Positions 1-64,000 of a DNA stretch of 64,000 nucleotides are shown here, in pieces. The position numbers were made by a program, and so were the translations under genes. This stretch comes from Giardia intestinalis. Taxonomy: Eukaryota. Numbering within the stretch: position 1 is the first letter of the stretch; each line of letters begins with the position of its first letter. The stretch lies in NCBI GenBank assembly GCA_000002435.2, contig CM018789.1. The stretch is one strand, 5' to 3'. The notes under the pieces were generated by a model. The model was not told the origin of the DNA. It worked only from the letters and a program-made list of their open reading frames with translations, and ran no database searches.

Positions 1-1207
1 TCGCGCAGTTGTAGTTGGTATTCGTAGGGTCGTTAATCTTACAAACAGGATCAGTGCAGTGCCCATCAGCAGACGCATAAGTGGTGCAAAGCAAACAGTC
101 AGTCTCTAACGGTCCAAAGCATGTATAGCAAGTGCTGTGACACTTTGTACAAACGTCGTATGCCCCAACCTTTTCGAGGAAGTATCCATCTTTACATTCA
201 ACGCAATTAATCTTATCTGTAGAACATTGTATACAATTATCGTTGGTTCCGCCGACTTGTCCATTAGTCGTTGTGCATGTTGGCGGTGTGCAAGCTTTTT
301 CGGGAGTAGCTTTACCTACAGCACACTCTATACACTCATCCTCATTTTCATTTGCGCAAGTCTTGCACAATGGACTGCACGGCCTACAAAGCTTGTACTT
401 TCGAACTGATGCCAGATAGTATCCATTGGCGCACGTTGCACAATTATTATCGTTGCCGCAGTTATTGCAATGATAGACTGTATTTGTAGCATCATTCATT
501 TTGCAGACGGGAACTGCGCAAGTACCGTCAGCACTGACGCCTCCCGTAGGACACGTCAAGCACTCCATTGGGCCTGGTCCTTTGCAGGTGAGACAAGTCT
601 CATGACACTCGAAGCAGCTGTACGTGTTTGGATCGTAGTAATATGGTCCAGTGCATGATGCGCACGAGGTGGGATGATACTCATCAGGGATGCAGAACTT
701 GTATGTAGAGTCATTACTGTCCACGCACTTTCCGTTTATTGGTAGGTAGTTAGTTGCGCAGATTTTACAATAGATCACGTTATTGTCCGAGCCGCATGAG
801 TTACAATTGGTAAGTTGCAAGTCACACGGGCATGCGCTGGGTGGAGAAGACTCCAACTCGCCAACACGACATGTCAGACAGTCAAAGTGAGAAGGTCCTG
901 AACACGTGCTGCAGGAGCTGTGACAGGAGAAGCAACCGAAGAATAGAGAGTCTAAATAGAAATCATCTGTACATGAGCTACAGATAGTATACCCGTTAGA
1001 CGAATCAGGAACACACTTAGAGTAATTTGCATTACTAGAATCCACGCACGCCCCATTAATCAAACGCAGATCCTTTAGACAAGCGATGCAGATGGTATCG
1101 TTTGGCGGATCGGCGCACTTATAACACGAATCAGTGGGTGATCCGTTGGCACACCCTGTGGCAGCGCAAAGGGCAAGAGACAGGAGAGCGGCAAACACCA
1201 TACACAT
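1..1207 (-). CDS. Partial CDS (N-terminus present, C-terminus beyond left window edge): secreted/membrane cysteine-rich protein with many CXXC motifs (high-cysteine membrane protein / VSP-like)
   Basis: The minus strand reads ATG TGT ATG GTG TTT GCC GCT CTC CTG... from about 1207. This gives a hydrophobic signal peptide, MCMVFAALLSLALCAATGCANG. It is followed by more than 30 CXXC / CX2C spaced cysteines of the form C..C..GxxxC. The frame stays open to position 1. It is not in the ORF track because no stop lies inside the window. Confidence 0.7.
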   Translation of the reverse strand, partial: MCMVFAALLSLALCAATGCANGSPTDSCYKCADPPNDTICIACLKDLRLINGACVDSSNANYSKCVPDSSNGYTICSSCTDDFYLDSLFFGCFSCHSSCSTCSGPSHFDCLTCRVGELESSPPSACPCDLQLTNCNSCGSDNNVIYCKICATNYLPINGKCVDSNDSTYKFCIPDEYHPTSCASCTGPYYYDPNTYSCFECHETCLTCKGPGPMECLTCPTGGVSADGTCAVPVCKMNDATNTVYHCNNCGNDNNCATCANGYYLASVRKYKLCRPCSPLCKTCANENEDECIECAVGKATPEKACTPPTCTTTNGQVGGTNDNCIQCSTDKINCVECKDGYFLEKVGAYDVCTKCHSTCYTCFGPLETDCLLCTTYASADGHCTDPVCKINDPTNTNYNCA

Positions 1208-1233
1208 TTCTCATTTTTTGAAAGGATTCAGGC

Positions 1234-2232
1234 ATGGATAGACCGCTAGCAGAGATCTGTCAATCCATCCTGAAGAAGATCTTGCTGACTCTGAAGCCGG
1301 ACAAATACATATCAGAAGCAATACTCGAAGGAGAAGCAATTGCGGTTTCCGCCCTGCGCTCCGTAGACCCTGATAGTGGGCTTGCCTTTCCCTTGTCACT
1401 GAGCATTGGAAGCGTCATCGGGGACTACTCGCCGTCAGACACTATTGTCTCAACGCGCTTGCCCATGCATAAGTTGATTCGGGTTAAGATAGGGCTCTAT
1501 GTGGGCAAGAATGTTTATTACATGGGGACGACTGTTGTGTTGGGAGTGTCCGAAGGCACAGTCCCCACCTTCCCCCAGCTTACTGACAAGTCGGCCACAT
1601 GCTTGGCGGCAGCCTACATTGCATACCTTCTCATTACAAAGCAGGTAAAGAGCCAGACCCCCCTCGCTGAGGTCCGCAGCATCATCGAATCGGTCTCGCA
1701 ACACTTTGGGGTGCAGCTTCTAGAGGGGGTTGCCTCTTATTGCCTTACAGACAATGGGGTGGATCACAAGCTCGAGGTCTTCCAGAATGCCGCAGACCAA
1801 CCCTTGGTCACGGGCTTCCTGGCAGACGGAGACATCTTTGTTCTGGACATCATAGTGACAGATGCAAAAGACACCGTCCCCAAGCCTGTGCAGGAGCAGC
1901 CATATATCTACCTACCCCCGGAGCTGTCTGCCGAGGGCAAAATCTTTACCCTAGGCAAGACGGGGTTGGTTCAGAAGGAGCTGCAAGAAATGAGAAGATT
2001 CCCCCTTGCTCGGCGTCACATTTCGCAGGCCAACAGACGACAATTTGATCACTATAAGGACTCCATGCAACCGTTTGTCTTAACAAAGCTTGCATCTGGC
2101 GCGAACATAGCTCAAATACTCTCTACATTACAAATTAATTCAGCAGGTTGTCTAGTCCTTGCAGGTCCTGTTCTTCCTAATGTTGTTAAGCCCCCTGTTC
2201 AGCCAACAGAAGAAATGCGGAAGTATTTCTGA
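1234..2232 (+). CDS. PA2G4/EBP1-like protein (methionine-aminopeptidase-like M24 fold, probably non-peptidase)
   Basis: True ATG start. 'GLAFPLSLSIGSVIGDYSP...IRVKIGLYVGKNVYYMGTTVVLG' matches the PA2G4 motif 'GIAFPTSISVNNCVCHFSP...[23 protein letters not shown]'. 'LEGVASYCLTDNGVDHKLEVFQN' matches '[24 protein letters not shown]'. Confidence 0.75.
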   Translation: MDRPLAEICQSILKKILLTLKPDKYISEAILEGEAIAVSALRSVDPDSGLAFPLSLSIGSVIGDYSPSDTIVSTRLPMHKLIRVKIGLYVGKNVYYMGTTVVLGVSEGTVPTFPQLTDKSATCLAAAYIAYLLITKQVKSQTPLAEVRSIIESVSQHFGVQLLEGVASYCLTDNGVDHKLEVFQNAADQPLVTGFLADGDIFVLDIIVTDAKDTVPKPVQEQPYIYLPPELSAEGKIFTLGKTGLVQKELQEMRRFPLARRHISQANRRQFDHYKDSMQPFVLTKLASGANIAQILSTLQINSAGCLVLAGPVLPNVVKPPVQPTEEMRKYF

Positions 2233-2248
2233 GTAAATAAAATACTTC

Positions 2249-5200
2249 ATGCTCTTAAATCTAAACGGGGACTCCTTTGGAGCCGACCGTGATGGCATCT
2301 GCGTGCACTTCGTCCATCAGATCAGGCGTAAGAATGCAGCCTATGCAATTCAGATACTCTCTCTTTCGGTTTCATTAATACTTAGTTTAGTAGTGGCCAT
2401 CTCTCAACAAACAGCTGTCCAGAGTCTACGCTTCCTTGTCGCAACAACATTGGTGATGGTCCTCCATGCTTGCTTTATTATTTTTACAGAGAATTACTAC
2501 GATGTGCGTTGCCAGTGCACCTCAGAATATCACTCTATTAGATCATTTACACTTATGGACAAGCCGTGCAGCTGTTTCACAACTACTGTACCTACTACAA
2601 TCAACATGCTTAACACATTTGGATGTCTATTTTCCCTCTGGTATCTCTTGGTCTTGAAGATATATGCTACAGGGGACTTCTTCGTCTCTGTCTATGCACT
2701 CCTTTCGAGCTACTTGATAGTTAGCTTTCCTGCAGTTGTGGGTCGGCAAGGCTACCTGCATCGCGGAGTCCGAACAGGCACATTTCTCATATTCATGTTT
2801 GCCCTGGTCAAAGTGTTGAATGGATCTACTCTTCTCATTTTACTGATTAGCATTTTTCTTATCACGATTGTGTCCTCGCGCTTTTCTTTTGAGCAGCTCA
2901 ATAGGCGCCCCTTGCAATTGATTATGGATAGCCAGGCCCTGCAGCTTCTCAGCAAGCAATTCATCGCAAAAACGTTTGCTAACCTCCTGCCCCACAGAGC
3001 TCTTGACTATATCTTCCAAGACAAAGACATAAAACTTCAGGTGCACGCCGATATGTACCTCCTGGTGATAAACATCGATATACCGTGCCTCCGAAAGAAG
3101 CTTCAGAAGTACATGTATGCCGCCACCAACACGCACACAAAGCCAGCTTCTAATAATATCAGTTTTTCCCCACTGACAGACTGTTACATAAATCACATTA
3201 TAGCCAGCGTTGTCAATCAGTTCATCTCCTGCATAGATACAATCCTCCTCGACGACTTCCCTCAGCTGACAAAGGTCTACTCGAATCTAAGCACCATAAA
3301 GGTCATTGCTGGCAACTCCTTCACACAATACAACAACAGGCAAAGCCCTCAGGGCGTTGAGTTTGGTGCTGAAAGTGTTGAGCCAAAGGATTATATGAAG
3401 ATTCTGTCTACCTTCGCTCTTCTGGTTAGCAGGTGTGCTGGGATATTTGCGCTCCGTGTAGACTCAGTTATTACTTTTGGAGACCTTGCCATTGGCTTCC
3501 TGGGATCACAACATATGTCATGTTATGAAGTTTTTGGCGCCCCAGTGGCTCTGGCTACTAAGCTACATGAGAAGATAGTTGCATATAATCAGGAAACAAT
3601 AAGGCAATCGGACTCCAGTGCTGCTTCAAACACACAATCTTATGAGAGTGGCCGTGACTGGAGTAGAAGCACGACCAGTACCAACTCAGATAGCTTTGTG
3701 TCTAGCAATCATAATGCTGTGGCGACCGACGACACTAGAGATAAGCCATACGGACATTCTTCTAAGACACCCTCCACTAAGTGCTCACTCTCTCTAAGCA
3801 AAGACAGCCTTCTCTCTAGTCATGATCATGTACCCCTCTATCTAGATGTTGCTCGCTCATCTCTGGACAATGAGCCTATCCATAGTGTTGTCAACGGTAT
3901 CAAGACTGGTGCTGGTCTGAAGGCCAATTTGTTTTCTGCCTCGAATATGTCTTTTTCACAAGCGTACCACTCTGTCGCAGAACCCACAGTCGAGTTCAAT
4001 GAACTGCCGTCAAACGTCTACTTCAGTGTTGTCAATATGCTTTCACGGCCGCTAGAGGAGTATGGGAATCGCGGGACAGAGGGCAGTGACACAATCACCA
4101 GTGATGTTATCTGCTCTGATGCATTCTCCGACGACCCTCAACCGCTAACGAACGCTGACCTAGAGTCTTCGATGAACTTCCGCCGCTTCCTTGCAGCTCG
4201 AAGAGGGAACACCCGCTCTGCAATCTACTCTAGGAGACGCTCCGTCATCAAGGCTCTGAATACCACAACCTCCCCCACTGATGATGCATTTCCGCAAAAG
4301 CTTATTTCACTCCACCAGAATCCTGACTCTAGTGTCTCAATGCACTCTAAACATAGACTTCGCTCACACTCCTCGACAACACCTCAGACTATGCCCCTTA
4401 ATAGCACTTTTTTCTACAGTTCTTCTTCAACAAATAGCATGCGGCTATGGAGCCCTAAGAATCTCAAGATAGACGCCATATACGTCAACAATGCCCTCAG
4501 CCAATTAACCTATCCTTACTCGACAAAGACGCCTAGTCCAAACTTTCAAGAAGTCTGTGACATGAAGGTGTCTGTCTTCCAGGTCTCTCTTGATGGGCTC
4601 TCCACCACCCCGCTCTCAATCGAGTATCCGTCTCGGATAACACATAAGTATCGGAATTTTTTATTTTATAAGCCTCCATTGTACATGTTTTATGACAGTA
4701 TTAAACTTACCCTGCCCGGCAGCTCTCTATCTTCTAATTCGTCTACCTCATCGTCGTCCCATCATTCTCTAGGGATTTTATCTTTCACGAATCACAACTA
4801 TAGTCTGATAGTGTGTTTATTGGCTTTTGGAATAAAGCATCGCATTCTTGTTTCAGAGCAAAACGCTGCCACAAAGGCCAACCTTGGAGAGCACCGCGAC
4901 ATCGACCTAAAAGAGTATCCCAGTCTATCCATTAACAAATCTATTGACACCTCTATAGGCGAAACATTGACCTCCTCGCAGACCACCCATGATACATTCT
5001 CACTCTCTGAATGTACAGATACAATGGTCTCCAACGCGTCGATGCAGAAGGGTGAGGGGTCTCCAAAATGCGAATGCTGGGATGCAGACTCTTCCTATCA
5101 ATTGCTTCTACAGACGGAGGATCTCATCCTGCGTGCCAAGGACCCCAAATCGTCCGGATACAGGGCCCTCCGCATGCTGGATTCCATCCCTATCTATAAC

Positions 5201-8200
5201 TCGAAGGCTATGCGCAAGTTATTTCGTCTTCTGAACACAGATCTTGAGCGTTTTGACAAGGTGATCACAAGTCTCAACAAGAGCCTCCTGCCCCAAGGTA
5301 ATGTGGTTGGAGATCTAGGCACCCTGGCAAATAATCAGTTCGACTTTGATTTCCTTGTGGCAAACGCAGGATTGCACAAAAAGAGGCAGCCTGATGCCGA
5401 GTGGCCGTCCTTCCTAAAAGAGGTTAAGATGGCCATGACTAAGCCAATGGACAATACATCAGAGTTCCACTCTTGCCGCGATCACGATAGCTCTCAGTTC
5501 AGCTCCTTCATATATCCTTTCTCAGGAGACCCTACACTTTTAACTACCTCTTCAGACAGCCATGGTACCCCTCTAACTACGCCCGTCTTTGAATCTGCAA
5601 ACCCAGAGAACCCAATATCTATGATAATGTCTTCCAACGTACTATCAGCACAGAATTTTTCTGATAGTCGCCTAACCAACTTGTATACACACAAGTCTCA
5701 GCTGTTACCAAGCAGTGTCATGGCACCCGAAAACCTGCCTATTCCTGGTCATCAAGCCTTGCTGAAGTCAAAGGTTAGCGACCCAAATCTAAAGACCCTT
5801 ATGACCATAGTTACTCGCAAAACAGAGAGCTTCGACAGCTCTAGCATGAACGTTGACAATGTACTCCCTGTACACTATTTCAAAAGGCGAGCGTATTCGT
5901 ATGTGGACTTTTCGGCAAACAAGCTAGATATACTGTACAGTAAGATAGGCAGGAGGAGCACTGCACGCTTAGGAACAGCCAATCATTCTCTTTCGGAGAA
6001 TAACCAGACGTCTGGAAAGCTAACTGATTGTCTGCGTAACCTCCAAATCAACGAATTGAAAGCCTTTTCGCAAAGTCTAGACAAGAGGCTGCGTAGCAAG
6101 AATGCTAGCCAGCATAAAGCTGATCCAGAATTTAAGCTCAGCAATGCGAACTCCAACTCTGCTAAGTTTTCTCTCCATAGTCATGCAGATGAAGAGGTGG
6201 AGATACCACTCTTGGCGCCCAAGTCTCCTAGCATTGAGTATTCCTCTACCAACGATAGCTGCACTGAATCTTTGCCAGAAACACCTAAATCCGCAGCTTC
6301 ACATCTGCCGATCCATAGGTCTGCGCTTTCGCACCTTTGCCAGTCTGTTTCTCCTTCAAGTGATATCGATAGCAAATCGGACAATACCTATGGCCAGAAC
6401 AAGGATATTTCCCCACCAAACTGCTCGTTCATTAAGGTGAGCAAGACCTTCATTGCAGCTTTACAGGAATCCGATGACTCTATGCACACGCTTTCACTAG
6501 TGAGGGAGAGCGATCAGTCTGCCTCCACCGATGATGCGTCAGATATTCAGTTTAATAAAACTAGCACCAGTCAGCTCAACAATCCTACCGATAGGGCATT
6601 CAGTAGAACATCTGGAGCTTCTGCATATCCATTGCCTGCAGGGCCCTCCACTTATCCAAAAACTGGAACATTGAATCCCCCCAACTTTAATGGATCAATG
6701 CCAACGGATGGCACCTCTAATCCGCCCACTACACTGGACAGCTATTCGTGTCTTTATAAACTTGAAATTGCTAGCGAAAATGATGAGACAGAAAATAGCG
6801 TCCAATCTGTTATACTGTTCAATGGATCGATGCACTTGCCAGACAACAGTGCACAGGATACTGCCCCTGCGTCTATGCTTTCCCAGTTTCGTGGAAATAA
6901 GAGCACTATGGGCGGGAATCCGCGACCCATGGTCTATCAAGCGCCGGATACCCTTGATGGAACTGTGTCGTCGCTATCAATAACTTCTTGCACAGATTCG
7001 CCTCGAAACAAGAGCAAGGCAGCTTCATATAAACCGTCATCTTGTACTGATGGGATGGATGACGATCCTCTCTTCAATCCGATTATCTGGCAGACCAACA
7101 GCTTCATTACCCTCGGAAAGCCAGCGACAGAGAAGCTGAGTACCAGTGCCACGGGACGATCAATTGAGACATCATTCCATGCAATAACCTCACACGCCCT
7201 TAAGGATATAGTAACGACTAGGCCGGCCCCAACACCAGCGTACACTCCCATCAATCTGTCAAACATTAATCAGTACAAGAGTATCGTATACACGACGTTT
7301 GGAGTGGCATTCGACCTTGTTGCACATCCATCTATCTACGCCTCGTCTATGCCCGGGGTTCGCCCCATCTGTTCTTCGTCTTCTTTGCGAGGCGGGCCCT
7401 CTAGCAATAGCAAGCACGACTATGAAGACGCGGCATTCAAAGCCAAAGCAGGATCTACAACAGAAGAAGACCAAGGCTCAAGTGACAGACAAGATGCCAA
7501 CTCTGATGCAGCGCAGGAATCGCTGCTTCAAACACGCAAGAGGCATAGTAAGTTTCTTCACTCCAACTGGCAATCTATGATTTATCTCAAGCGTTGTTCT
7601 CTGAATGCTGCTCTATCCTATATTCAACTATCGGATACCACTGAAGACGAAGAACTGTGCAAGACGTCAGAGCCTCAACTGCCGATTGAAACTGGTCGCC
7701 TAAGACCGCACACTTCAGCCCCAGAGGTTGACACTGAGATCCCAGAGGACTCATCTGCACGCAACTTCTTTGCGTGTGCGCGCTTGAAGAAGATTTATAC
7801 AGGGGAGTTAGAGCAGCCTCAAAGATCCATTAACAAGCCTCGTGGATGGCTACGCTATTCTACTTCTGCGTTCAAGTGGCCGCTCTTCAAACCTTTTCTC
7901 CGTCCACTAACCTGCAAGCCTATTCTTGAGGAGCATGTCTCCTTCCTAATAACTCTTACATCAGGCTACCTTCTGAGGATCTTCTTTGATATTCTTTTCT
8001 ACATTATATTTTTGTTCATGCTCTTTGGGGCACACGAAATAACCGACACCAATCAGCACATCTATCTGTTGTATATTTATGGAAGGCTTTTAACATTTAG
8101 GAATCCCTGCCAACGCAAGCAGCTTTCTACACGCCTAATTAGTGACACGTTTCAGGGATCATCATCCCTTGTGCCCTTTGCAATGAGGTGCAACTTCTCT

Positions 8201-10744
8201 TCTTCGAATTTAGTCCATGTCACAAAACTTGACAGCAATGGTCCCGGATTGGCATCTGTGTTACTCCAAAACCATGCCCAGTTGCATCATTTCCATGCGT
8301 TTATGAGTACCCTCTTGGGCCTACGCATTCTTCTAACGCTGTTTAGAGCACTTATAGCATCAAGGAAATCAAAGCTGGTTGTCTCCACGAAAACTGTGCT
8401 GTTCGGTAGAGTTATGAAAGAGCACCCTATTCTTTATCGGCTGGTGCAAATTACTAGGTGCGTTACCGTTGCTGTTGACGCCGTCTCAAGCTCCATGCTT
8501 ATTCTCACTAGGACCTTTGTCCTCTACGAGTACTTTCGTGGACTCCGAGACTTCACCACAAGTAACTTTGTCTTTTTCTTCTTTCTCATAATAACTACGT
8601 GGAGCAGTATTACCACTGAACTTTCTCCGCTGTGCAACACAAGCACAGGCGCAACGGTCTCGCTCTGCACCCACATATGGGCGAATACTATTTTTCTTCT
8701 TGATGCCACAAATTATTTTGCACCGGTTCTGCGCATATTCACAGAACTAAAATGTGTCTACTTGGCAATCAGCTACTACATTTCCAACATTCTGCAAAAG
8801 ATGGAGCCCACTTATAACGTTTCCAATTCTGCTAATATAGGTTCCTATTTGCAAACAGAGCACATTCGAGATACTGACTACCCCACACTGACCACCTGTG
8901 TCTCACTGCTACCCAATCTTAGGCTTGGAACGCCGCTAAAGGCTATTTGGAATGCCTACCACACTATACGACAAAATTTTCCCAAGCACAACTCGTCTCT
9001 TATAGCTTATCTATCCTGTGCCTTTTCAAAGGCTGGTTTAAGATCTTTGAGGCCTGTCACTTGCCAGACCTTGGACGATGCTCTTGTTCTAGCGCATGAA
9101 TCCCCATCAATACGCAACTTACATTCAGCCATTTATTTTCTATCTATCATTCTCTGTATTGTGCGTGTACTGTTTGGCCAACTGGATCTTTACCACGCGA
9201 TGCTTAACCACGTGGCTCAGGGCATTTCCGCCTACTCAGAGACTAAAAAGGCTATTGGTGTCATCGCATGCAATAAGCTGGAGCGCATATTCTTTGATTG
9301 CTATCTACATAACACCTTCAGTTCGTGCAATGTTCTGACCTACCAAGCAGAGCATCTTCACAGGGGTATCAACATGGACAGGAATCCTGCATATATGGGG
9401 AAGCAGCTCAAGTTAGTTGGAATGGTATCAGATTTAATTTATGACACAGAAGTACAACTTCCGTATGCTACTACAGAGTGTCTTGCTGGTGGACCCCTAA
9501 AACAAAAGGCAAGATTGTCCCTTATGGTGCTCCGTCTCCTGCAAGCCAGGATAGCCTCTATACTATCCAAAAGAGGCCGTGACCATGGTGCAGAGGCAGA
9601 GCATAAAGTTACCACTGTAACGGGGAAGACGACAAAGAGATCTGTGCGCTACTTGCGTTCTCCCTCTGTCCCCAGGCGTGCGGCAGTCTCAGCAACTCCG
9701 CCGGATAAGAAAATCACCTCTGTCACATCATTTGCAAACATGCATGATTGCTATGACATAGCCAAGTCTTTAGAGTCATTACTTAAAGAGAGGTCTGGCG
9801 ATAGTAGTGTACAATTCTCACGTGTGTACTCCGACGAGGAGCTGCATCAGATTGTCAGACGGTCCAAATTCTCCTCTTGGAGAAAGTACGCCCTATTTCG
9901 ATCCTGTTATAATTCGTGCAACTTCACCTTTAGATACTTGTATGACTTGGACACGCTTAGGCTAATACTAGCAAGCAAATTCTCTATGAAGATATGTGAT
10001 GAAAATATGTATCCTCTGAAGCCAGACACGGTATTTGAACCATACTACTCCAAAACGCTTGCCGGAGTCTTGCGGGCGCTACTTGTGTACGACGATAGAC
10101 GCTTCAATAGTATGCCCTCCCCATTCCTCTTCATTCCACCGTCTTACATGCTCTGCATTACCATCACAGAGCTCTATGATGCGATTGTTGAGGAGGGTGC
10201 GCACATTACCCTGCTTAAATATATGACTCTTCTCAAGATAATCAACGATACGGTAGTACGCGACTCCAACCTACTCTATGTGCAGAAAGACTTTAGCTTC
10301 TATATAATCTACAACACTCCACACTTGTCCCAGTTCTCCTCCATACACAATGTCAGTGACCCCATGGATTGCTATGTTGCAATCTTTTACTTGTGTAAGA
10401 TTGCCTATAGCATAAGAAAGTCTTTCCTCTGGGAGCTTGAGAAGCGCTTCTACACGCAGACCTTCAAGGTCTTCGGGTATATTAACTTGCATCATGAGCT
10501 GAACCTTTGCCTCGTCGGACGACGCCTCAACCGGCTCGACATTCTCGATACCACAGCTCTCCACGAGCGCGTCAGGAGCATGTCACTCATCTGTGGACCG
10601 TTTGACGTTGTCCTCCAGGATGAACTGTATAAGGTAGCTAAGGAGGTTTATAGAATGAGCGCTAGCACACGCCGCATGCTGAATATCGAAATAGACGAGA
10701 CTGGAATATATAAGAAGCTGCTAAATATCACTGAAGGTATTTAG
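2249..10744 (+). CDS. Giant (2831 aa) multipass membrane protein with class III nucleotidyl (adenylyl/guanylyl) cyclase-like domain(s); long S/T-rich linker
   Basis: 8.5-kb uninterrupted ORF with a true ATG. Hydrophobic helices cluster at aa ~40-210. Residues ~230-480 resemble a cyclase catalytic fold. 'QVHADMYLLVINIDIPC' resembles 'vtvlFaDIvGFT'. 'TIKVIAGNSF' resembles 'IKTIGDAYM', with the second metal Asp replaced by Asn. 'RVDSVITFGDLAIGFLG...YEVFGAPVALATKLHE' resembles 'GPVvAGVvG...ydvwGdtVNtAsRmes'. A ~1500-aa Ser/Thr-rich low-complexity stretch follows. A second hydrophobic cluster lies at aa ~1985-2250. A weak second cyclase-like stretch occurs near the C-terminus ('RLDILDTTALHERVRS'). 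Confidence 0.6.
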   Translation: MLLNLNGDSFGADRDGICVHFVHQIRRKNAAYAIQILSLSVSLILSLVVAISQQTAVQSLRFLVATTLVMVLHACFIIFTENYYDVRCQCTSEYHSIRSFTLMDKPCSCFTTTVPTTINMLNTFGCLFSLWYLLVLKIYATGDFFVSVYALLSSYLIVSFPAVVGRQGYLHRGVRTGTFLIFMFALVKVLNGSTLLILLISIFLITIVSSRFSFEQLNRRPLQLIMDSQALQLLSKQFIAKTFANLLPHRALDYIFQDKDIKLQVHADMYLLVINIDIPCLRKKLQKYMYAATNTHTKPASNNISFSPLTDCYINHIIASVVNQFISCIDTILLDDFPQLTKVYSNLSTIKVIAGNSFTQYNNRQSPQGVEFGAESVEPKDYMKILSTFALLVSRCAGIFALRVDSVITFGDLAIGFLGSQHMSCYEVFGAPVALATKLHEKIVAYNQETIRQSDSSAASNTQSYESGRDWSRSTTSTNSDSFVSSNHNAVATDDTRDKPYGHSSKTPSTKCSLSLSKDSLLSSHDHVPLYLDVARSSLDNEPIHSVVNGIKTGAGLKANLFSASNMSFSQAYHSVAEPTVEFNELPSNVYFSVVNMLSRPLEEYGNRGTEGSDTITSDVICSDAFSDDPQPLTNADLESSMNFRRFLAARRGNTRSAIYSRRRSVIKALNTTTSPTDDAFPQKLISLHQNPDSSVSMHSKHRLRSHSSTTPQTMPLNSTFFYSSSSTNSMRLWSPKNLKIDAIYVNNALSQLTYPYSTKTPSPNFQEVCDMKVSVFQVSLDGLSTTPLSIEYPSRITHKYRNFLFYKPPLYMFYDSIKLTLPGSSLSSNSSTSSSSHHSLGILSFTNHNYSLIVCLLAFGIKHRILVSEQNAATKANLGEHRDIDLKEYPSLSINKSIDTSIGETLTSSQTTHDTFSLSECTDTMVSNASMQKGEGSPKCECWDADSSYQLLLQTEDLILRAKDPKSSGYRALRMLDSIPIYNSKAMRKLFRLLNTDLERFDKVITSLNKSLLPQGNVVGDLGTLANNQFDFDFLVANAGLHKKRQPDAEWPSFLKEVKMAMTKPMDNTSEFHSCRDHDSSQFSSFIYPFSGDPTLLTTSSDSHGTPLTTPVFESANPENPISMIMSSNVLSAQNFSDSRLTNLYTHKSQLLPSSVMAPENLPIPGHQALLKSKVSDPNLKTLMTIVTRKTESFDSSSMNVDNVLPVHYFKRRAYSYVDFSANKLDILYSKIGRRSTARLGTANHSLSENNQTSGKLTDCLRNLQINELKAFSQSLDKRLRSKNASQHKADPEFKLSNANSNSAKFSLHSHADEEVEIPLLAPKSPSIEYSSTNDSCTESLPETPKSAASHLPIHRSALSHLCQSVSPSSDIDSKSDNTYGQNKDISPPNCSFIKVSKTFIAALQESDDSMHTLSLVRESDQSASTDDASDIQFNKTSTSQLNNPTDRAFSRTSGASAYPLPAGPSTYPKTGTLNPPNFNGSMPTDGTSNPPTTLDSYSCLYKLEIASENDETENSVQSVILFNGSMHLPDNSAQDTAPASMLSQFRGNKSTMGGNPRPMVYQAPDTLDGTVSSLSITSCTDSPRNKSKAASYKPSSCTDGMDDDPLFNPIIWQTNSFITLGKPATEKLSTSATGRSIETSFHAITSHALKDIVTTRPAPTPAYTPINLSNINQYKSIVYTTFGVAFDLVAHPSIYASSMPGVRPICSSSSLRGGPSSNSKHDYEDAAFKAKAGSTTEEDQGSSDRQDANSDAAQESLLQTRKRHSKFLHSNWQSMIYLKRCSLNAALSYIQLSDTTEDEELCKTSEPQLPIETGRLRPHTSAPEVDTEIPEDSSARNFFACARLKKIYTGELEQPQRSINKPRGWLRYSTSAFKWPLFKPFLRPLTCKPILEEHVSFLITLTSGYLLRIFFDILFYIIFLFMLFGAHEITDTNQHIYLLYIYGRLLTFRNPCQRKQLSTRLISDTFQGSSSLVPFAMRCNFSSSNLVHVTKLDSNGPGLASVLLQNHAQLHHFHAFMSTLLGLRILLTLFRALIASRKSKLVVSTKTVLFGRVMKEHPILYRLVQITRCVTVAVDAVSSSMLILTRTFVLYEYFRGLRDFTTSNFVFFFFLIITTWSSITTELSPLCNTSTGATVSLCTHIWANTIFLLDATNYFAPVLRIFTELKCVYLAISYYISNILQKMEPTYNVSNSANIGSYLQTEHIRDTDYPTLTTCVSLLPNLRLGTPLKAIWNAYHTIRQNFPKHNSSLIAYLSCAFSKAGLRSLRPVTCQTLDDALVLAHESPSIRNLHSAIYFLSIILCIVRVLFGQLDLYHAMLNHVAQGISAYSETKKAIGVIACNKLERIFFDCYLHNTFSSCNVLTYQAEHLHRGINMDRNPAYMGKQLKLVGMVSDLIYDTEVQLPYATTECLAGGPLKQKARLSLMVLRLLQARIASILSKRGRDHGAEAEHKVTTVTGKTTKRSVRYLRSPSVPRRAAVSATPPDKKITSVTSFANMHDCYDIAKSLESLLKERSGDSSVQFSRVYSDEELHQIVRRSKFSSWRKYALFRSCYNSCNFTFRYLYDLDTLRLILASKFSMKICDENMYPLKPDTVFEPYYSKTLAGVLRALLVYDDRRFNSMPSPFLFIPPSYMLCITITELYDAIVEEGAHITLLKYMTLLKIINDTVVRDSNLLYVQKDFSFYIIYNTPHLSQFSSIHNVSDPMDCYVAIFYLCKIAYSIRKSFLWELEKRFYTQTFKVFGYINLHHELNLCLVGRRLNRLDILDTTALHERVRSMSLICGPFDVVLQDELYKVAKEVYRMSASTRRMLNIEIDETGIYKKLLNITEGI

Positions 10745-10783
10745 TGCAACTAGTACAACTAGTGCAACTCTTTTATATGCTGG

Positions 10784-11992
10784 ATGATACCCGGATGGCT
10801 TGTACAATTTAAAAAAATGGCCTCAAGAATAAAGACAGGGGAACAGTGGCTAGAGCTAGTGAACGATGGAAACGTTCCTCTTGTGAAGGCTCTTGCCAAA
10901 AAGTTTAGCGGGATCATGGATGAAAATGGCAACACTGCGTTGATCCTGGCGGTGAAGAAGGATCAGCTGAAGATGATCCCCATCTTGGCCCCCCTTGAGG
11001 CCCGGAAGAAGGATGTTGATGGCTACACGGCACTAATGCATGCAGTAAAGGCTGGCAATGCAAAAGCATGCGAGCTCCTAGCTTCCGCAGAGTACATGGA
11101 CACCCTTGAGGATGGATGCAATGCACTCATGCTCTCCCTAGAACGTGAGATGCTAGACGTGACGCAGATCCTTCTACCCTACTTTGACCTATCTCCGGAT
11201 TCTAACGGATTGACTCCCATTGACTACGCAATATACAACAAGAATTATGAGGGGATCAATCTTCTCCTAAGCAAGTACAATCCTGCCCCTGAAACGCTTC
11301 AGCAAAGCTTGAAAAGTGCACAGGATCAAGGCCACCAGGAGGCGATTACTATTCTCACTACGCACTGCTCTACATACCAGCCAGACCCGGCCTCGGAGGA
11401 GGTCTCTGACTCGAAATCTGATACTAGCAGCCTGAGAGGCTCCAAGAAGCTCAAAGTTAAATCTATAAAACCAGCAAAGCCGTCGAAGAAGGATAAAGCC
11501 AAGGGGTCCAATACCAGCTCTATGAATAACTCCATGATTGATTCTGCTGATAATCAGACTCCTGTGTGTGCCAACCTAGATGCGAATGAGCTAATACTTC
11601 CACTAGACAGCAATCTGGCAGCATCTAGCGAGTCTTTGTACGTAAATCGCATCCCCACTCCCACATATGAAGAGTGCTGTATGGACAGTGCCCCCATAGT
11701 TTTTGCTAGGATGCGCCAAGGCCTGGCTGAGGCTGCTACAACTCCCTCGGCGGCAAATGTCACCCAGCTCTATCAGCAAATTGCAGAGCTAGAGGCAGAG
11801 AATGCCAAACTCAGGGACGAAAATGCTAAGCTCAAAGCTGGGATGAATGCCAGCTTGGCCGGATCTGTCATTTCGTCATCGCGCCTTCAGGACCAAGTCG
11901 TTGAGTTGGTCAATAAACTGAGCCATACCAATGAGCGTTTGATTGAGACTATAGCCATGTCTGAGTCATTGACCAGCGTACCGGGTCTGTGA
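10784..11992 (+). CDS. Ankyrin-repeat protein with C-terminal coiled coil (Giardia 'protein 21.1'-type)
   Basis: ATG at 10784. Tandem ankyrin motifs: 'GNTALILAVKKDQLKMIPILAP', 'DGYTALMHAVKAGNAKACELLAS', 'DGCNALMLSLEREMLDVTQILLP', 'NGLTPIDYAIYNKNYEGINLLLS'. A heptad-like coiled coil lies at the C-terminus ('LYQQIAELEAENAKLRDENAKLKAG'). Confidence 0.7.
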   Translation: MIPGWLVQFKKMASRIKTGEQWLELVNDGNVPLVKALAKKFSGIMDENGNTALILAVKKDQLKMIPILAPLEARKKDVDGYTALMHAVKAGNAKACELLASAEYMDTLEDGCNALMLSLEREMLDVTQILLPYFDLSPDSNGLTPIDYAIYNKNYEGINLLLSKYNPAPETLQQSLKSAQDQGHQEAITILTTHCSTYQPDPASEEVSDSKSDTSSLRGSKKLKVKSIKPAKPSKKDKAKGSNTSSMNNSMIDSADNQTPVCANLDANELILPLDSNLAASSESLYVNRIPTPTYEECCMDSAPIVFARMRQGLAEAATTPSAANVTQLYQQIAELEAENAKLRDENAKLKAGMNASLAGSVISSSRLQDQVVELVNKLSHTNERLIETIAMSESLTSVPGL

Positions 11993-12015
11993 TGACCCTG
12001 CAATCTTCGACGAAT

Positions 12016-14931
12016 TCAATTGATTGTCGAAGGCACCTGCCATAGTAAATACTTCATCCCAGGCTCCACCATCCTTCTGCCGGTATGCTGGACCGGGCCC
12101 TTCCTGGCCTCGTTAGTAGGTAGTGTGTTTGTACGAAGGGCAGATAAGTCGCTATCTGACATGTCCATCAAGTCCTCTAAGGCAGTGCGTGACAGGATAA
12201 GTCGGTTTGGATCGCATCCTACTCCTACCTCATTAACGGTATTGCGCTGCGTGGCTGACGAAAATGCTCCTGGCCCTTCAATAACTGAAAAGCTTGAGGT
12301 CTGTAAGGTTGACGGAGCACGACGACCCCTAAGCTGCATGTATGAGGAACGGCTAACTGCAGTACCACGGCCTTTTGACGTATAGCCGATTAGTTTCAGT
12401 GTCTCAAAAGCAGAAGATATTGCAGCATCGTTTCTGCTCCCTTCTTCAAATCCCGGAAGTCGCGGTGTGAAAGGCTTGGCCTCAAGTGCTTGTGGCAAAG
12501 AGGTATTACTGCTAAGAAGATCCAAACTATTGCATAGACCCTGTGAACCTTTGCTGGAGCCTCGCGTAGACGGAGGACTGATACGTAAATACTCAGGTAC
12601 ATGAGGTGTATTCGGAGGCTGCATACATGACGTTTGGCGCCCACTAGTGATGGTATAACTAGGCGAGGAAGCTCCAGTTGAAGCTGTGAGGCTGGGCAAT
12701 TGTGGCTGGAGTTCTAGAGGAGGTAGGAACGGTTTTTCTCCAGACATTTCCACAAGATTAGTGTGCTCCTCATGTGATAGTGACACTGCTTCTTCTTTGA
12801 TAGCATTGTTAGGAAATGCTACGACTCGAAGTTGAGGAAGATTCAGTACCTGTATCTGCTCAACGCTCACTAAGGGAGCAGTAGAACTAGGCACCTCATC
12901 CTCTTGTGTCATGGTATCCGCAGGGACCGAAGTTCCTGATGCAGGATCTTGCAAGGGTGCTAGTGGCAACGTGTCGAGCTTCTCTATGATATCCTCTTTG
13001 GGGGGTAGAGCACTAGTGGTAGTCGGCTTTTTATTTTTACTTTTACGTAATTGTGCAAAGCGTTCAGTACCTAGACGAGATTGATTCTTTGATAGAGGAT
13101 TGTCGGAGATTTGAAGTGTCGATGGCAACGGATTCCGCCGCATAACATCATTAGAAAGAGAGCTAAGTGGCTCATTAGATAAAGCCACAGAGCAATCTCT
13201 TATAAAGTCTGACACATTCGATAAGAAGGCGCCAAAATTGTTGTACGCATTCTCTATGCCGTAAGTGCGCCGCATGTGATTCAGGCTATCAAGAAAAGCA
13301 TCATCCTTGTCATCATAGGAGGAGCCTTCCTCGCCTATCTTTGATTCTAGCTGTCGATTATCCTCAAGATCCTCTTCGAATACGGTGCCATCCTCTCCTG
13401 TTCTATAAATAGCAATATCATTAGACAAAGGTACTAAGGGCGCTAGTGCAAGAGCGTTGCTGATCACGTTATTAGAAAGCTCGTCAGAAAGACTATCTTT
13501 TGTGGGCTCCGCCTGGCTTTCGACTACTGTCTTACTAGGTCTGCTTTGTGACTCCAAACTGTCTTCTGAAATAACATTGCTAGCCAGTAGCTCATTTTTC
13601 ACTGTGTCTGTTACTAAATTCAAGTGTTGTTTTACACAAGCACTCGATACGTTATGCTGTTCAGTAGCTCGGCTGGTTATATCATCTCCATTAAAGCTAA
13701 GTTGCTTGGAAGGGTTAGGAACACAGCACTCCTCCGCCAAATGCTCCACTTGTTGCTTTCCCACTATTCTAGATGGTTCTTCTTGCTTGCTCAGGCGATT
13801 GAATGGTCTCCTTGCATTAATGTGTGGCACAGTGGGTGCTAATCTCTGCTCTGTCACTCCGATGACTAGCTCACTCCCAACACCAGAAATGAGAAGGCTA
13901 TTCTTGGTAGCGAGAGTGCTATCAGCGTCAGTTGTCATAGTCCAGCAATCCACAAGGTCTACATCTTTCAATACTCGTGCATTCCTCTCTGGCATGATCG
14001 TGGCGCCCTTACTGCTAGAGTGTAACATGTGTCTTTCTGGAAGAAGATATGACTGAACAATCAAGGGAGCAGAACAGGGCGCTGTTGTATCTCGTGACAA
14101 AGGCGTGATTCTACTTAGCGCAATCTTATTCTGAGAGTTGATCGCAAAGTTCTCTTCTATAGATCTATTGCATGATGTCAATAGGTCTCCAATGTGTAAA
14201 TCTGCTTCTGCGGGTCCATCAGTGGATGCTGAGCCAATGAAGGACTGGGTGGATAAGGCTGTTGCAGGTTCATTTGGATCTCCTGTGTTATCTGCTACTT
14301 GGCCAGCAAATGTCCCTAGCTCTACTTCAGGTCTGTCGTTGGGGTCTGGGTCACAGGTATCTACTTGAGAGAGCGGTGTATCTATATTGCCTAGCTCCAA
14401 TCTATCATAACATCTATTAGAGACTTGGAGTGGCGAATTATCGAAGTAATGCCTGCACTCCAGCCTTGACTCAGTGTGACCTTGGCATAATATAGCATTA
14501 GAGGAATAGCTAGTAGATAGTGACATGGCACCACCGAAGGGCTGTGATAAGGCTCTACCAGTTGAAACAAAGGATGGCTTCCCTTCAAATGCCCTTGAGT
14601 CTTGCTTTGTCTCGTGCCGAGTGTTACCGTAAGAAAAGGTCTCCTGATGTGATCCGCACGATGCAGCACGACTGAAAGGCACAACTGACTGAACAGGTGG
14701 TCTAGCATTCGGGGTGACTGGTATCTTCTTTTGAGTATGACGAGAAGCTATTAGAGATTGTAACTCCTGCTTAACCAGCTGTATATCGGAAAGGTATCTC
14801 CGTTTCCCATTGAGCTCAAGAACGGTGGGTAAAGGAGTTGACAATTGAGTTTCTGTAAGAGGGTAGGGAGCTCGCTTTTTAAAGGTCGCTGTTATCCCAT
14901 GTTCTTTAAATTGTGCCTCAGTAGTGTACAT
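12016..14931 (-). CDS. Hypothetical Ser/Thr-rich low-complexity protein (971 aa)
   Basis: Long ORF with a true ATG at 14931. No recognisable catalytic motifs. Only 10 bp separate it from the divergent gene at 14942. Confidence 0.55.
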   Translation of the reverse strand: MYTTEAQFKEHGITATFKKRAPYPLTETQLSTPLPTVLELNGKRRYLSDIQLVKQELQSLIASRHTQKKIPVTPNARPPVQSVVPFSRAASCGSHQETFSYGNTRHETKQDSRAFEGKPSFVSTGRALSQPFGGAMSLSTSYSSNAILCQGHTESRLECRHYFDNSPLQVSNRCYDRLELGNIDTPLSQVDTCDPDPNDRPEVELGTFAGQVADNTGDPNEPATALSTQSFIGSASTDGPAEADLHIGDLLTSCNRSIEENFAINSQNKIALSRITPLSRDTTAPCSAPLIVQSYLLPERHMLHSSSKGATIMPERNARVLKDVDLVDCWTMTTDADSTLATKNSLLISGVGSELVIGVTEQRLAPTVPHINARRPFNRLSKQEEPSRIVGKQQVEHLAEECCVPNPSKQLSFNGDDITSRATEQHNVSSACVKQHLNLVTDTVKNELLASNVISEDSLESQSRPSKTVVESQAEPTKDSLSDELSNNVISNALALAPLVPLSNDIAIYRTGEDGTVFEEDLEDNRQLESKIGEEGSSYDDKDDAFLDSLNHMRRTYGIENAYNNFGAFLSNVSDFIRDCSVALSNEPLSSLSNDVMRRNPLPSTLQISDNPLSKNQSRLGTERFAQLRKSKNKKPTTTSALPPKEDIIEKLDTLPLAPLQDPASGTSVPADTMTQEDEVPSSTAPLVSVEQIQVLNLPQLRVVAFPNNAIKEEAVSLSHEEHTNLVEMSGEKPFLPPLELQPQLPSLTASTGASSPSYTITSGRQTSCMQPPNTPHVPEYLRISPPSTRGSSKGSQGLCNSLDLLSSNTSLPQALEAKPFTPRLPGFEEGSRNDAAISSAFETLKLIGYTSKGRGTAVSRSSYMQLRGRRAPSTLQTSSFSVIEGPGAFSSATQRNTVNEVGVGCDPNRLILSRTALEDLMDMSDSDLSALRTNTLPTNEARKGPVQHTGRRMVEPGMKYLLWQVPSTIN

Positions 14932-14941
14932 AAATTAATTT
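14932..14941. promoter_or_regulatory. 10-bp AT-rich divergent intergenic spacer (putative bidirectional initiator region)
   Basis: 'aattaattta' lies between the ATG at 14931 (minus) and the ATG at 14942 (plus). Comparable short AT-rich stretches precede other starts, for example 'attaaaatgagc' at 31927 and 'taaatgggcctt' at 34769. Confidence 0.35.
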
Positions 14942-15706
14942 ATGCCTCGCCGCATTCCCGACCGCTACAAAACTTATGACGAGCTTATTGCTGCTATCCG
15001 CAAGGCCGGCATCGAATCTATGCAGATGATTGTAGGAATAGACTTTTCGAAGTCCAATGAGTGGACCGGTGAAAAGAGCTATCACTGCTCGCTCCACGAC
15101 GCCAGCCGTGGGGAAACTCCCTATATACGCGCGCTTCGCATCATGTCCCATATTGTGAAGAATTTTGATGATGATGACATCTACCCTGTATACCGCTTCG
15201 GATGCCTCAACACGAAAGATCAATCCGTTCTTCCTCTCTTGTACCCTGAACAGGATGACCCCCACTTCGAAGGTTTTGCTGATGTCTGTCAGGCCTATAA
15301 TAGGATTGCATCGCAGATTGAGATGTCCGGCCCAACAACCTTTGCCCCAATGATCGAACAGGCGATAGAGATTTGCAAGGCAGACCCTAAGCAGTTTTAT
15401 ATCCTCGTCATTTTGACAGATGGAGATGTGTCCGATGTCGAGCTGGACATGAAGGCCCTGATTAAGGCATCAAATTATCCATTGGAGATTATTGCGATTG
15501 GATTTGGCGACGGACCATTTAAAACTATGAAGATTTTTGACGATAAGGCCAGGAATCGCAAGTTCGACAACTTCCAGTTTGTCAATTTCACCGAGATTGA
15601 GAAGAAGTCCGCCAAATGCGAAAACCCGGAATTGATTCTTGCTACAGCCATGATGCAAGAGCTTCCAGATGCATACAAGTGCATTAAGAAGCTCAAGTAC
15701 TTATGA
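14942..15706 (+). CDS. Copine-type vWA domain protein (copine C-terminal domain only; no C2 domains)
   Basis: 'IVGIDFSKSNEWTG...SLH' matches the copine signature 'aIDFTaSNG...SLHy'. 'GPTTFAPMIEQAIE' matches 'GPTNFAPVV'. 'YILVILTDGDVSDVELDMKALIKASNYPLEIIAIGFGDGPFKTMKIFDD' matches 'YsVLLIITDGvISDmaqTkeAIVnASklPmSIIIVGVGqaeFdaMveLDgDD'. 'DNFQFVNF' matches 'DIVQFVPF'. Confidence 0.75.
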   Translation: MPRRIPDRYKTYDELIAAIRKAGIESMQMIVGIDFSKSNEWTGEKSYHCSLHDASRGETPYIRALRIMSHIVKNFDDDDIYPVYRFGCLNTKDQSVLPLLYPEQDDPHFEGFADVCQAYNRIASQIEMSGPTTFAPMIEQAIEICKADPKQFYILVILTDGDVSDVELDMKALIKASNYPLEIIAIGFGDGPFKTMKIFDDKARNRKFDNFQFVNFTEIEKKSAKCENPELILATAMMQELPDAYKCIKKLKYL

Positions 15707-15846
15707 TTTACCTGTGTCCATGCCACTTGCGTTTTACTACGTTTTACTAAATCGTCTTTGATTTAGGGCATCATGTACTATCTCGCATTAGCTACATAGG
15801 CTCTATACTCTGTTACTGTTTAGGCTGTGCGTACGTATGTGCATGG

Positions 15847-18800
15847 CTATTTTCTTGCTGAGCTCGCAGATCTCACAGCAGAACTACTCCGACACCTATT
15901 TGCTTGCCTGGTGGTCGCAGAACCAGATAGACTAGAGCTTGAGGCCGGCCGTACATGGCTTCTACTGTATTGCTTAACGTATGAGCTCCTTCTCCCGTCT
16001 GTTTCACGGCAAGGTTGTTCCATCGTGGAGCTACACTTGGTGCTTGACAAAGCAGACAGCCGCATATCTTTCTCACTTTCCGTTACTCTATTGGACCTTG
16101 CCCTATATGCAGACTCCTTTCGCAGATTGTCCAGAGTAGCGTGGTTTTTGAGAAGAGGTTGCGAGCTCCTAGGTATGCTTTGATTGTTTGGATTTGCAAC
16201 CTCTTTTATTGTGGTGGTTGGGTTAGAAGAAGGAAGAGGCGAGGCATCTGCTAAGCTAGTAAATAGTACAGGGCTCTGATATATTGTATCCTTGTTCTGC
16301 TCCTTTGCTGTAACGGATTCTTTATCCAAAGATTGCCTCTGGCTGATGTGTGAGACATCCCGCGAAAAGGACATCGTGGACGAGCTTTGCAGCCCAGAAG
16401 TATTAGGGGTTGTAGTCTGATGCATGAGCGCGTTGAGTGCTCTATCATTTGCCTGCTTTTCAAAAGCTCGACGAGCCATAGCTGCACTAATGCTGACCGA
16501 AAGAGTTTTGTGATCACTAAGAAGTTGGTTATACCGAATCACTGAATTATCAGTAGTTTTAGGACGGGATGACTGTTTGTTTAGGGGAAGAGATTGCGAA
16601 ACTTGACGGTACCCATGTTGTGGAGATGAGGCTTCGTTGTTAGTATGCGCTGTCGAATGTGTTTCTGTTCTTTGCTCGTCCTCATCTGCATACAAAGGAA
16701 AGGCACCTGTGATGGACGGATAGTTGAACATGGTTGAAGTCTTGTTGACCGGACGAGTTTTGCTATGCCGTCGATGTGGAGCACCGTGGGCAGAAGCAGA
16801 TAGGGAACGCTGTGACTGTTGCGTCGTCACATCCAGAGCAGTCTTTTTGTTGTAGCTACCATAGAGAATGTCTCCCGTGCTTACTAGTGCAAGCTGTGTT
16901 CGTCCATCAGGAGCTCTGCGCTTCAAAAGGACAGTCTCTTTATAGTTAGAGGTACGCACAGCGCTGTTGGATAGATAATCAGGATCGGCTCCATCTATGT
17001 CTAGATCTTCCAATACCATATCTGCATTAACAGATGAGTGAAGCTGGGCGCTTGGATGTAACTCTAAAGATGCTTGAGGCTCCAGGCTATGAGCTATCAT
17101 CTGGGTAGTTGAATTGGACACCGGCGGACCGTACCGTGAGCTTGAACAAGAGGGTGAACCTGACCTGCATCTTTTTGTATTGTAGGTAGCACCAGAAGAC
17201 GCAGATGCCGAATTACTGCGTGTTTTACGTGCAGATCTTTTCTTGGATGCTTCCTGCTTCTTGTTGATGGATTCAGAAACCGTGGTTGTGTTGCGCTTAG
17301 AGAAGATATGATGCTGAAGGTCTATCTCTTGATAGTTTAGCCCGCCGATATACATTTCTAACGTGGCACTAGAACTAGGGAAAGCTGTGTTGCCAAGAAG
17401 CTGGATAAATTCATTTGGTTGAGAGCAGACATGCACATCTTTCCTGTGTAGCTCTATGGATGGAAGCGTGTGCATGCTACTGAATGTCCCGTTGACAGAT
17501 TGATTTCTGCTGATGCTTGGATCGTGAGAAGAAGAATTCACCAACTTATCATCAGACAACGTCCGTAGATCATAATGCGTACTGCTTTCGGCCGAGTTGA
17601 TGGTGGGGATGTCCAGTCCCCTGAGCATTTCTGCAATATTCGGAGATTCTGGCTGGTTTGCTTTTTCTACAGAAGACCGAGCCTCTCTGGAGTACAGCGG
17701 CATTGTGGCAATATCGGTCAGGTGACGTGTTATTGTGTCACGCTTATGATCTATAAAACGTGGGTTTGTGTGGGGCTGAATTAGTCGCCGGGCAGCCAAT
17801 ATGTCAGTTGTGTTTATGTCGTGTGTGGGCGCTAACATAAGGTTATCGTCACGAGAATGAAACGTGGCAGAACGTGATCGCTTTACGGAGGAGCTCTTTG
17901 GGGCGGTAAGTCTATCTAAAATTCTCGCAGAAGAGCTACTCTGTGAACGGCGACTTTGGGCTCTGTCAAGTACTTGCACCCCCGTCTGTGTTCCGAAAGA
18001 CAATGGATGATCAAGTGAGCTTCTTGCATCAGACACCTCAGTGACGCTTCTATAGCTCCCTGTCTCTGTGTAAGCATCCTTCAGCTCCGTAGTGCCAATT
18101 TTAGCATTGCGGGTGCGTCCAAAATAATTTGAACGTTTTATTGCAATAGAACTAGTATCATGGTGAGGCTTTTCGATATTTGCAGTGAGGGGAGTTGTAT
18201 TAATTGACTGCTCTGTTGTTGAGCGCGGTTGTATCCCAACTGTTCTACGGGAGTGCCGGGTTGAGGTTGATGCTGATGTTGCCCTTGCGTTGCCTTGCTG
18301 AGAGGGCACCAATCCTAGTGTAACGCTTGGTGCCTGAAGGCGCATAAGAGCCACATTGTACTTACTACGAGCTTGCGACTGGATGTAGCTACTTGCCATG
18401 CTCAGGGCCAGAGACGACGTAGGAAGGACCGCACTGACTGCCAGCGCCTTAGATGCATATGTTGACTGATAGGGCGTGAGGCTTACATCAGGCCGCAAAC
18501 TTGAACTTGTACTATTTGCTGCTGACCGTATACTATTATGCGTTAATCTGTTGGATTGTGTGCTAAATCCTCTTGCAATAGGCTTTTCACCGTGGATTGT
18601 CCTAAATACATGTTTAGAATGTGAAATATCTCCCGAACTCAAAGGACGCCTTCTTGCTGCGTTGAACCTAGTCCTGTCAGCTAAGCCATTGCTAGTAGCT
18701 ACTGTGTCTTGGTCTGTAAGTAGAGATGTGGGGTTCCTAAGCTGCTTACTAAAGGCTGGACCTTGATGGATTGCAGAGTATTTTTGTGTTACTATGGTAT

Positions 18801-20649
18801 GGGCTGCAGCTTTTGACTGAGATGCTGATAACACGTCACTAGATCTTGATGGACGTGCACTGTATGCACGTCTAGAGGATGAGCTGCGCGAAGACAAGGA
18901 TAGCGGCGGCCGTAAACCAGGTTTGTTGTCAACCAGAGACTGAACATTTAAAAGAGGCTTACTAGCAGACATACGGCGAGTCTTCTGGCTTGCCAGACTT
19001 TCTTCTGCACTTCGTGATCTAGAGGGAATCTGGTCAGGTTTAGTACCTGCATTTTGACTACGCATAGTTTCTGATTCATGGATTCTTTTCTGGACTAATG
19101 GTGGCTGTCGTAGTTCGTCTATAGTAAGCCTATTATCTCTTAGGTCCTTGACAGGGGTGGTGATGGTATCTGTTACGGTGTCCGTCTGTGTGCTAAGATC
19201 TGGTGTTAATAAGATATTGTGCTGAAATATGTGAGGGTCATCTGGATTTTGTGTTTTGTCAGCCGTTAAAAGGGCCTCAGCACCACTGCTTCCAGCTAAT
19301 CTTAGACTGCGCTGCCGAAGCTCTCGATCAGTAGCCTGGCTGCCATCGCGCTGTTGTGTGGCTACAGACGAAGCATTGGCTGAGCTAACCCGTCGCAAGG
19401 TATACTTCTTCTTGGACGCATGCGGATCAGAGTCTATAAAGAAGCCTATGGAGGACGAGGGAACTGGCTGCACAGGCCTCAAAGTTGATATGTATTGATC
19501 TTTTAATTCATGTGGGTTTGCAGTAAGCACCGGGATTCCATCTGGAAGTGTATCATCAGAGGAGGGAGGCGGTGGTAAGGATGGCGGCTCCGAAGCCTTC
19601 CACTTCTTTCGCATCGGCTTGAAGTGGGTAGGGTGCACAGCATAGATATGATTCAGATCATTATTAGACAACATATCTATGGTAGAGCTATAGATTGCGT
19701 TTGATTGCAGCTTGTGCAAAACTACATCCACCTCCTTCATAAATGCCGGATGGCTAGGCTTGGAATATTGTGGCTGTGAGGCACTCGTGCTGCGCTTGAT
19801 CTTCTGAGGATTGCGTCCTACAGCGGGGGCGTGCAGAGCTCGCTGTTGAGCTGCTACAAATGCCATGGCTTTACCGCTCGCTTGAACCTGAAAAGACCGA
19901 GATGATTGATGCTTTTCATCGCTGAGAATCTCGTTATCAAGAATTGCTGTGCCTTTGGCTTCGTTTGCTGGCTGCGTCGATTCACCTACACGATAACAAA
20001 TAGGAGATATCATGGCAGAAATAACTTGTTGATGATCAGTGTTGAGGCTTCCTTTTTCACTGTTAAGTGCGTGAGGAGTAGAAGTAAAATTTGGCGTGTG
20101 GTAGTCCCCAGCACTACTTACGCTACCTAAATTCTGATGAAGAGGATAAGTATTTAAACTAGACGAGGATGGACGAGAGCGATGAGCTGATGAAACTGTT
20201 GGTTTTACTAAGTCATCACTCGGTCCATTTATGTTCCTAGTGCCGTGCAAGACACTGTTTTCGTGTTGTGGAGCTAAAATTCCCTGGGGCTTAGAATGGT
20301 GTATAGTAGAGGATAGTCGCGACTTAGTACCGTTCAGAGTAAAGAGCATAGGTGTTTTTGGAGTCGTGTCTCCTCCCAGAGTTTCAGAGATCGGAGAGAA
20401 TTCTATCTGAAAACTCCGTGGCCTGACAGGGTTGAGGAGGAGTGTCTGCTGCATAGATCCACTGAACCGCTGATGACTTTGACCTTGTCCTTGCATAGCA
20501 GATGGGCTCACCCAGCCAGCTGATTGCTCTAACCGACTGATCCGTGCACTCTGGGGACCGCTCTGTTGCAGCGCAGATGAGCTCTGATCAACAACACTTG
20601 TCGCTGGAGCCTTTGTCGAGAGCACCCACTTGCAGGAACTACCTCGCAT
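15847..20649 (-). CDS. Hypothetical Ser/Thr-rich low-complexity protein (~1600 aa)
   Basis: 4.8-kb uninterrupted ORF. The track start at 20670 is a GTG codon; the first in-frame ATG gives about 20649. No recognisable domain. Confidence 0.55.
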   Translation of the reverse strand: MRGSSCKWVLSTKAPATSVVDQSSSALQQSGPQSARISRLEQSAGWVSPSAMQGQGQSHQRFSGSMQQTLLLNPVRPRSFQIEFSPISETLGGDTTPKTPMLFTLNGTKSRLSSTIHHSKPQGILAPQHENSVLHGTRNINGPSDDLVKPTVSSAHRSRPSSSSLNTYPLHQNLGSVSSAGDYHTPNFTSTPHALNSEKGSLNTDHQQVISAMISPICYRVGESTQPANEAKGTAILDNEILSDEKHQSSRSFQVQASGKAMAFVAAQQRALHAPAVGRNPQKIKRSTSASQPQYSKPSHPAFMKEVDVVLHKLQSNAIYSSTIDMLSNNDLNHIYAVHPTHFKPMRKKWKASEPPSLPPPPSSDDTLPDGIPVLTANPHELKDQYISTLRPVQPVPSSSIGFFIDSDPHASKKKYTLRRVSSANASSVATQQRDGSQATDRELRQRSLRLAGSSGAEALLTADKTQNPDDPHIFQHNILLTPDLSTQTDTVTDTITTPVKDLRDNRLTIDELRQPPLVQKRIHESETMRSQNAGTKPDQIPSRSRSAEESLASQKTRRMSASKPLLNVQSLVDNKPGLRPPLSLSSRSSSSRRAYSARPSRSSDVLSASQSKAAAHTIVTQKYSAIHQGPAFSKQLRNPTSLLTDQDTVATSNGLADRTRFNAARRRPLSSGDISHSKHVFRTIHGEKPIARGFSTQSNRLTHNSIRSAANSTSSSLRPDVSLTPYQSTYASKALAVSAVLPTSSLALSMASSYIQSQARSKYNVALMRLQAPSVTLGLVPSQQGNARATSASTSTRHSRRTVGIQPRSTTEQSINTTPLTANIEKPHHDTSSIAIKRSNYFGRTRNAKIGTTELKDAYTETGSYRSVTEVSDARSSLDHPLSFGTQTGVQVLDRAQSRRSQSSSSARILDRLTAPKSSSVKRSRSATFHSRDDNLMLAPTHDINTTDILAARRLIQPHTNPRFIDHKRDTITRHLTDIATMPLYSREARSSVEKANQPESPNIAEMLRGLDIPTINSAESSTHYDLRTLSDDKLVNSSSHDPSISRNQSVNGTFSSMHTLPSIELHRKDVHVCSQPNEFIQLLGNTAFPSSSATLEMYIGGLNYQEIDLQHHIFSKRNTTTVSESINKKQEASKKRSARKTRSNSASASSGATYNTKRCRSGSPSCSSSRYGPPVSNSTTQMIAHSLEPQASLELHPSAQLHSSVNADMVLEDLDIDGADPDYLSNSAVRTSNYKETVLLKRRAPDGRTQLALVSTGDILYGSYNKKTALDVTTQQSQRSLSASAHGAPHRRHSKTRPVNKTSTMFNYPSITGAFPLYADEDEQRTETHSTAHTNNEASSPQHGYRQVSQSLPLNKQSSRPKTTDNSVIRYNQLLSDHKTLSVSISAAMARRAFEKQANDRALNALMHQTTTPNTSGLQSSSTMSFSRDVSHISQRQSLDKESVTAKEQNKDTIYQSPVLFTSLADASPLPSSNPTTTIKEVANPNNQSIPRSSQPLLKNHATLDNLRKESAYRARSNRVTESEKDMRLSALSSTKCSSTMEQPCRETDGRRSSYVKQYSRSHVRPASSSSLSGSATTRQANRCRSSSAVRSASSARK

Positions 20650-20662
20650 ATGCAGCCAGGCA

Positions 20663-39460: not shown

Positions 39461-39746
39461 TTGAATCTGTAATCTAAAAAGGAGGCTTCTGGAATTCTAA
39501 AGAACAAGCTGAAGTTGTGGCTCTGCGGCAATTGAGCGAGTAAGTGGAGGATTTACTTTCCATTTTAGAAGTCATATTTAGAAGCGAAGACACTGAGATA
39601 CGAGCCCAGTAGCCCAGTGTGAAATTCTAAAACTTTATATATACATTGACAACAAACGCAAGTTGGATTGATATATAAAAGTCTGCTGGGATGGTTTTAG
39701 TAATGATATATAGTCCAGAGAGCAGCAGGAAACTCTAGTATTTAGA

Positions 39747-42224
39747 TTATCCATTAGATATAGGCTTAGGTAAGTACTCCTCTTCAGGATATTGGGACAG
39801 GATATCTATGACGACCTGGTAGTCGACCTTAGAATAGATCTTCATCCTCGCCACACCAAGGGCAGTGATACCCGGTGGATACTCCTCTCTCTTCTGCGTA
39901 GCCCTCAAGCCCTTCTCGTGGTCAGCAAGTAGCTTAGTGGTGTCAGCGTCACCGGCACACGCTGCCCACATGAGAGCTGACCAGCCCCACTTGTCCTGAA
40001 ATCCTACCTCTTTGTCGCGCAGAGAAATCACAATTTCGGGATGCCCGGTCGCTGCTGCCTTCATTAAGGCCGTTGTCCCATTCTTGTCTTGCATGCGGGC
40101 CTCGTGTTCTGCCAAAAGATAAGTGATTGAATTGTAGCCATGGACTGCGCCAATCATGAGGGCAGTCCATAGTTCCTCATTCTGCATTCGTGCTTCCTTG
40201 TGATGCAGGAGGGTAGCAACCTCAGAGTGGCCCCGCTCAGAAGCAATCATGAGAGCAGTATAGCCGTCACTGCTCTGCATCCCTGCTTCCTGCAGCAAGA
40301 GCGGCACAACGCAAGACCGGCCATCAACAGAAGCGTGCATGAGTGCAGTGGTATGCCAGTTGTCAGTCATGTTTAGCTCACTTCCTACAAGTATGCGTGC
40401 GGCTTCTTCCTGACCGAACCTTGCAGCGAACATAAGCGCTGTAGAGCCTGAATTGAATTTGCAGCTTTTCGCTCCGACCTCGTGATAACGTAATGCACTA
40501 GTTTGCCGCTTTGCTTGGATGGGGACGAGGGCTTTCACAAGTTGGGTTTCTCCAGAGGCTGCGGCCCGCATAAGGGCAGTGATCCCGGAGTTGTCTGTGG
40601 GGTCGATGAGCTCAACCATGTTCTCATCTCCGACCTTTGCGGCAATGAGGACAGCCGTGTTTCCGCAGCTGTCCCGTTTGGTCCTAGTGCCAAGGTAGTT
40701 TTTGGCCGCTTCGAGGTTGCCCGTAGCAGCGGCGCAGATAAGCGGTGACCATCTCGCTACATCCTTCTCGTGCTTGAGGAGAAGCCGAACAATGTCAAGA
40801 TGGTTATTGTCGAGGGCCAGCGTGAGTGCAGTATGGCCATCTTTATCCTTGATACCTTTCTCATGCTGTAAAAGTAGTTCAACAACTGGAAGATGCCCCC
40901 CAACAGAAGCATACATGAGGGCCGTCCGACCATTATTGTCCAAGAGACGCCTCTCTTTAGCTACTAATAGTTCAACAGCCTCTGTGCTACCTCGCTCGGC
41001 AGCAACCATAAGTGCTGTTGTGCCATTACTATCATGCTTTCTAATACCGAGTCTTTTATCAACAAATATTCGAATTGCGTCAAGATCATTGTTACGCACA
41101 GCAGCCAGTAGCCCGGCAGAGAAGCCTAAGCGCTCAACAGTGGCCTTTAAAGCTGCAGACTCTGCTTCAAGAGACTGTATTTGCGCGGCCTGGGCGTTGC
41201 AGTTTCTTTCAAGGGCTTCTATCTGACTTGCATGCCGCATGCTCATTGTTTGCACTTCCGCTAAGGATGCTTGCAGATACTTTTGATTATCTAGAAACTC
41301 AAGATAGCGAGCCATGTGCACCTTATCTCTAGCAGCTACGTTCCTACAATACCCTAGTGCTCTAGACACGTTCTCTGCGTCCATCAGTGCTTGGACCGCA
41401 TCTGCGAGTTCATCAGCTGTTGCACGTTCTTCAGGATTTTGCCGAAGGACGCGGTAACATACAAGTCTAGCCAAGTTTTGGGCTCTCTGTGGCAACCCTT
41501 CGAGGATAGGCTCATGCTCGTAGACCCCAGGTTGCTTCAGGGTGATAAGTTCAAGAATAACAGCGCCGACGCTCCAAACATCTGAGTTCTTGTTATGCTC
41601 CCCACCGGATGCCACTTCGGGAGCTTCATATGGGCTCAGAGCTCCCAGAGGAGCTTCGCGATGACGTCCAAAACCGGCGACAGCAAACTGCGTCTCTTCT
41701 TCACTGACCAGAATGGATGCAGGCCTTATGGACCTATGAAGGATAGCTGGAACGGGTGTTGTGCTCCTATCGGCTTTCTCTGCATGTAGATATGCAAGGC
41801 CCGCTGCAATCTGGTTGGCAGCAAAGAACATTGTCTCTACGGGAATGAAACGGTTTTCTGCCCGATACTTGGTAATTAAAGTGGCAAGTGTCTTCGGTCT
41901 ATGCTTAACAATTGCATACGCGAACTCTCCGCTCAAAAGTACTTGATCACACGTCTGAATGTGTGGATGGTTCAGGAGGGGGAGGATTGCCAACTCTGCT
42001 TCAACAGCTTCTCGAAGACAAGAGTCCATGCTTTTGAGTTTAATTTCCCGAACAGCCCTGCTAGGATGATTCTTAAGAAGGCGCTCAGCACCCCATGCAC
42101 CCTCATCAATGACGTCACCCATGCACTCTATTATCTCTTCAGCGGTATGAAAGAAGGCTTTAGTCATTAATTTATTTTGATTGGACAAAGCAACTACCGT
42201 AGAGTCTTTAGTCCAAACGGTCAT
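39747..42224 (-). CDS. NEK-like kinase-fold domain (predicted catalytically dead) followed by a long array of ankyrin repeats
   Basis: True ATG at 42224. The N-terminal kinase fold has 'ILHRSIRPASILV' (HRS, catalytic Asp lost) and 'VAGFGRH' (DFG replaced by GFG). There is no clear GxGxxG motif. 'SPYEAPEV' is APE-like. 'SDVWSVGAVILELIT' matches subdomain IX. About 15 ankyrin repeats follow ('NGTTALMVAAERGSTEAVELLV', 'DGHTALTLALDNNHLDIVRLLL', 'GYTALMIASERGHSEVATLL'). Confidence 0.85.
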   Translation of the reverse strand: MTVWTKDSTVVALSNQNKLMTKAFFHTAEEIIECMGDVIDEGAWGAERLLKNHPSRAVREIKLKSMDSCLREAVEAELAILPLLNHPHIQTCDQVLLSGEFAYAIVKHRPKTLATLITKYRAENRFIPVETMFFAANQIAAGLAYLHAEKADRSTTPVPAILHRSIRPASILVSEEETQFAVAGFGRHREAPLGALSPYEAPEVASGGEHNKNSDVWSVGAVILELITLKQPGVYEHEPILEGLPQRAQNLARLVCYRVLRQNPEERATADELADAVQALMDAENVSRALGYCRNVAARDKVHMARYLEFLDNQKYLQASLAEVQTMSMRHASQIEALERNCNAQAAQIQSLEAESAALKATVERLGFSAGLLAAVRNNDLDAIRIFVDKRLGIRKHDSNGTTALMVAAERGSTEAVELLVAKERRLLDNNGRTALMYASVGGHLPVVELLLQHEKGIKDKDGHTALTLALDNNHLDIVRLLLKHEKDVARWSPLICAAATGNLEAAKNYLGTRTKRDSCGNTAVLIAAKVGDENMVELIDPTDNSGITALMRAAASGETQLVKALVPIQAKRQTSALRYHEVGAKSCKFNSGSTALMFAARFGQEEAARILVGSELNMTDNWHTTALMHASVDGRSCVVPLLLQEAGMQSSDGYTALMIASERGHSEVATLLHHKEARMQNEELWTALMIGAVHGYNSITYLLAEHEARMQDKNGTTALMKAAATGHPEIVISLRDKEVGFQDKWGWSALMWAACAGDADTTKLLADHEKGLRATQKREEYPPGITALGVARMKIYSKVDYQVVIDILSQYPEEEYLPKPISNG

Positions 42225-42334
42225 ACCTTTTTCTATAGAGTGCTTGTACGCAAGTGACTTTCAGGTGTTAGACAAATCGGATCGACGCTATGCAGTTGTA
42301 TCAATCAATCAAAGAGAGGATTTTCTAACACACT

Positions 42335-43597
42335 TTACTCAGCAGAGGTTTTCATTGTATTTATATCTACAGTATGTCGTGTAGCTTGCGGCTCTATAGA
42401 GGCAATATTTTCAATCGACAAGTCTGCAATTGATGGCAATGGGTGTGGGTCGCCCCATCCCTTAAGGTCGTGCCACGTAGGACGCCAACGGTACACATTA
42501 AAAATGTTATACTCTATTTCATTCTGTGGTACATACTTCAGCATCTCTTCGAAGGTGAGCCCTGAGGGAGACCTCTCATGTTTGTAGAGATGCTTGTAGT
42601 GAGTTTCAGGAGGCTGCAGCGTTGCCATTCTTATATATTCTCTGTCTCTCGTTCGTGGGGTTAGTGGCTGGTTCCAGAGAGCTTTCATTAAATTGGCGGG
42701 AGGCCTAATACTCTGTTTGGGGACAGCGTGGTGTGGATAGGTGCTGTATAGCCCGCATACATCTTGATAAAGGTGGGAACCATGATTGCTTGTGGAGCTG
42801 ATGCCTCTGTGACCCTCCCGCGTAGTGGTCAACCGCTTAGAAGAGGGGATGTCATCATTGATATGTTCAAGCGGATTACATACTCGTTTGTATGCGTACG
42901 TAATAAACTCAGAAGCACGAGGACTCATCAGACATCTCTCTATGTCTGGACCCGCGATGAGACGTCTGTCTTCTTCGGTGAGCCCTTCATGAGAGGCTAG
43001 CAGACCTCTATCAAGCAAGGATTTTGTTCTATTGCGATCTATTACCATTTTTCGAATTGGTCCACGCGGCATCATTGTAAACGGCGGAGAGAAGTCTGTC
43101 TTCTTTGCGTATCTTGGTGGAATTAAAACCTCTCCTGTTAATATTGGATCATCAGGCACCGAAGTGGTAACCAAATCGGGTCGAGTCAGCACGGCTTCTG
43201 TTAGAGACGGTGCCGTCACTGTTTCTAAACTGGTAAGGAAAGTACCCTTTGCGGCCTTGTCAGAGCTTTTTGGCTCGCCAGTTGAGGCTTCAGATAGAGT
43301 CAGTTGTTTGTTCTGCGATGGAGAGTATCGAGCAGCCTGATCGGAGAGCTCTGTACCCGATGACTTAAGTGAGTCACAGATGTCCGAATACTTCATTCTA
43401 GAATCTGTGAGCAACAAGTTAGTTTGAGATTCTGAGGTACCAGTGCGAAGAGGATAAAGACCAATTGTGGCAATCGATCCTGGCTCTGTCGGGTCGTACC
43501 CGGATTCCCTCATATTAGCCAGAGATGTTGTCAGCGCAGAGCGGCGGCGAGGTTGAAATGATGCAGACCGCCTTGTGTCGTCATGTGCAATCGCCAT
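42335..43597 (-). CDS. Hypothetical protein (~420 aa from first ATG)
   Basis: The ORF is open to 43807, but that start is GTG. The first in-frame ATG is at ~43597 (MAIAHDDTRR). No recognised domain. Confidence 0.45.
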   Translation of the reverse strand: MAIAHDDTRRSASFQPRRRSALTTSLANMRESGYDPTEPGSIATIGLYPLRTGTSESQTNLLLTDSRMKYSDICDSLKSSGTELSDQAARYSPSQNKQLTLSEASTGEPKSSDKAAKGTFLTSLETVTAPSLTEAVLTRPDLVTTSVPDDPILTGEVLIPPRYAKKTDFSPPFTMMPRGPIRKMVIDRNRTKSLLDRGLLASHEGLTEEDRRLIAGPDIERCLMSPRASEFITYAYKRVCNPLEHINDDIPSSKRLTTTREGHRGISSTSNHGSHLYQDVCGLYSTYPHHAVPKQSIRPPANLMKALWNQPLTPRTRDREYIRMATLQPPETHYKHLYKHERSPSGLTFEEMLKYVPQNEIEYNIFNVYRWRPTWHDLKGWGDPHPLPSIADLSIENIASIEPQATRHTVDINTMKTSAE

Positions 43598-43839
43598 CGA
43601 TAGGTTGAATCCTCTCAGTGTTGCGCCATAAGATCTGCTTCCGGAGGTGTGCAGATCTGATGCCTCGGGCTTACTGCCAAAGCCAAGCCGTGAACCTTGA
43701 TATGACAGACGAGCAGTAGGTGAGATAGTGCGTTGTGAAAGGAGCGGAAGCTGCACCCCTGGTGTGGGGCTGGCGTAGAGGTGACCCGGCGAAGTTCTAG
43801 ATGCCACTTTTTTGGTCTGAGGGAGGTTAATCGTGGTTT

Positions 43840-45471
43840 ATGCCAAAAAGCGACGCACGGGTGGACGTAACCGTGGTATCTAAACAGGCAGCGTTGGGAG
43901 CAATGCTAGACAGCATTCAAGTGGTGTTTCCGGCTGCAGAGGATGTCCTGGCACATCTCGTTAATACTGCAAAATCGAGACCTCAAATGAGTAATTCAGC
44001 ACCAATAAGCGCACCACTAACCTCGTCTACAATTGGGAATGTCACGGCGACAGCCCAAAGATTTTCTCTGTGGATGATTCAAAGAATTATTATTGCTTGG
44101 ATTAATTGCCAGCCTGGCTCGACGTTAAAACGGCTACTCCAATGTATGCTTAACTCCAACAGATATTATAGCTCAGCATGCGGCTTTGTACTGCATAACA
44201 TCGCTGATAAGACAAAGGCAACCCTAGTAGACAAACTGTTACTGCACCCGTGCTCAATTATAAGTACGCCGCCAATTCTGAGTGAGTTTCTTCTTGGTTC
44301 CAAACACCTTGTTAACTTCTTTGCAGAATCATCTGAAGAGGCCCAGTTATACTTTCATATTGATACCCACTTGGGATGCCTGCAACTTCGCTGTATGCAT
44401 AACCAAAGGGCAAATTATTTTGGCCTTTTCCTTCTTGATTGCTCTCGACGATTAGGGGAGCCGCGGCGCTGGCAAAGCGTCACAGAAGTGAAGTATCTTA
44501 CAGGGGATAAAATTCGTTCTCCACGGCTTTTTGACACAATATACATAAGGCATATTAATAAGACACTCCGTGATAGATCATTGTATGAAGTAGCTGTGGT
44601 TTTGTGTACCAGCACAGTTGTGTATTTTATCACCTTTGTGTTGAGTATGTCTTCGGGTATGACAATTCATGATACCCCTCAGGTATACAAGTCTCATTCA
44701 ACGGCAGGCTTCCTAGGGACTCTCTTTGACAAACAGGAAGCGCAAGCTAAACGGGCTTCTGCATTGCTCAATTTCTTTTACATAGCCAACGTAACACATA
44801 AGCATCCATATCTTTGTGTAATCTCGCCATTTTTACCTCTTTTGTTTGCAGTATCGGGACGATTCCTGGAGCCATTCTTCTTAGAGCGGGGAGACGGGGG
44901 GTGCACAATCCTTGGAGTAGTGGCGGTTATAGGTCAGGACCCCATCATAATTACTGCGGAAGGAAAGACCTACCGTGTGTCAGTTGCGCAGGAGCACAAT
45001 GGTGTACCGCACATTACACTGGAGGAGATCCAGACTATCGATTGCGTCTCCTTCCCCTGGACTGTGGCAACGACTCCGTACACTGCCGCCGTGATACTTG
45101 AACAAGGCCGTGTATTGATCGTAGACCAGGAGGGTGATCAGGCAAGACTCACTGAAAGACAGGTCTTCGGAGAAACACGTTGTAGAGACAACAGTATTGC
45201 TCTAAAAGCTCTAGCGCTTCTAAAATCTATTGAATCCCCATCCATCCGTGACATTATCTCCATTGGTCTGCTACGCATATCCAAAACCATCACCTATGTA
45301 ATAGCAATCGGTAAGAGATGGGATGGAAGTGGGTTCTTAGCAGTTTATGATACTGTCAAATGGAGCATTCGGGCCTACAATACTGCACTCCCTGTAGCTT
45401 GTCTCTGTAGGGGAAAAGCGCTGATTAGAATAGCACTACTCGATGGTTTCCTGTTCTGTGGACTAAATTAA
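43840..45471 (+). CDS. Hypothetical protein (543 aa)
   Basis: True ATG at 43840 (MPKSDAR). No confident motif. It lies immediately upstream of the FG-nucleoporin-like gene. Confidence 0.5.
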   Translation: MPKSDARVDVTVVSKQAALGAMLDSIQVVFPAAEDVLAHLVNTAKSRPQMSNSAPISAPLTSSTIGNVTATAQRFSLWMIQRIIIAWINCQPGSTLKRLLQCMLNSNRYYSSACGFVLHNIADKTKATLVDKLLLHPCSIISTPPILSEFLLGSKHLVNFFAESSEEAQLYFHIDTHLGCLQLRCMHNQRANYFGLFLLDCSRRLGEPRRWQSVTEVKYLTGDKIRSPRLFDTIYIRHINKTLRDRSLYEVAVVLCTSTVVYFITFVLSMSSGMTIHDTPQVYKSHSTAGFLGTLFDKQEAQAKRASALLNFFYIANVTHKHPYLCVISPFLPLLFAVSGRFLEPFFLERGDGGCTILGVVAVIGQDPIIITAEGKTYRVSVAQEHNGVPHITLEEIQTIDCVSFPWTVATTPYTAAVILEQGRVLIVDQEGDQARLTERQVFGETRCRDNSIALKALALLKSIESPSIRDIISIGLLRISKTITYVIAIGKRWDGSGFLAVYDTVKWSIRAYNTALPVACLCRGKALIRIALLDGFLFCGLN

Positions 45472-45530
45472 ATTTTCACCCATTACAATCTGCAATATTT
45501 AAAATTTTTAAGACAGTTCCAAAAAAGAGC

Positions 45531-46511
45531 ATGGCTTTTCAATTTGGGAACAATGCTGCTTCTAGCAGTGGAGCCACGGGGACTACGACGACCACACAGG
45601 CGCCGTTCACCTTTGGAACGTTTGGGCAACAGGGAGCAGCCACGGCTTCTGCTCCAGGAGGACTAAACAACACGCCAACTCCGGCACCTGCCGTCTCAGC
45701 ATTTCCCACTGTAGGAGCTACGGCTGCTGCAGGGTTCGGCACTAGCGGATTCACATTTGGAAAACCCGCGGCATCAGCAGCCACGACGACCCCTGCAGCA
45801 ACCCCTGCAACCGGGGCATCAACCTTTGCTTCTGCCAATGCTCCTACCTTTGGTGGGTTTAAGGCCGCCAACAATGCAACGACTACCGCATCTGGCTTTA
45901 ATTTTGGAGGGGCTTTGCCGTCTGCTTTTTCCAAGCCTTCAGATAACGCCGCACAAGCGGGCGCGCAACTGAACACACAGAACCTTCAGAAGCAAATGGA
46001 GAACATAACTCCGGATGATACCCTACAGAAGTGTCCACAGGATTTCCAAAAGCTGGTGCTGCGAATAGATTCCGAGCAGGAGAAGGCTAAGAAAGCTCTC
46101 CAGACGCTCGAATCAACAATCGCAAAGAATAAGAATGAGTATCTAACTATCTGCGAACGAATGACGGCGCTGAACCACCGGCTATATGAACTAGAGTCGT
46201 GTCAGACGGCACTAGAGACTGAGGCAACATCACTAACGAGCCACTTGACCGCCCAGCGGGAGCTAGCATACAAGCTATCCACGAATGACCCCGACGCTCG
46301 GGAGCTTGCAGCCAACTATTGGGACTACAAGTTTTCATCCCTCCAAGAGAAGCATCAGCGCCTCCAGTCACAGCTACTCTGTCTAGCCACCGCACTGGGG
46401 GTCCCAGTTAGCTCCCGGATACCCTGCCAGACTATGGATGAGCTATATGGGCTCCTGGAATCCCTCTATCAACAGGCACGGATATACCAGATCAAATTAG
46501 GCATCGAGTAG
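45531..46511 (+). CDS. FG-repeat nucleoporin-like protein (Nup62/Nsp1-type: N-terminal FG/FXFG repeats, C-terminal coiled coil)
   Basis: The N-terminal ~190 aa are Gly/Ala/Thr-rich with 'FQFG', 'FTFGTFG', 'GFGTSGFTFGKP', 'TFGGFK', 'GFNFGG'. The C-terminal ~130 aa form a heptad coiled coil ('LVLRIDSEQEKAKKALQTLESTIAKNKNEYLTICERMTALNHRLYELE...'). Confidence 0.6.
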   Translation: MAFQFGNNAASSSGATGTTTTTQAPFTFGTFGQQGAATASAPGGLNNTPTPAPAVSAFPTVGATAAAGFGTSGFTFGKPAASAATTTPAATPATGASTFASANAPTFGGFKAANNATTTASGFNFGGALPSAFSKPSDNAAQAGAQLNTQNLQKQMENITPDDTLQKCPQDFQKLVLRIDSEQEKAKKALQTLESTIAKNKNEYLTICERMTALNHRLYELESCQTALETEATSLTSHLTAQRELAYKLSTNDPDARELAANYWDYKFSSLQEKHQRLQSQLLCLATALGVPVSSRIPCQTMDELYGLLESLYQQARIYQIKLGIE

Positions 46512-46536
46512 TAAATCCAAAAATCTAGCCTCCTCC

Positions 46537-47751
46537 ATGAGCGAGAATTTAGGGACGGACCACAATGACTATGGTACAACCTCAACACTTAATGCTGTTG
46601 ATGTTCATATTGCCCTGACCGCTATCGAGGACGCTGTGAATAAGCTTGCCCTCCTTGACGACCTTGCACCAGACTTAGCCACACATAGAGACGAGCTCAC
46701 TCTCTATGTCGGTACGGAGATCTCTCGCATTATCACAAAGCAGCGGGCGCTAGAGGATCAACTGATTAAGGTTATAGATAATAGGAACGCCCTTCTGCAA
46801 AACAACAGCACTCGTGCCGTTATACAGGCATCAAACGCCGAAGTCACGGAAATAAGCAAAGCGATTAAGGCTGCAACAAGCGAGCTCTGCAGAAACCTCA
46901 GAGAAAACCCGTCTGTCTCTGAAAACTTGAGGAAAACCCAGGCACATCGCTCTTATGTCCACAAGCTATTAACGACAGCTTATGCTGAGCTGAAGCAAAA
47001 GCACAGCTATACTGATCTTGATCGCACCGTTTCAGAAGCGCATATGGTTCTCATAGAGGAGAAGAGGCTAGAGGAACGAGCACAAAAGGCCAAGAATGCA
47101 GTCCGCGAGCTCCAAGAAGAAATAGATAAAACTCGCTCTGAGCATCAGAAGACGTTGACGGAGCAGCAAGAGCATCTTAAAGAACTGCGAGAGGAATTGG
47201 TTACCCAACGCACTCGGATTACTGACACGGTCCGTCTCTACCAACGAGAATTGGTGGCTGCTAACAATGAAGCTGATCGACTGCGCACCGGCGAACTCCG
47301 CAAAGGCCAAAACCTTCTCAACGACATAGCCGCTGTGCTGCAGCAGGAGGAGGCTTCTCATGAGATTCTTCACCAGATTCTCCAAGATGATGGGCAACAG
47401 ATGACAAAGGCTGCCGGGGACTGGCTCCTTAAATCGGAAGAGGTTATAGGAAGACTAGAGGGCGAAATTGCACACTTAGAGCAAGTAAAGAAGCAGAACA
47501 GCGAGAAGATCTTCGAGATGGAGCGCCAGGATGAGGAAAACATGGAGGAAAAGAAGCGGTGGGAAGAGGAGGAGGCGTTTAAACAGCGTATGCACGAAAC
47601 CCTCTTTGACGCCAGAAACATGCGCTTAGAAGTTACACGGAAGTATTTACAAGACACGTGGCGATTGGCTCTAGACCCGCCGGACCCCGAAAAGAAGAAG
47701 AAAAAGGGGAGCAAGGGGAAAAAAGGTAGTAAAGGAAAGAAGGGAAAGTAG
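46537..47751 (+). CDS. Coiled-coil protein with Glu-rich segment and poly-Lys/Gly C-terminal tail
   Basis: Continuous heptad-like sequence. 'MERQDEENMEEKKRWEEEEAFKQ'. Tail 'PEKKKKKGSKGKKGSKGKKGK'. Confidence 0.6.
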   Translation: MSENLGTDHNDYGTTSTLNAVDVHIALTAIEDAVNKLALLDDLAPDLATHRDELTLYVGTEISRIITKQRALEDQLIKVIDNRNALLQNNSTRAVIQASNAEVTEISKAIKAATSELCRNLRENPSVSENLRKTQAHRSYVHKLLTTAYAELKQKHSYTDLDRTVSEAHMVLIEEKRLEERAQKAKNAVRELQEEIDKTRSEHQKTLTEQQEHLKELREELVTQRTRITDTVRLYQRELVAANNEADRLRTGELRKGQNLLNDIAAVLQQEEASHEILHQILQDDGQQMTKAAGDWLLKSEEVIGRLEGEIAHLEQVKKQNSEKIFEMERQDEENMEEKKRWEEEEAFKQRMHETLFDARNMRLEVTRKYLQDTWRLALDPPDPEKKKKKGSKGKKGSKGKKGK

Positions 47752-47758
47752 GATACAG

Positions 47759-49540
47759 CTACATGTCCTTGCGCATTGACAGCTTAGCACCAAACCGCTC
47801 GACTAGTTTAACAGCAAGACCGGTAAGATCAACCACAATTCTATATAATGTCACTGCCAAGGTCTTCAGATTCTCTCCTAGTGTTTGTGCCTGATCCTTT
47901 GACGTGGCGGACATACCAATAGGTGCTACTTTTGCTGCGTCCACCAAGCTCGCTGGTGTGTCCTTCATGTGCACTTTCATAAAGTCGTCAAGCTTCCTCG
48001 ATAGCTTGGCCTGTTTGTCTGCAATACTACCAATTGCATCGTAAAACTCTTCCAGCTCTTTGATCAGCTTCCGATGATCCGCAGACTGTATCCGTAGGGT
48101 CTCCTCGAGAGTAAGCACACGTGCAGATAGGTCGTCAAATGATGAATTGGGTACATCTGTACCCGTGGCATTGACGGCGTCACGCTCCATTGCCGTATCC
48201 AGTTCAGCAGAGTCAGAACGCTCTTGTGCAAGCTCGGAGATAACGGAGTTAGACAGTACTGAAAAGTCCGCCAGAAGCGATGGGTTAGATTCGAGAACAT
48301 TAGAATCATCAGGAGCGTTTGACTGACTGGTGATTGATGCTGTCTGTTGCTGATTTTGTAGCGCTTCTAGGTATACTTCAAAGTCTTCTCTACTGATTAG
48401 TGTTATTGGGGACGAAGATGACTCACAGAACCCCTTGAAGAATTTTGCGTTATCACTTGTCCAAGTAAATCTGCAAAGAGATTGCTTTTTCTGTAGCACA
48501 TACCCCATCAGCTCAGCGACGTCGAGCACTTGAAGGGTTGGTGCGCCCGAATTCACATAGTACAACTTATCATGCTGTGAAGATATCCATAGTGCTGTAT
48601 TAGAGAGGGTCTCGTTGAAGAGGGTGTAAACCTCATTGGATTCTGAGTCTTCCTCGTACACATGACAAATGCACTTGGCACTAACATAGTCACAGAGTAT
48701 ATGCAGGGTAAGTGAAGAAAAGGATAGTCTTCCAAAGAGAGGCCCTGATGCGCTTATTCTAGAAGCATGAAGCGCCTCCAGCCGAAGAGTACTTTGTGTG
48801 ACTGAAGGAGAGAGAGGCCTAACAGACTCTCCGCGTGAATCTAATAGAGAGACGGTATCCTTTGTAAACTCTAGATTGTAAAACTCCAAGGGCTTCACAG
48901 TAAGCTCTAGAAGAATTGCCTGGCTATTCCTGTAGTAGATATGAAGAAGCCCGGCTGTATCGTAAGCTATATCAGCGATGCTATTCTTTCGCTTGATTGG
49001 TATCAAGAAGGAGTTGATCTGAGAGCCAGTCTCTCTGTGTAAAACATAAAGAAAAGTATATGAGGCAGCAATCTTGACTGGATCTTGATGAGAGCATGTG
49101 CTGAAGTACTTTGAAACCTCATTTGAAGACAGCTTCTGAACTAAAGCCCCCAAAACCACTAAGACAGATTGGCCCGTATTAAGCGTTATCAGGGAGGCAA
49201 ACTTTGGAGTGCACGTGTTCAAGCTGTAGGTCTTAGTGCAAGGATAGGTGTTTGTCGGGGAGCGAACATGGATATGGAGCTTTCGATCGAAGAATCGAGT
49301 TATCTGGCTCAAGTCATGCGTGCAACAAACAACCTGGCCAGGCTCATTATATAATTCCTCATTCTTCGCCCCAGTAAAGAGAAGGAAGGACTCCTGGTGG
49401 ACATCTGATTTATCTGAAGAAGTAGGAGTATATGTAAAAAGGATCAACTCTCCAGAGGAAGAGCCACTGAGCTGCAAGAACTGTGCATCCTTTGAACCGT
49501 GGAACGGTTTAGGCAAGCCAGTGGTGAGTATTGATTGCAT
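47759..49540 (-). CDS. Coiled-coil protein, member C of the 3-gene paralogous family (see 30011..34769)
   Basis: True ATG at 49540. Shares 'LIPIKRKNSIADIAYDTAGLLHIYYRNSQAILLELTVKPLE' and 'EVYTLFNETLSNTALWISSQHDKLYYV' with members A and B. C-terminal coiled coil ('LTLEETLRIQSADHRKLIKELEEFYDAIGSIADKQAKLSRKLDDF'). Confidence 0.7.
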   Translation of the reverse strand: MQSILTTGLPKPFHGSKDAQFLQLSGSSSGELILFTYTPTSSDKSDVHQESFLLFTGAKNEELYNEPGQVVCCTHDLSQITRFFDRKLHIHVRSPTNTYPCTKTYSLNTCTPKFASLITLNTGQSVLVVLGALVQKLSSNEVSKYFSTCSHQDPVKIAASYTFLYVLHRETGSQINSFLIPIKRKNSIADIAYDTAGLLHIYYRNSQAILLELTVKPLEFYNLEFTKDTVSLLDSRGESVRPLSPSVTQSTLRLEALHASRISASGPLFGRLSFSSLTLHILCDYVSAKCICHVYEEDSESNEVYTLFNETLSNTALWISSQHDKLYYVNSGAPTLQVLDVAELMGYVLQKKQSLCRFTWTSDNAKFFKGFCESSSSPITLISREDFEVYLEALQNQQQTASITSQSNAPDDSNVLESNPSLLADFSVLSNSVISELAQERSDSAELDTAMERDAVNATGTDVPNSSFDDLSARVLTLEETLRIQSADHRKLIKELEEFYDAIGSIADKQAKLSRKLDDFMKVHMKDTPASLVDAAKVAPIGMSATSKDQAQTLGENLKTLAVTLYRIVVDLTGLAVKLVERFGAKLSMRKDM

Positions 49541-49574
49541 TATGGATTTTAGTTTTTGGAAAGAAGCACAGAGT

Positions 49575-50627
49575 TTAATCTTTACGAGTTTCGTTCTTTT
49601 CTAGTAGCTGATAAACGAACATACACCCGGCAGCTAAAAGAGCTAACCCAAGAACAACGAAGACAAAGCCAAGAAGAATTATTGGATTGATAGTCTGATT
49701 AATATTTTTAAGGATTGGAACACACAACCCCTGCGATGTGACATTTTGTGCGTCTCTCAGCAAATAGGAATAGCCATCCTTGCATAGCACACAAGTCTCG
49801 TAGACAATGTCTTGTGACGCCTCAATCTTGCACTCCAAGCAATTCGGGATGGTGCATAGGATACAGGCATTCTGATAAAGTGCGTAAAGGGTGTCACATT
49901 CAAGACAGACTATTGGGATTGCAGTAGTGCATCTGCGGCAATTAAGGATTGCACAGTTTGTTTCGCTAGACCTAATGCACAAGGAGTTGTCCCGCACCAA
50001 TAGGTATCCCTGATAGCAGGTGACGCATTGCTTGATAATGGATTTATTTCTATCGTTGTACAGAATCCTACAGTACTGGCAGCCGAGCATGTCGCACGCC
50101 ACACACATAGAACGACCAGAGGAGTCGCTTGGGGAGCATTCTGTACACATTCCCTCTGCACAAGCTAAACAGTCATAGTGAATATAGCTACAAGAGACGC
50201 AATATTCTTGCAAATAGTACCCCGGCTCGCAGACAGAGCAAAACTCACTTCCATCATGACAATCAATGCAATGTGGATCTGCACAAGAAATTACATCTGT
50301 TGTACACTTATCTAGTACCGGTGGATTCCCATCTGTACAGAGCTCACAGATAAAGATATCAGTACTACACTGAAGACAATTGTCTATATTGCAAGAGACA
50401 CAGTGGCCATCAATATCTGGGCCGAGGTTATCTCCATAGCACAAGACGCAGTATTCAGTGTCGTCGGATATTACACATTCGATACAGTTTTCAAGAGTAC
50501 AAGTAGTAGGGTGCGTTAATGTAGCACGCGACTGTGTAACATTCAGTATGCTGTTGGCAACTGGTGCTGCACACTGAGTATCAACTGGAGTGAAAGGAGG
50601 CCTACCAAGCGGCATATTTATTAACAT
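49575..50627 (-). CDS. High-cysteine (CXXC-repeat) type I-like membrane protein with C-terminal TM helix and short tail; no recognisable signal peptide
   Basis: About 60 cysteines, mostly CxxC or CxC. Examples: 'CIECVISDDTEYCVLC', 'CVSCNIDNCLQC', 'CIDCHDGSEFCSVC', 'CQYCRILYNDRNKSIIKQCVTC'. C-terminal 'IILLGFVFVVLGLALLAAGCMFVY' followed by 'QLLEKNETRKD'. The track start at 50633 is GTG. The first ATG (~50627) gives 'MLINMPLGRPPFTPVDT', which is not hydrophobic. An in-frame TAA lies just upstream. Confidence 0.6.
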   Translation of the reverse strand: MLINMPLGRPPFTPVDTQCAAPVANSILNVTQSRATLTHPTTCTLENCIECVISDDTEYCVLCYGDNLGPDIDGHCVSCNIDNCLQCSTDIFICELCTDGNPPVLDKCTTDVISCADPHCIDCHDGSEFCSVCEPGYYLQEYCVSCSYIHYDCLACAEGMCTECSPSDSSGRSMCVACDMLGCQYCRILYNDRNKSIIKQCVTCYQGYLLVRDNSLCIRSSETNCAILNCRRCTTAIPIVCLECDTLYALYQNACILCTIPNCLECKIEASQDIVYETCVLCKDGYSYLLRDAQNVTSQGLCVPILKNINQTINPIILLGFVFVVLGLALLAAGCMFVYQLLEKNETRKD

Positions 50628-50791
50628 ACCCACTGAAAGAGGCCTTTACTCGACTAGAACCTGTGCCCACTAAGAGGTTTCTTCATCTCTGACACTCTAA
50701 TAGCGTTACTCCTTGTGATGTCTACCCATTCCCAGTACATCACGAACGATCCACTCTGGTCGTCGGTGTCCGCTCAGCTTTAGAAATCAAG

Positions 50792-52897
50792 CTACGCTAG
50801 CTGCTTCTTAAGGACGGCCAGTTCATTAGAAAACCTCCCTATCTCGCTCGATAGCTCCGAATATAGAAACTCTCCTGTGGTATGGTCAAAGGTAATTGGC
50901 TGTGTGACCATACCCTTTTCTGTAAAGCGGGCGCTTCTTCGAGCGTTTATGAAGCTTTCTATTGGATTGTTCTTTGATTGTACGTTGTTTCGAGCGTCCA
51001 CTGATGATGTAGGGATACTGGCTAAGGATACGGTAGGCAGAGAGCCACCAGGGGGCTCCTTTTGCGATTCACATCGCGCCTCAAGGGGTATATCTGTGAG
51101 GCCACCATCTCTCCCTTTTATTGTAAAAGTTGGGCTTCTTCTATTATAGCGCATGTTAGTGGCCTTATTACCGCCACCCATCTCATTGCCAAAGTTCCAA
51201 TCTTTATTAGTTGTAGTAATTATATCAAGATCTACACTTTGTAGATTGTCTTTATACTTAGTGATGAAAAGAGGAGTCATCTTATTTTCAACATTATTTC
51301 CGATTGAGCTGGCCCCTAGTTTTTTACTAGAAGCCAATAGATGCCGTTGGTCTGCAACTATAACTCTTGATCTGCTAAAATCATTCTGGGCTCCTGTGTC
51401 TATATGTCTCAAAGCAGAAGCTGATGGTAAAGAGCTACTCATTCTCAAAGATTTAAGAGCAGATCTAGCATTCGATACAAGGACATCTTGCTCTTCTGTA
51501 GTCATGGGTTTGTTACGAAGATCAGAGCGGAGAGCAGAGGCCGACTTTAAAGTGCTAGGCACAGCGTCCATCGGGGTTGCTGTGCTACCTTGTAGTGCAT
51601 CAAGAATAACTGCATCCGGTATTCGATCTATTAAGGAGGGTAAGACATGACAAACCCTTTTAGTTAATCCTATAAGGCCTTGGGGTTCTTGCTGTTTCTC
51701 TTGGGGAAAACTGGATTGTTGATTGTGCCGCTCAATCGTAGCCCACTTAAGGGCATCATTTTTTGATACCTCGACCAGCTTGATTGATACCTTGTGATCT
51801 GCGCTAGTTTCACCAAGTTCAAGGGCTACACGCGATTGCTCAGTGAACGAGTCCTTATCTTTTTTACTAGAATGGTCGAGCAATGAGTTTGACGTAGAAT
51901 TAATTGACTGTTTGGCAGATAGACTCCTACTACTATCCGTAACGGCATCGATATGGGCTGCACTATTGCTGAAGCTTCGTGGAGCTGGAACCAAGATAGA
52001 CTTCCTCTGTAGTGTGTCGGAACTAATAGAGCGACGAGCGGGCATCTTCTGTGCTGCTTTAGATCTCAGTGTGGTGGAATGGGCAGAAGTAAGAGAGTCT
52101 GTTAGAGGCTTGATCCCAAAGTGTGCCAATACATTTGATACAGATAGGCCTGATTCCGCTGCATCTAAAAGGAAATTCTTCTTAGCATGCATTTGTGCAC
52201 CGACAAGACCTGCTCTATGCATAGTCGATAGTAAATTACTATAGTACCCATTGCACGTAAGAGGAGCTGTTCGGAAGGGAGTATCCATCGGGGTGATAAC
52301 CGAAGAGCTATAGGAGCAGTCGGCGGCGAGAAAGTCTTCGTGCTCTTTTTCATCTTCGTGGGCATCGACAAATGTAACACAGGGCTCGTGACCCAGTGAG
52401 CTCATTGCTGTCTGCGGTGCGTCCTTTATACCAGAGCTGATGCTTAGCATCCCAGTGGTGTTAAGCGTGTCTTCGTTGGCAGTGTTATCTAAAATAGTCG
52501 GATGAGGCGAGCTTATGCCTGTCTCCAAGTGCAGTCCAGGGTGCAATGCACTCTCCTCAGATAGTTTTACGGGCTCTGCTTCTCCAGGACACAGTGTGCT
52601 ATTATTGAGGCCATCGGAGCCACATGTCAAAATGCTGGAAAACCCGGATTCGCTGGTAGTGAGCGGAAAGGAGCGATCGGTCTGCAGGGTGGTATTTGTG
52701 ATTGTGCTCATCGAAATGGTGTTATGGTTTCCATCGAATATGACGGGCCCGAAGCTCTTATTTCTAGGAGGAGGAGCTGAATTTCCTCGAGCACCAGAAT
52801 CGACAAGCTGGTCTCGGAACACGTTCCCAATGGCAAGCCGCTCCAGAAGCATTTGGTCTGTTCGTGGCTGAGCGAGGGCCCGTTCAATCCGGAGCAT
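50792..52897 (-). CDS. Hypothetical Ser/Thr-rich protein (start uncertain; ORF remains open through a GC-rich island up to the tRNA)
   Basis: A conservative start is the ATG at ~52897 (MLRIERALAQ). Upstream, the frame stays open with an in-frame ATG at ~53197 (MPPARVRLPPGH...). That ATG lies only ~10 nt beyond the tRNA terminator. The track start at 53353 is TTG and would overlap the tRNA. Confidence 0.5.
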   Translation of the reverse strand: MLRIERALAQPRTDQMLLERLAIGNVFRDQLVDSGARGNSAPPPRNKSFGPVIFDGNHNTISMSTITNTTLQTDRSFPLTTSESGFSSILTCGSDGLNNSTLCPGEAEPVKLSEESALHPGLHLETGISSPHPTILDNTANEDTLNTTGMLSISSGIKDAPQTAMSSLGHEPCVTFVDAHEDEKEHEDFLAADCSYSSSVITPMDTPFRTAPLTCNGYYSNLLSTMHRAGLVGAQMHAKKNFLLDAAESGLSVSNVLAHFGIKPLTDSLTSAHSTTLRSKAAQKMPARRSISSDTLQRKSILVPAPRSFSNSAAHIDAVTDSSRSLSAKQSINSTSNSLLDHSSKKDKDSFTEQSRVALELGETSADHKVSIKLVEVSKNDALKWATIERHNQQSSFPQEKQQEPQGLIGLTKRVCHVLPSLIDRIPDAVILDALQGSTATPMDAVPSTLKSASALRSDLRNKPMTTEEQDVLVSNARSALKSLRMSSSLPSASALRHIDTGAQNDFSRSRVIVADQRHLLASSKKLGASSIGNNVENKMTPLFITKYKDNLQSVDLDIITTTNKDWNFGNEMGGGNKATNMRYNRRSPTFTIKGRDGGLTDIPLEARCESQKEPPGGSLPTVSLASIPTSSVDARNNVQSKNNPIESFINARRSARFTEKGMVTQPITFDHTTGEFLYSELSSEIGRFSNELAVLKKQLA

Positions 52898-53201
52898 CTC
52901 CTCGAGCTGCCCGGCATCCGAACTTCCTTGTGACTCGACATACGCGGCTCCAAACCTCCGGCGGCGGAAGGAATTCTGAGCCTGGGCTCCTGATGGGTAG
53001 CAGGAAGCGTACCTAGACGGTTCGGGATGCGCTAGGGAGTCAAGAGCAGTCGGGGACCTGGACCGGGGGACTAGCGCGGGGTGGAGCGGAACGGGCCGGC
53101 GCGCCACGGCTGGCGGGGCGGGGTGGCGAGGATGGAAGCGCGGGCTGACGTGGTCGACGCGGTGGCCGGGGGGAAGCCGGACGCGCGCAGGGGGCATTGG
53201 G

Positions 53202-53205
53202 AAAA
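53202..53205 (-). terminator. Pol III oligo-T terminator of tRNA-Tyr
   Basis: On the minus strand, TTTT follows the discriminator base directly (plus strand 'gaaaat'). Confidence 0.5.
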
Positions 53206-53289
53206 TCCTCGCTGCCGGATTCGAACCAGCGACCGTTCGGTGACTGCGGACTCTACAGCCGAACGCTCTACCAACTGAGCTAAGCGAGG
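53206..53289 (-). tRNA. tRNA-Tyr(GUA): tRNA-Tyr (anticodon GUA) with 11-nt intron 3' of the anticodon
   Basis: Reverse complement: CCTCGCT-TA-GCTCAGTTGGTAGAGC-G-TTCGG-CTGTAG[AGTCCGCAGTC]A-CCGAA-CGGTC-GCTGGTTCGAATCCGGC-AGCGAGG-A. The acceptor stem forms 7 Watson-Crick pairs (CCTCGCT/AGCGAGG). D-arm GCTC/GAGC. Anticodon stem TTCGG/CCGAA. The anticodon loop after intron removal is CUGUAGA, with G34 U35 A36. T-arm GCTGG-TTCGAAT-CCGGC. Apart from the acceptor and anticodon stems it is nearly the same as eukaryotic tRNA-Tyr genes, which carry an intron at this position. Confidence 0.85.
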
Positions 53290-53355
53290 CCTGAGCGCCT
53301 TGACAGCGCCAAATAAACACAAGAGGGCTTGATCTGCAGGCTTGGTGACCCAAAA

Positions 53356-53919
53356 ATGGGCATCGCCCTCGGCCGGCTCATCCAGTCCCTCTTCGGCTCC
53401 CGCCAAGCACGCGTCGTCATGGTCGGGCTCGACGCCGCTGGGAAGACGACGATCCTCCATCAGATGGCCTACGGGATGACCGTGGAGACGATCCCGACGA
53501 TGGGCTTCACCCTGCAGACAGTAAAAAAGGGCAAGCTGGAGCTCGACGTGTGGGACATCGGTGGCCAGTCCGAGTTCCGCAATATCTGGGTTCACTACTA
53601 TGTCGATAAGCACGCTGCTATCTTCGTCGTCGATGCAGCAGACCACAGTAAAGCACGCATGGAGGAGGCTCGGACGGCTCTTGAGGGCGTACTAACAGCC
53701 CCAGAGCTCTCAGGTGTTCCCATCCTCATCCTCGCCAACAAGCAGGACATAGACGGTGCCATGTCCGGGGACGCCGTGGCAAGCATGTTAGACCTACAGA
53801 ACGTCAAGGATCACGAAGTGAAGGTCGTGGAAACGGTCGGAACTACGGGAAAGGGCCTTGACGACGCCCTTAAGTGGTTGAGCACGGCTATTGAGCGGCG
53901 CTGGAAGGAGACTAGCTAA
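53356..53919 (+). CDS. ARF-like small GTPase (ARL2/ARL3-type)
   Basis: The track start at 53329 is TTG; the first ATG at 53356 gives 'MGIALGRLIQSLFG', with Gly2. G1 'GLDAAGKTT'. G3 'WDIGGQ'. G4 'NKQD'. 'TIPTMGF' switch I. Size ~188 aa. Confidence 0.9.
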   Translation: MGIALGRLIQSLFGSRQARVVMVGLDAAGKTTILHQMAYGMTVETIPTMGFTLQTVKKGKLELDVWDIGGQSEFRNIWVHYYVDKHAAIFVVDAADHSKARMEEARTALEGVLTAPELSGVPILILANKQDIDGAMSGDAVASMLDLQNVKDHEVKVVETVGTTGKGLDDALKWLSTAIERRWKETS

Positions 53920-53927
53920 GTAAACAG

Positions 53928-55333
53928 CTACTTCAGCGTGTAGTCTTCTATGACCTGGGAAATGGTGATCAGGGCGTCCCGGATGACCGTCGGTGTGACC
54001 CCAAACCGTTCATAATGCCACATGTACGCACCAGCCTGCATGCGCGCTTTCATGTCCAGGACAAGATCGCCAAGAGTTCTAGAGAAAACGTTACCATTCA
54101 GAATCAAGGCAGCACTCGGAGGCACATCTTCTCTCAGATTCTCCCCTCGAAGGGAGACGGGATAATCAGACTTGCCTGGTCGGTAGTATGGGTAGAGATC
54201 GTAAAAGCTCGATTGCATGAGCGTGGAATATGCCTCTTTGATGCCTTGTCGCTGACCCTTTATATCTTGCTGCTTTGCTCGGGTATATGAATTAAGAACA
54301 GCAGGGTCTAAATCCTTCAGTTGTAGGTAGTCATCAGTGTTAACGTACCCAGAAACGAACTGCTCAGCATCAGAAGAGCGTAGCACTATGTGAGACCGCA
54401 CAAGACGAGTAAAGTAGTTCCTATCCTCAAGACGCTGTTGCCAGTCCATACACGCATCGCCCGGGCTTCCGGTTATCATTATCTGCCTGCAGCGGGAAAT
54501 AATTGATCGAAGCGTTTGATGTTGACTATCATGGGAGGGGAAGCTCGGAACCACACGTGGAGCCAGAAGCTTATAAAGCACAGAAGGCACTGTCTGCTCT
54601 AACAAGTCAGTGACAGGCCTCCGCAAGCCTGACAAGTTATAGGCCAAGGTACGCCCAATCACTGCGTTTAGCTGCATGAGGGACGGCCGTGCACCAGAGA
54701 GGCGGCTCTGTTGGTTCTTGACGATAGTGGCCGCCTCATCATTTCCGAAAAGAAGGATACCATCCGCTTCCTGGATGAGGAAAGCCAAAGAAAGACTTGT
54801 ATTGTACTGCTGCGTTAGAACCTCCCCAGAAGCAAAGGGAACAACGCAATTGCAAAGAATAGCCGACTTAGGGTAGTGGTCACGTAGATGACCTATTACA
54901 TGGCTACCCAGGCCCGACCCTGTTCCACCAGCTAGAGACAAGATGCCAAAGAACCCATCTATGTATGTGTTCGCTTCCTCAGCGTACTTCCTCACGCCCT
55001 CTAGTATTTTGGGAAGCTCTCTAGGTCCGTGCTCCATATATCCGTGGGCCCAATTGTTGCCAGAGCCAGATTGACCAAAGATAGCTGACCTTGCGTTGTA
55101 GTGAAATCTTCCATCGATAACGTCATTTTTGCCCAGGCAGGACTTCAGTATCGCCTTAGGCTCCATGTCTATCATAAGCGCCTTAGCGTATATGCTTCCG
55201 TCAGAGGCCTGTCCAAACCAAGGCGTAGCGTCGCCGTTACCTCCCGACTCCTGCAAGTAGTCCATCATGGTTGCGAAGAAAGCAGGCCCGAGCTGGTTTC
55301 CGTACTGGCCGAACTGGAGGGTCAGGGTCGCCA
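53928..55333 (-). CDS. TUBD: Delta-tubulin
   Basis: The first ATG at ~55333 gives 'MATLTLQFGQYGNQLG'. 'GSGNNWAHGYMEHGPRELPKILEGVRK' matches delta-tubulin 'GSGNNWAYGYSVHGPRHEESIMNIIRK'. Tubulin signature 'LAGGTGSGLGS'. 'YPKSAILCNCVVPFASGEVLTQQYNTSLSLAFL' matches delta '[33 protein letters not shown]'. The track start at 55370 is TTG. Confidence 0.85.
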
Positions 55334-55626
55334 TCTCATTAATTAATGCCTCATCAAAAATGACCCACAAAACTTTTAATCACCGAAGCATTTAAAATTA
55401 GCGCTGTAAGGCAACCTTAGAAGTGCGTCTTCTGGGAAATTCCCTGGGCGTCGGGCAGAAAGTGCCGGTCCTCTGGATTCCGGGGAGTGTCTGGTGCCGA
55501 TCGGACACTCCCTAGCCGCCACACTGACAGTTATGGTTGCAGGACAAGCTTAGCGAGTCCGAACTCGACAGGGATACTCTACAGCGTTCCTTTATTCAAT
55601 CATTGACGGGCGTGTCGCTATCACGC

Positions 55627-58600
55627 CTACTTGAACTGCATCCACGTGGCGCAACAGAGGTTACGCCGGATCCCGTCAACAGATGCGGTGATCTGACGAA
55701 TCATTCGGCCTGCTTGCGTCTCGGAGACACTAGTAGCACAAGCGCCCTGCTGACTATCGGATGCTTCCTGCCGCCGTGTTGGAGCAAATGCCCCATACCT
55801 CTTTGTGAAGGCTCCGGCTCTGGTCAGATCAACATCTGTCACAGGAATGTCATTTATTACTTCAAGGGTAGGGCAATAGTACAGACATGCCGCTCTGAAA
55901 TAGGGTCTTTTTGTAATGTCGTCATAGACGGTTAAGTAGTGAAGCCGTGCAAATGCAGAGATAAATTGAATTTGAGCGAGTGTTTTTATTCCACAATCAA
56001 GAAGCTCAATGCGTTCTATGAACTGGGATAAGTCTTGATTACTACTGAAGTCGTATATGTCCATGTTGCACCTGAAGAAAGAAAGGATTTGGATAAAGTT
56101 TCCCGTTAAATAGTTAATGTCTGTTTGCATGATATTTGTTGATATTTTGATCGGCACTACGATTAGCCCAGTTTCATGAGACATGGAATCGCTTGCTTGG
56201 TCGGCCTCGCGCGGCTCATACCCCATGTCCACAAGGTTGACTTCTTTCACGGAGATACTTGGCATTGTAAATAATTCAGGGTCTTTCTGGATCATCTTGA
56301 AAAGCAGGGTTGAGAGAGGACCAACGAGATCGACATCTTCTAAAGTTTGGACGCCCACAATGAAGACCTCATATTCCTGCGAAAGTGTCGGGTTACTGAA
56401 GTCCTTGATGTCTCTACCTTTGTGCGGCCTGAGCTCTAGCATGGGCCGGACATTCCGGGCAACGTGTGAATCTTTCATTAGGTCCATTGCGGTCGCGCGT
56501 ATCCCATCATGTGGCTGTCGTGAGATATCCTCAGAAAGATATCCCGATGTACCATCGGTTAAGCGATAAAAGTCGCTGAGCCTAGTGAATTCATAGACAA
56601 TATCATCTGCTTCTTGAGTACGCTTTGGAAAGACCTTGTAGTTAATCGTCCGCGTCTTTAAGCTCTTGATGAAAGCAGCCTCCCGCTGATTCACAAGCCC
56701 AAGTGCCTGAGGAAGAGATACGGCAGATTGAGTCGAGCGATTAGCAGAAGCGTTGTTGGCGCTTGTTGGACGTTGCTTAACGGGATTCTTCAACCTGTTC
56801 TGAGACATTCTTGATGAAACGCGATCTTTCTTCATTATGCGCTGACCCTTTTGCGCAACTGTACTGCTCAGAAGCTCGTCTAACTCATCTTTGCATAAGG
56901 TCTTTCTTGCAGCATTGGCTACTTGATCATAGCAATCCGTTAATAAGTACGTATCCCCGTCTAGCTCTCTTAATTCTTTTCCTATCAGAACAGGGTTTCC
57001 CGTTACTGAAGGTCTCATAAGAACACTGAGGGGACTCAACGATCGAAGTTGCTCTGCTGCCCCCTTAGGTGTTTGGAAGAGTGCAGGAGTGAATAGAGAC
57101 CCCACATTCTGTGCCATAGAAACGTCAGTATGAGGCTGGAGCAGATTAGTCGCTGACGAATCGCTGCAAATAGAAGGGACAGAAGACGCTGCATATGCCT
57201 TTTTGATATCTGCTTTGGAGATACAGGTGAAACTCTTGGAAGAAGGTGGAGTCACTTTCGATGGCTGTGGTGACGGCTGAGTCCGCTTTGTACTTATCGA
57301 TTCCAACTTTTTCATCAGTTTAGAAGCTGCGTCATCTATAAATGTTTTGCTATTGAATTGAACCGACTCTTGCCGTCGAGTGGCCGCGTTTTCTGAAACA
57401 GGGCGAGGTATCCTCGATGCTTGGGCCACAGATGTGGTGGACACCCGTCCGGAGCCTTTTGCTTCTGTGGGAAGAGCTTCTTCGTCCGTTGAATAGTAGC
57501 TGTATGTCTCAGTGTGACTACTCTCTATAGATTCCCCCGAAACCTTAGATCGACGAGTCTTTTGGTTTGTAAGATAGACAAGGGTGTCGTCAAGAAGCTC
57601 AGGAGGAAGTGCTTTACGAAAGTCAGGATCGGATGTACTGGTGTCAGGCATGTAGTGCTCAAACGTGAAGCCTGAATGGAGATTATGAACCGGCTTTAAC
57701 AAAAAGTTGGCTTTCTCAACCTTGACATCTGAGAACGAGAGCTGAGGGGTACCGCGCTTGGGGTCCTTATAACGCAGAACGAAGTAGTGCCTGAAGTCAC
57801 CAAAGTCTGCTAGCAAGAGAAAGGAGTGGTCTTCTGTGCTACACTTAGTCAAGTTACAACTATTGGCTAATCCTGCTAATTGACTAAAGACGTTTGAGAA
57901 GCTCTGTATTATCTGCTGATTGGACATTCGGGTGGTAAATAGAGGCTCAAACGGTATGCAGAGTGAATTGTGCTTTATTACTATCAGCTTTAAGCAAGAA
58001 ATGGATAGCAGAGGTTTCAGATCGGAAGGATCGTGCACAGCATTACCTCCAAGGTCAATCTTCAGGAGTTTTGGTAACGTCCTAGGATCGATCTCTATCT
58101 GCTCAAGCCTATTACCTCCTAAATTAAGATCCAAAAGCTTTGAAAATACGGCCTTAGTAGATGCAATAGAAGTTAGTTTGTTATTCCGCAGAGATAGAAA
58201 CTGTAAGGTTGAAGGGAAGTGTGAGAAATCAAGGACCATGGCACCAGCCAATTGGTTATCTCCCAGGTCTAGATATTTGAGGTGAGAGAGGCCGCTCAAG
58301 TCATCAATCTGAGTTAACAGGCAGTTTCGTGCTTTCAACACCCGAAGATTAGGGCAAAAGGCAGATACACCATCAAGTGTGTCTAGCTTATTACTACTAA
58401 TATCAAGATATTGTAAGCCTGGCAGCCTCAACAAGGCATCCGATAGTCTCTGAATATTGTTGGACACACATGAGAGCTTGATGACCGCAGGATCGGAAGA
58501 TTTGAGAAGAGGGAGAGCCGTGAGGCTATACCGATCTATGCTAATAGAGTCATGGTTTGCCAGGCGCTCCTCTGCGGTTCTTTCTAAAAAGATAGATGTC

Positions 58601-58725
58601 CCATCTGAAAATAGCTTTATTCTATTAGTGAGTGTTTGCCGCGGCGAAGCGTTTAGCATAGCACTACGCCCAGCTGCTGATGTCAGTGCTGGCCGACTAA
58701 GTTTGTAAGCAGACCCTGGCCGCAT
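55627..58725 (-). CDS. Leucine-rich-repeat protein (~1030 aa), LRR blocks at both N- and C-terminal regions
   Basis: 'LQYLDISSNKLDTLDGVSAFCPNLRVLKARNCLLTQIDDLSGLSHLKYLDLGDNQL' and 'LQFLSLRNNKLTSI...LLDLNLGGNRLEQIEIDPRTLPKLLKIDLGGN' are LxxLxLxxN repeats. The track start at 58824 is GTG; the first ATG is at ~58725 (MRPGSAYKL). Confidence 0.65.
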   Translation of the reverse strand: MRPGSAYKLSRPALTSAAGRSAMLNASPRQTLTNRIKLFSDGTSIFLERTAEERLANHDSISIDRYSLTALPLLKSSDPAVIKLSCVSNNIQRLSDALLRLPGLQYLDISSNKLDTLDGVSAFCPNLRVLKARNCLLTQIDDLSGLSHLKYLDLGDNQLAGAMVLDFSHFPSTLQFLSLRNNKLTSIASTKAVFSKLLDLNLGGNRLEQIEIDPRTLPKLLKIDLGGNAVHDPSDLKPLLSISCLKLIVIKHNSLCIPFEPLFTTRMSNQQIIQSFSNVFSQLAGLANSCNLTKCSTEDHSFLLLADFGDFRHYFVLRYKDPKRGTPQLSFSDVKVEKANFLLKPVHNLHSGFTFEHYMPDTSTSDPDFRKALPPELLDDTLVYLTNQKTRRSKVSGESIESSHTETYSYYSTDEEALPTEAKGSGRVSTTSVAQASRIPRPVSENAATRRQESVQFNSKTFIDDAASKLMKKLESISTKRTQPSPQPSKVTPPSSKSFTCISKADIKKAYAASSVPSICSDSSATNLLQPHTDVSMAQNVGSLFTPALFQTPKGAAEQLRSLSPLSVLMRPSVTGNPVLIGKELRELDGDTYLLTDCYDQVANAARKTLCKDELDELLSSTVAQKGQRIMKKDRVSSRMSQNRLKNPVKQRPTSANNASANRSTQSAVSLPQALGLVNQREAAFIKSLKTRTINYKVFPKRTQEADDIVYEFTRLSDFYRLTDGTSGYLSEDISRQPHDGIRATAMDLMKDSHVARNVRPMLELRPHKGRDIKDFSNPTLSQEYEVFIVGVQTLEDVDLVGPLSTLLFKMIQKDPELFTMPSISVKEVNLVDMGYEPREADQASDSMSHETGLIVVPIKISTNIMQTDINYLTGNFIQILSFFRCNMDIYDFSSNQDLSQFIERIELLDCGIKTLAQIQFISAFARLHYLTVYDDITKRPYFRAACLYYCPTLEVINDIPVTDVDLTRAGAFTKRYGAFAPTRRQEASDSQQGACATSVSETQAGRMIRQITASVDGIRRNLCCATWMQFK

Positions 58726-58769
58726 TTTTTGGATATATTTTTGATTGCCCTGCACGTATCTCTGCACGC

Positions 58770-59891
58770 ATGAATGTCCACGAGAGAGCTGCAGTATTGC
58801 ATGGATCCAGGCGGGGATCGGCACTGTTAAGCAGTAACGAGCCTGCAGACACCTTTACTACATGCTACAAGCAAATCGATTTACACACAATGGCCCTGAC
58901 GGAGACGACCCTAGAGGCCGTTTTAGATGCCACGAAAATGAGCACTAGCTACTATCACAAGTTACTTTCTGTCTCTAGCTATATAACAAGGTGCAATCAC
59001 GGACTCTTTATCTTTGTTCCAGGTATGCGACTTATTATCACGAAAGAGTATGCCTATATACTATGTGAAGAAAGAGCTCCATCATCATCATCATCTCTCC
59101 AAACCACCAAATGGTATGAGGAATTGCACACTCTTCTTAAGGACTCAGCTGAAGTCTGTAATAGGCAATCTGACAAGTCCTTGGACAAGGCCCTTGTCAA
59201 CCTTTTCAATATAAGTAGTATTGGCACCGCCTCGTCTCCAGAAGCAGTTGTAACTTCAGCAGTGGTAGATTTACTTTGTAAGTGGAACGCTAAAGAGTAC
59301 GCAGCAAACAGACATCAGTTCTCCAGCGCCCGTGAGGCCAATAATCTCATTTTGATGCAGGTAGCACTTCAGCAACACGAGCAGCATATTTCGAAACTCG
59401 ACACTATTCTATACTGCGTAGACTACTTCATAAACCAGAAGTTCTTTCCTTCTAACAAAGAGGATAATGAAGCCTCTTCAGCACTGGATGAAATCATGAA
59501 TTTCTTGAAGTTCCTTAGTAGGAGTCTCTACGCCCTCAAGTATCAAATTGCAGAATATACAGAGTATTCTAACCTGTACCTCAGCAATTACAGAGATACT
59601 CTTGATCGCAAGCGCAACAAACTGATAAAGATCCAGCTACATATAACCTATATTTCGCTGGGCATCGGGTTCGTTTCTCTGATCTCAGGGATCTTTGGTA
59701 TAAACTTGATGAACTTTGCTAATTATCCCGATGAGCCTCCACTGCCTTACTTGCAGTGGAGCCAGATGGGTTCCTTTAAGCCGGTCCCCCTCTATATCAT
59801 CTGTCTTGTGTCGTTTGGGATCTTTTCTATTGTCGTAAGCATGCTCACATGGTACACGCGTGCAAAGCTGGATTATGAGGACAAGAGGTAA
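58770..59891 (+). CDS. CorA/Mrs2-like divalent-cation channel homologue with variant GIN (not GMN) signature
   Basis: True ATG at 58770. The N-terminal ~300 aa are soluble and helical. Two C-terminal TM helices are 'ITYISLGIGFVSLISGIFGINLMNF' and 'PLYIICLVSFGIFSIVVSMLTWYT', separated by a short Pro-rich loop. CorA has 'FIAGIYGMNF...WGYPIVL...KKKKWL' at the equivalent place. The tail 'RAKLDYEDKR' is basic and acidic. Confidence 0.5.
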   Translation: MNVHERAAVLHGSRRGSALLSSNEPADTFTTCYKQIDLHTMALTETTLEAVLDATKMSTSYYHKLLSVSSYITRCNHGLFIFVPGMRLIITKEYAYILCEERAPSSSSSLQTTKWYEELHTLLKDSAEVCNRQSDKSLDKALVNLFNISSIGTASSPEAVVTSAVVDLLCKWNAKEYAANRHQFSSAREANNLILMQVALQQHEQHISKLDTILYCVDYFINQKFFPSNKEDNEASSALDEIMNFLKFLSRSLYALKYQIAEYTEYSNLYLSNYRDTLDRKRNKLIKIQLHITYISLGIGFVSLISGIFGINLMNFANYPDEPPLPYLQWSQMGSFKPVPLYIICLVSFGIFSIVVSMLTWYTRAKLDYEDKR

Positions 59892-59916
59892 TAAATTCAC
59901 AGTCAGTAAAGCAGAA

Positions 59917-60306
59917 TCAGTGGATTTCTACGTGCTTCTTGAGGGCCTTCAGAGCATCCTCTGCCTTTTGGTATATCTTCTTATAGGTTTTACGGTCCTC
60001 ACCGTCCGAGGCATCCTTGCTCGGTTCCTGAAGAAGAACGACAGACGCAGTGCCCGTCGTACCAGCGGCCTCAGCAAGCGCCTTCTTGGATTTGATGAAG
60101 AAGTACGGGATGCCATTTTGTTCACAAAGCACTGGAAGGTGCGCAAAGACATAAATGGGGTGGGTATCTGCTGCGATGATGCATATGCCTTTACGACCGC
60201 GTCGGATGTACTTCGCCACCTCCTTGGTTCCCCTGGCAAGGGTCTTTGCCTCTCGGGCCCTGACAATGAGCTTTGAGGCTTTGTGTTCTACTTTCTCCTC
60301 TGCCAT
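59917..60306 (-). CDS. NHP2: NHP2/L7Ae-family RNA-binding protein (H/ACA snoRNP Nhp2-like)
   Basis: From the ATG at ~60306 (MAEEKVEHKASKL...), 129 aa. 'RGTKEVAKYIRRGRKGICIIAADTHPIYVFAHLPVLCEQNGIPYFFIKSKKALAEAAG' matches the NHP2 motif 'RGVKEVQKFVNKGEKGIMVLAGDTLPIEVYCHLPVMCEDRNLPYVYIPSKTDLGAAAG'. The ORF is open further upstream to 60525 (TTG start), but that would overlap the divergent gene at 60425. Confidence 0.7.
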   Translation of the reverse strand: MAEEKVEHKASKLIVRAREAKTLARGTKEVAKYIRRGRKGICIIAADTHPIYVFAHLPVLCEQNGIPYFFIKSKKALAEAAGTTGTASVVLLQEPSKDASDGEDRKTYKKIYQKAEDALKALKKHVEIH

Positions 60307-60424
60307 CGGAAACGTGACAGATACCGAGGACTTCATTTCGGAGGAAGTCACAGAGTGAGACATAGCCGCCAGAGCGATTTTAAAATGAGAGGTACAGAAA
60401 GAAAAAAGGTTTACGAGCGCTATC

Positions 60425-62230
60425 ATGGGCATTGCCCTGGTCCTTTTCTTGCTCTGCACCGTTGTTGGTGACTTTTCTTCTTGCTTTGCAGACAACTCCA
60501 GTTTGCAAATAGACTTGCAGAACAACGCATTTGTTTTAAAGCTATGGAAGAAGACGTCGCAGGCCAGTAAGCAATCAACGGAGAATTTGGTTTGTTACAC
60601 TTTAGACGAGCTCTATGCAGGCACTGATAACGAGTGCTTGGTGTACTCTAAGGGCTTTAATGCTACGCTCAGAAACGAATATCTATCCATGAAGACCGTA
60701 CACAACGGTGCGCCTGCAGATGAGGTCACCTTAACATTTTTGTGCCCATTCGATGAGTTCACTTGTCGTGGACTTGCGGCAGAGATTGTTTCATTCAAAT
60801 ATGCCCTTTCAGTTTACATTTCTGGTACAGCCATTGAGGTCTCCAAGAACGTCAAGACCGTTACTATCATTAGCTACGATCATTCTAATTGCTGGTCAAA
60901 CCCCTACATCATATATAACATCAATACAGACTATGACCCTACCTATCTCTGCGTCGTTGTGCTGCCCCGTGCATGCGACCTTCCAACGCGTTTACCGGTA
61001 TCTTTTTCTGCGGCATTTATTTCTGTCAAGGCCAACAACTCCCAGACCCTTTTAACAACCCTTTCCGTTACACCAGTTGATAAGGACAGTAGTGACATTA
61101 AAGATAAGGTAGGTAAGCTACCCGTTGATCTACTATTCAGCACTCCATATGTGCACTCCAGTACGGTATACTTCTGCTGCATTTGTGATCTGCTCCCCAC
61201 TACGGACGAGCAGGAGAAGTGCATATCGCAAATAGCGACGATTTCGCAAAATATCGACTTGTCGGCAGTCCTTAGTTATAGAGCTTCCTACAGCAACGGT
61301 GATATCTCAGTGAGTACTACAATCTACACATCCACATCAACGTACACAACGGCACGCTACAGCAATTGCTTTCTTGACCCTCAGGTGTGGCTTTACCCAA
61401 ATGCAGTGCAGATTCAGCTCACTCCGTCTCCCCTTCGCGATCCTGAAAATTGTAGAAACCCTATTGGATTGAGTTCTACGCACATGAGGATTGACTTGAT
61501 CAATACCAAAAACTACACTCAAATGGCCACCCAAGAAGTCCCATTAAAAGCCTTTTCGTGGGAGAAACAGACATACTGGCTGTTCTGTGAAACAGACACC
61601 TGCAATGACATTCTACGGGCTGCCCAAGGCGATCTCATTCAGCTTCAGGTAATGCAATATATTTCTTTTCTTTCTGACTCTAAAGACATTCTGGACACTG
61701 TAATCATCGCTGCTCCCAACCAGAACATAACGTGCCTAAATGGGGTGGAGATCTCTCTTTCTGAGCGCTCACTTAAGGTGCTCTTCACACTAAATACTCG
61801 CTCATGTCTGCCCCTTCAGGATACCCTTTCCCAAAGGGCTTTCTATCGAGTGGCTTTCTACGAGTCTTCCAGTCCAAATGTGGCGACTCAAAACTTTACC
61901 ATGAAGGGTAGAATGACGCGCGTCATAAATGATTACACAGTGGGGCAGGAGGTTCCAATGACATGTGCTAATGTGGACGTCTCATACACATCGATGACCT
62001 GCCGTGAGTTCTTCTCTTGGATGAGGAAGGCTGCAAAGAAGAAGACACTGGTTGCGACCATAATCTATGGAGACTTTGTCTACACCATCACCAAGATCTA
62101 CTACGACGGCTCCGGCTTTTTGATTGGGCTGTCGGTTTCCTTGGGGGCCCTCATTGCCATTGGGGCTTCTGTATACACGTATCTGAGTGTTCGGCGCTTT
62201 ATGCGGGTCATCAACAAGTTAACATTATAG
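60425..62230 (+). CDS. Hypothetical type I membrane protein (signal peptide, large ectodomain with Cys and N-glyc sites, single C-terminal TM)
   Basis: True ATG. 'MGIALVLFLLCTVVGDFSSC' is a signal peptide. C-terminal 'FLIGLSVSLGALIAIGASVYTYL' followed by 'SVRRFMRVINKLTL'. Confidence 0.55.
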   Translation: MGIALVLFLLCTVVGDFSSCFADNSSLQIDLQNNAFVLKLWKKTSQASKQSTENLVCYTLDELYAGTDNECLVYSKGFNATLRNEYLSMKTVHNGAPADEVTLTFLCPFDEFTCRGLAAEIVSFKYALSVYISGTAIEVSKNVKTVTIISYDHSNCWSNPYIIYNINTDYDPTYLCVVVLPRACDLPTRLPVSFSAAFISVKANNSQTLLTTLSVTPVDKDSSDIKDKVGKLPVDLLFSTPYVHSSTVYFCCICDLLPTTDEQEKCISQIATISQNIDLSAVLSYRASYSNGDISVSTTIYTSTSTYTTARYSNCFLDPQVWLYPNAVQIQLTPSPLRDPENCRNPIGLSSTHMRIDLINTKNYTQMATQEVPLKAFSWEKQTYWLFCETDTCNDILRAAQGDLIQLQVMQYISFLSDSKDILDTVIIAAPNQNITCLNGVEISLSERSLKVLFTLNTRSCLPLQDTLSQRAFYRVAFYESSSPNVATQNFTMKGRMTRVINDYTVGQEVPMTCANVDVSYTSMTCREFFSWMRKAAKKKTLVATIIYGDFVYTITKIYYDGSGFLIGLSVSLGALIAIGASVYTYLSVRRFMRVINKLTL

Positions 62231-62255
62231 AATTAAAATAGGTTTCTTAAGGTCT

Positions 62256-64000
62256 ATGGCGAGAAAGTGTCGCAAAAAGGAGGCCTTAAGTGAATACAAG
62301 CGTCCTACTTTCATCCGGCAAATTCTCACCTGCCTCTACAAACAGTGGCTCGCCCTAATTCAAAGCCCTCAGTCCTACATCATTATTTTCGGGGTTCCTG
62401 TCCTCACAATCTTCGTTCTTTACATAGTTCAGACTGCGATCTACTCTCAGAGTTCGTTTCTCTCGTATGCCTCTACGACATCCAAAGACTTTATCGAGAG
62501 GTTCCCATCGGACACGATTGTCTGGCCCACATGTGCTAACAGTGACCCCGAATTGATTCAGAAGCGCTGTGTTGATTTTGCCGTCTGTATTGCTGATGCT
62601 TCTGACAAGGCTGATTCGGGGACCAAAGGTGCTACTGATCTCGCTCAGACCTACGAAATTGTTAACTTCCTCATTAAGAGACACAACCTGGAGACGGTTA
62701 TCATCTATGACGAAGATTGCAGCACGTTCTTTTACGACCTCTCGGACGTCCTGCGTCCAAATGATACGGTTGTAGCCTTAAAGTTTGGTGCTTTGGAAAA
62801 GGACTCGGGCCAGAAGCCGATCAGCATCTACTCGTCATCAATGCGCTATCAGCCAAAGCTGACGCCGGACACACGCTTTGTTCACTTTGATAGCAATCGG
62901 AATATGTTTGTACCCGTCATCAAAGGGATTTATGAGGCATTTGCAGTTGTATATCAAAACGAGGCTAGTTCGTTCACAATTCCATCACCAAAGCTTGTCT
63001 CCTGGCCGCACTTGGCCTATAATGAATATAAACCGATAACCATGCTTGTCGGTATGCTTGTTACCCTGTCCTCTGCTGCACTACTTAGCTTGCTTGCTTC
63101 AATGCTGCTTTCTGACCTGTCTCATCCGTGCTGCTCTCTTATGGAGTTTCTGGGGCTCACTGTGCCTGCGCGTCTGATAGCCTGGCTCATAATAGCTATC
63201 CCCGTGGCGGTGATCCAGCCGCTCATGCTCTACGTCTCAGGTATAGTGATGAAGATCCCTCTTTATTCTAGCCTCCCTGCAAGGTTAGGGTACTTTCCTC
63301 TGTTTGTCTTCTCTTTGACGCTCATCCCTACTGCGATGCTCATCTCCGTTTGCTGCAGCAAGAACATTGCGTACCCAGCACTGCCGACAAATAACCCTAC
63401 GTCCGTTGCTACGTACATCGTTGGAATTATTACTGTCATGAGCATTATTATTCTCGCCCCCATATCCTCCACGGTTTTCAAGACCAGTGATGTCCATTCT
63501 GTTTCTGCAAGTATAAACAGCATTTTTGGCGAAAAACAAGAGGTAGGATTGCCTGTCAAGGTTACCTCGTATATTTTGCGACAAATCAACTTTGCTGTTG
63601 GACTGGCATGCTGTTCACTTGGCATCATCGATAGCAAGAATAATCTTAACTCGTTGGGCATCAACGAAAAGGAACTTTGGTGGGTTTTATGGGACGGAGT
63701 GTGGATGCTTTTAGTTGCTATCTTAATCACATGGATTAAGATTTTCATAGCAAGGACACCTTCCTGTGGAAAATGCTGCGAATCTGCGGCCAGTAAGAAG
63801 GAAAGCGTATGTAAAACCGCGTCCTCTGTTTCTAAGTCAAAGAACTCGATTGCGTCACACTTAAAGGTGGGCACCCCCCAGTTACGACTACGATCGCTGT
63901 TTGAAGATGGCAACTCTATGCATCGTAGCTCTGCGGCAGGAGAAGGCAGCAGCACAGCGTTAGGATACTCGTCGTCAAATGCCGCCATAAACCCAATACA
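62256..64000 (+). CDS. Partial CDS (C-terminus beyond right edge): multipass membrane protein, possibly ABC transporter (ABCA-like) N-terminal transmembrane domain
   Basis: Hand translation from the ATG at ~62256 (MARKCRKKEALSEYKRPTFIRQILTCLYKQWLALIQSPQSYIIIFGVPVLTIFVLY...) is open to the window end. The track lists only short sense and antisense ORFs here. TM1 is followed by a ~190-aa hydrophilic loop and then several TM helices. The N-terminal 'L.KQ.L...Q.P.....' pattern resembles ABCA starts ('LLWKNLTFRRRQ...'). This is weak. Confidence 0.5.
   Translation, partial: MARKCRKKEALSEYKRPTFIRQILTCLYKQWLALIQSPQSYIIIFGVPVLTIFVLYIVQTAIYSQSSFLSYASTTSKDFIERFPSDTIVWPTCANSDPELIQKRCVDFAVCIADASDKADSGTKGATDLAQTYEIVNFLIKRHNLETVIIYDEDCSTFFYDLSDVLRPNDTVVALKFGALEKDSGQKPISIYSSSMRYQPKLTPDTRFVHFDSNRNMFVPVIKGIYEAFAVVYQNEASSFTIPSPKLVSWPHLAYNEYKPITMLVGMLVTLSSAALLSLLASMLLSDLSHPCCSLMEFLGLTVPARLIAWLIIAIPVAVIQPLMLYVSGIVMKIPLYSSLPARLGYFPLFVFSLTLIPTAMLISVCCSKNIAYPALPTNNPTSVATYIVGIITVMSIIILAPISSTVFKTSDVHSVSASINSIFGEKQEVGLPVKVTSYILRQINFAVGLACCSLGIIDSKNNLNSLGINEKELWWVLWDGVWMLLVAILITWIKIFIARTPSCGKCCESAASKKESVCKTASSVSKSKNSIASHLKVGTPQLRLRSLFEDGNSMHRSSAAGEGSSTALGYSSSNAAINPI

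Follow-up and report, generated by a model that had tools for sequence, protein, structure and literature searches.

The locus considered here raises the question of what kind of protein is encoded by GL50803_87422 of Giardia intestinalis WB, a gene annotated only as 'hypothetical protein' and lying in a 64,000-nucleotide stretch of contig CM018789.1 (the window). An initial annotation of the DNA had proposed a membrane protein with the architecture of a 12-TM adenylyl cyclase. The reading preferred below, to which a probability of roughly 60% is given, is that of a tandem-domain pseudo-cyclase, a protein specific to Giardia and very distantly related to the class III nucleotidyl cyclases.

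The cAMP system of Giardia has been described as minimal, with two cyclases, one phosphodiesterase, one PKA, and neither GPCRs nor heterotrimeric G proteins. The known cAMP-producing machinery comprises AC1/gNC1 (GL50803_14367) and AC2/gNC2 (GL50803_16599), both class III membrane proteins (PMC10636121, PMC5617230) giving strong profile-HMM matches (PMC5617230), and encystation is controlled by AC2-dependent cAMP (PMC10636121). Apart from these two, the HMM inventory of Giardia cyclases holds only a weak match, GL50803_16492 (PMC5617230). GL50803_87422 is absent from both published lists (PMC10636121, PMC5617230), and a literature search on its identifier returned nothing relevant.

A conserved Giardia gene with two hydrophobic clusters

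The gene occupies positions 2249..10744 of the plus strand of the window, on which all features described below also lie, as an uninterrupted ATG-to-stop ORF of 2831 codons plus stop. The encoded protein matches XP_001707899.1 / KAE8301377.1, the product of GL50803_87422, exactly. Orthologues at 60-98% identity are kept in all assemblages, and G. muris carries a collinear, syntenic orthologue with shared downstream neighbours; GL50803_87422 is therefore a real gene and not a chance ORF, so that the 2831-aa protein initially called from the ORF list is confirmed. The strings quoted in that call are likewise all present, with 'NIDIP' at aa 275-279, 'IKVIAGNSF' at aa 350-358, and 'KVFGYINLHH...ERVRS' at aa 2740-2777. 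An exhaustive search with a profile of aa 1880-2831 returned Giardia proteins only, and no homologues beyond Giardia were found with which the alignments could be deepened. A word-indexed search with the alignment of the N-terminal domain gave zero matches, a result that is uninformative because the query's own family was missed as well.

Kyte-Doolittle hydropathy, by which alone the number and topology of the TM segments are defined here, places about six hydrophobic helices in a first cluster at aa 28-217 (2330..2899), with peaks at aa 33, 62, 118, 146, 173, and 189 and six matching peaks in G. muris. A second cluster, at aa 1897-2320 (7937..9208), holds five to six helices with peaks at aa 1908, 2018, 2068, 2107, 2133-2178, and 2294, the fifth of these being weak. 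G. muris has six comparable segments in this region, and an '(E)(L/I)SP' end is common to the fourth segment of both species. The predicted layout of six segments followed by five to six is thus shared by the two species, in agreement with the two TM clusters first proposed. Each cluster is followed by a conserved domain (hereafter the N-domain and the C-domain), placed as in membrane adenylyl cyclases.

Between the N-domain and the second cluster lies a Ser/Thr-rich linker of ~1450 aa (aa 446-1895, 3584..7933), delimited by its composition (35-56% S/T/P/N/Q/G), in which no Pfam domain was found. Its conservation is uneven, some parts reaching 60-75% invariant columns between assemblages, and G. 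muris shares the conserved blocks aa 584-872 and 1677-1778. The former is an island (3998..4864) that matches G. muris aa 495-748 in BLASTP (E 5e-12) and shows 58-75% invariant columns among assemblages. The ~1500-aa disordered insert described at the outset is consequently only partly right: the long Ser/Thr-rich linker exists, but it contains conserved blocks and is not disordered throughout. A weak match of linker aa 984-1008 to an alpha2-like cyclase element had a negative HMM score and was rejected.

The N-terminal domain and its transducer-like helix

Standard family searches do not recognise this protein. The PF00211 search, set beforehand as the check that could overturn a cyclase assignment, gave no match at E<=10 for the whole protein, the sub-domains of all orthologues, or the G. 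muris protein, and the support for cyclase kinship comes from other tests. Neither AC_N nor DUF1053 was detected by Pfam in GL50803_87422, and the Pfam scans yielded noise only (IncF, DUF7356, EAV_GS, and TAXi_C at E 0.04-0.24). HMMER profiles of the N- and C-domains found no cyclase in the PDB at E<=10; the lone PDB match, a light-harvesting protein (E 1.9), is irrelevant.

Direct profile comparison gave a different picture for the N-domain (aa 268-445, 3050..3583), which is 30% identical to its G. muris counterpart. Aligned by hhalign against 79 real cyclase domains, it scored 27.1 (P 0.002), as compared with a mean of 13.9 (sd 2.6, maximum 20.8) for column shuffles and 13.5 for the reversed sequence. 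When the preceding transducer-like element was included and a variable loop (aa 285-307) removed, the alignment ran end to end over 155 columns with a score of 29.7 (P 7.5e-4), a value exceeded by 0 of 100 column shuffles (maximum 21.3). Across these runs the N-domain stood 5-6 sd above shuffles, with a low HH probability of 13-25% and an identity to any cyclase below 20%. An early hhalign placement of 'ILLDDFPQLT' (aa 332-341) as the first cyclase strand was rejected because its DD reads H-E in G. muris, and the full-length alignment assigns this segment to the end of helix alpha2.

A cyclase-homology-domain HMM of our own has its top match in the whole 2831 aa at aa 394-444, where the motif is expected, scoring just 4.5 bits with filters off; in the G. 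muris protein, too, the top match lies in the homologous region. In UniRef, 'Guanylate cyclase domain-containing protein' is the name given both to the assemblage-B orthologue and to a 1685-aa fragment from its N-terminus. The AlphaFold model of the N-domain is poor (pLDDT 42), and a structure search with it did not retrieve cyclases, while its order of secondary structure is compatible with a cyclase.

Directly upstream of the N-domain core lies a juxtamembrane helix, 'FANLLPHRALDYIF' (aa 234-262, 2948..3034), resembling the cyclase-transducer element, a concept introduced elsewhere (PMC5995499). It was aligned by hhalign to the 'LLLNILPxxIAxRLK' motif found ahead of the catalytic core in 42 real cyclases, pairing with 'LLLNILPQAIAERLK' of these enzymes, and N245, L246, L247, P248, and H249 are invariant, G. 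muris included. The spacing to the first metal Asp matches as well, with 29 residues from P248 to D277 and 27 in the bacterial example P0093. No transducer equivalent was seen ahead of the C-domain. On the basis of profile comparison, there is moderate support for a similarity above chance between aa ~234-445 and class III cyclases, and the N-terminal cyclase-like domain of the initial annotation finds its backing in the 155-column match, at an HH probability of 25%.

The C-terminal domain and the proposed tandem architecture

The C-domain (aa 2554-2827, 9908..10729) is the best conserved part of the protein, with 65-78% invariant columns. It matches G. muris aa 2042-2306 at 28% identity (E 4e-31), and a profile match at E 2e-26 was obtained in the exhaustive search. 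No sequence similarity to cyclases was detected (hhalign score 9, under the shuffle mean), nor did comparison of the N- and C-domains give any signal of an internal duplication. Template-free AlphaFold2, for which the alignments of both domains held 4-5 sequences, nevertheless predicted a core at aa 2633-2806 (10145..10666) ordered beta-alpha-alpha-beta-beta-alpha-beta ... alpha-beta-alpha, an order that includes the beta-alpha-alpha-beta-beta-alpha-beta arrangement of the cyclase fold, in a model of low confidence (mean pLDDT 45).

This model retrieves class III cyclase and GGDEF folds almost exclusively, and adenylyl cyclases fill the top eight places in Foldseek (E 1.3e-4 to 1.1e-3). That the C-domain is instead a GGDEF-type or other palm-type domain, in which case the protein would be no true analogue of a tandem cyclase, is very unlikely. 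At similar Z, cyclases align over 143-166 residues as against 112-139 for most GGDEF proteins, and adenylyl cyclases head the Foldseek list. The GG[DE]EF motif is absent from the beta2-beta3 turn, which reads 'QKDFSF'; the model hairpin (aa 2675-2688) has the sequence 'LLYVQKDFSFYIIY', aligned with 'LLVRNGLSSRLLY' in G. muris. In addition, the C-domain comes directly after the second TM cluster, and the first domain bears cyclase motifs, an arrangement that fits a membrane adenylyl cyclase; GGDEF diguanylate cyclases differ further from GL50803_87422 in lacking this eukaryotic membrane context. A cyclase-type fold is thus predicted for the C-domain, in a model of low confidence, and of the degenerate second cyclase domain first suggested, the fold is retained by the AlphaFold model, whereas the sequence contributes no signal.

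A more sweeping alternative, and still a rather unlikely one, denies any kinship to cyclases and regards GL50803_87422 as a lineage-specific multi-pass membrane protein, the likeness of the N-domain being a coincidence of short motifs and the C-domain model a generic alpha/beta sandwich, an AlphaFold artefact of a shallow alignment. Every conventional significance threshold is indeed missed, HH probability is at most 25%, mean pLDDT is 42-45, and the alignments stay shallow with homologues outside Giardia absent. Against this, two independent kinds of evidence from two domains point to one family, within an architecture known in that family, and the N-domain aligns collinearly over 155 columns, with a correctly spaced pre-domain motif and a score well above its shuffles.

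In the pseudo-cyclase reading, some six TM helices would be followed by a transducer helix and a first cyclase-homology-like domain, and after the linker would come about six further TM helices and a second domain of cyclase fold. The ~1450-aa Ser/Thr-rich segment would sit at the position of the C1b linker and represent a much enlarged version of it. Hydropathy, the hhalign result for the N-domain, and the predicted fold of the C-domain together lend moderate support to the 12-TM-cyclase-like architecture. It is reminiscent of the mammalian-type membrane adenylyl cyclases of class IIIa (AC1-AC9 and Dictyostelium ACA, with the order 6TM-C1-6TM-C2), which share with GL50803_87422, as predicted here, the two clusters of about six helices, the cyclase-type domain after each, and the helical 'LLxxxLP' transducer element before the first domain. 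The first domain is also C1-like in keeping metal Asp 1 and in having Lys at the Arg column, as in 'DIANKLES' of AC8 C1. Unlike the class IIIa enzymes, GL50803_87422 lacks PF00211, AC_N, and DUF1053 matches, and its linker measures ~1450 aa where theirs spans a few hundred.

An apparently degenerate active site and a probable regulatory role

In tandem cyclases, C1 provides two Asp, and C2 provides Lys, Asp, Asn, and Arg. The N-domain of WB retains from the canonical set just the first metal Asp (D277), an acidic residue (E427), and a Lys/Arg (K438). D277, within 'NIDIP', aligns with the first metal Asp and is kept in every species compared, in accordance with the metal-binding context originally assigned to it. 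Loss of the second Asp in WB was also correctly called, but its position is S348 ('KVYSNLS' against 'KIKTIGD') and not inside 'IKVIAGNSF', leaving the N-domain of WB with one metal Asp of two. The column for the transition-state Asn holds A434, and the 'VNxAxR' motif, found in neither domain, reads 'VALATK' in the N-domain. For the C-domain, placed by secondary-structure register, no conserved acidic residue was found at either metal position, and no canonical catalytic residue, Asn and Arg included, is kept between G. intestinalis and G. muris. The two domains hence do not form complementary C1 and C2 halves: the first has one Asp, and the second has none of the Lys, Asp, Asn, and Arg of C2.

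Since the N-domain has lost the Asn and the second metal Asp, and the C-domain has no canonical residue, synthesis of cAMP or cGMP by the standard two-metal mechanism is most likely beyond GL50803_87422; the alignments behind this loss are of low confidence, however, and Asp does occur at the second metal column in assemblages B and E. The early suggestion that most catalytic residues are lost agrees with these observations.

It is nonetheless conceivable, if unlikely, that the protein is a third active Giardia cyclase with a non-canonical catalytic set, in which the N-domains of two molecules might pair and draw on D277, E427, K/R438, and the Asp that assemblages B and E have at column 348. 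Conservation as far as G. muris extends to D277, to the purine-specifying column, which is acidic, and to the Arg column, which holds K or R (the latter in P0005 and G. muris); G. muris also retains 'KIKS' at the Lys motif, and the Asp of assemblages B and E falls at the second metal column. WB, however, has S in that column and G. muris has T, so that Asp is not conserved there; the Asn column is A, or V in G. muris, in every species. The C-domain would supply no canonical residue, the protein is missed entirely by PF00211, and the published HMM inventories of Giardia cyclases do not include it (PMC5617230).

A non-catalytic or regulatory part in the small cAMP system of Giardia is thus the probable role of the pseudo-cyclase. 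By analogy with C1 and C2, we infer that the N- and C-domains pack head to tail within one chain, both on the cytosolic side. A degenerate pocket at their interface, together with the long, probably phosphorylated linker, could then function in binding or regulation, with the membrane domains as anchors or sensors. Quite speculative is a more specific version, in which GL50803_87422, as a dedicated pseudo-cyclase partner, pairs through its degenerate domains with the single cyclase domains of AC1 and/or AC2, or senses membrane state through its membrane domains and giant phospho-linker, and so sets the cAMP output that triggers encystation. If true, this would be a regulatory layer unseen before in an organism without GPCRs and heterotrimeric G proteins.

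Should the main reading hold, the Giardia cAMP system would gain a third member of the cyclase superfamily, conserved and restricted to the genus, with a tandem layout that is otherwise characteristic of animal enzymes and with a decayed active site. If inactive, the protein would be a candidate for a regulator or scaffold and would exemplify membrane pseudo-cyclases; if active, it would mean that the inventory of cAMP sources, and consequently that of drug targets, is incomplete. Family HMMs, as this case also illustrates, miss proteins of this kind in fast-evolving parasites. By published descriptions, AC1 and AC2 share the organism with GL50803_87422, which differs in having two degenerate domains unrecognised by Pfam. 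In the title of a 2017 paper by Saraullo et al., gNC1 is said to have a single cyclase homology domain. Among other known systems, the 'class III adenylyl cyclase-like ATP-binding protein' of Pseudomonas aeruginosa (PDB 6yii) is a cyclase-like pseudo-enzyme that is soluble and bacterial, and heterodimeric cyclases with a non-catalytic face (sGC alpha/beta, the forskolin site of C1-C2) keep one competent site. GL50803_87422 is, in contrast to these two kinds, a tandem membrane protein in which both potential sites appear degenerate.

Gene identity, relatives and family searches

GL50803_87422 (hereafter 87422) is probably a divergent, non-catalytic member of the cyclase superfamily with tandem membrane-cyclase architecture. 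Support for this reading is moderate and consists of remote homology, shallow alignments and one low-confidence structural model; the cyclase-like interpretation of the initial annotation is retained in outline with moderate confidence, while its details are corrected. The protein is encoded by ORF 2249..10744 (+), whose 2831-aa product is identical to XP_001707899.1 / KAE8301377.1 and is annotated as 'hypothetical protein'. Exact look-ups identified the window as Giardia intestinalis WB, assemblage A, and the motifs quoted previously were located in the translation at aa 275-279, 350-358, and 2740-2777.

Among 5.8 billion proteins, a word-indexed search returned solely Giardia intestinalis orthologues (60-98% identity). 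When 1.84 billion representatives were searched exhaustively by HMMER with a profile of aa 1880-2831, three matches emerged: the Giardia orthologue P0005, a 230-aa fragment aligning with the first 44 profile positions, and a single protein of another species, G. muris. This last protein, GMRT_14045, is 2309 aa long, carries the name 'Transmembrane protein' and lacks any Pfam domain. The G. intestinalis and G. muris proteins are collinear, with 30% identity in the N-terminal domain (N-domain, aa ~234-445; E 4e-30) and 28% in the C-terminal one (C-domain, aa 2554-2827; E 4e-31), and both genes are followed by a same-strand ankyrin/TSC22-like gene and a long opposite-strand ORF; the two genes are therefore orthologues. 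At HMMER sensitivity, the family appears to be confined to Giardia. The downstream ankyrin-repeat gene at 10784-11992 (+) corresponds to Protein 21.1 / 'Ankyrin repeat protein 3', its product being 402 aa from the first ATG and 391 aa in the newer annotation; weak TSC22, DivIC and MAD matches fall in its coiled-coil C-terminus, and the Ank + TSC22 pattern is common to it and the G. muris neighbor.

The PF00211 (Guanylate_cyc) match on which the initial annotation let its idea stand or fall did not appear at E<=10 when the full-length protein, both sub-domains of every orthologue and the G. muris protein were scanned. HMMER profiles of either domain likewise matched no cyclase at E<=10 among all PDB sequences, from which a cyclase consensus readily retrieves 67. 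Identification of 87422 as a cyclase enzyme was set aside on the family-HMM score and the catalytic residues.

The cyclases described in Giardia are AC1/gNC1 (GL50803_14367) and AC2/gNC2 (GL50803_16599) (PMC10636121; PMC10935199), with one further weak match, GL50803_16492, reported in a profile-HMM survey (PMC5617230). GL50803_87422 is absent from these three papers, and full-text literature searches for the identifier returned nothing. Since the title of Saraullo et al. (2017) describes gNC1 as having a single cyclase homology domain, a tandem layout would make 87422 a different type of protein from the Giardia enzymes already described. Specialists in Giardia signalling would find it worth testing.

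Membrane clusters and linker

Kyte-Doolittle analysis places two clusters of hydrophobic helices at aa 28-217 and aa 1897-2320, with about six segments countable in each, across the assemblages of G. intestinalis as well as in G. muris. Tandem membrane adenylyl cyclases resemble the layout predicted for 87422: six TM helices, transducer helix, first domain, linker, about six TM helices and second domain. The stretch between the clusters, originally described as a disordered Ser/Thr-rich insert, does have such a composition (Ser, Thr, Pro, Asn, Gln and Gly make up 35-56%), but its conservation is uneven: several 100-aa windows show 60-75% invariance among assemblages, and two blocks between the N-domain and the C-domain, aa 584-872 (window 3998-4864, +) and aa 1677-1778 (window 7277-7582, +), are recognizably kept in G. 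muris, including strings such as 'VYFSVVNMLSRPLEEYGNRGTEGSDTITSDV' and 'PPLYMFY...LSFTNHNYSLIVCLLAFGIKHRIL'. Pfam recognizes neither block, and each may form a small folded module or a binding module. Elsewhere in the linker, 'NSKAMRKLFRLLNTDLERFDKVITS' (aa 984-1008, window 5198-5272) bears a weak but repeatable resemblance to cyclase helix alpha2 ('elvrlLnelfsrFDela') in HMM and hhalign comparisons, probably by coincidence, as the scores are at background level.

The N-terminal domain

Cyclase alignments and HMMs were built from 120 genuine PF00211 proteins. With HMMER run unfiltered, the top match across the 2831 residues was aa 394-444, at 4.5 bits only, in which 'LRVDSVITFGDLAIGFLGSQHMSCYEVFGAPVALATKL' sits on 'lRiGi.sGsvvaGviGkkkfkYDlwGdtvniAsrl'; the best match in G. 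muris lies in the homologous region. Profile-profile comparison improved upon addition of G. muris, reaching a score of 27.1 (P 0.002, 114-128 aligned columns), compared with a mean of 13.9 (sd 2.6, maximum 20.8) for 100 column shuffles and 13.5 for the reversed alignment. Many real cyclases conserve an element, 'LLLNILPxxIAxRLK', directly before the catalytic core, described as the cyclase transducer element (PMC5995499). Its Giardia counterpart is 'FANLLPHRALDYIF' (aa 243-256), in which N245-H249 are invariant, G. muris included. When this element was added to the cyclase alignment and the poorly conserved loop aa 285-307 was taken out, hhalign produced an end-to-end alignment of 155 columns, scoring 29.7 (P 7.5e-4, probability 25%, shuffle maximum 21.3). 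A further hint of cyclase identity is the UniRef name 'Guanylate cyclase domain-containing protein', presumably derived from an automatic domain profile, of the assemblage-B orthologue C6LRA3 and of V6U1U3, a 1685-aa N-terminal part of the protein. These alignments make it very probable that the N-domain is a genuine cyclase homology domain that has diverged strongly, with support that falls short of the usual HHpred confidence. That 87422 is unrelated to cyclases, a reading in keeping with the PF00211 result and at odds with the shuffle controls, is considered unlikely.

The catalytic columns were read in the register of the hhalign alignment including the transducer element, with residues taken from the orthologue alignment. 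The first metal Asp (cyclase 'VLFAD', Giardia 'LVINID') is D277, kept in every species (G. muris reads 'RVD'), as the initial annotation had assigned it. In the segment aligning 'leKIKtIGD' with 'LTKVYSNLS', the purine-specifying Lys is replaced by Y344 in G. intestinalis ('KIKS' in G. muris), and the second metal Asp by S348 in WB and T in G. muris, with D in assemblages B and E. The codon for residue 348 (window 3290-3292) specifies Ser in assemblage A (WB) and Asp in P0005 and the assemblage B orthologue; this could explain why the UniRef name of the B orthologue, and not that of the WB protein, refers to a guanylate cyclase domain. The purine-specifying acid ('YDlWG', Giardia 'YEVFG') is E427, D in G. 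muris; within 'VNtAsRM' (Giardia 'VALATKL'), the transition-state Asn is A434, V in G. muris, and the transition-state Arg is K438, with R in both P0005 and G. muris. The string 'IKVIAGNSF', earlier taken for the second metal motif, lies a few residues off because it aligns with strand beta3. The earlier claim of a non-conserved second Asp holds. The Asp at column 348 in assemblages B and E would favor a third active Giardia cyclase with unusual chemistry; in view of the other substitutions, this is rather improbable.

The C-terminal domain and a putative pseudo-cyclase

The C-domain is the best-conserved region of the protein (65-78% invariant columns). Its sequence similarity to cyclases is undetectable (hhalign score 9, under the shuffle mean), and none was detected to the N-domain. 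A template-free AlphaFold2 model from just four aligned Giardia sequences was of low confidence (mean pLDDT 45, pTM 0.48; residues 101-220, pLDDT 51-73) and ordered aa 2633-2806 as beta, alpha, alpha, beta, beta, alpha, beta, alpha, beta, alpha. Foldseek searches with this model ranked adenylyl cyclases top (E 1.3e-4 to 1e-3, target TM ~0.5). A GGDEF-like identity for the C-domain is very improbable, the hairpin reading 'QKDFSF' with the GG[DE]EF motif absent. The C-domain is taken to have a cyclase fold, most likely as a decayed second cyclase domain, in which G. intestinalis and G. muris share no canonical cyclase residue; confidence is lower than for the N-domain because its basis is one low-confidence model.

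In class IIIa cyclases, the two cytosolic domains C1 and C2 pair head to tail as a pseudo-dimer, in which one site is active and the other degenerate. In an equivalent arrangement of 87422, the site using the N-domain aspartates would be without the second Asp, with no Lys, Asp, Asn or Arg supplied by the C-domain, and the opposite site would be without both aspartates. With needed residues missing from both sites, the protein would most likely be a pseudo-cyclase, and the tandem pseudo-cyclase reading is given a probability of roughly 60%. The interface pocket may still bind nucleotide or another ligand, and the 1450-aa Ser/Thr-rich linker with its conserved islands would be a plausible regulatory or docking region.

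Other genes of the window

The window carries dense, long intron-free ORFs (G+C ~47%) with eukaryotic products, including copine and ankyrin proteins, and also encodes L7Ae and a family-B DNA polymerase carrying a pol-delta zinc finger. Zero Pfam domains were found in the ORFs at 12016-14931 (-; 971 aa), 15847-20670 (-; 1607 aa), and 50792-53353 (-; 853 aa), and the sole match in 31971-34769 (-; 932 aa) is a sub-threshold, Nup88-like one (E 7e-4). A tubulin-family protein at 53928-55370 (-; 480 aa) matches the Tubulin GTPase domain (E 8.5e-36); no match to the tubulin C-terminal domain reached E<=0.001, as might be expected of a divergent class of tubulin. Two cathepsin-C-like paralogues, each combining an exclusion domain with a papain-family peptidase, occupy opposite strands at a distance of 8 kb (26686-28407, -; 36537-38057, +), and protein-kinase + ankyrin-repeat genes of the NEK type, with Giardia NEK-like architecture, are located at 34853-36526 (+) and 39747-42224 (-).

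What the first reader, a model, noticed from the sequence alone, without database searches (positions are those of the whole stretch)
52900..53200. About 300-bp GC-rich island immediately 3' of the tRNA-Tyr gene, open in several reading frames
The island sits between the conservative start of the 853-aa ORF (~52897) and the tRNA terminator (53202..53205). It is far more GC-rich than the window average ('ggaccgggggactagcgcggggtggagcggaacgggccggcgcgccacggctggcggggcggggtggcgagg...'). ORFs appear in at least three frames: the minus 50792..53353 extension, plus 53081..53278, and minus 53071..53646. This is the expected pattern for GC-rich non-coding DNA. Alternatively it may encode a Pro/Arg-rich N-terminal extension ('MPPARVRLPPGHRVDHVSPRFHPRHPAPPAVARRPVPLHP...') starting about 10 nt after the tRNA terminator. 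It is the second anomalous GC-rich patch in the window. It shares no sequence with the cathepsin tract.
Basis: seen in the sequence. Interest (0 to 1): 0.5.

Follow-up and report, generated by a model that had tools for sequence, protein, structure and literature searches.

The report
GC-rich start of a Giardia gene
The GC-rich patch next to the tRNA-Tyr gene is not spacer DNA but the conserved, proline/arginine/histidine-rich first ~100 codons of an already annotated Giardia hypothetical protein, so it is essentially ordinary.

Summary
Window 52900-53199 is 70% GC, against 47.3 ± 4.3% for 300-bp windows, and the core 53060-53200 is about 80% GC. It lies directly 3' of an intron-containing tRNA-Tyr(GTA) gene.

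The window is Giardia intestinalis WB. The ORF starting at the ATG at 53195-53197 (minus strand, 8 nt after the tRNA 3' end) is exactly the annotated 801-aa protein GL50803_0035140.

Orthologous loci from five other G. intestinalis lineages show the island is coding:
- The ATG is conserved and the frame is open (787-802 aa).
- There are no gaps in codons 1-100, while the tRNA-ATG spacer varies from 8 to 21 nt.
- Substitutions fall mainly on third codon positions (A vs B [10,12,47], p=7e-9).
- dN/dS is about 0.15.

A divergent, syntenic Giardia-like species has no tRNA and no GC anomaly at this site, yet it still aligns to the island peptide.

There is no sign of an RNA gene, RNA structure, repeat or G-quadruplex.

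The GC-richness comes from amino-acid composition (GC1 0.93) plus C-biased silent sites (GC3 0.83 against 0.44 for the rest of the gene). The Arf-like gene on the other side of the tRNA shows the same silent-site bias. That regional bias is the only unexplained residue.

Verdict: already annotated, low interest.

The parts
53072..53197 (-). GC-rich core of the island: codons 1-42 of GL50803_0035140 (MPPARVRLPPGHRVDHVSPRFHPRHPAPPAVARRPVPLHPAL). GC 0.79; GC1 0.93, GC2 0.62, GC3 0.83.
   Evidence: The ATG is conserved in all lineages. Differences by codon position: A-E [0,0,6], A-B [1,5,14]. dN/dS is about 0.15. The peptide aligns to residues 51-87 of the divergent homologue P0035, with 0 of 2000 shuffles reaching the observed score.
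52898..53071 (-). Less GC-rich tail of the island: codons 43-100. It holds a variable linker and the conserved NSFRRRRFGAAY(V/I)ESQG motif. GC is about 0.62.
   Evidence: Differences by codon position A-B [9,7,33]; dN 0.14 against dS >1. No gap columns in codons 1-100. The NSFRRRRF motif is also present in P0035.
53195..53197 (-). Start codon of GL50803_0035140, the first ATG of the open frame.
   Evidence: The translation from this ATG is identical to XP_037901572.1 / KAE8301399.1. 'AATGCC' is conserved in all six lineages.
50792..53197 (-). Whole CDS of hypothetical protein GL50803_0035140 (801 aa plus stop).
   Evidence: No Pfam domain. The AlphaFold model has mean pLDDT 31.5, a few short helices, and no secondary structure in residues 1-93.
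53198..53205 (-). 8-nt spacer TTTTCCCA between the tRNA 3' end and the ATG. It contains the T4 Pol III terminator (53202-53205). It is the only non-tRNA sequence available for the mRNA 5' UTR or initiator.
   Evidence: Sequence. Spacer length is 8, 8, 14, 14, 20 and 21 nt in different lineages, so indels are not multiples of 3.
53206..53289 (-). tRNA-Tyr(GTA) gene with an 11-nt intron (53242-53252).
53356..53919 (+). Divergently oriented Arf-like GTPase gene. Its first 42 codons share the C/G-ending codon bias (GC3 0.91).
53081..53278 (+). Chance ORF (65 aa) antisense to the island, running into the tRNA gene. Not a gene.
   Evidence: It overlaps the tRNA. Substitution periodicity fits the minus-strand frame of GL50803_0035140.

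Best explanation
The island is protein-coding. It is the first ~100 codons of the annotated Giardia intestinalis WB gene GL50803_0035140 (801 aa, function unknown), read on the minus strand from the ATG at 53195-53197.

Shown:
- The segment has been under purifying selection as protein throughout the diversification of G. intestinalis, and the peptide is recognisable in a more distant Giardia-like species.
- The high GC has two sources. One is an amino-acid composition made almost only of residues with G/C-rich codons: P 13, R 8, V 6, A 5 and H 5 of the first 45 residues, giving GC1 0.93. The other is a strong preference for C- and G-ending synonymous codons (GC3 0.83; C 0.55 at four-fold sites).
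- GC-rich sequence has few stop codons, so the other frames are open by chance.

Inferred:
- The encoded segment is an intrinsically disordered, basic, proline-rich N-terminal tail carrying short conserved motifs (L8, H12, V14, H16, P19, F21, P23-R24; two RxxPxxP strings). It probably acts as a docking or targeting segment rather than a folded domain.
- The ATG lies 8 nt after the tRNA, so the mRNA must start either within that spacer or inside the tRNA gene. The spacer option would give a 5' UTR of at most 8 nt, which is in Giardia's usual range, with the tRNA's T run possibly doubling as the A/T-rich initiator.
For: 1. Identity. The window is Giardia: Gl_RNase_MRP scores 239.5 bits at 55400-55588. 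The 801-aa translation from ATG 53197 is an exact match to GL50803_0035140 / XP_037901572.1. The DH, P15 and GS annotations start at the same ATG (801, 802 and 787 aa).

2. Conserved ORF. In five of the six other G. intestinalis loci examined (L006, L004, L001, L003, L002) the ATG is conserved and the frame is open for 787-802 aa; the sixth, L005, is covered in the Against line. A second assemblage-B isolate (L007) has no frameshifting indels across the island.

3. No indels. There are no gap columns in codons 1-100. The adjacent tRNA-ATG spacer varies between 8, 14, 20 and 21 nt.

4. Codon periodicity of substitutions over codons 1-100: A-E [7,5,23] p=2e-4; A-B [10,12,47] p=7e-9; L003-L002 [23,16,37] p=0.01. 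For the core alone: A-E [0,0,6] and A-B [1,5,14].

5. Selection. Core dN/dS is about 0.15, the same as or lower than the rest of the gene.

6. Distant homologue. P0035/L008 keeps the synteny tubulin-Arf-(SPC12)-orthologue but has no tRNA and no GC anomaly here (0.59 against about 0.54). It aligns residues 51-175 to WB residues 6-126 (phmmer E=1.3e-10; BLASTP 5e-14). The island peptide alone scores 62 against 33.9±4.9 for shuffles, with 0 of 2000 shuffles reaching it, and it aligns at the colinear position.

7. Nothing else is there. Rfam gives no hit at E≤10 apart from the tRNA. Folding z-scores are -0.12 and +0.43. The alignment-fold covariation term is -1.36 kcal/mol. There is no repeat copy and no canonical G4 motif.
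Against: - There is no direct transcript or peptide evidence here. The TSS is not mapped, and no paper in the library mentions the gene ID.
- The island's codon usage is unlike the rest of the gene and unlike 28 other long ORFs in the window.
- One near-identical contig (L005) carries two 1-nt deletions in C runs that break the frame. In contrast, 22 contigs encode the exact 801-aa protein, so these deletions are most likely homopolymer assembly errors.
- The structural statement ('disordered') rests on a low-confidence model built from a 7-sequence alignment.
- The promoter inference conflicts with the usual Giardia arrangement of a 50-60 bp promoter directly upstream of the ATG (PMC12209930). 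Here that space is the tRNA gene.
Confidence: 0.93

Rival explanations
1. The island is coding, and in addition its extreme silent-site G/C (mainly C) content is imposed by a local nucleotide-level force centred on the tRNA-Tyr gene and the divergent promoter. Candidates are GC-biased gene conversion at a recombination-prone Pol III gene, selection to keep the tRNA flanks free of A/T-rich initiator-like or T-run sequences, and G tracts on the template strand that bind Giardia TBP. This adds to the best explanation and does not replace it.
For: - GC3 of the first 42 codons is 0.83 against 0.44 for the rest of the gene. The excess of 0.39 compares with 0.008±0.12 across 29 long ORFs.
- High core GC3 is kept in all lineages (0.67-0.86).
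- The Arf-like gene on the other side of the tRNA has GC3 0.86-0.91 in its first 42 codons in every G. intestinalis lineage. In the divergent species that has no tRNA at this site it is 0.57, for an almost identical peptide.
- 7 of the window's 115 G≥4 runs lie in 53050-53200. Giardia TBP binds ssDNA with four or more consecutive G (PMC12209930).
- The other GC-rich patches in the window are a conversion-like tract shared by two paralogs.
Against: - Four-fold sites in the core diverge as fast as in the rest of the gene: mean pairwise difference 0.437 against 0.473, and all-identical sites 4/19 against 21/143 (p=0.5). No specific sequence is being conserved, only a composition.
- The apparent low dS by the Nei-Gojobori method is not reproduced at four-fold sites and is probably a composition effect.
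- The association with the tRNA rests on one locus and one outgroup.
- The bias is C>G on each gene's own sense strand, which looks more like codon preference than strand-symmetric gene conversion.
- The G tracts lie downstream of the ATG, not in the promoter, and most are not conserved between assemblages.
Confidence: 0.3
2. The island is GC-rich non-coding DNA, either a long 5' UTR or a spacer, and the real start codon is the ATG at 52895-52897 (Met101). The upstream frame is open only because GC-rich DNA lacks stop codons.
For: - Three frames are open across the island.
- Codon usage is atypical.
- Prokaryote-style gene callers sometimes picked later starts in other lineages (P0002, P0004, P0006, P0027).
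Against: - Third-position excess of substitutions, dN/dS about 0.15, no indels in 300 nt across six lineages while the neighbouring spacer has indels, and a conserved ATG.
- Protein-level homology of the island peptide in a distant species.
- Where a later start was called, the DNA has no frameshift or stop in the island.
- A 5' UTR of about 300 nt would be very unusual for Giardia (general knowledge; promoters abut the ATG, PMC12209930).
Confidence: 0.03
3. The conserved ~130 nt after the tRNA is a non-coding RNA or RNA element made with the tRNA. It could be a dicistronic tRNA-ncRNA unit, a tRNA trailer-derived RNA, or an antisense G-rich RNA.
For: - It lies immediately 3' of a Pol III gene whose terminator is minimal (T4) or degenerate (TTCTTT in L002).
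- The core has higher nucleotide identity between assemblages than the rest of the gene.
Against: - No Rfam family at E≤10 on either strand, although the Rfam run did detect the Giardia RNase MRP family elsewhere in the window.
- Folding energy is no better than shuffles on either strand.
- The consensus fold is weak, -16.4 kcal/mol over 175 columns with covariation -1.36.
- Substitutions follow codon positions, not helices.
- Silent sites are not conserved.
Confidence: 0.02

Closest known systems
GL50803_0035140 (XP_037901572.1 / KAE8301399.1; UniRef100_D3KGX8), hypothetical protein of Giardia intestinalis WB. Orthologues: DHA2_150923, GLP15_5180, GL50581_2276, QR46_0859.
   Same: Identical sequence. 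The island is codons 1-100 of this annotated CDS, and the annotations in assemblages A, E and B all begin at the same ATG.
   Different: Nothing differs. The annotation gives no function, and the compositional peculiarity of the N-terminus is not recorded in anything I could search.
Proline-rich, basic, intrinsically disordered N-terminal tails with PxxP-type short linear motifs (SH3/WW-ligand-like segments)
   Same: 13 of the first 45 residues are Pro and 8 are Arg. The strings RFHPRHP and RPVPLHP fit RxxPxxP. RFHPRHP is invariant in the G. intestinalis lineages, while RPVPLHP has Q in place of the first R in assemblage B. No secondary structure is predicted for residues 1-93.
   Different: No binding partner or domain is known. 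In the divergent homologue the RxxPxxP strings are not kept; only L8, H12, V14, H16, P19, F21 and P23-R24 are. This is a resemblance from sequence pattern only and was not tested.
Dicistronic tRNA-ncRNA units (plant tRNA-snoRNA genes; MALAT1-mascRNA type processing)
   Same: A conserved sequence begins a few nucleotides after a tRNA 3' end.
   Different: The downstream sequence evolves as protein. It shows no structure or covariation and matches no RNA family.
GC-rich tracts produced by GC-biased gene conversion or local codon bias
   Same: Silent sites are shifted to G/C over a few hundred bp on both sides of one point, while still diverging at the normal rate.
   Different: No conversion partner exists: phmmer against 1.84 billion representatives finds only orthologues and there is no copy in the window. 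The bias is C>G on each sense strand. The mechanism was not tested.

Membership tests
Protein-coding sequence (N-terminus of the GL50803_0035140 orthologue group) | Open reading frame and start codon conserved between lineages | tested here: met
   The ATG is conserved and the ORF is 787-802 aa in window, L006, L004, L001, L003 and L002. L007 has no frameshifting indels across the island. L005 is the exception, with two homopolymer deletions.
Protein-coding sequence (N-terminus of the GL50803_0035140 orthologue group) | Substitutions concentrated at third codon positions; dN/dS well below 1 | tested here: met
   Codons 1-100: [10,12,47] for A-B (p=7e-9) and [7,5,23] for A-E. Core dN/dS is about 0.15.
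Protein-coding sequence (N-terminus of the GL50803_0035140 orthologue group) | No frame-breaking indels where neighbouring non-coding DNA has them | tested here: met
   There are 0 gap columns in codons 1-100. The tRNA-ATG spacer is 8/8/14/14/20/21 nt and the Arf-tRNA spacer varies in length (65-71 nt as printed).
Protein-coding sequence (N-terminus of the GL50803_0035140 orthologue group) | Amino-acid similarity retained in distant relatives after DNA similarity is lost | tested here: met
   P0035 residues 51-87 align with WB residues 6-42 (14 of 37 identical). Smith-Waterman score is 62 against 33.9±4.9 for shuffles, 0 of 2000 reaching it. The locus is syntenic.
Protein-coding sequence (N-terminus of the GL50803_0035140 orthologue group) | Codon usage like other genes of the genome | tested here: not met
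   GC3 is 0.83 against a mean of 0.50 for the first 42 codons of 29 ORFs. Only the Arf-like gene's 5' end is similar. This is an atypical feature, not a disqualifying one.
Protein-coding sequence (N-terminus of the GL50803_0035140 orthologue group) | Transcribed and translated (mRNA 5' end upstream of the ATG; peptides) | not testable with these tools
   No RNA-seq or proteomics access. No paper mentions the gene ID.
Structured non-coding RNA gene (any Rfam family, including Giardia snRNA, snoRNA and RNase P/MRP families) | Match to a covariance model | tested here: not met
   Over 52600-53500, on both strands and at E≤10, only the tRNA and a 10-bit chance hit appear.
Structured non-coding RNA gene (any Rfam family, including Giardia snRNA, snoRNA and RNase P/MRP families) | Folding energy better than shuffles; compensatory base changes | tested here: not met
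   z-scores are -0.12 (minus strand) and +0.43 (plus strand). The alignment-fold covariation term is -1.36 kcal/mol.
G-quadruplex-forming element | Four G3+ runs with loops of 1-7 nt | tested here: not met
   No such motif occurs on either strand anywhere in the window, although G≥4 runs are locally dense.
Repeat or mobile element | Additional copies | tested here: not met
   blastn of the island against the window finds only itself. phmmer finds only orthologues. The rest of the genome was not searched at the DNA level.

The most novel reading that the evidence does not exclude
The island may be the steepest part of a ~1.2-kb compositional hump centred on the tRNA-Tyr gene. In this hump both divergently transcribed neighbours use almost only C/G-ending codons in their first 40-100 codons. 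The pattern is kept in every G. intestinalis assemblage and is absent from a related species that lacks the tRNA at this site. If it is general, Pol III genes in Giardia would locally reshape the silent-site composition of adjacent Pol II genes. That could happen through recombination-associated GC-biased conversion, or through selection against A/T-rich initiator-like sequences next to Pol III genes. A Pol II gene would also be initiating within 8 nt of, or inside, a tRNA gene.
Probability: 0.2. Interest if true: 0.45.

Novelty: already known. Interest (0 to 1): 0.14.

Why it matters
It matters little in itself. The result confirms that the reference annotation's long start for GL50803_0035140 is right, and that the GC-rich patch is not a hidden RNA gene or regulatory island.

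Two minor points follow:
- In Giardia, a codon-usage or GC3 test on one genome can wrongly reject a real coding N-terminus, while comparison between assemblages settles the question.
- This gene's start codon sits 8 nt after a tRNA gene. That makes it a convenient natural case for asking how Giardia's minimal Pol II promoters work when the whole 'promoter' space is occupied by a Pol III gene.

Tried and rejected
- Rfam, on the whole window at gathering thresholds and on the island at E≤10, found only the tRNA and Giardia RNase MRP. The ncRNA idea was dropped.
- Single-strand folding of both strands and RNAalifold on six lineages gave no signal.
- Nei-Gojobori dS suggested about 2-4-fold lower synonymous divergence in the core. 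I took this as a possible overlapping constraint. Analysis of four-fold sites showed normal divergence, so I rejected it, most likely as a composition effect.
- A profile search with the N-terminal alignment A4 in the word-indexed protein database returned nothing, not even the orthologues. It is uninformative, probably because low-complexity word candidates swamped it.
- Pfam gave no domain.
- AlphaFold2 on the 7-sequence alignment gave mean pLDDT 31.5. That is too poor for a fold search, so none was run.
- Literature searches for the gene ID and for the SRA run accessions gave 0 papers. A search on Giardia Pol III and tRNA gene context gave nothing specific.
- I looked for transcript-like contigs to place the mRNA 5' end. 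The contigs span several genes and the library types are unknown. One contig (L004) starts with an Illumina adapter joined 12 nt upstream of the ATG, which is suggestive but cannot be interpreted.
- A canonical G-quadruplex motif is absent.

Full report
**What is there.** The window is Giardia intestinalis. A complete Giardia RNase MRP RNA lies at 55400-55588 (239.5 bits). The proteins encoded around the finding match Giardia records exactly.

The flagged stretch 52900-53199 has GC 0.70. Over all 300-bp windows of the 64-kb window the mean is 0.473 and the sd 0.043, so this is more than 5 sd above the mean. The steepest part, 53060-53199, reaches 0.77-0.83 in 60-bp windows.

The adjacent gene at 53206-53289 (minus strand) is tRNA-Tyr(GTA), 73 nt plus an 11-nt intron at position 37/38 (53242-53252). 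ARAGORN in bacterial mode miscalled it Leu(tag). With introns allowed it gives Tyr, and Rfam tRNA scores 59.2 bits. The T4 run at 53202-53205 follows the discriminator base.

**Annotation.** The minus-strand ORF read from its first ATG (53195-53197) encodes 801 aa. This sequence is identical to GL50803_0035140 (XP_037901572.1, KAE8301399.1, UniRef100_D3KGX8), a hypothetical protein of strain WB. The deposited orthologues in DH (801 aa), P15 (802 aa) and GS/assemblage B (787 aa) begin at the same ATG. The island is thus already inside an annotated CDS. What remained was to test whether that annotation is right.

**Comparative test.** A protein search found six relatives. I fetched the DNA of the orthologous loci:
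- L006, about 97% identical to the window at protein level.
- L005, near-identical.
- L004, P15-like.
- L001 and L007, assemblage B.
- L003 and L002, two further lineages at 59-64% protein identity.

All keep the order tubulin - Arf-like GTPase - tRNA-Tyr - this gene.

The alignment of the region shows 'AATGCC...' conserved in every lineage directly after the tRNA. The frame from that ATG stays open for 787-802 aa. L007, for which a gene caller had chosen a later start, has no frameshift or stop in the island.

There is not a single gap column in codons 1-100 across six lineages. By contrast the tRNA-to-ATG spacer is 8, 8, 14, 14, 20 and 21 nt, and the Arf-to-tRNA spacer also varies in length.

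Substitutions fall overwhelmingly on third codon positions:
- Codons 1-100: [7,5,23] for A vs E (p=2e-4), [10,12,47] for A vs B (p=7e-9), [23,16,37] for L003 vs L002 (p=0.01).
- GC-rich core (codons 1-42) alone: [0,0,6] for A vs E and [1,5,14] for A vs B.

dN/dS in the core is about 0.15, equal to or below the rest of the gene.

The only discordant sequence is L005. It has two 1-nt deletions in C runs. Since 22 contigs encode the exact 801-aa protein, I treat these deletions as homopolymer errors.

**Distant homologue.** An exhaustive phmmer search of 1.84 billion representatives found only orthologues. One of them is a divergent 563-aa protein, P0035 (E=1.3e-10). Its locus (L008) keeps the synteny tubulin-Arf-(SPC12)-orthologue. 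It has no tRNA there and no compositional anomaly: about 0.59 GC at the homologous stretch against a background of about 0.54.

P0035 residues 51-175 align to WB residues 6-126 (BLASTP 5e-14). The island peptide alone (WB 6-42) aligns to P0035 51-87 at the colinear position with 14 of 37 identities. The Smith-Waterman score is 62 against 33.9±4.9 for 2000 shuffles, none of which reaches it. Positions L8, H12, V14, H16, P19, F21, P23, R24, V36, P40 and L42 are invariant across all six aligned sequences.

Protein-level conservation without DNA-level GC-richness is what a translated segment predicts. It is not what a DNA or RNA element predicts.

**Alternatives tested.**
- No Rfam family matches either strand of 52600-53500 at E≤10, apart from the tRNA.
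- The 146-nt core folds no better than dinucleotide shuffles on either strand (z = -0.12 and +0.43).
- The six-lineage consensus fold is weak, -16.4 kcal/mol with a covariation term of -1.36.
- The island has no second copy in the window and contains no canonical G-quadruplex motif.
- The plus-strand ORF 53081-53278 and the minus-strand ORF 53071-53646 run through the tRNA gene and antisense to the Arf-like gene.

**Why it is GC-rich.** There are two components.

First, amino-acid composition. Of the first 45 residues, 13 are Pro, 8 Arg, 6 Val, 5 Ala and 5 His. This gives GC1 0.93 and GC2 0.62.

Second, synonymous codon choice. GC3 is 0.83 in codons 1-42 against 0.44 for the rest of the gene. 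At four-fold sites C is 0.55 in the core and 0.24 in codons 101-801. This makes the gene an outlier among the 29 long ORFs of the window, where first-42-codon GC3 averages 0.50. The first-minus-rest difference is 0.39 here against 0.008±0.12 overall. The high core GC3 is kept in all lineages (0.67-0.86).

I first thought the core also had reduced synonymous divergence, because Nei-Gojobori pS was 0.38 against about 0.66 (Fisher p=8e-4 for A vs B). At four-fold sites with conserved first two bases, however, the core diverges as fast as the rest: mean pairwise difference 0.437 against 0.473, and all-identical sites 4/19 against 21/143 (p=0.5). No particular nucleotide sequence is under constraint. 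Only the composition is held.

**A regional effect, unexplained.** The Arf-like gene is transcribed divergently from the other side of the tRNA. Its first 42 codons have GC3 0.91 (C 0.60) against 0.71 for the rest of that gene. The other G. intestinalis lineages show the same (0.86-0.90). In L008, where no tRNA lies next to the gene, it is 0.57 for a nearly identical peptide.

The tubulin gene starts 65 nt from the RNase MRP RNA gene and shows a weaker version (0.76 against 0.53).

This could reflect a local process tied to Pol III genes, or simply codon preference in these genes. One locus and one outgroup cannot decide. Giardia TBP has been reported to bind single-stranded DNA with four or more consecutive G (PMC12209930), and 7 of the window's 115 G≥4 runs lie in 53050-53200. 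Those runs are downstream of the ATG and mostly not conserved between assemblages, so I give this little weight.

**How the gene is probably expressed (inferred).** Giardia promoters are described as 50-60 bp directly upstream of the start codon (PMC12209930, citing earlier work). Here that space is 8 nt of spacer (TTTTCCCA) plus the 3' two-thirds of the tRNA gene. Because codon 1 onward is under protein-level selection, the mRNA 5' end must lie in the spacer or inside the tRNA gene.

The simplest reading is Pol II initiation at or near the T run, giving a 5' UTR of at most 8 nt. That is normal for Giardia as far as I know (from memory, not checked here). Co-transcription with the tRNA followed by RNase Z cleavage is possible, but it would leave an uncapped mRNA.

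One contig of an assemblage-E-like isolate (L004) starts with an Illumina adapter fused to GATTTTCCCAATG, 12 nt before the ATG. I cannot tell whether this marks a real molecule end.

**The protein.** There is no Pfam domain. The AlphaFold2 model from the 7-sequence alignment is of low confidence (mean pLDDT 31.5) and shows no secondary structure in residues 1-93. The tail is most likely a disordered, basic, proline-rich segment with short conserved motifs. Two strings fit RxxPxxP, but that is pattern matching, not a test.

**Verdict.** The preferred interpretation (non-coding GC-rich DNA) is wrong, and the stated alternative (N-terminal coding extension) is right and already annotated. Novelty: already known. 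Interest is low. The only open residue is the silent-site G/C hump around the tRNA gene and the question of how a Pol II gene initiates 8 nt after a Pol III gene.

Noticed in passing
window 27515-27805 (minus) and 37090-37381 (plus): Two cathepsin-like paralogs (26686-28407 minus, 36561-38057 plus) share one 291-bp tract at 93.9% nucleotide identity with GC 0.71. It encodes an identical ~85-aa stretch. The rest of the two genes has no detectable nucleotide similarity. This looks like a gene-conversion tract, and it accounts for the other two GC-rich patches of the window.
   Followed up: partly
window 53356-53481 (plus); L001, L003, L006, L008: The first 42 codons of the Arf-like GTPase gene have GC3 0.86-0.91 (C about 0.55-0.60) in all G. 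intestinalis lineages. In the divergent species L008, which has no tRNA next to the gene, the value is 0.57 although the peptide is nearly identical.
   Followed up: partly
L004:1-40: The contig from Logan run SRR14195738 begins with Illumina adapter sequence (...CTCTTCCGATCT) joined directly to GATTTTCCCAATG. The junction is 2 nt before the tRNA 3' end and 12 nt before the ATG. It may mark a defined molecule end (TSS?) or be an assembly artefact. The library type is unknown.
   Followed up: no
window 53206-53289: ARAGORN in its default bacterial mode reports this gene as tRNA-Leu(tag), and as tRNA-???(agag) in L002. With introns allowed it is tRNA-Tyr(GTA) with an 11-nt intron. The intron sequence differs between two assemblage-B isolates (GGGTCCGCAGTC vs GAGTTCGCGGTT region) while the exons are identical.
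   Followed up: yes
L002:3818-3841: In this lineage the run of T after the tRNA is interrupted (TTCTTT), so it is not a canonical Pol III terminator. The 21-nt spacer also contains an out-of-frame ATG 7 nt before the conserved start codon.
   Followed up: no
window 55209-55334 (minus) next to 55400-55588 (plus): The tubulin-family gene starting 65 nt from the RNase MRP RNA gene also has raised GC3 in its first 42 codons (0.76 against 0.53 for the rest). It is the second-highest value among the 29 long ORFs of the window.
   Followed up: no
L005:3603-3760: A contig otherwise near-identical to the window has two single-base deletions in C runs of the island (CCCCCC to CCCCC, CCCCC to CCCC) that break the reading frame. 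These are probably homopolymer assembly errors in GC-rich sequence, since 22 other contigs encode the intact protein.
   Followed up: partly
window 50795-53197 (minus), protein residues 75-82 and 746-757: The protein contains two similar basic motifs, NSFRRRRF near the N-terminus and (S/I)FINARRSARF near the C-terminus. Both are conserved in the divergent homologue P0035 (NNFRRRRF, IFINRRRSARH).
   Followed up: no
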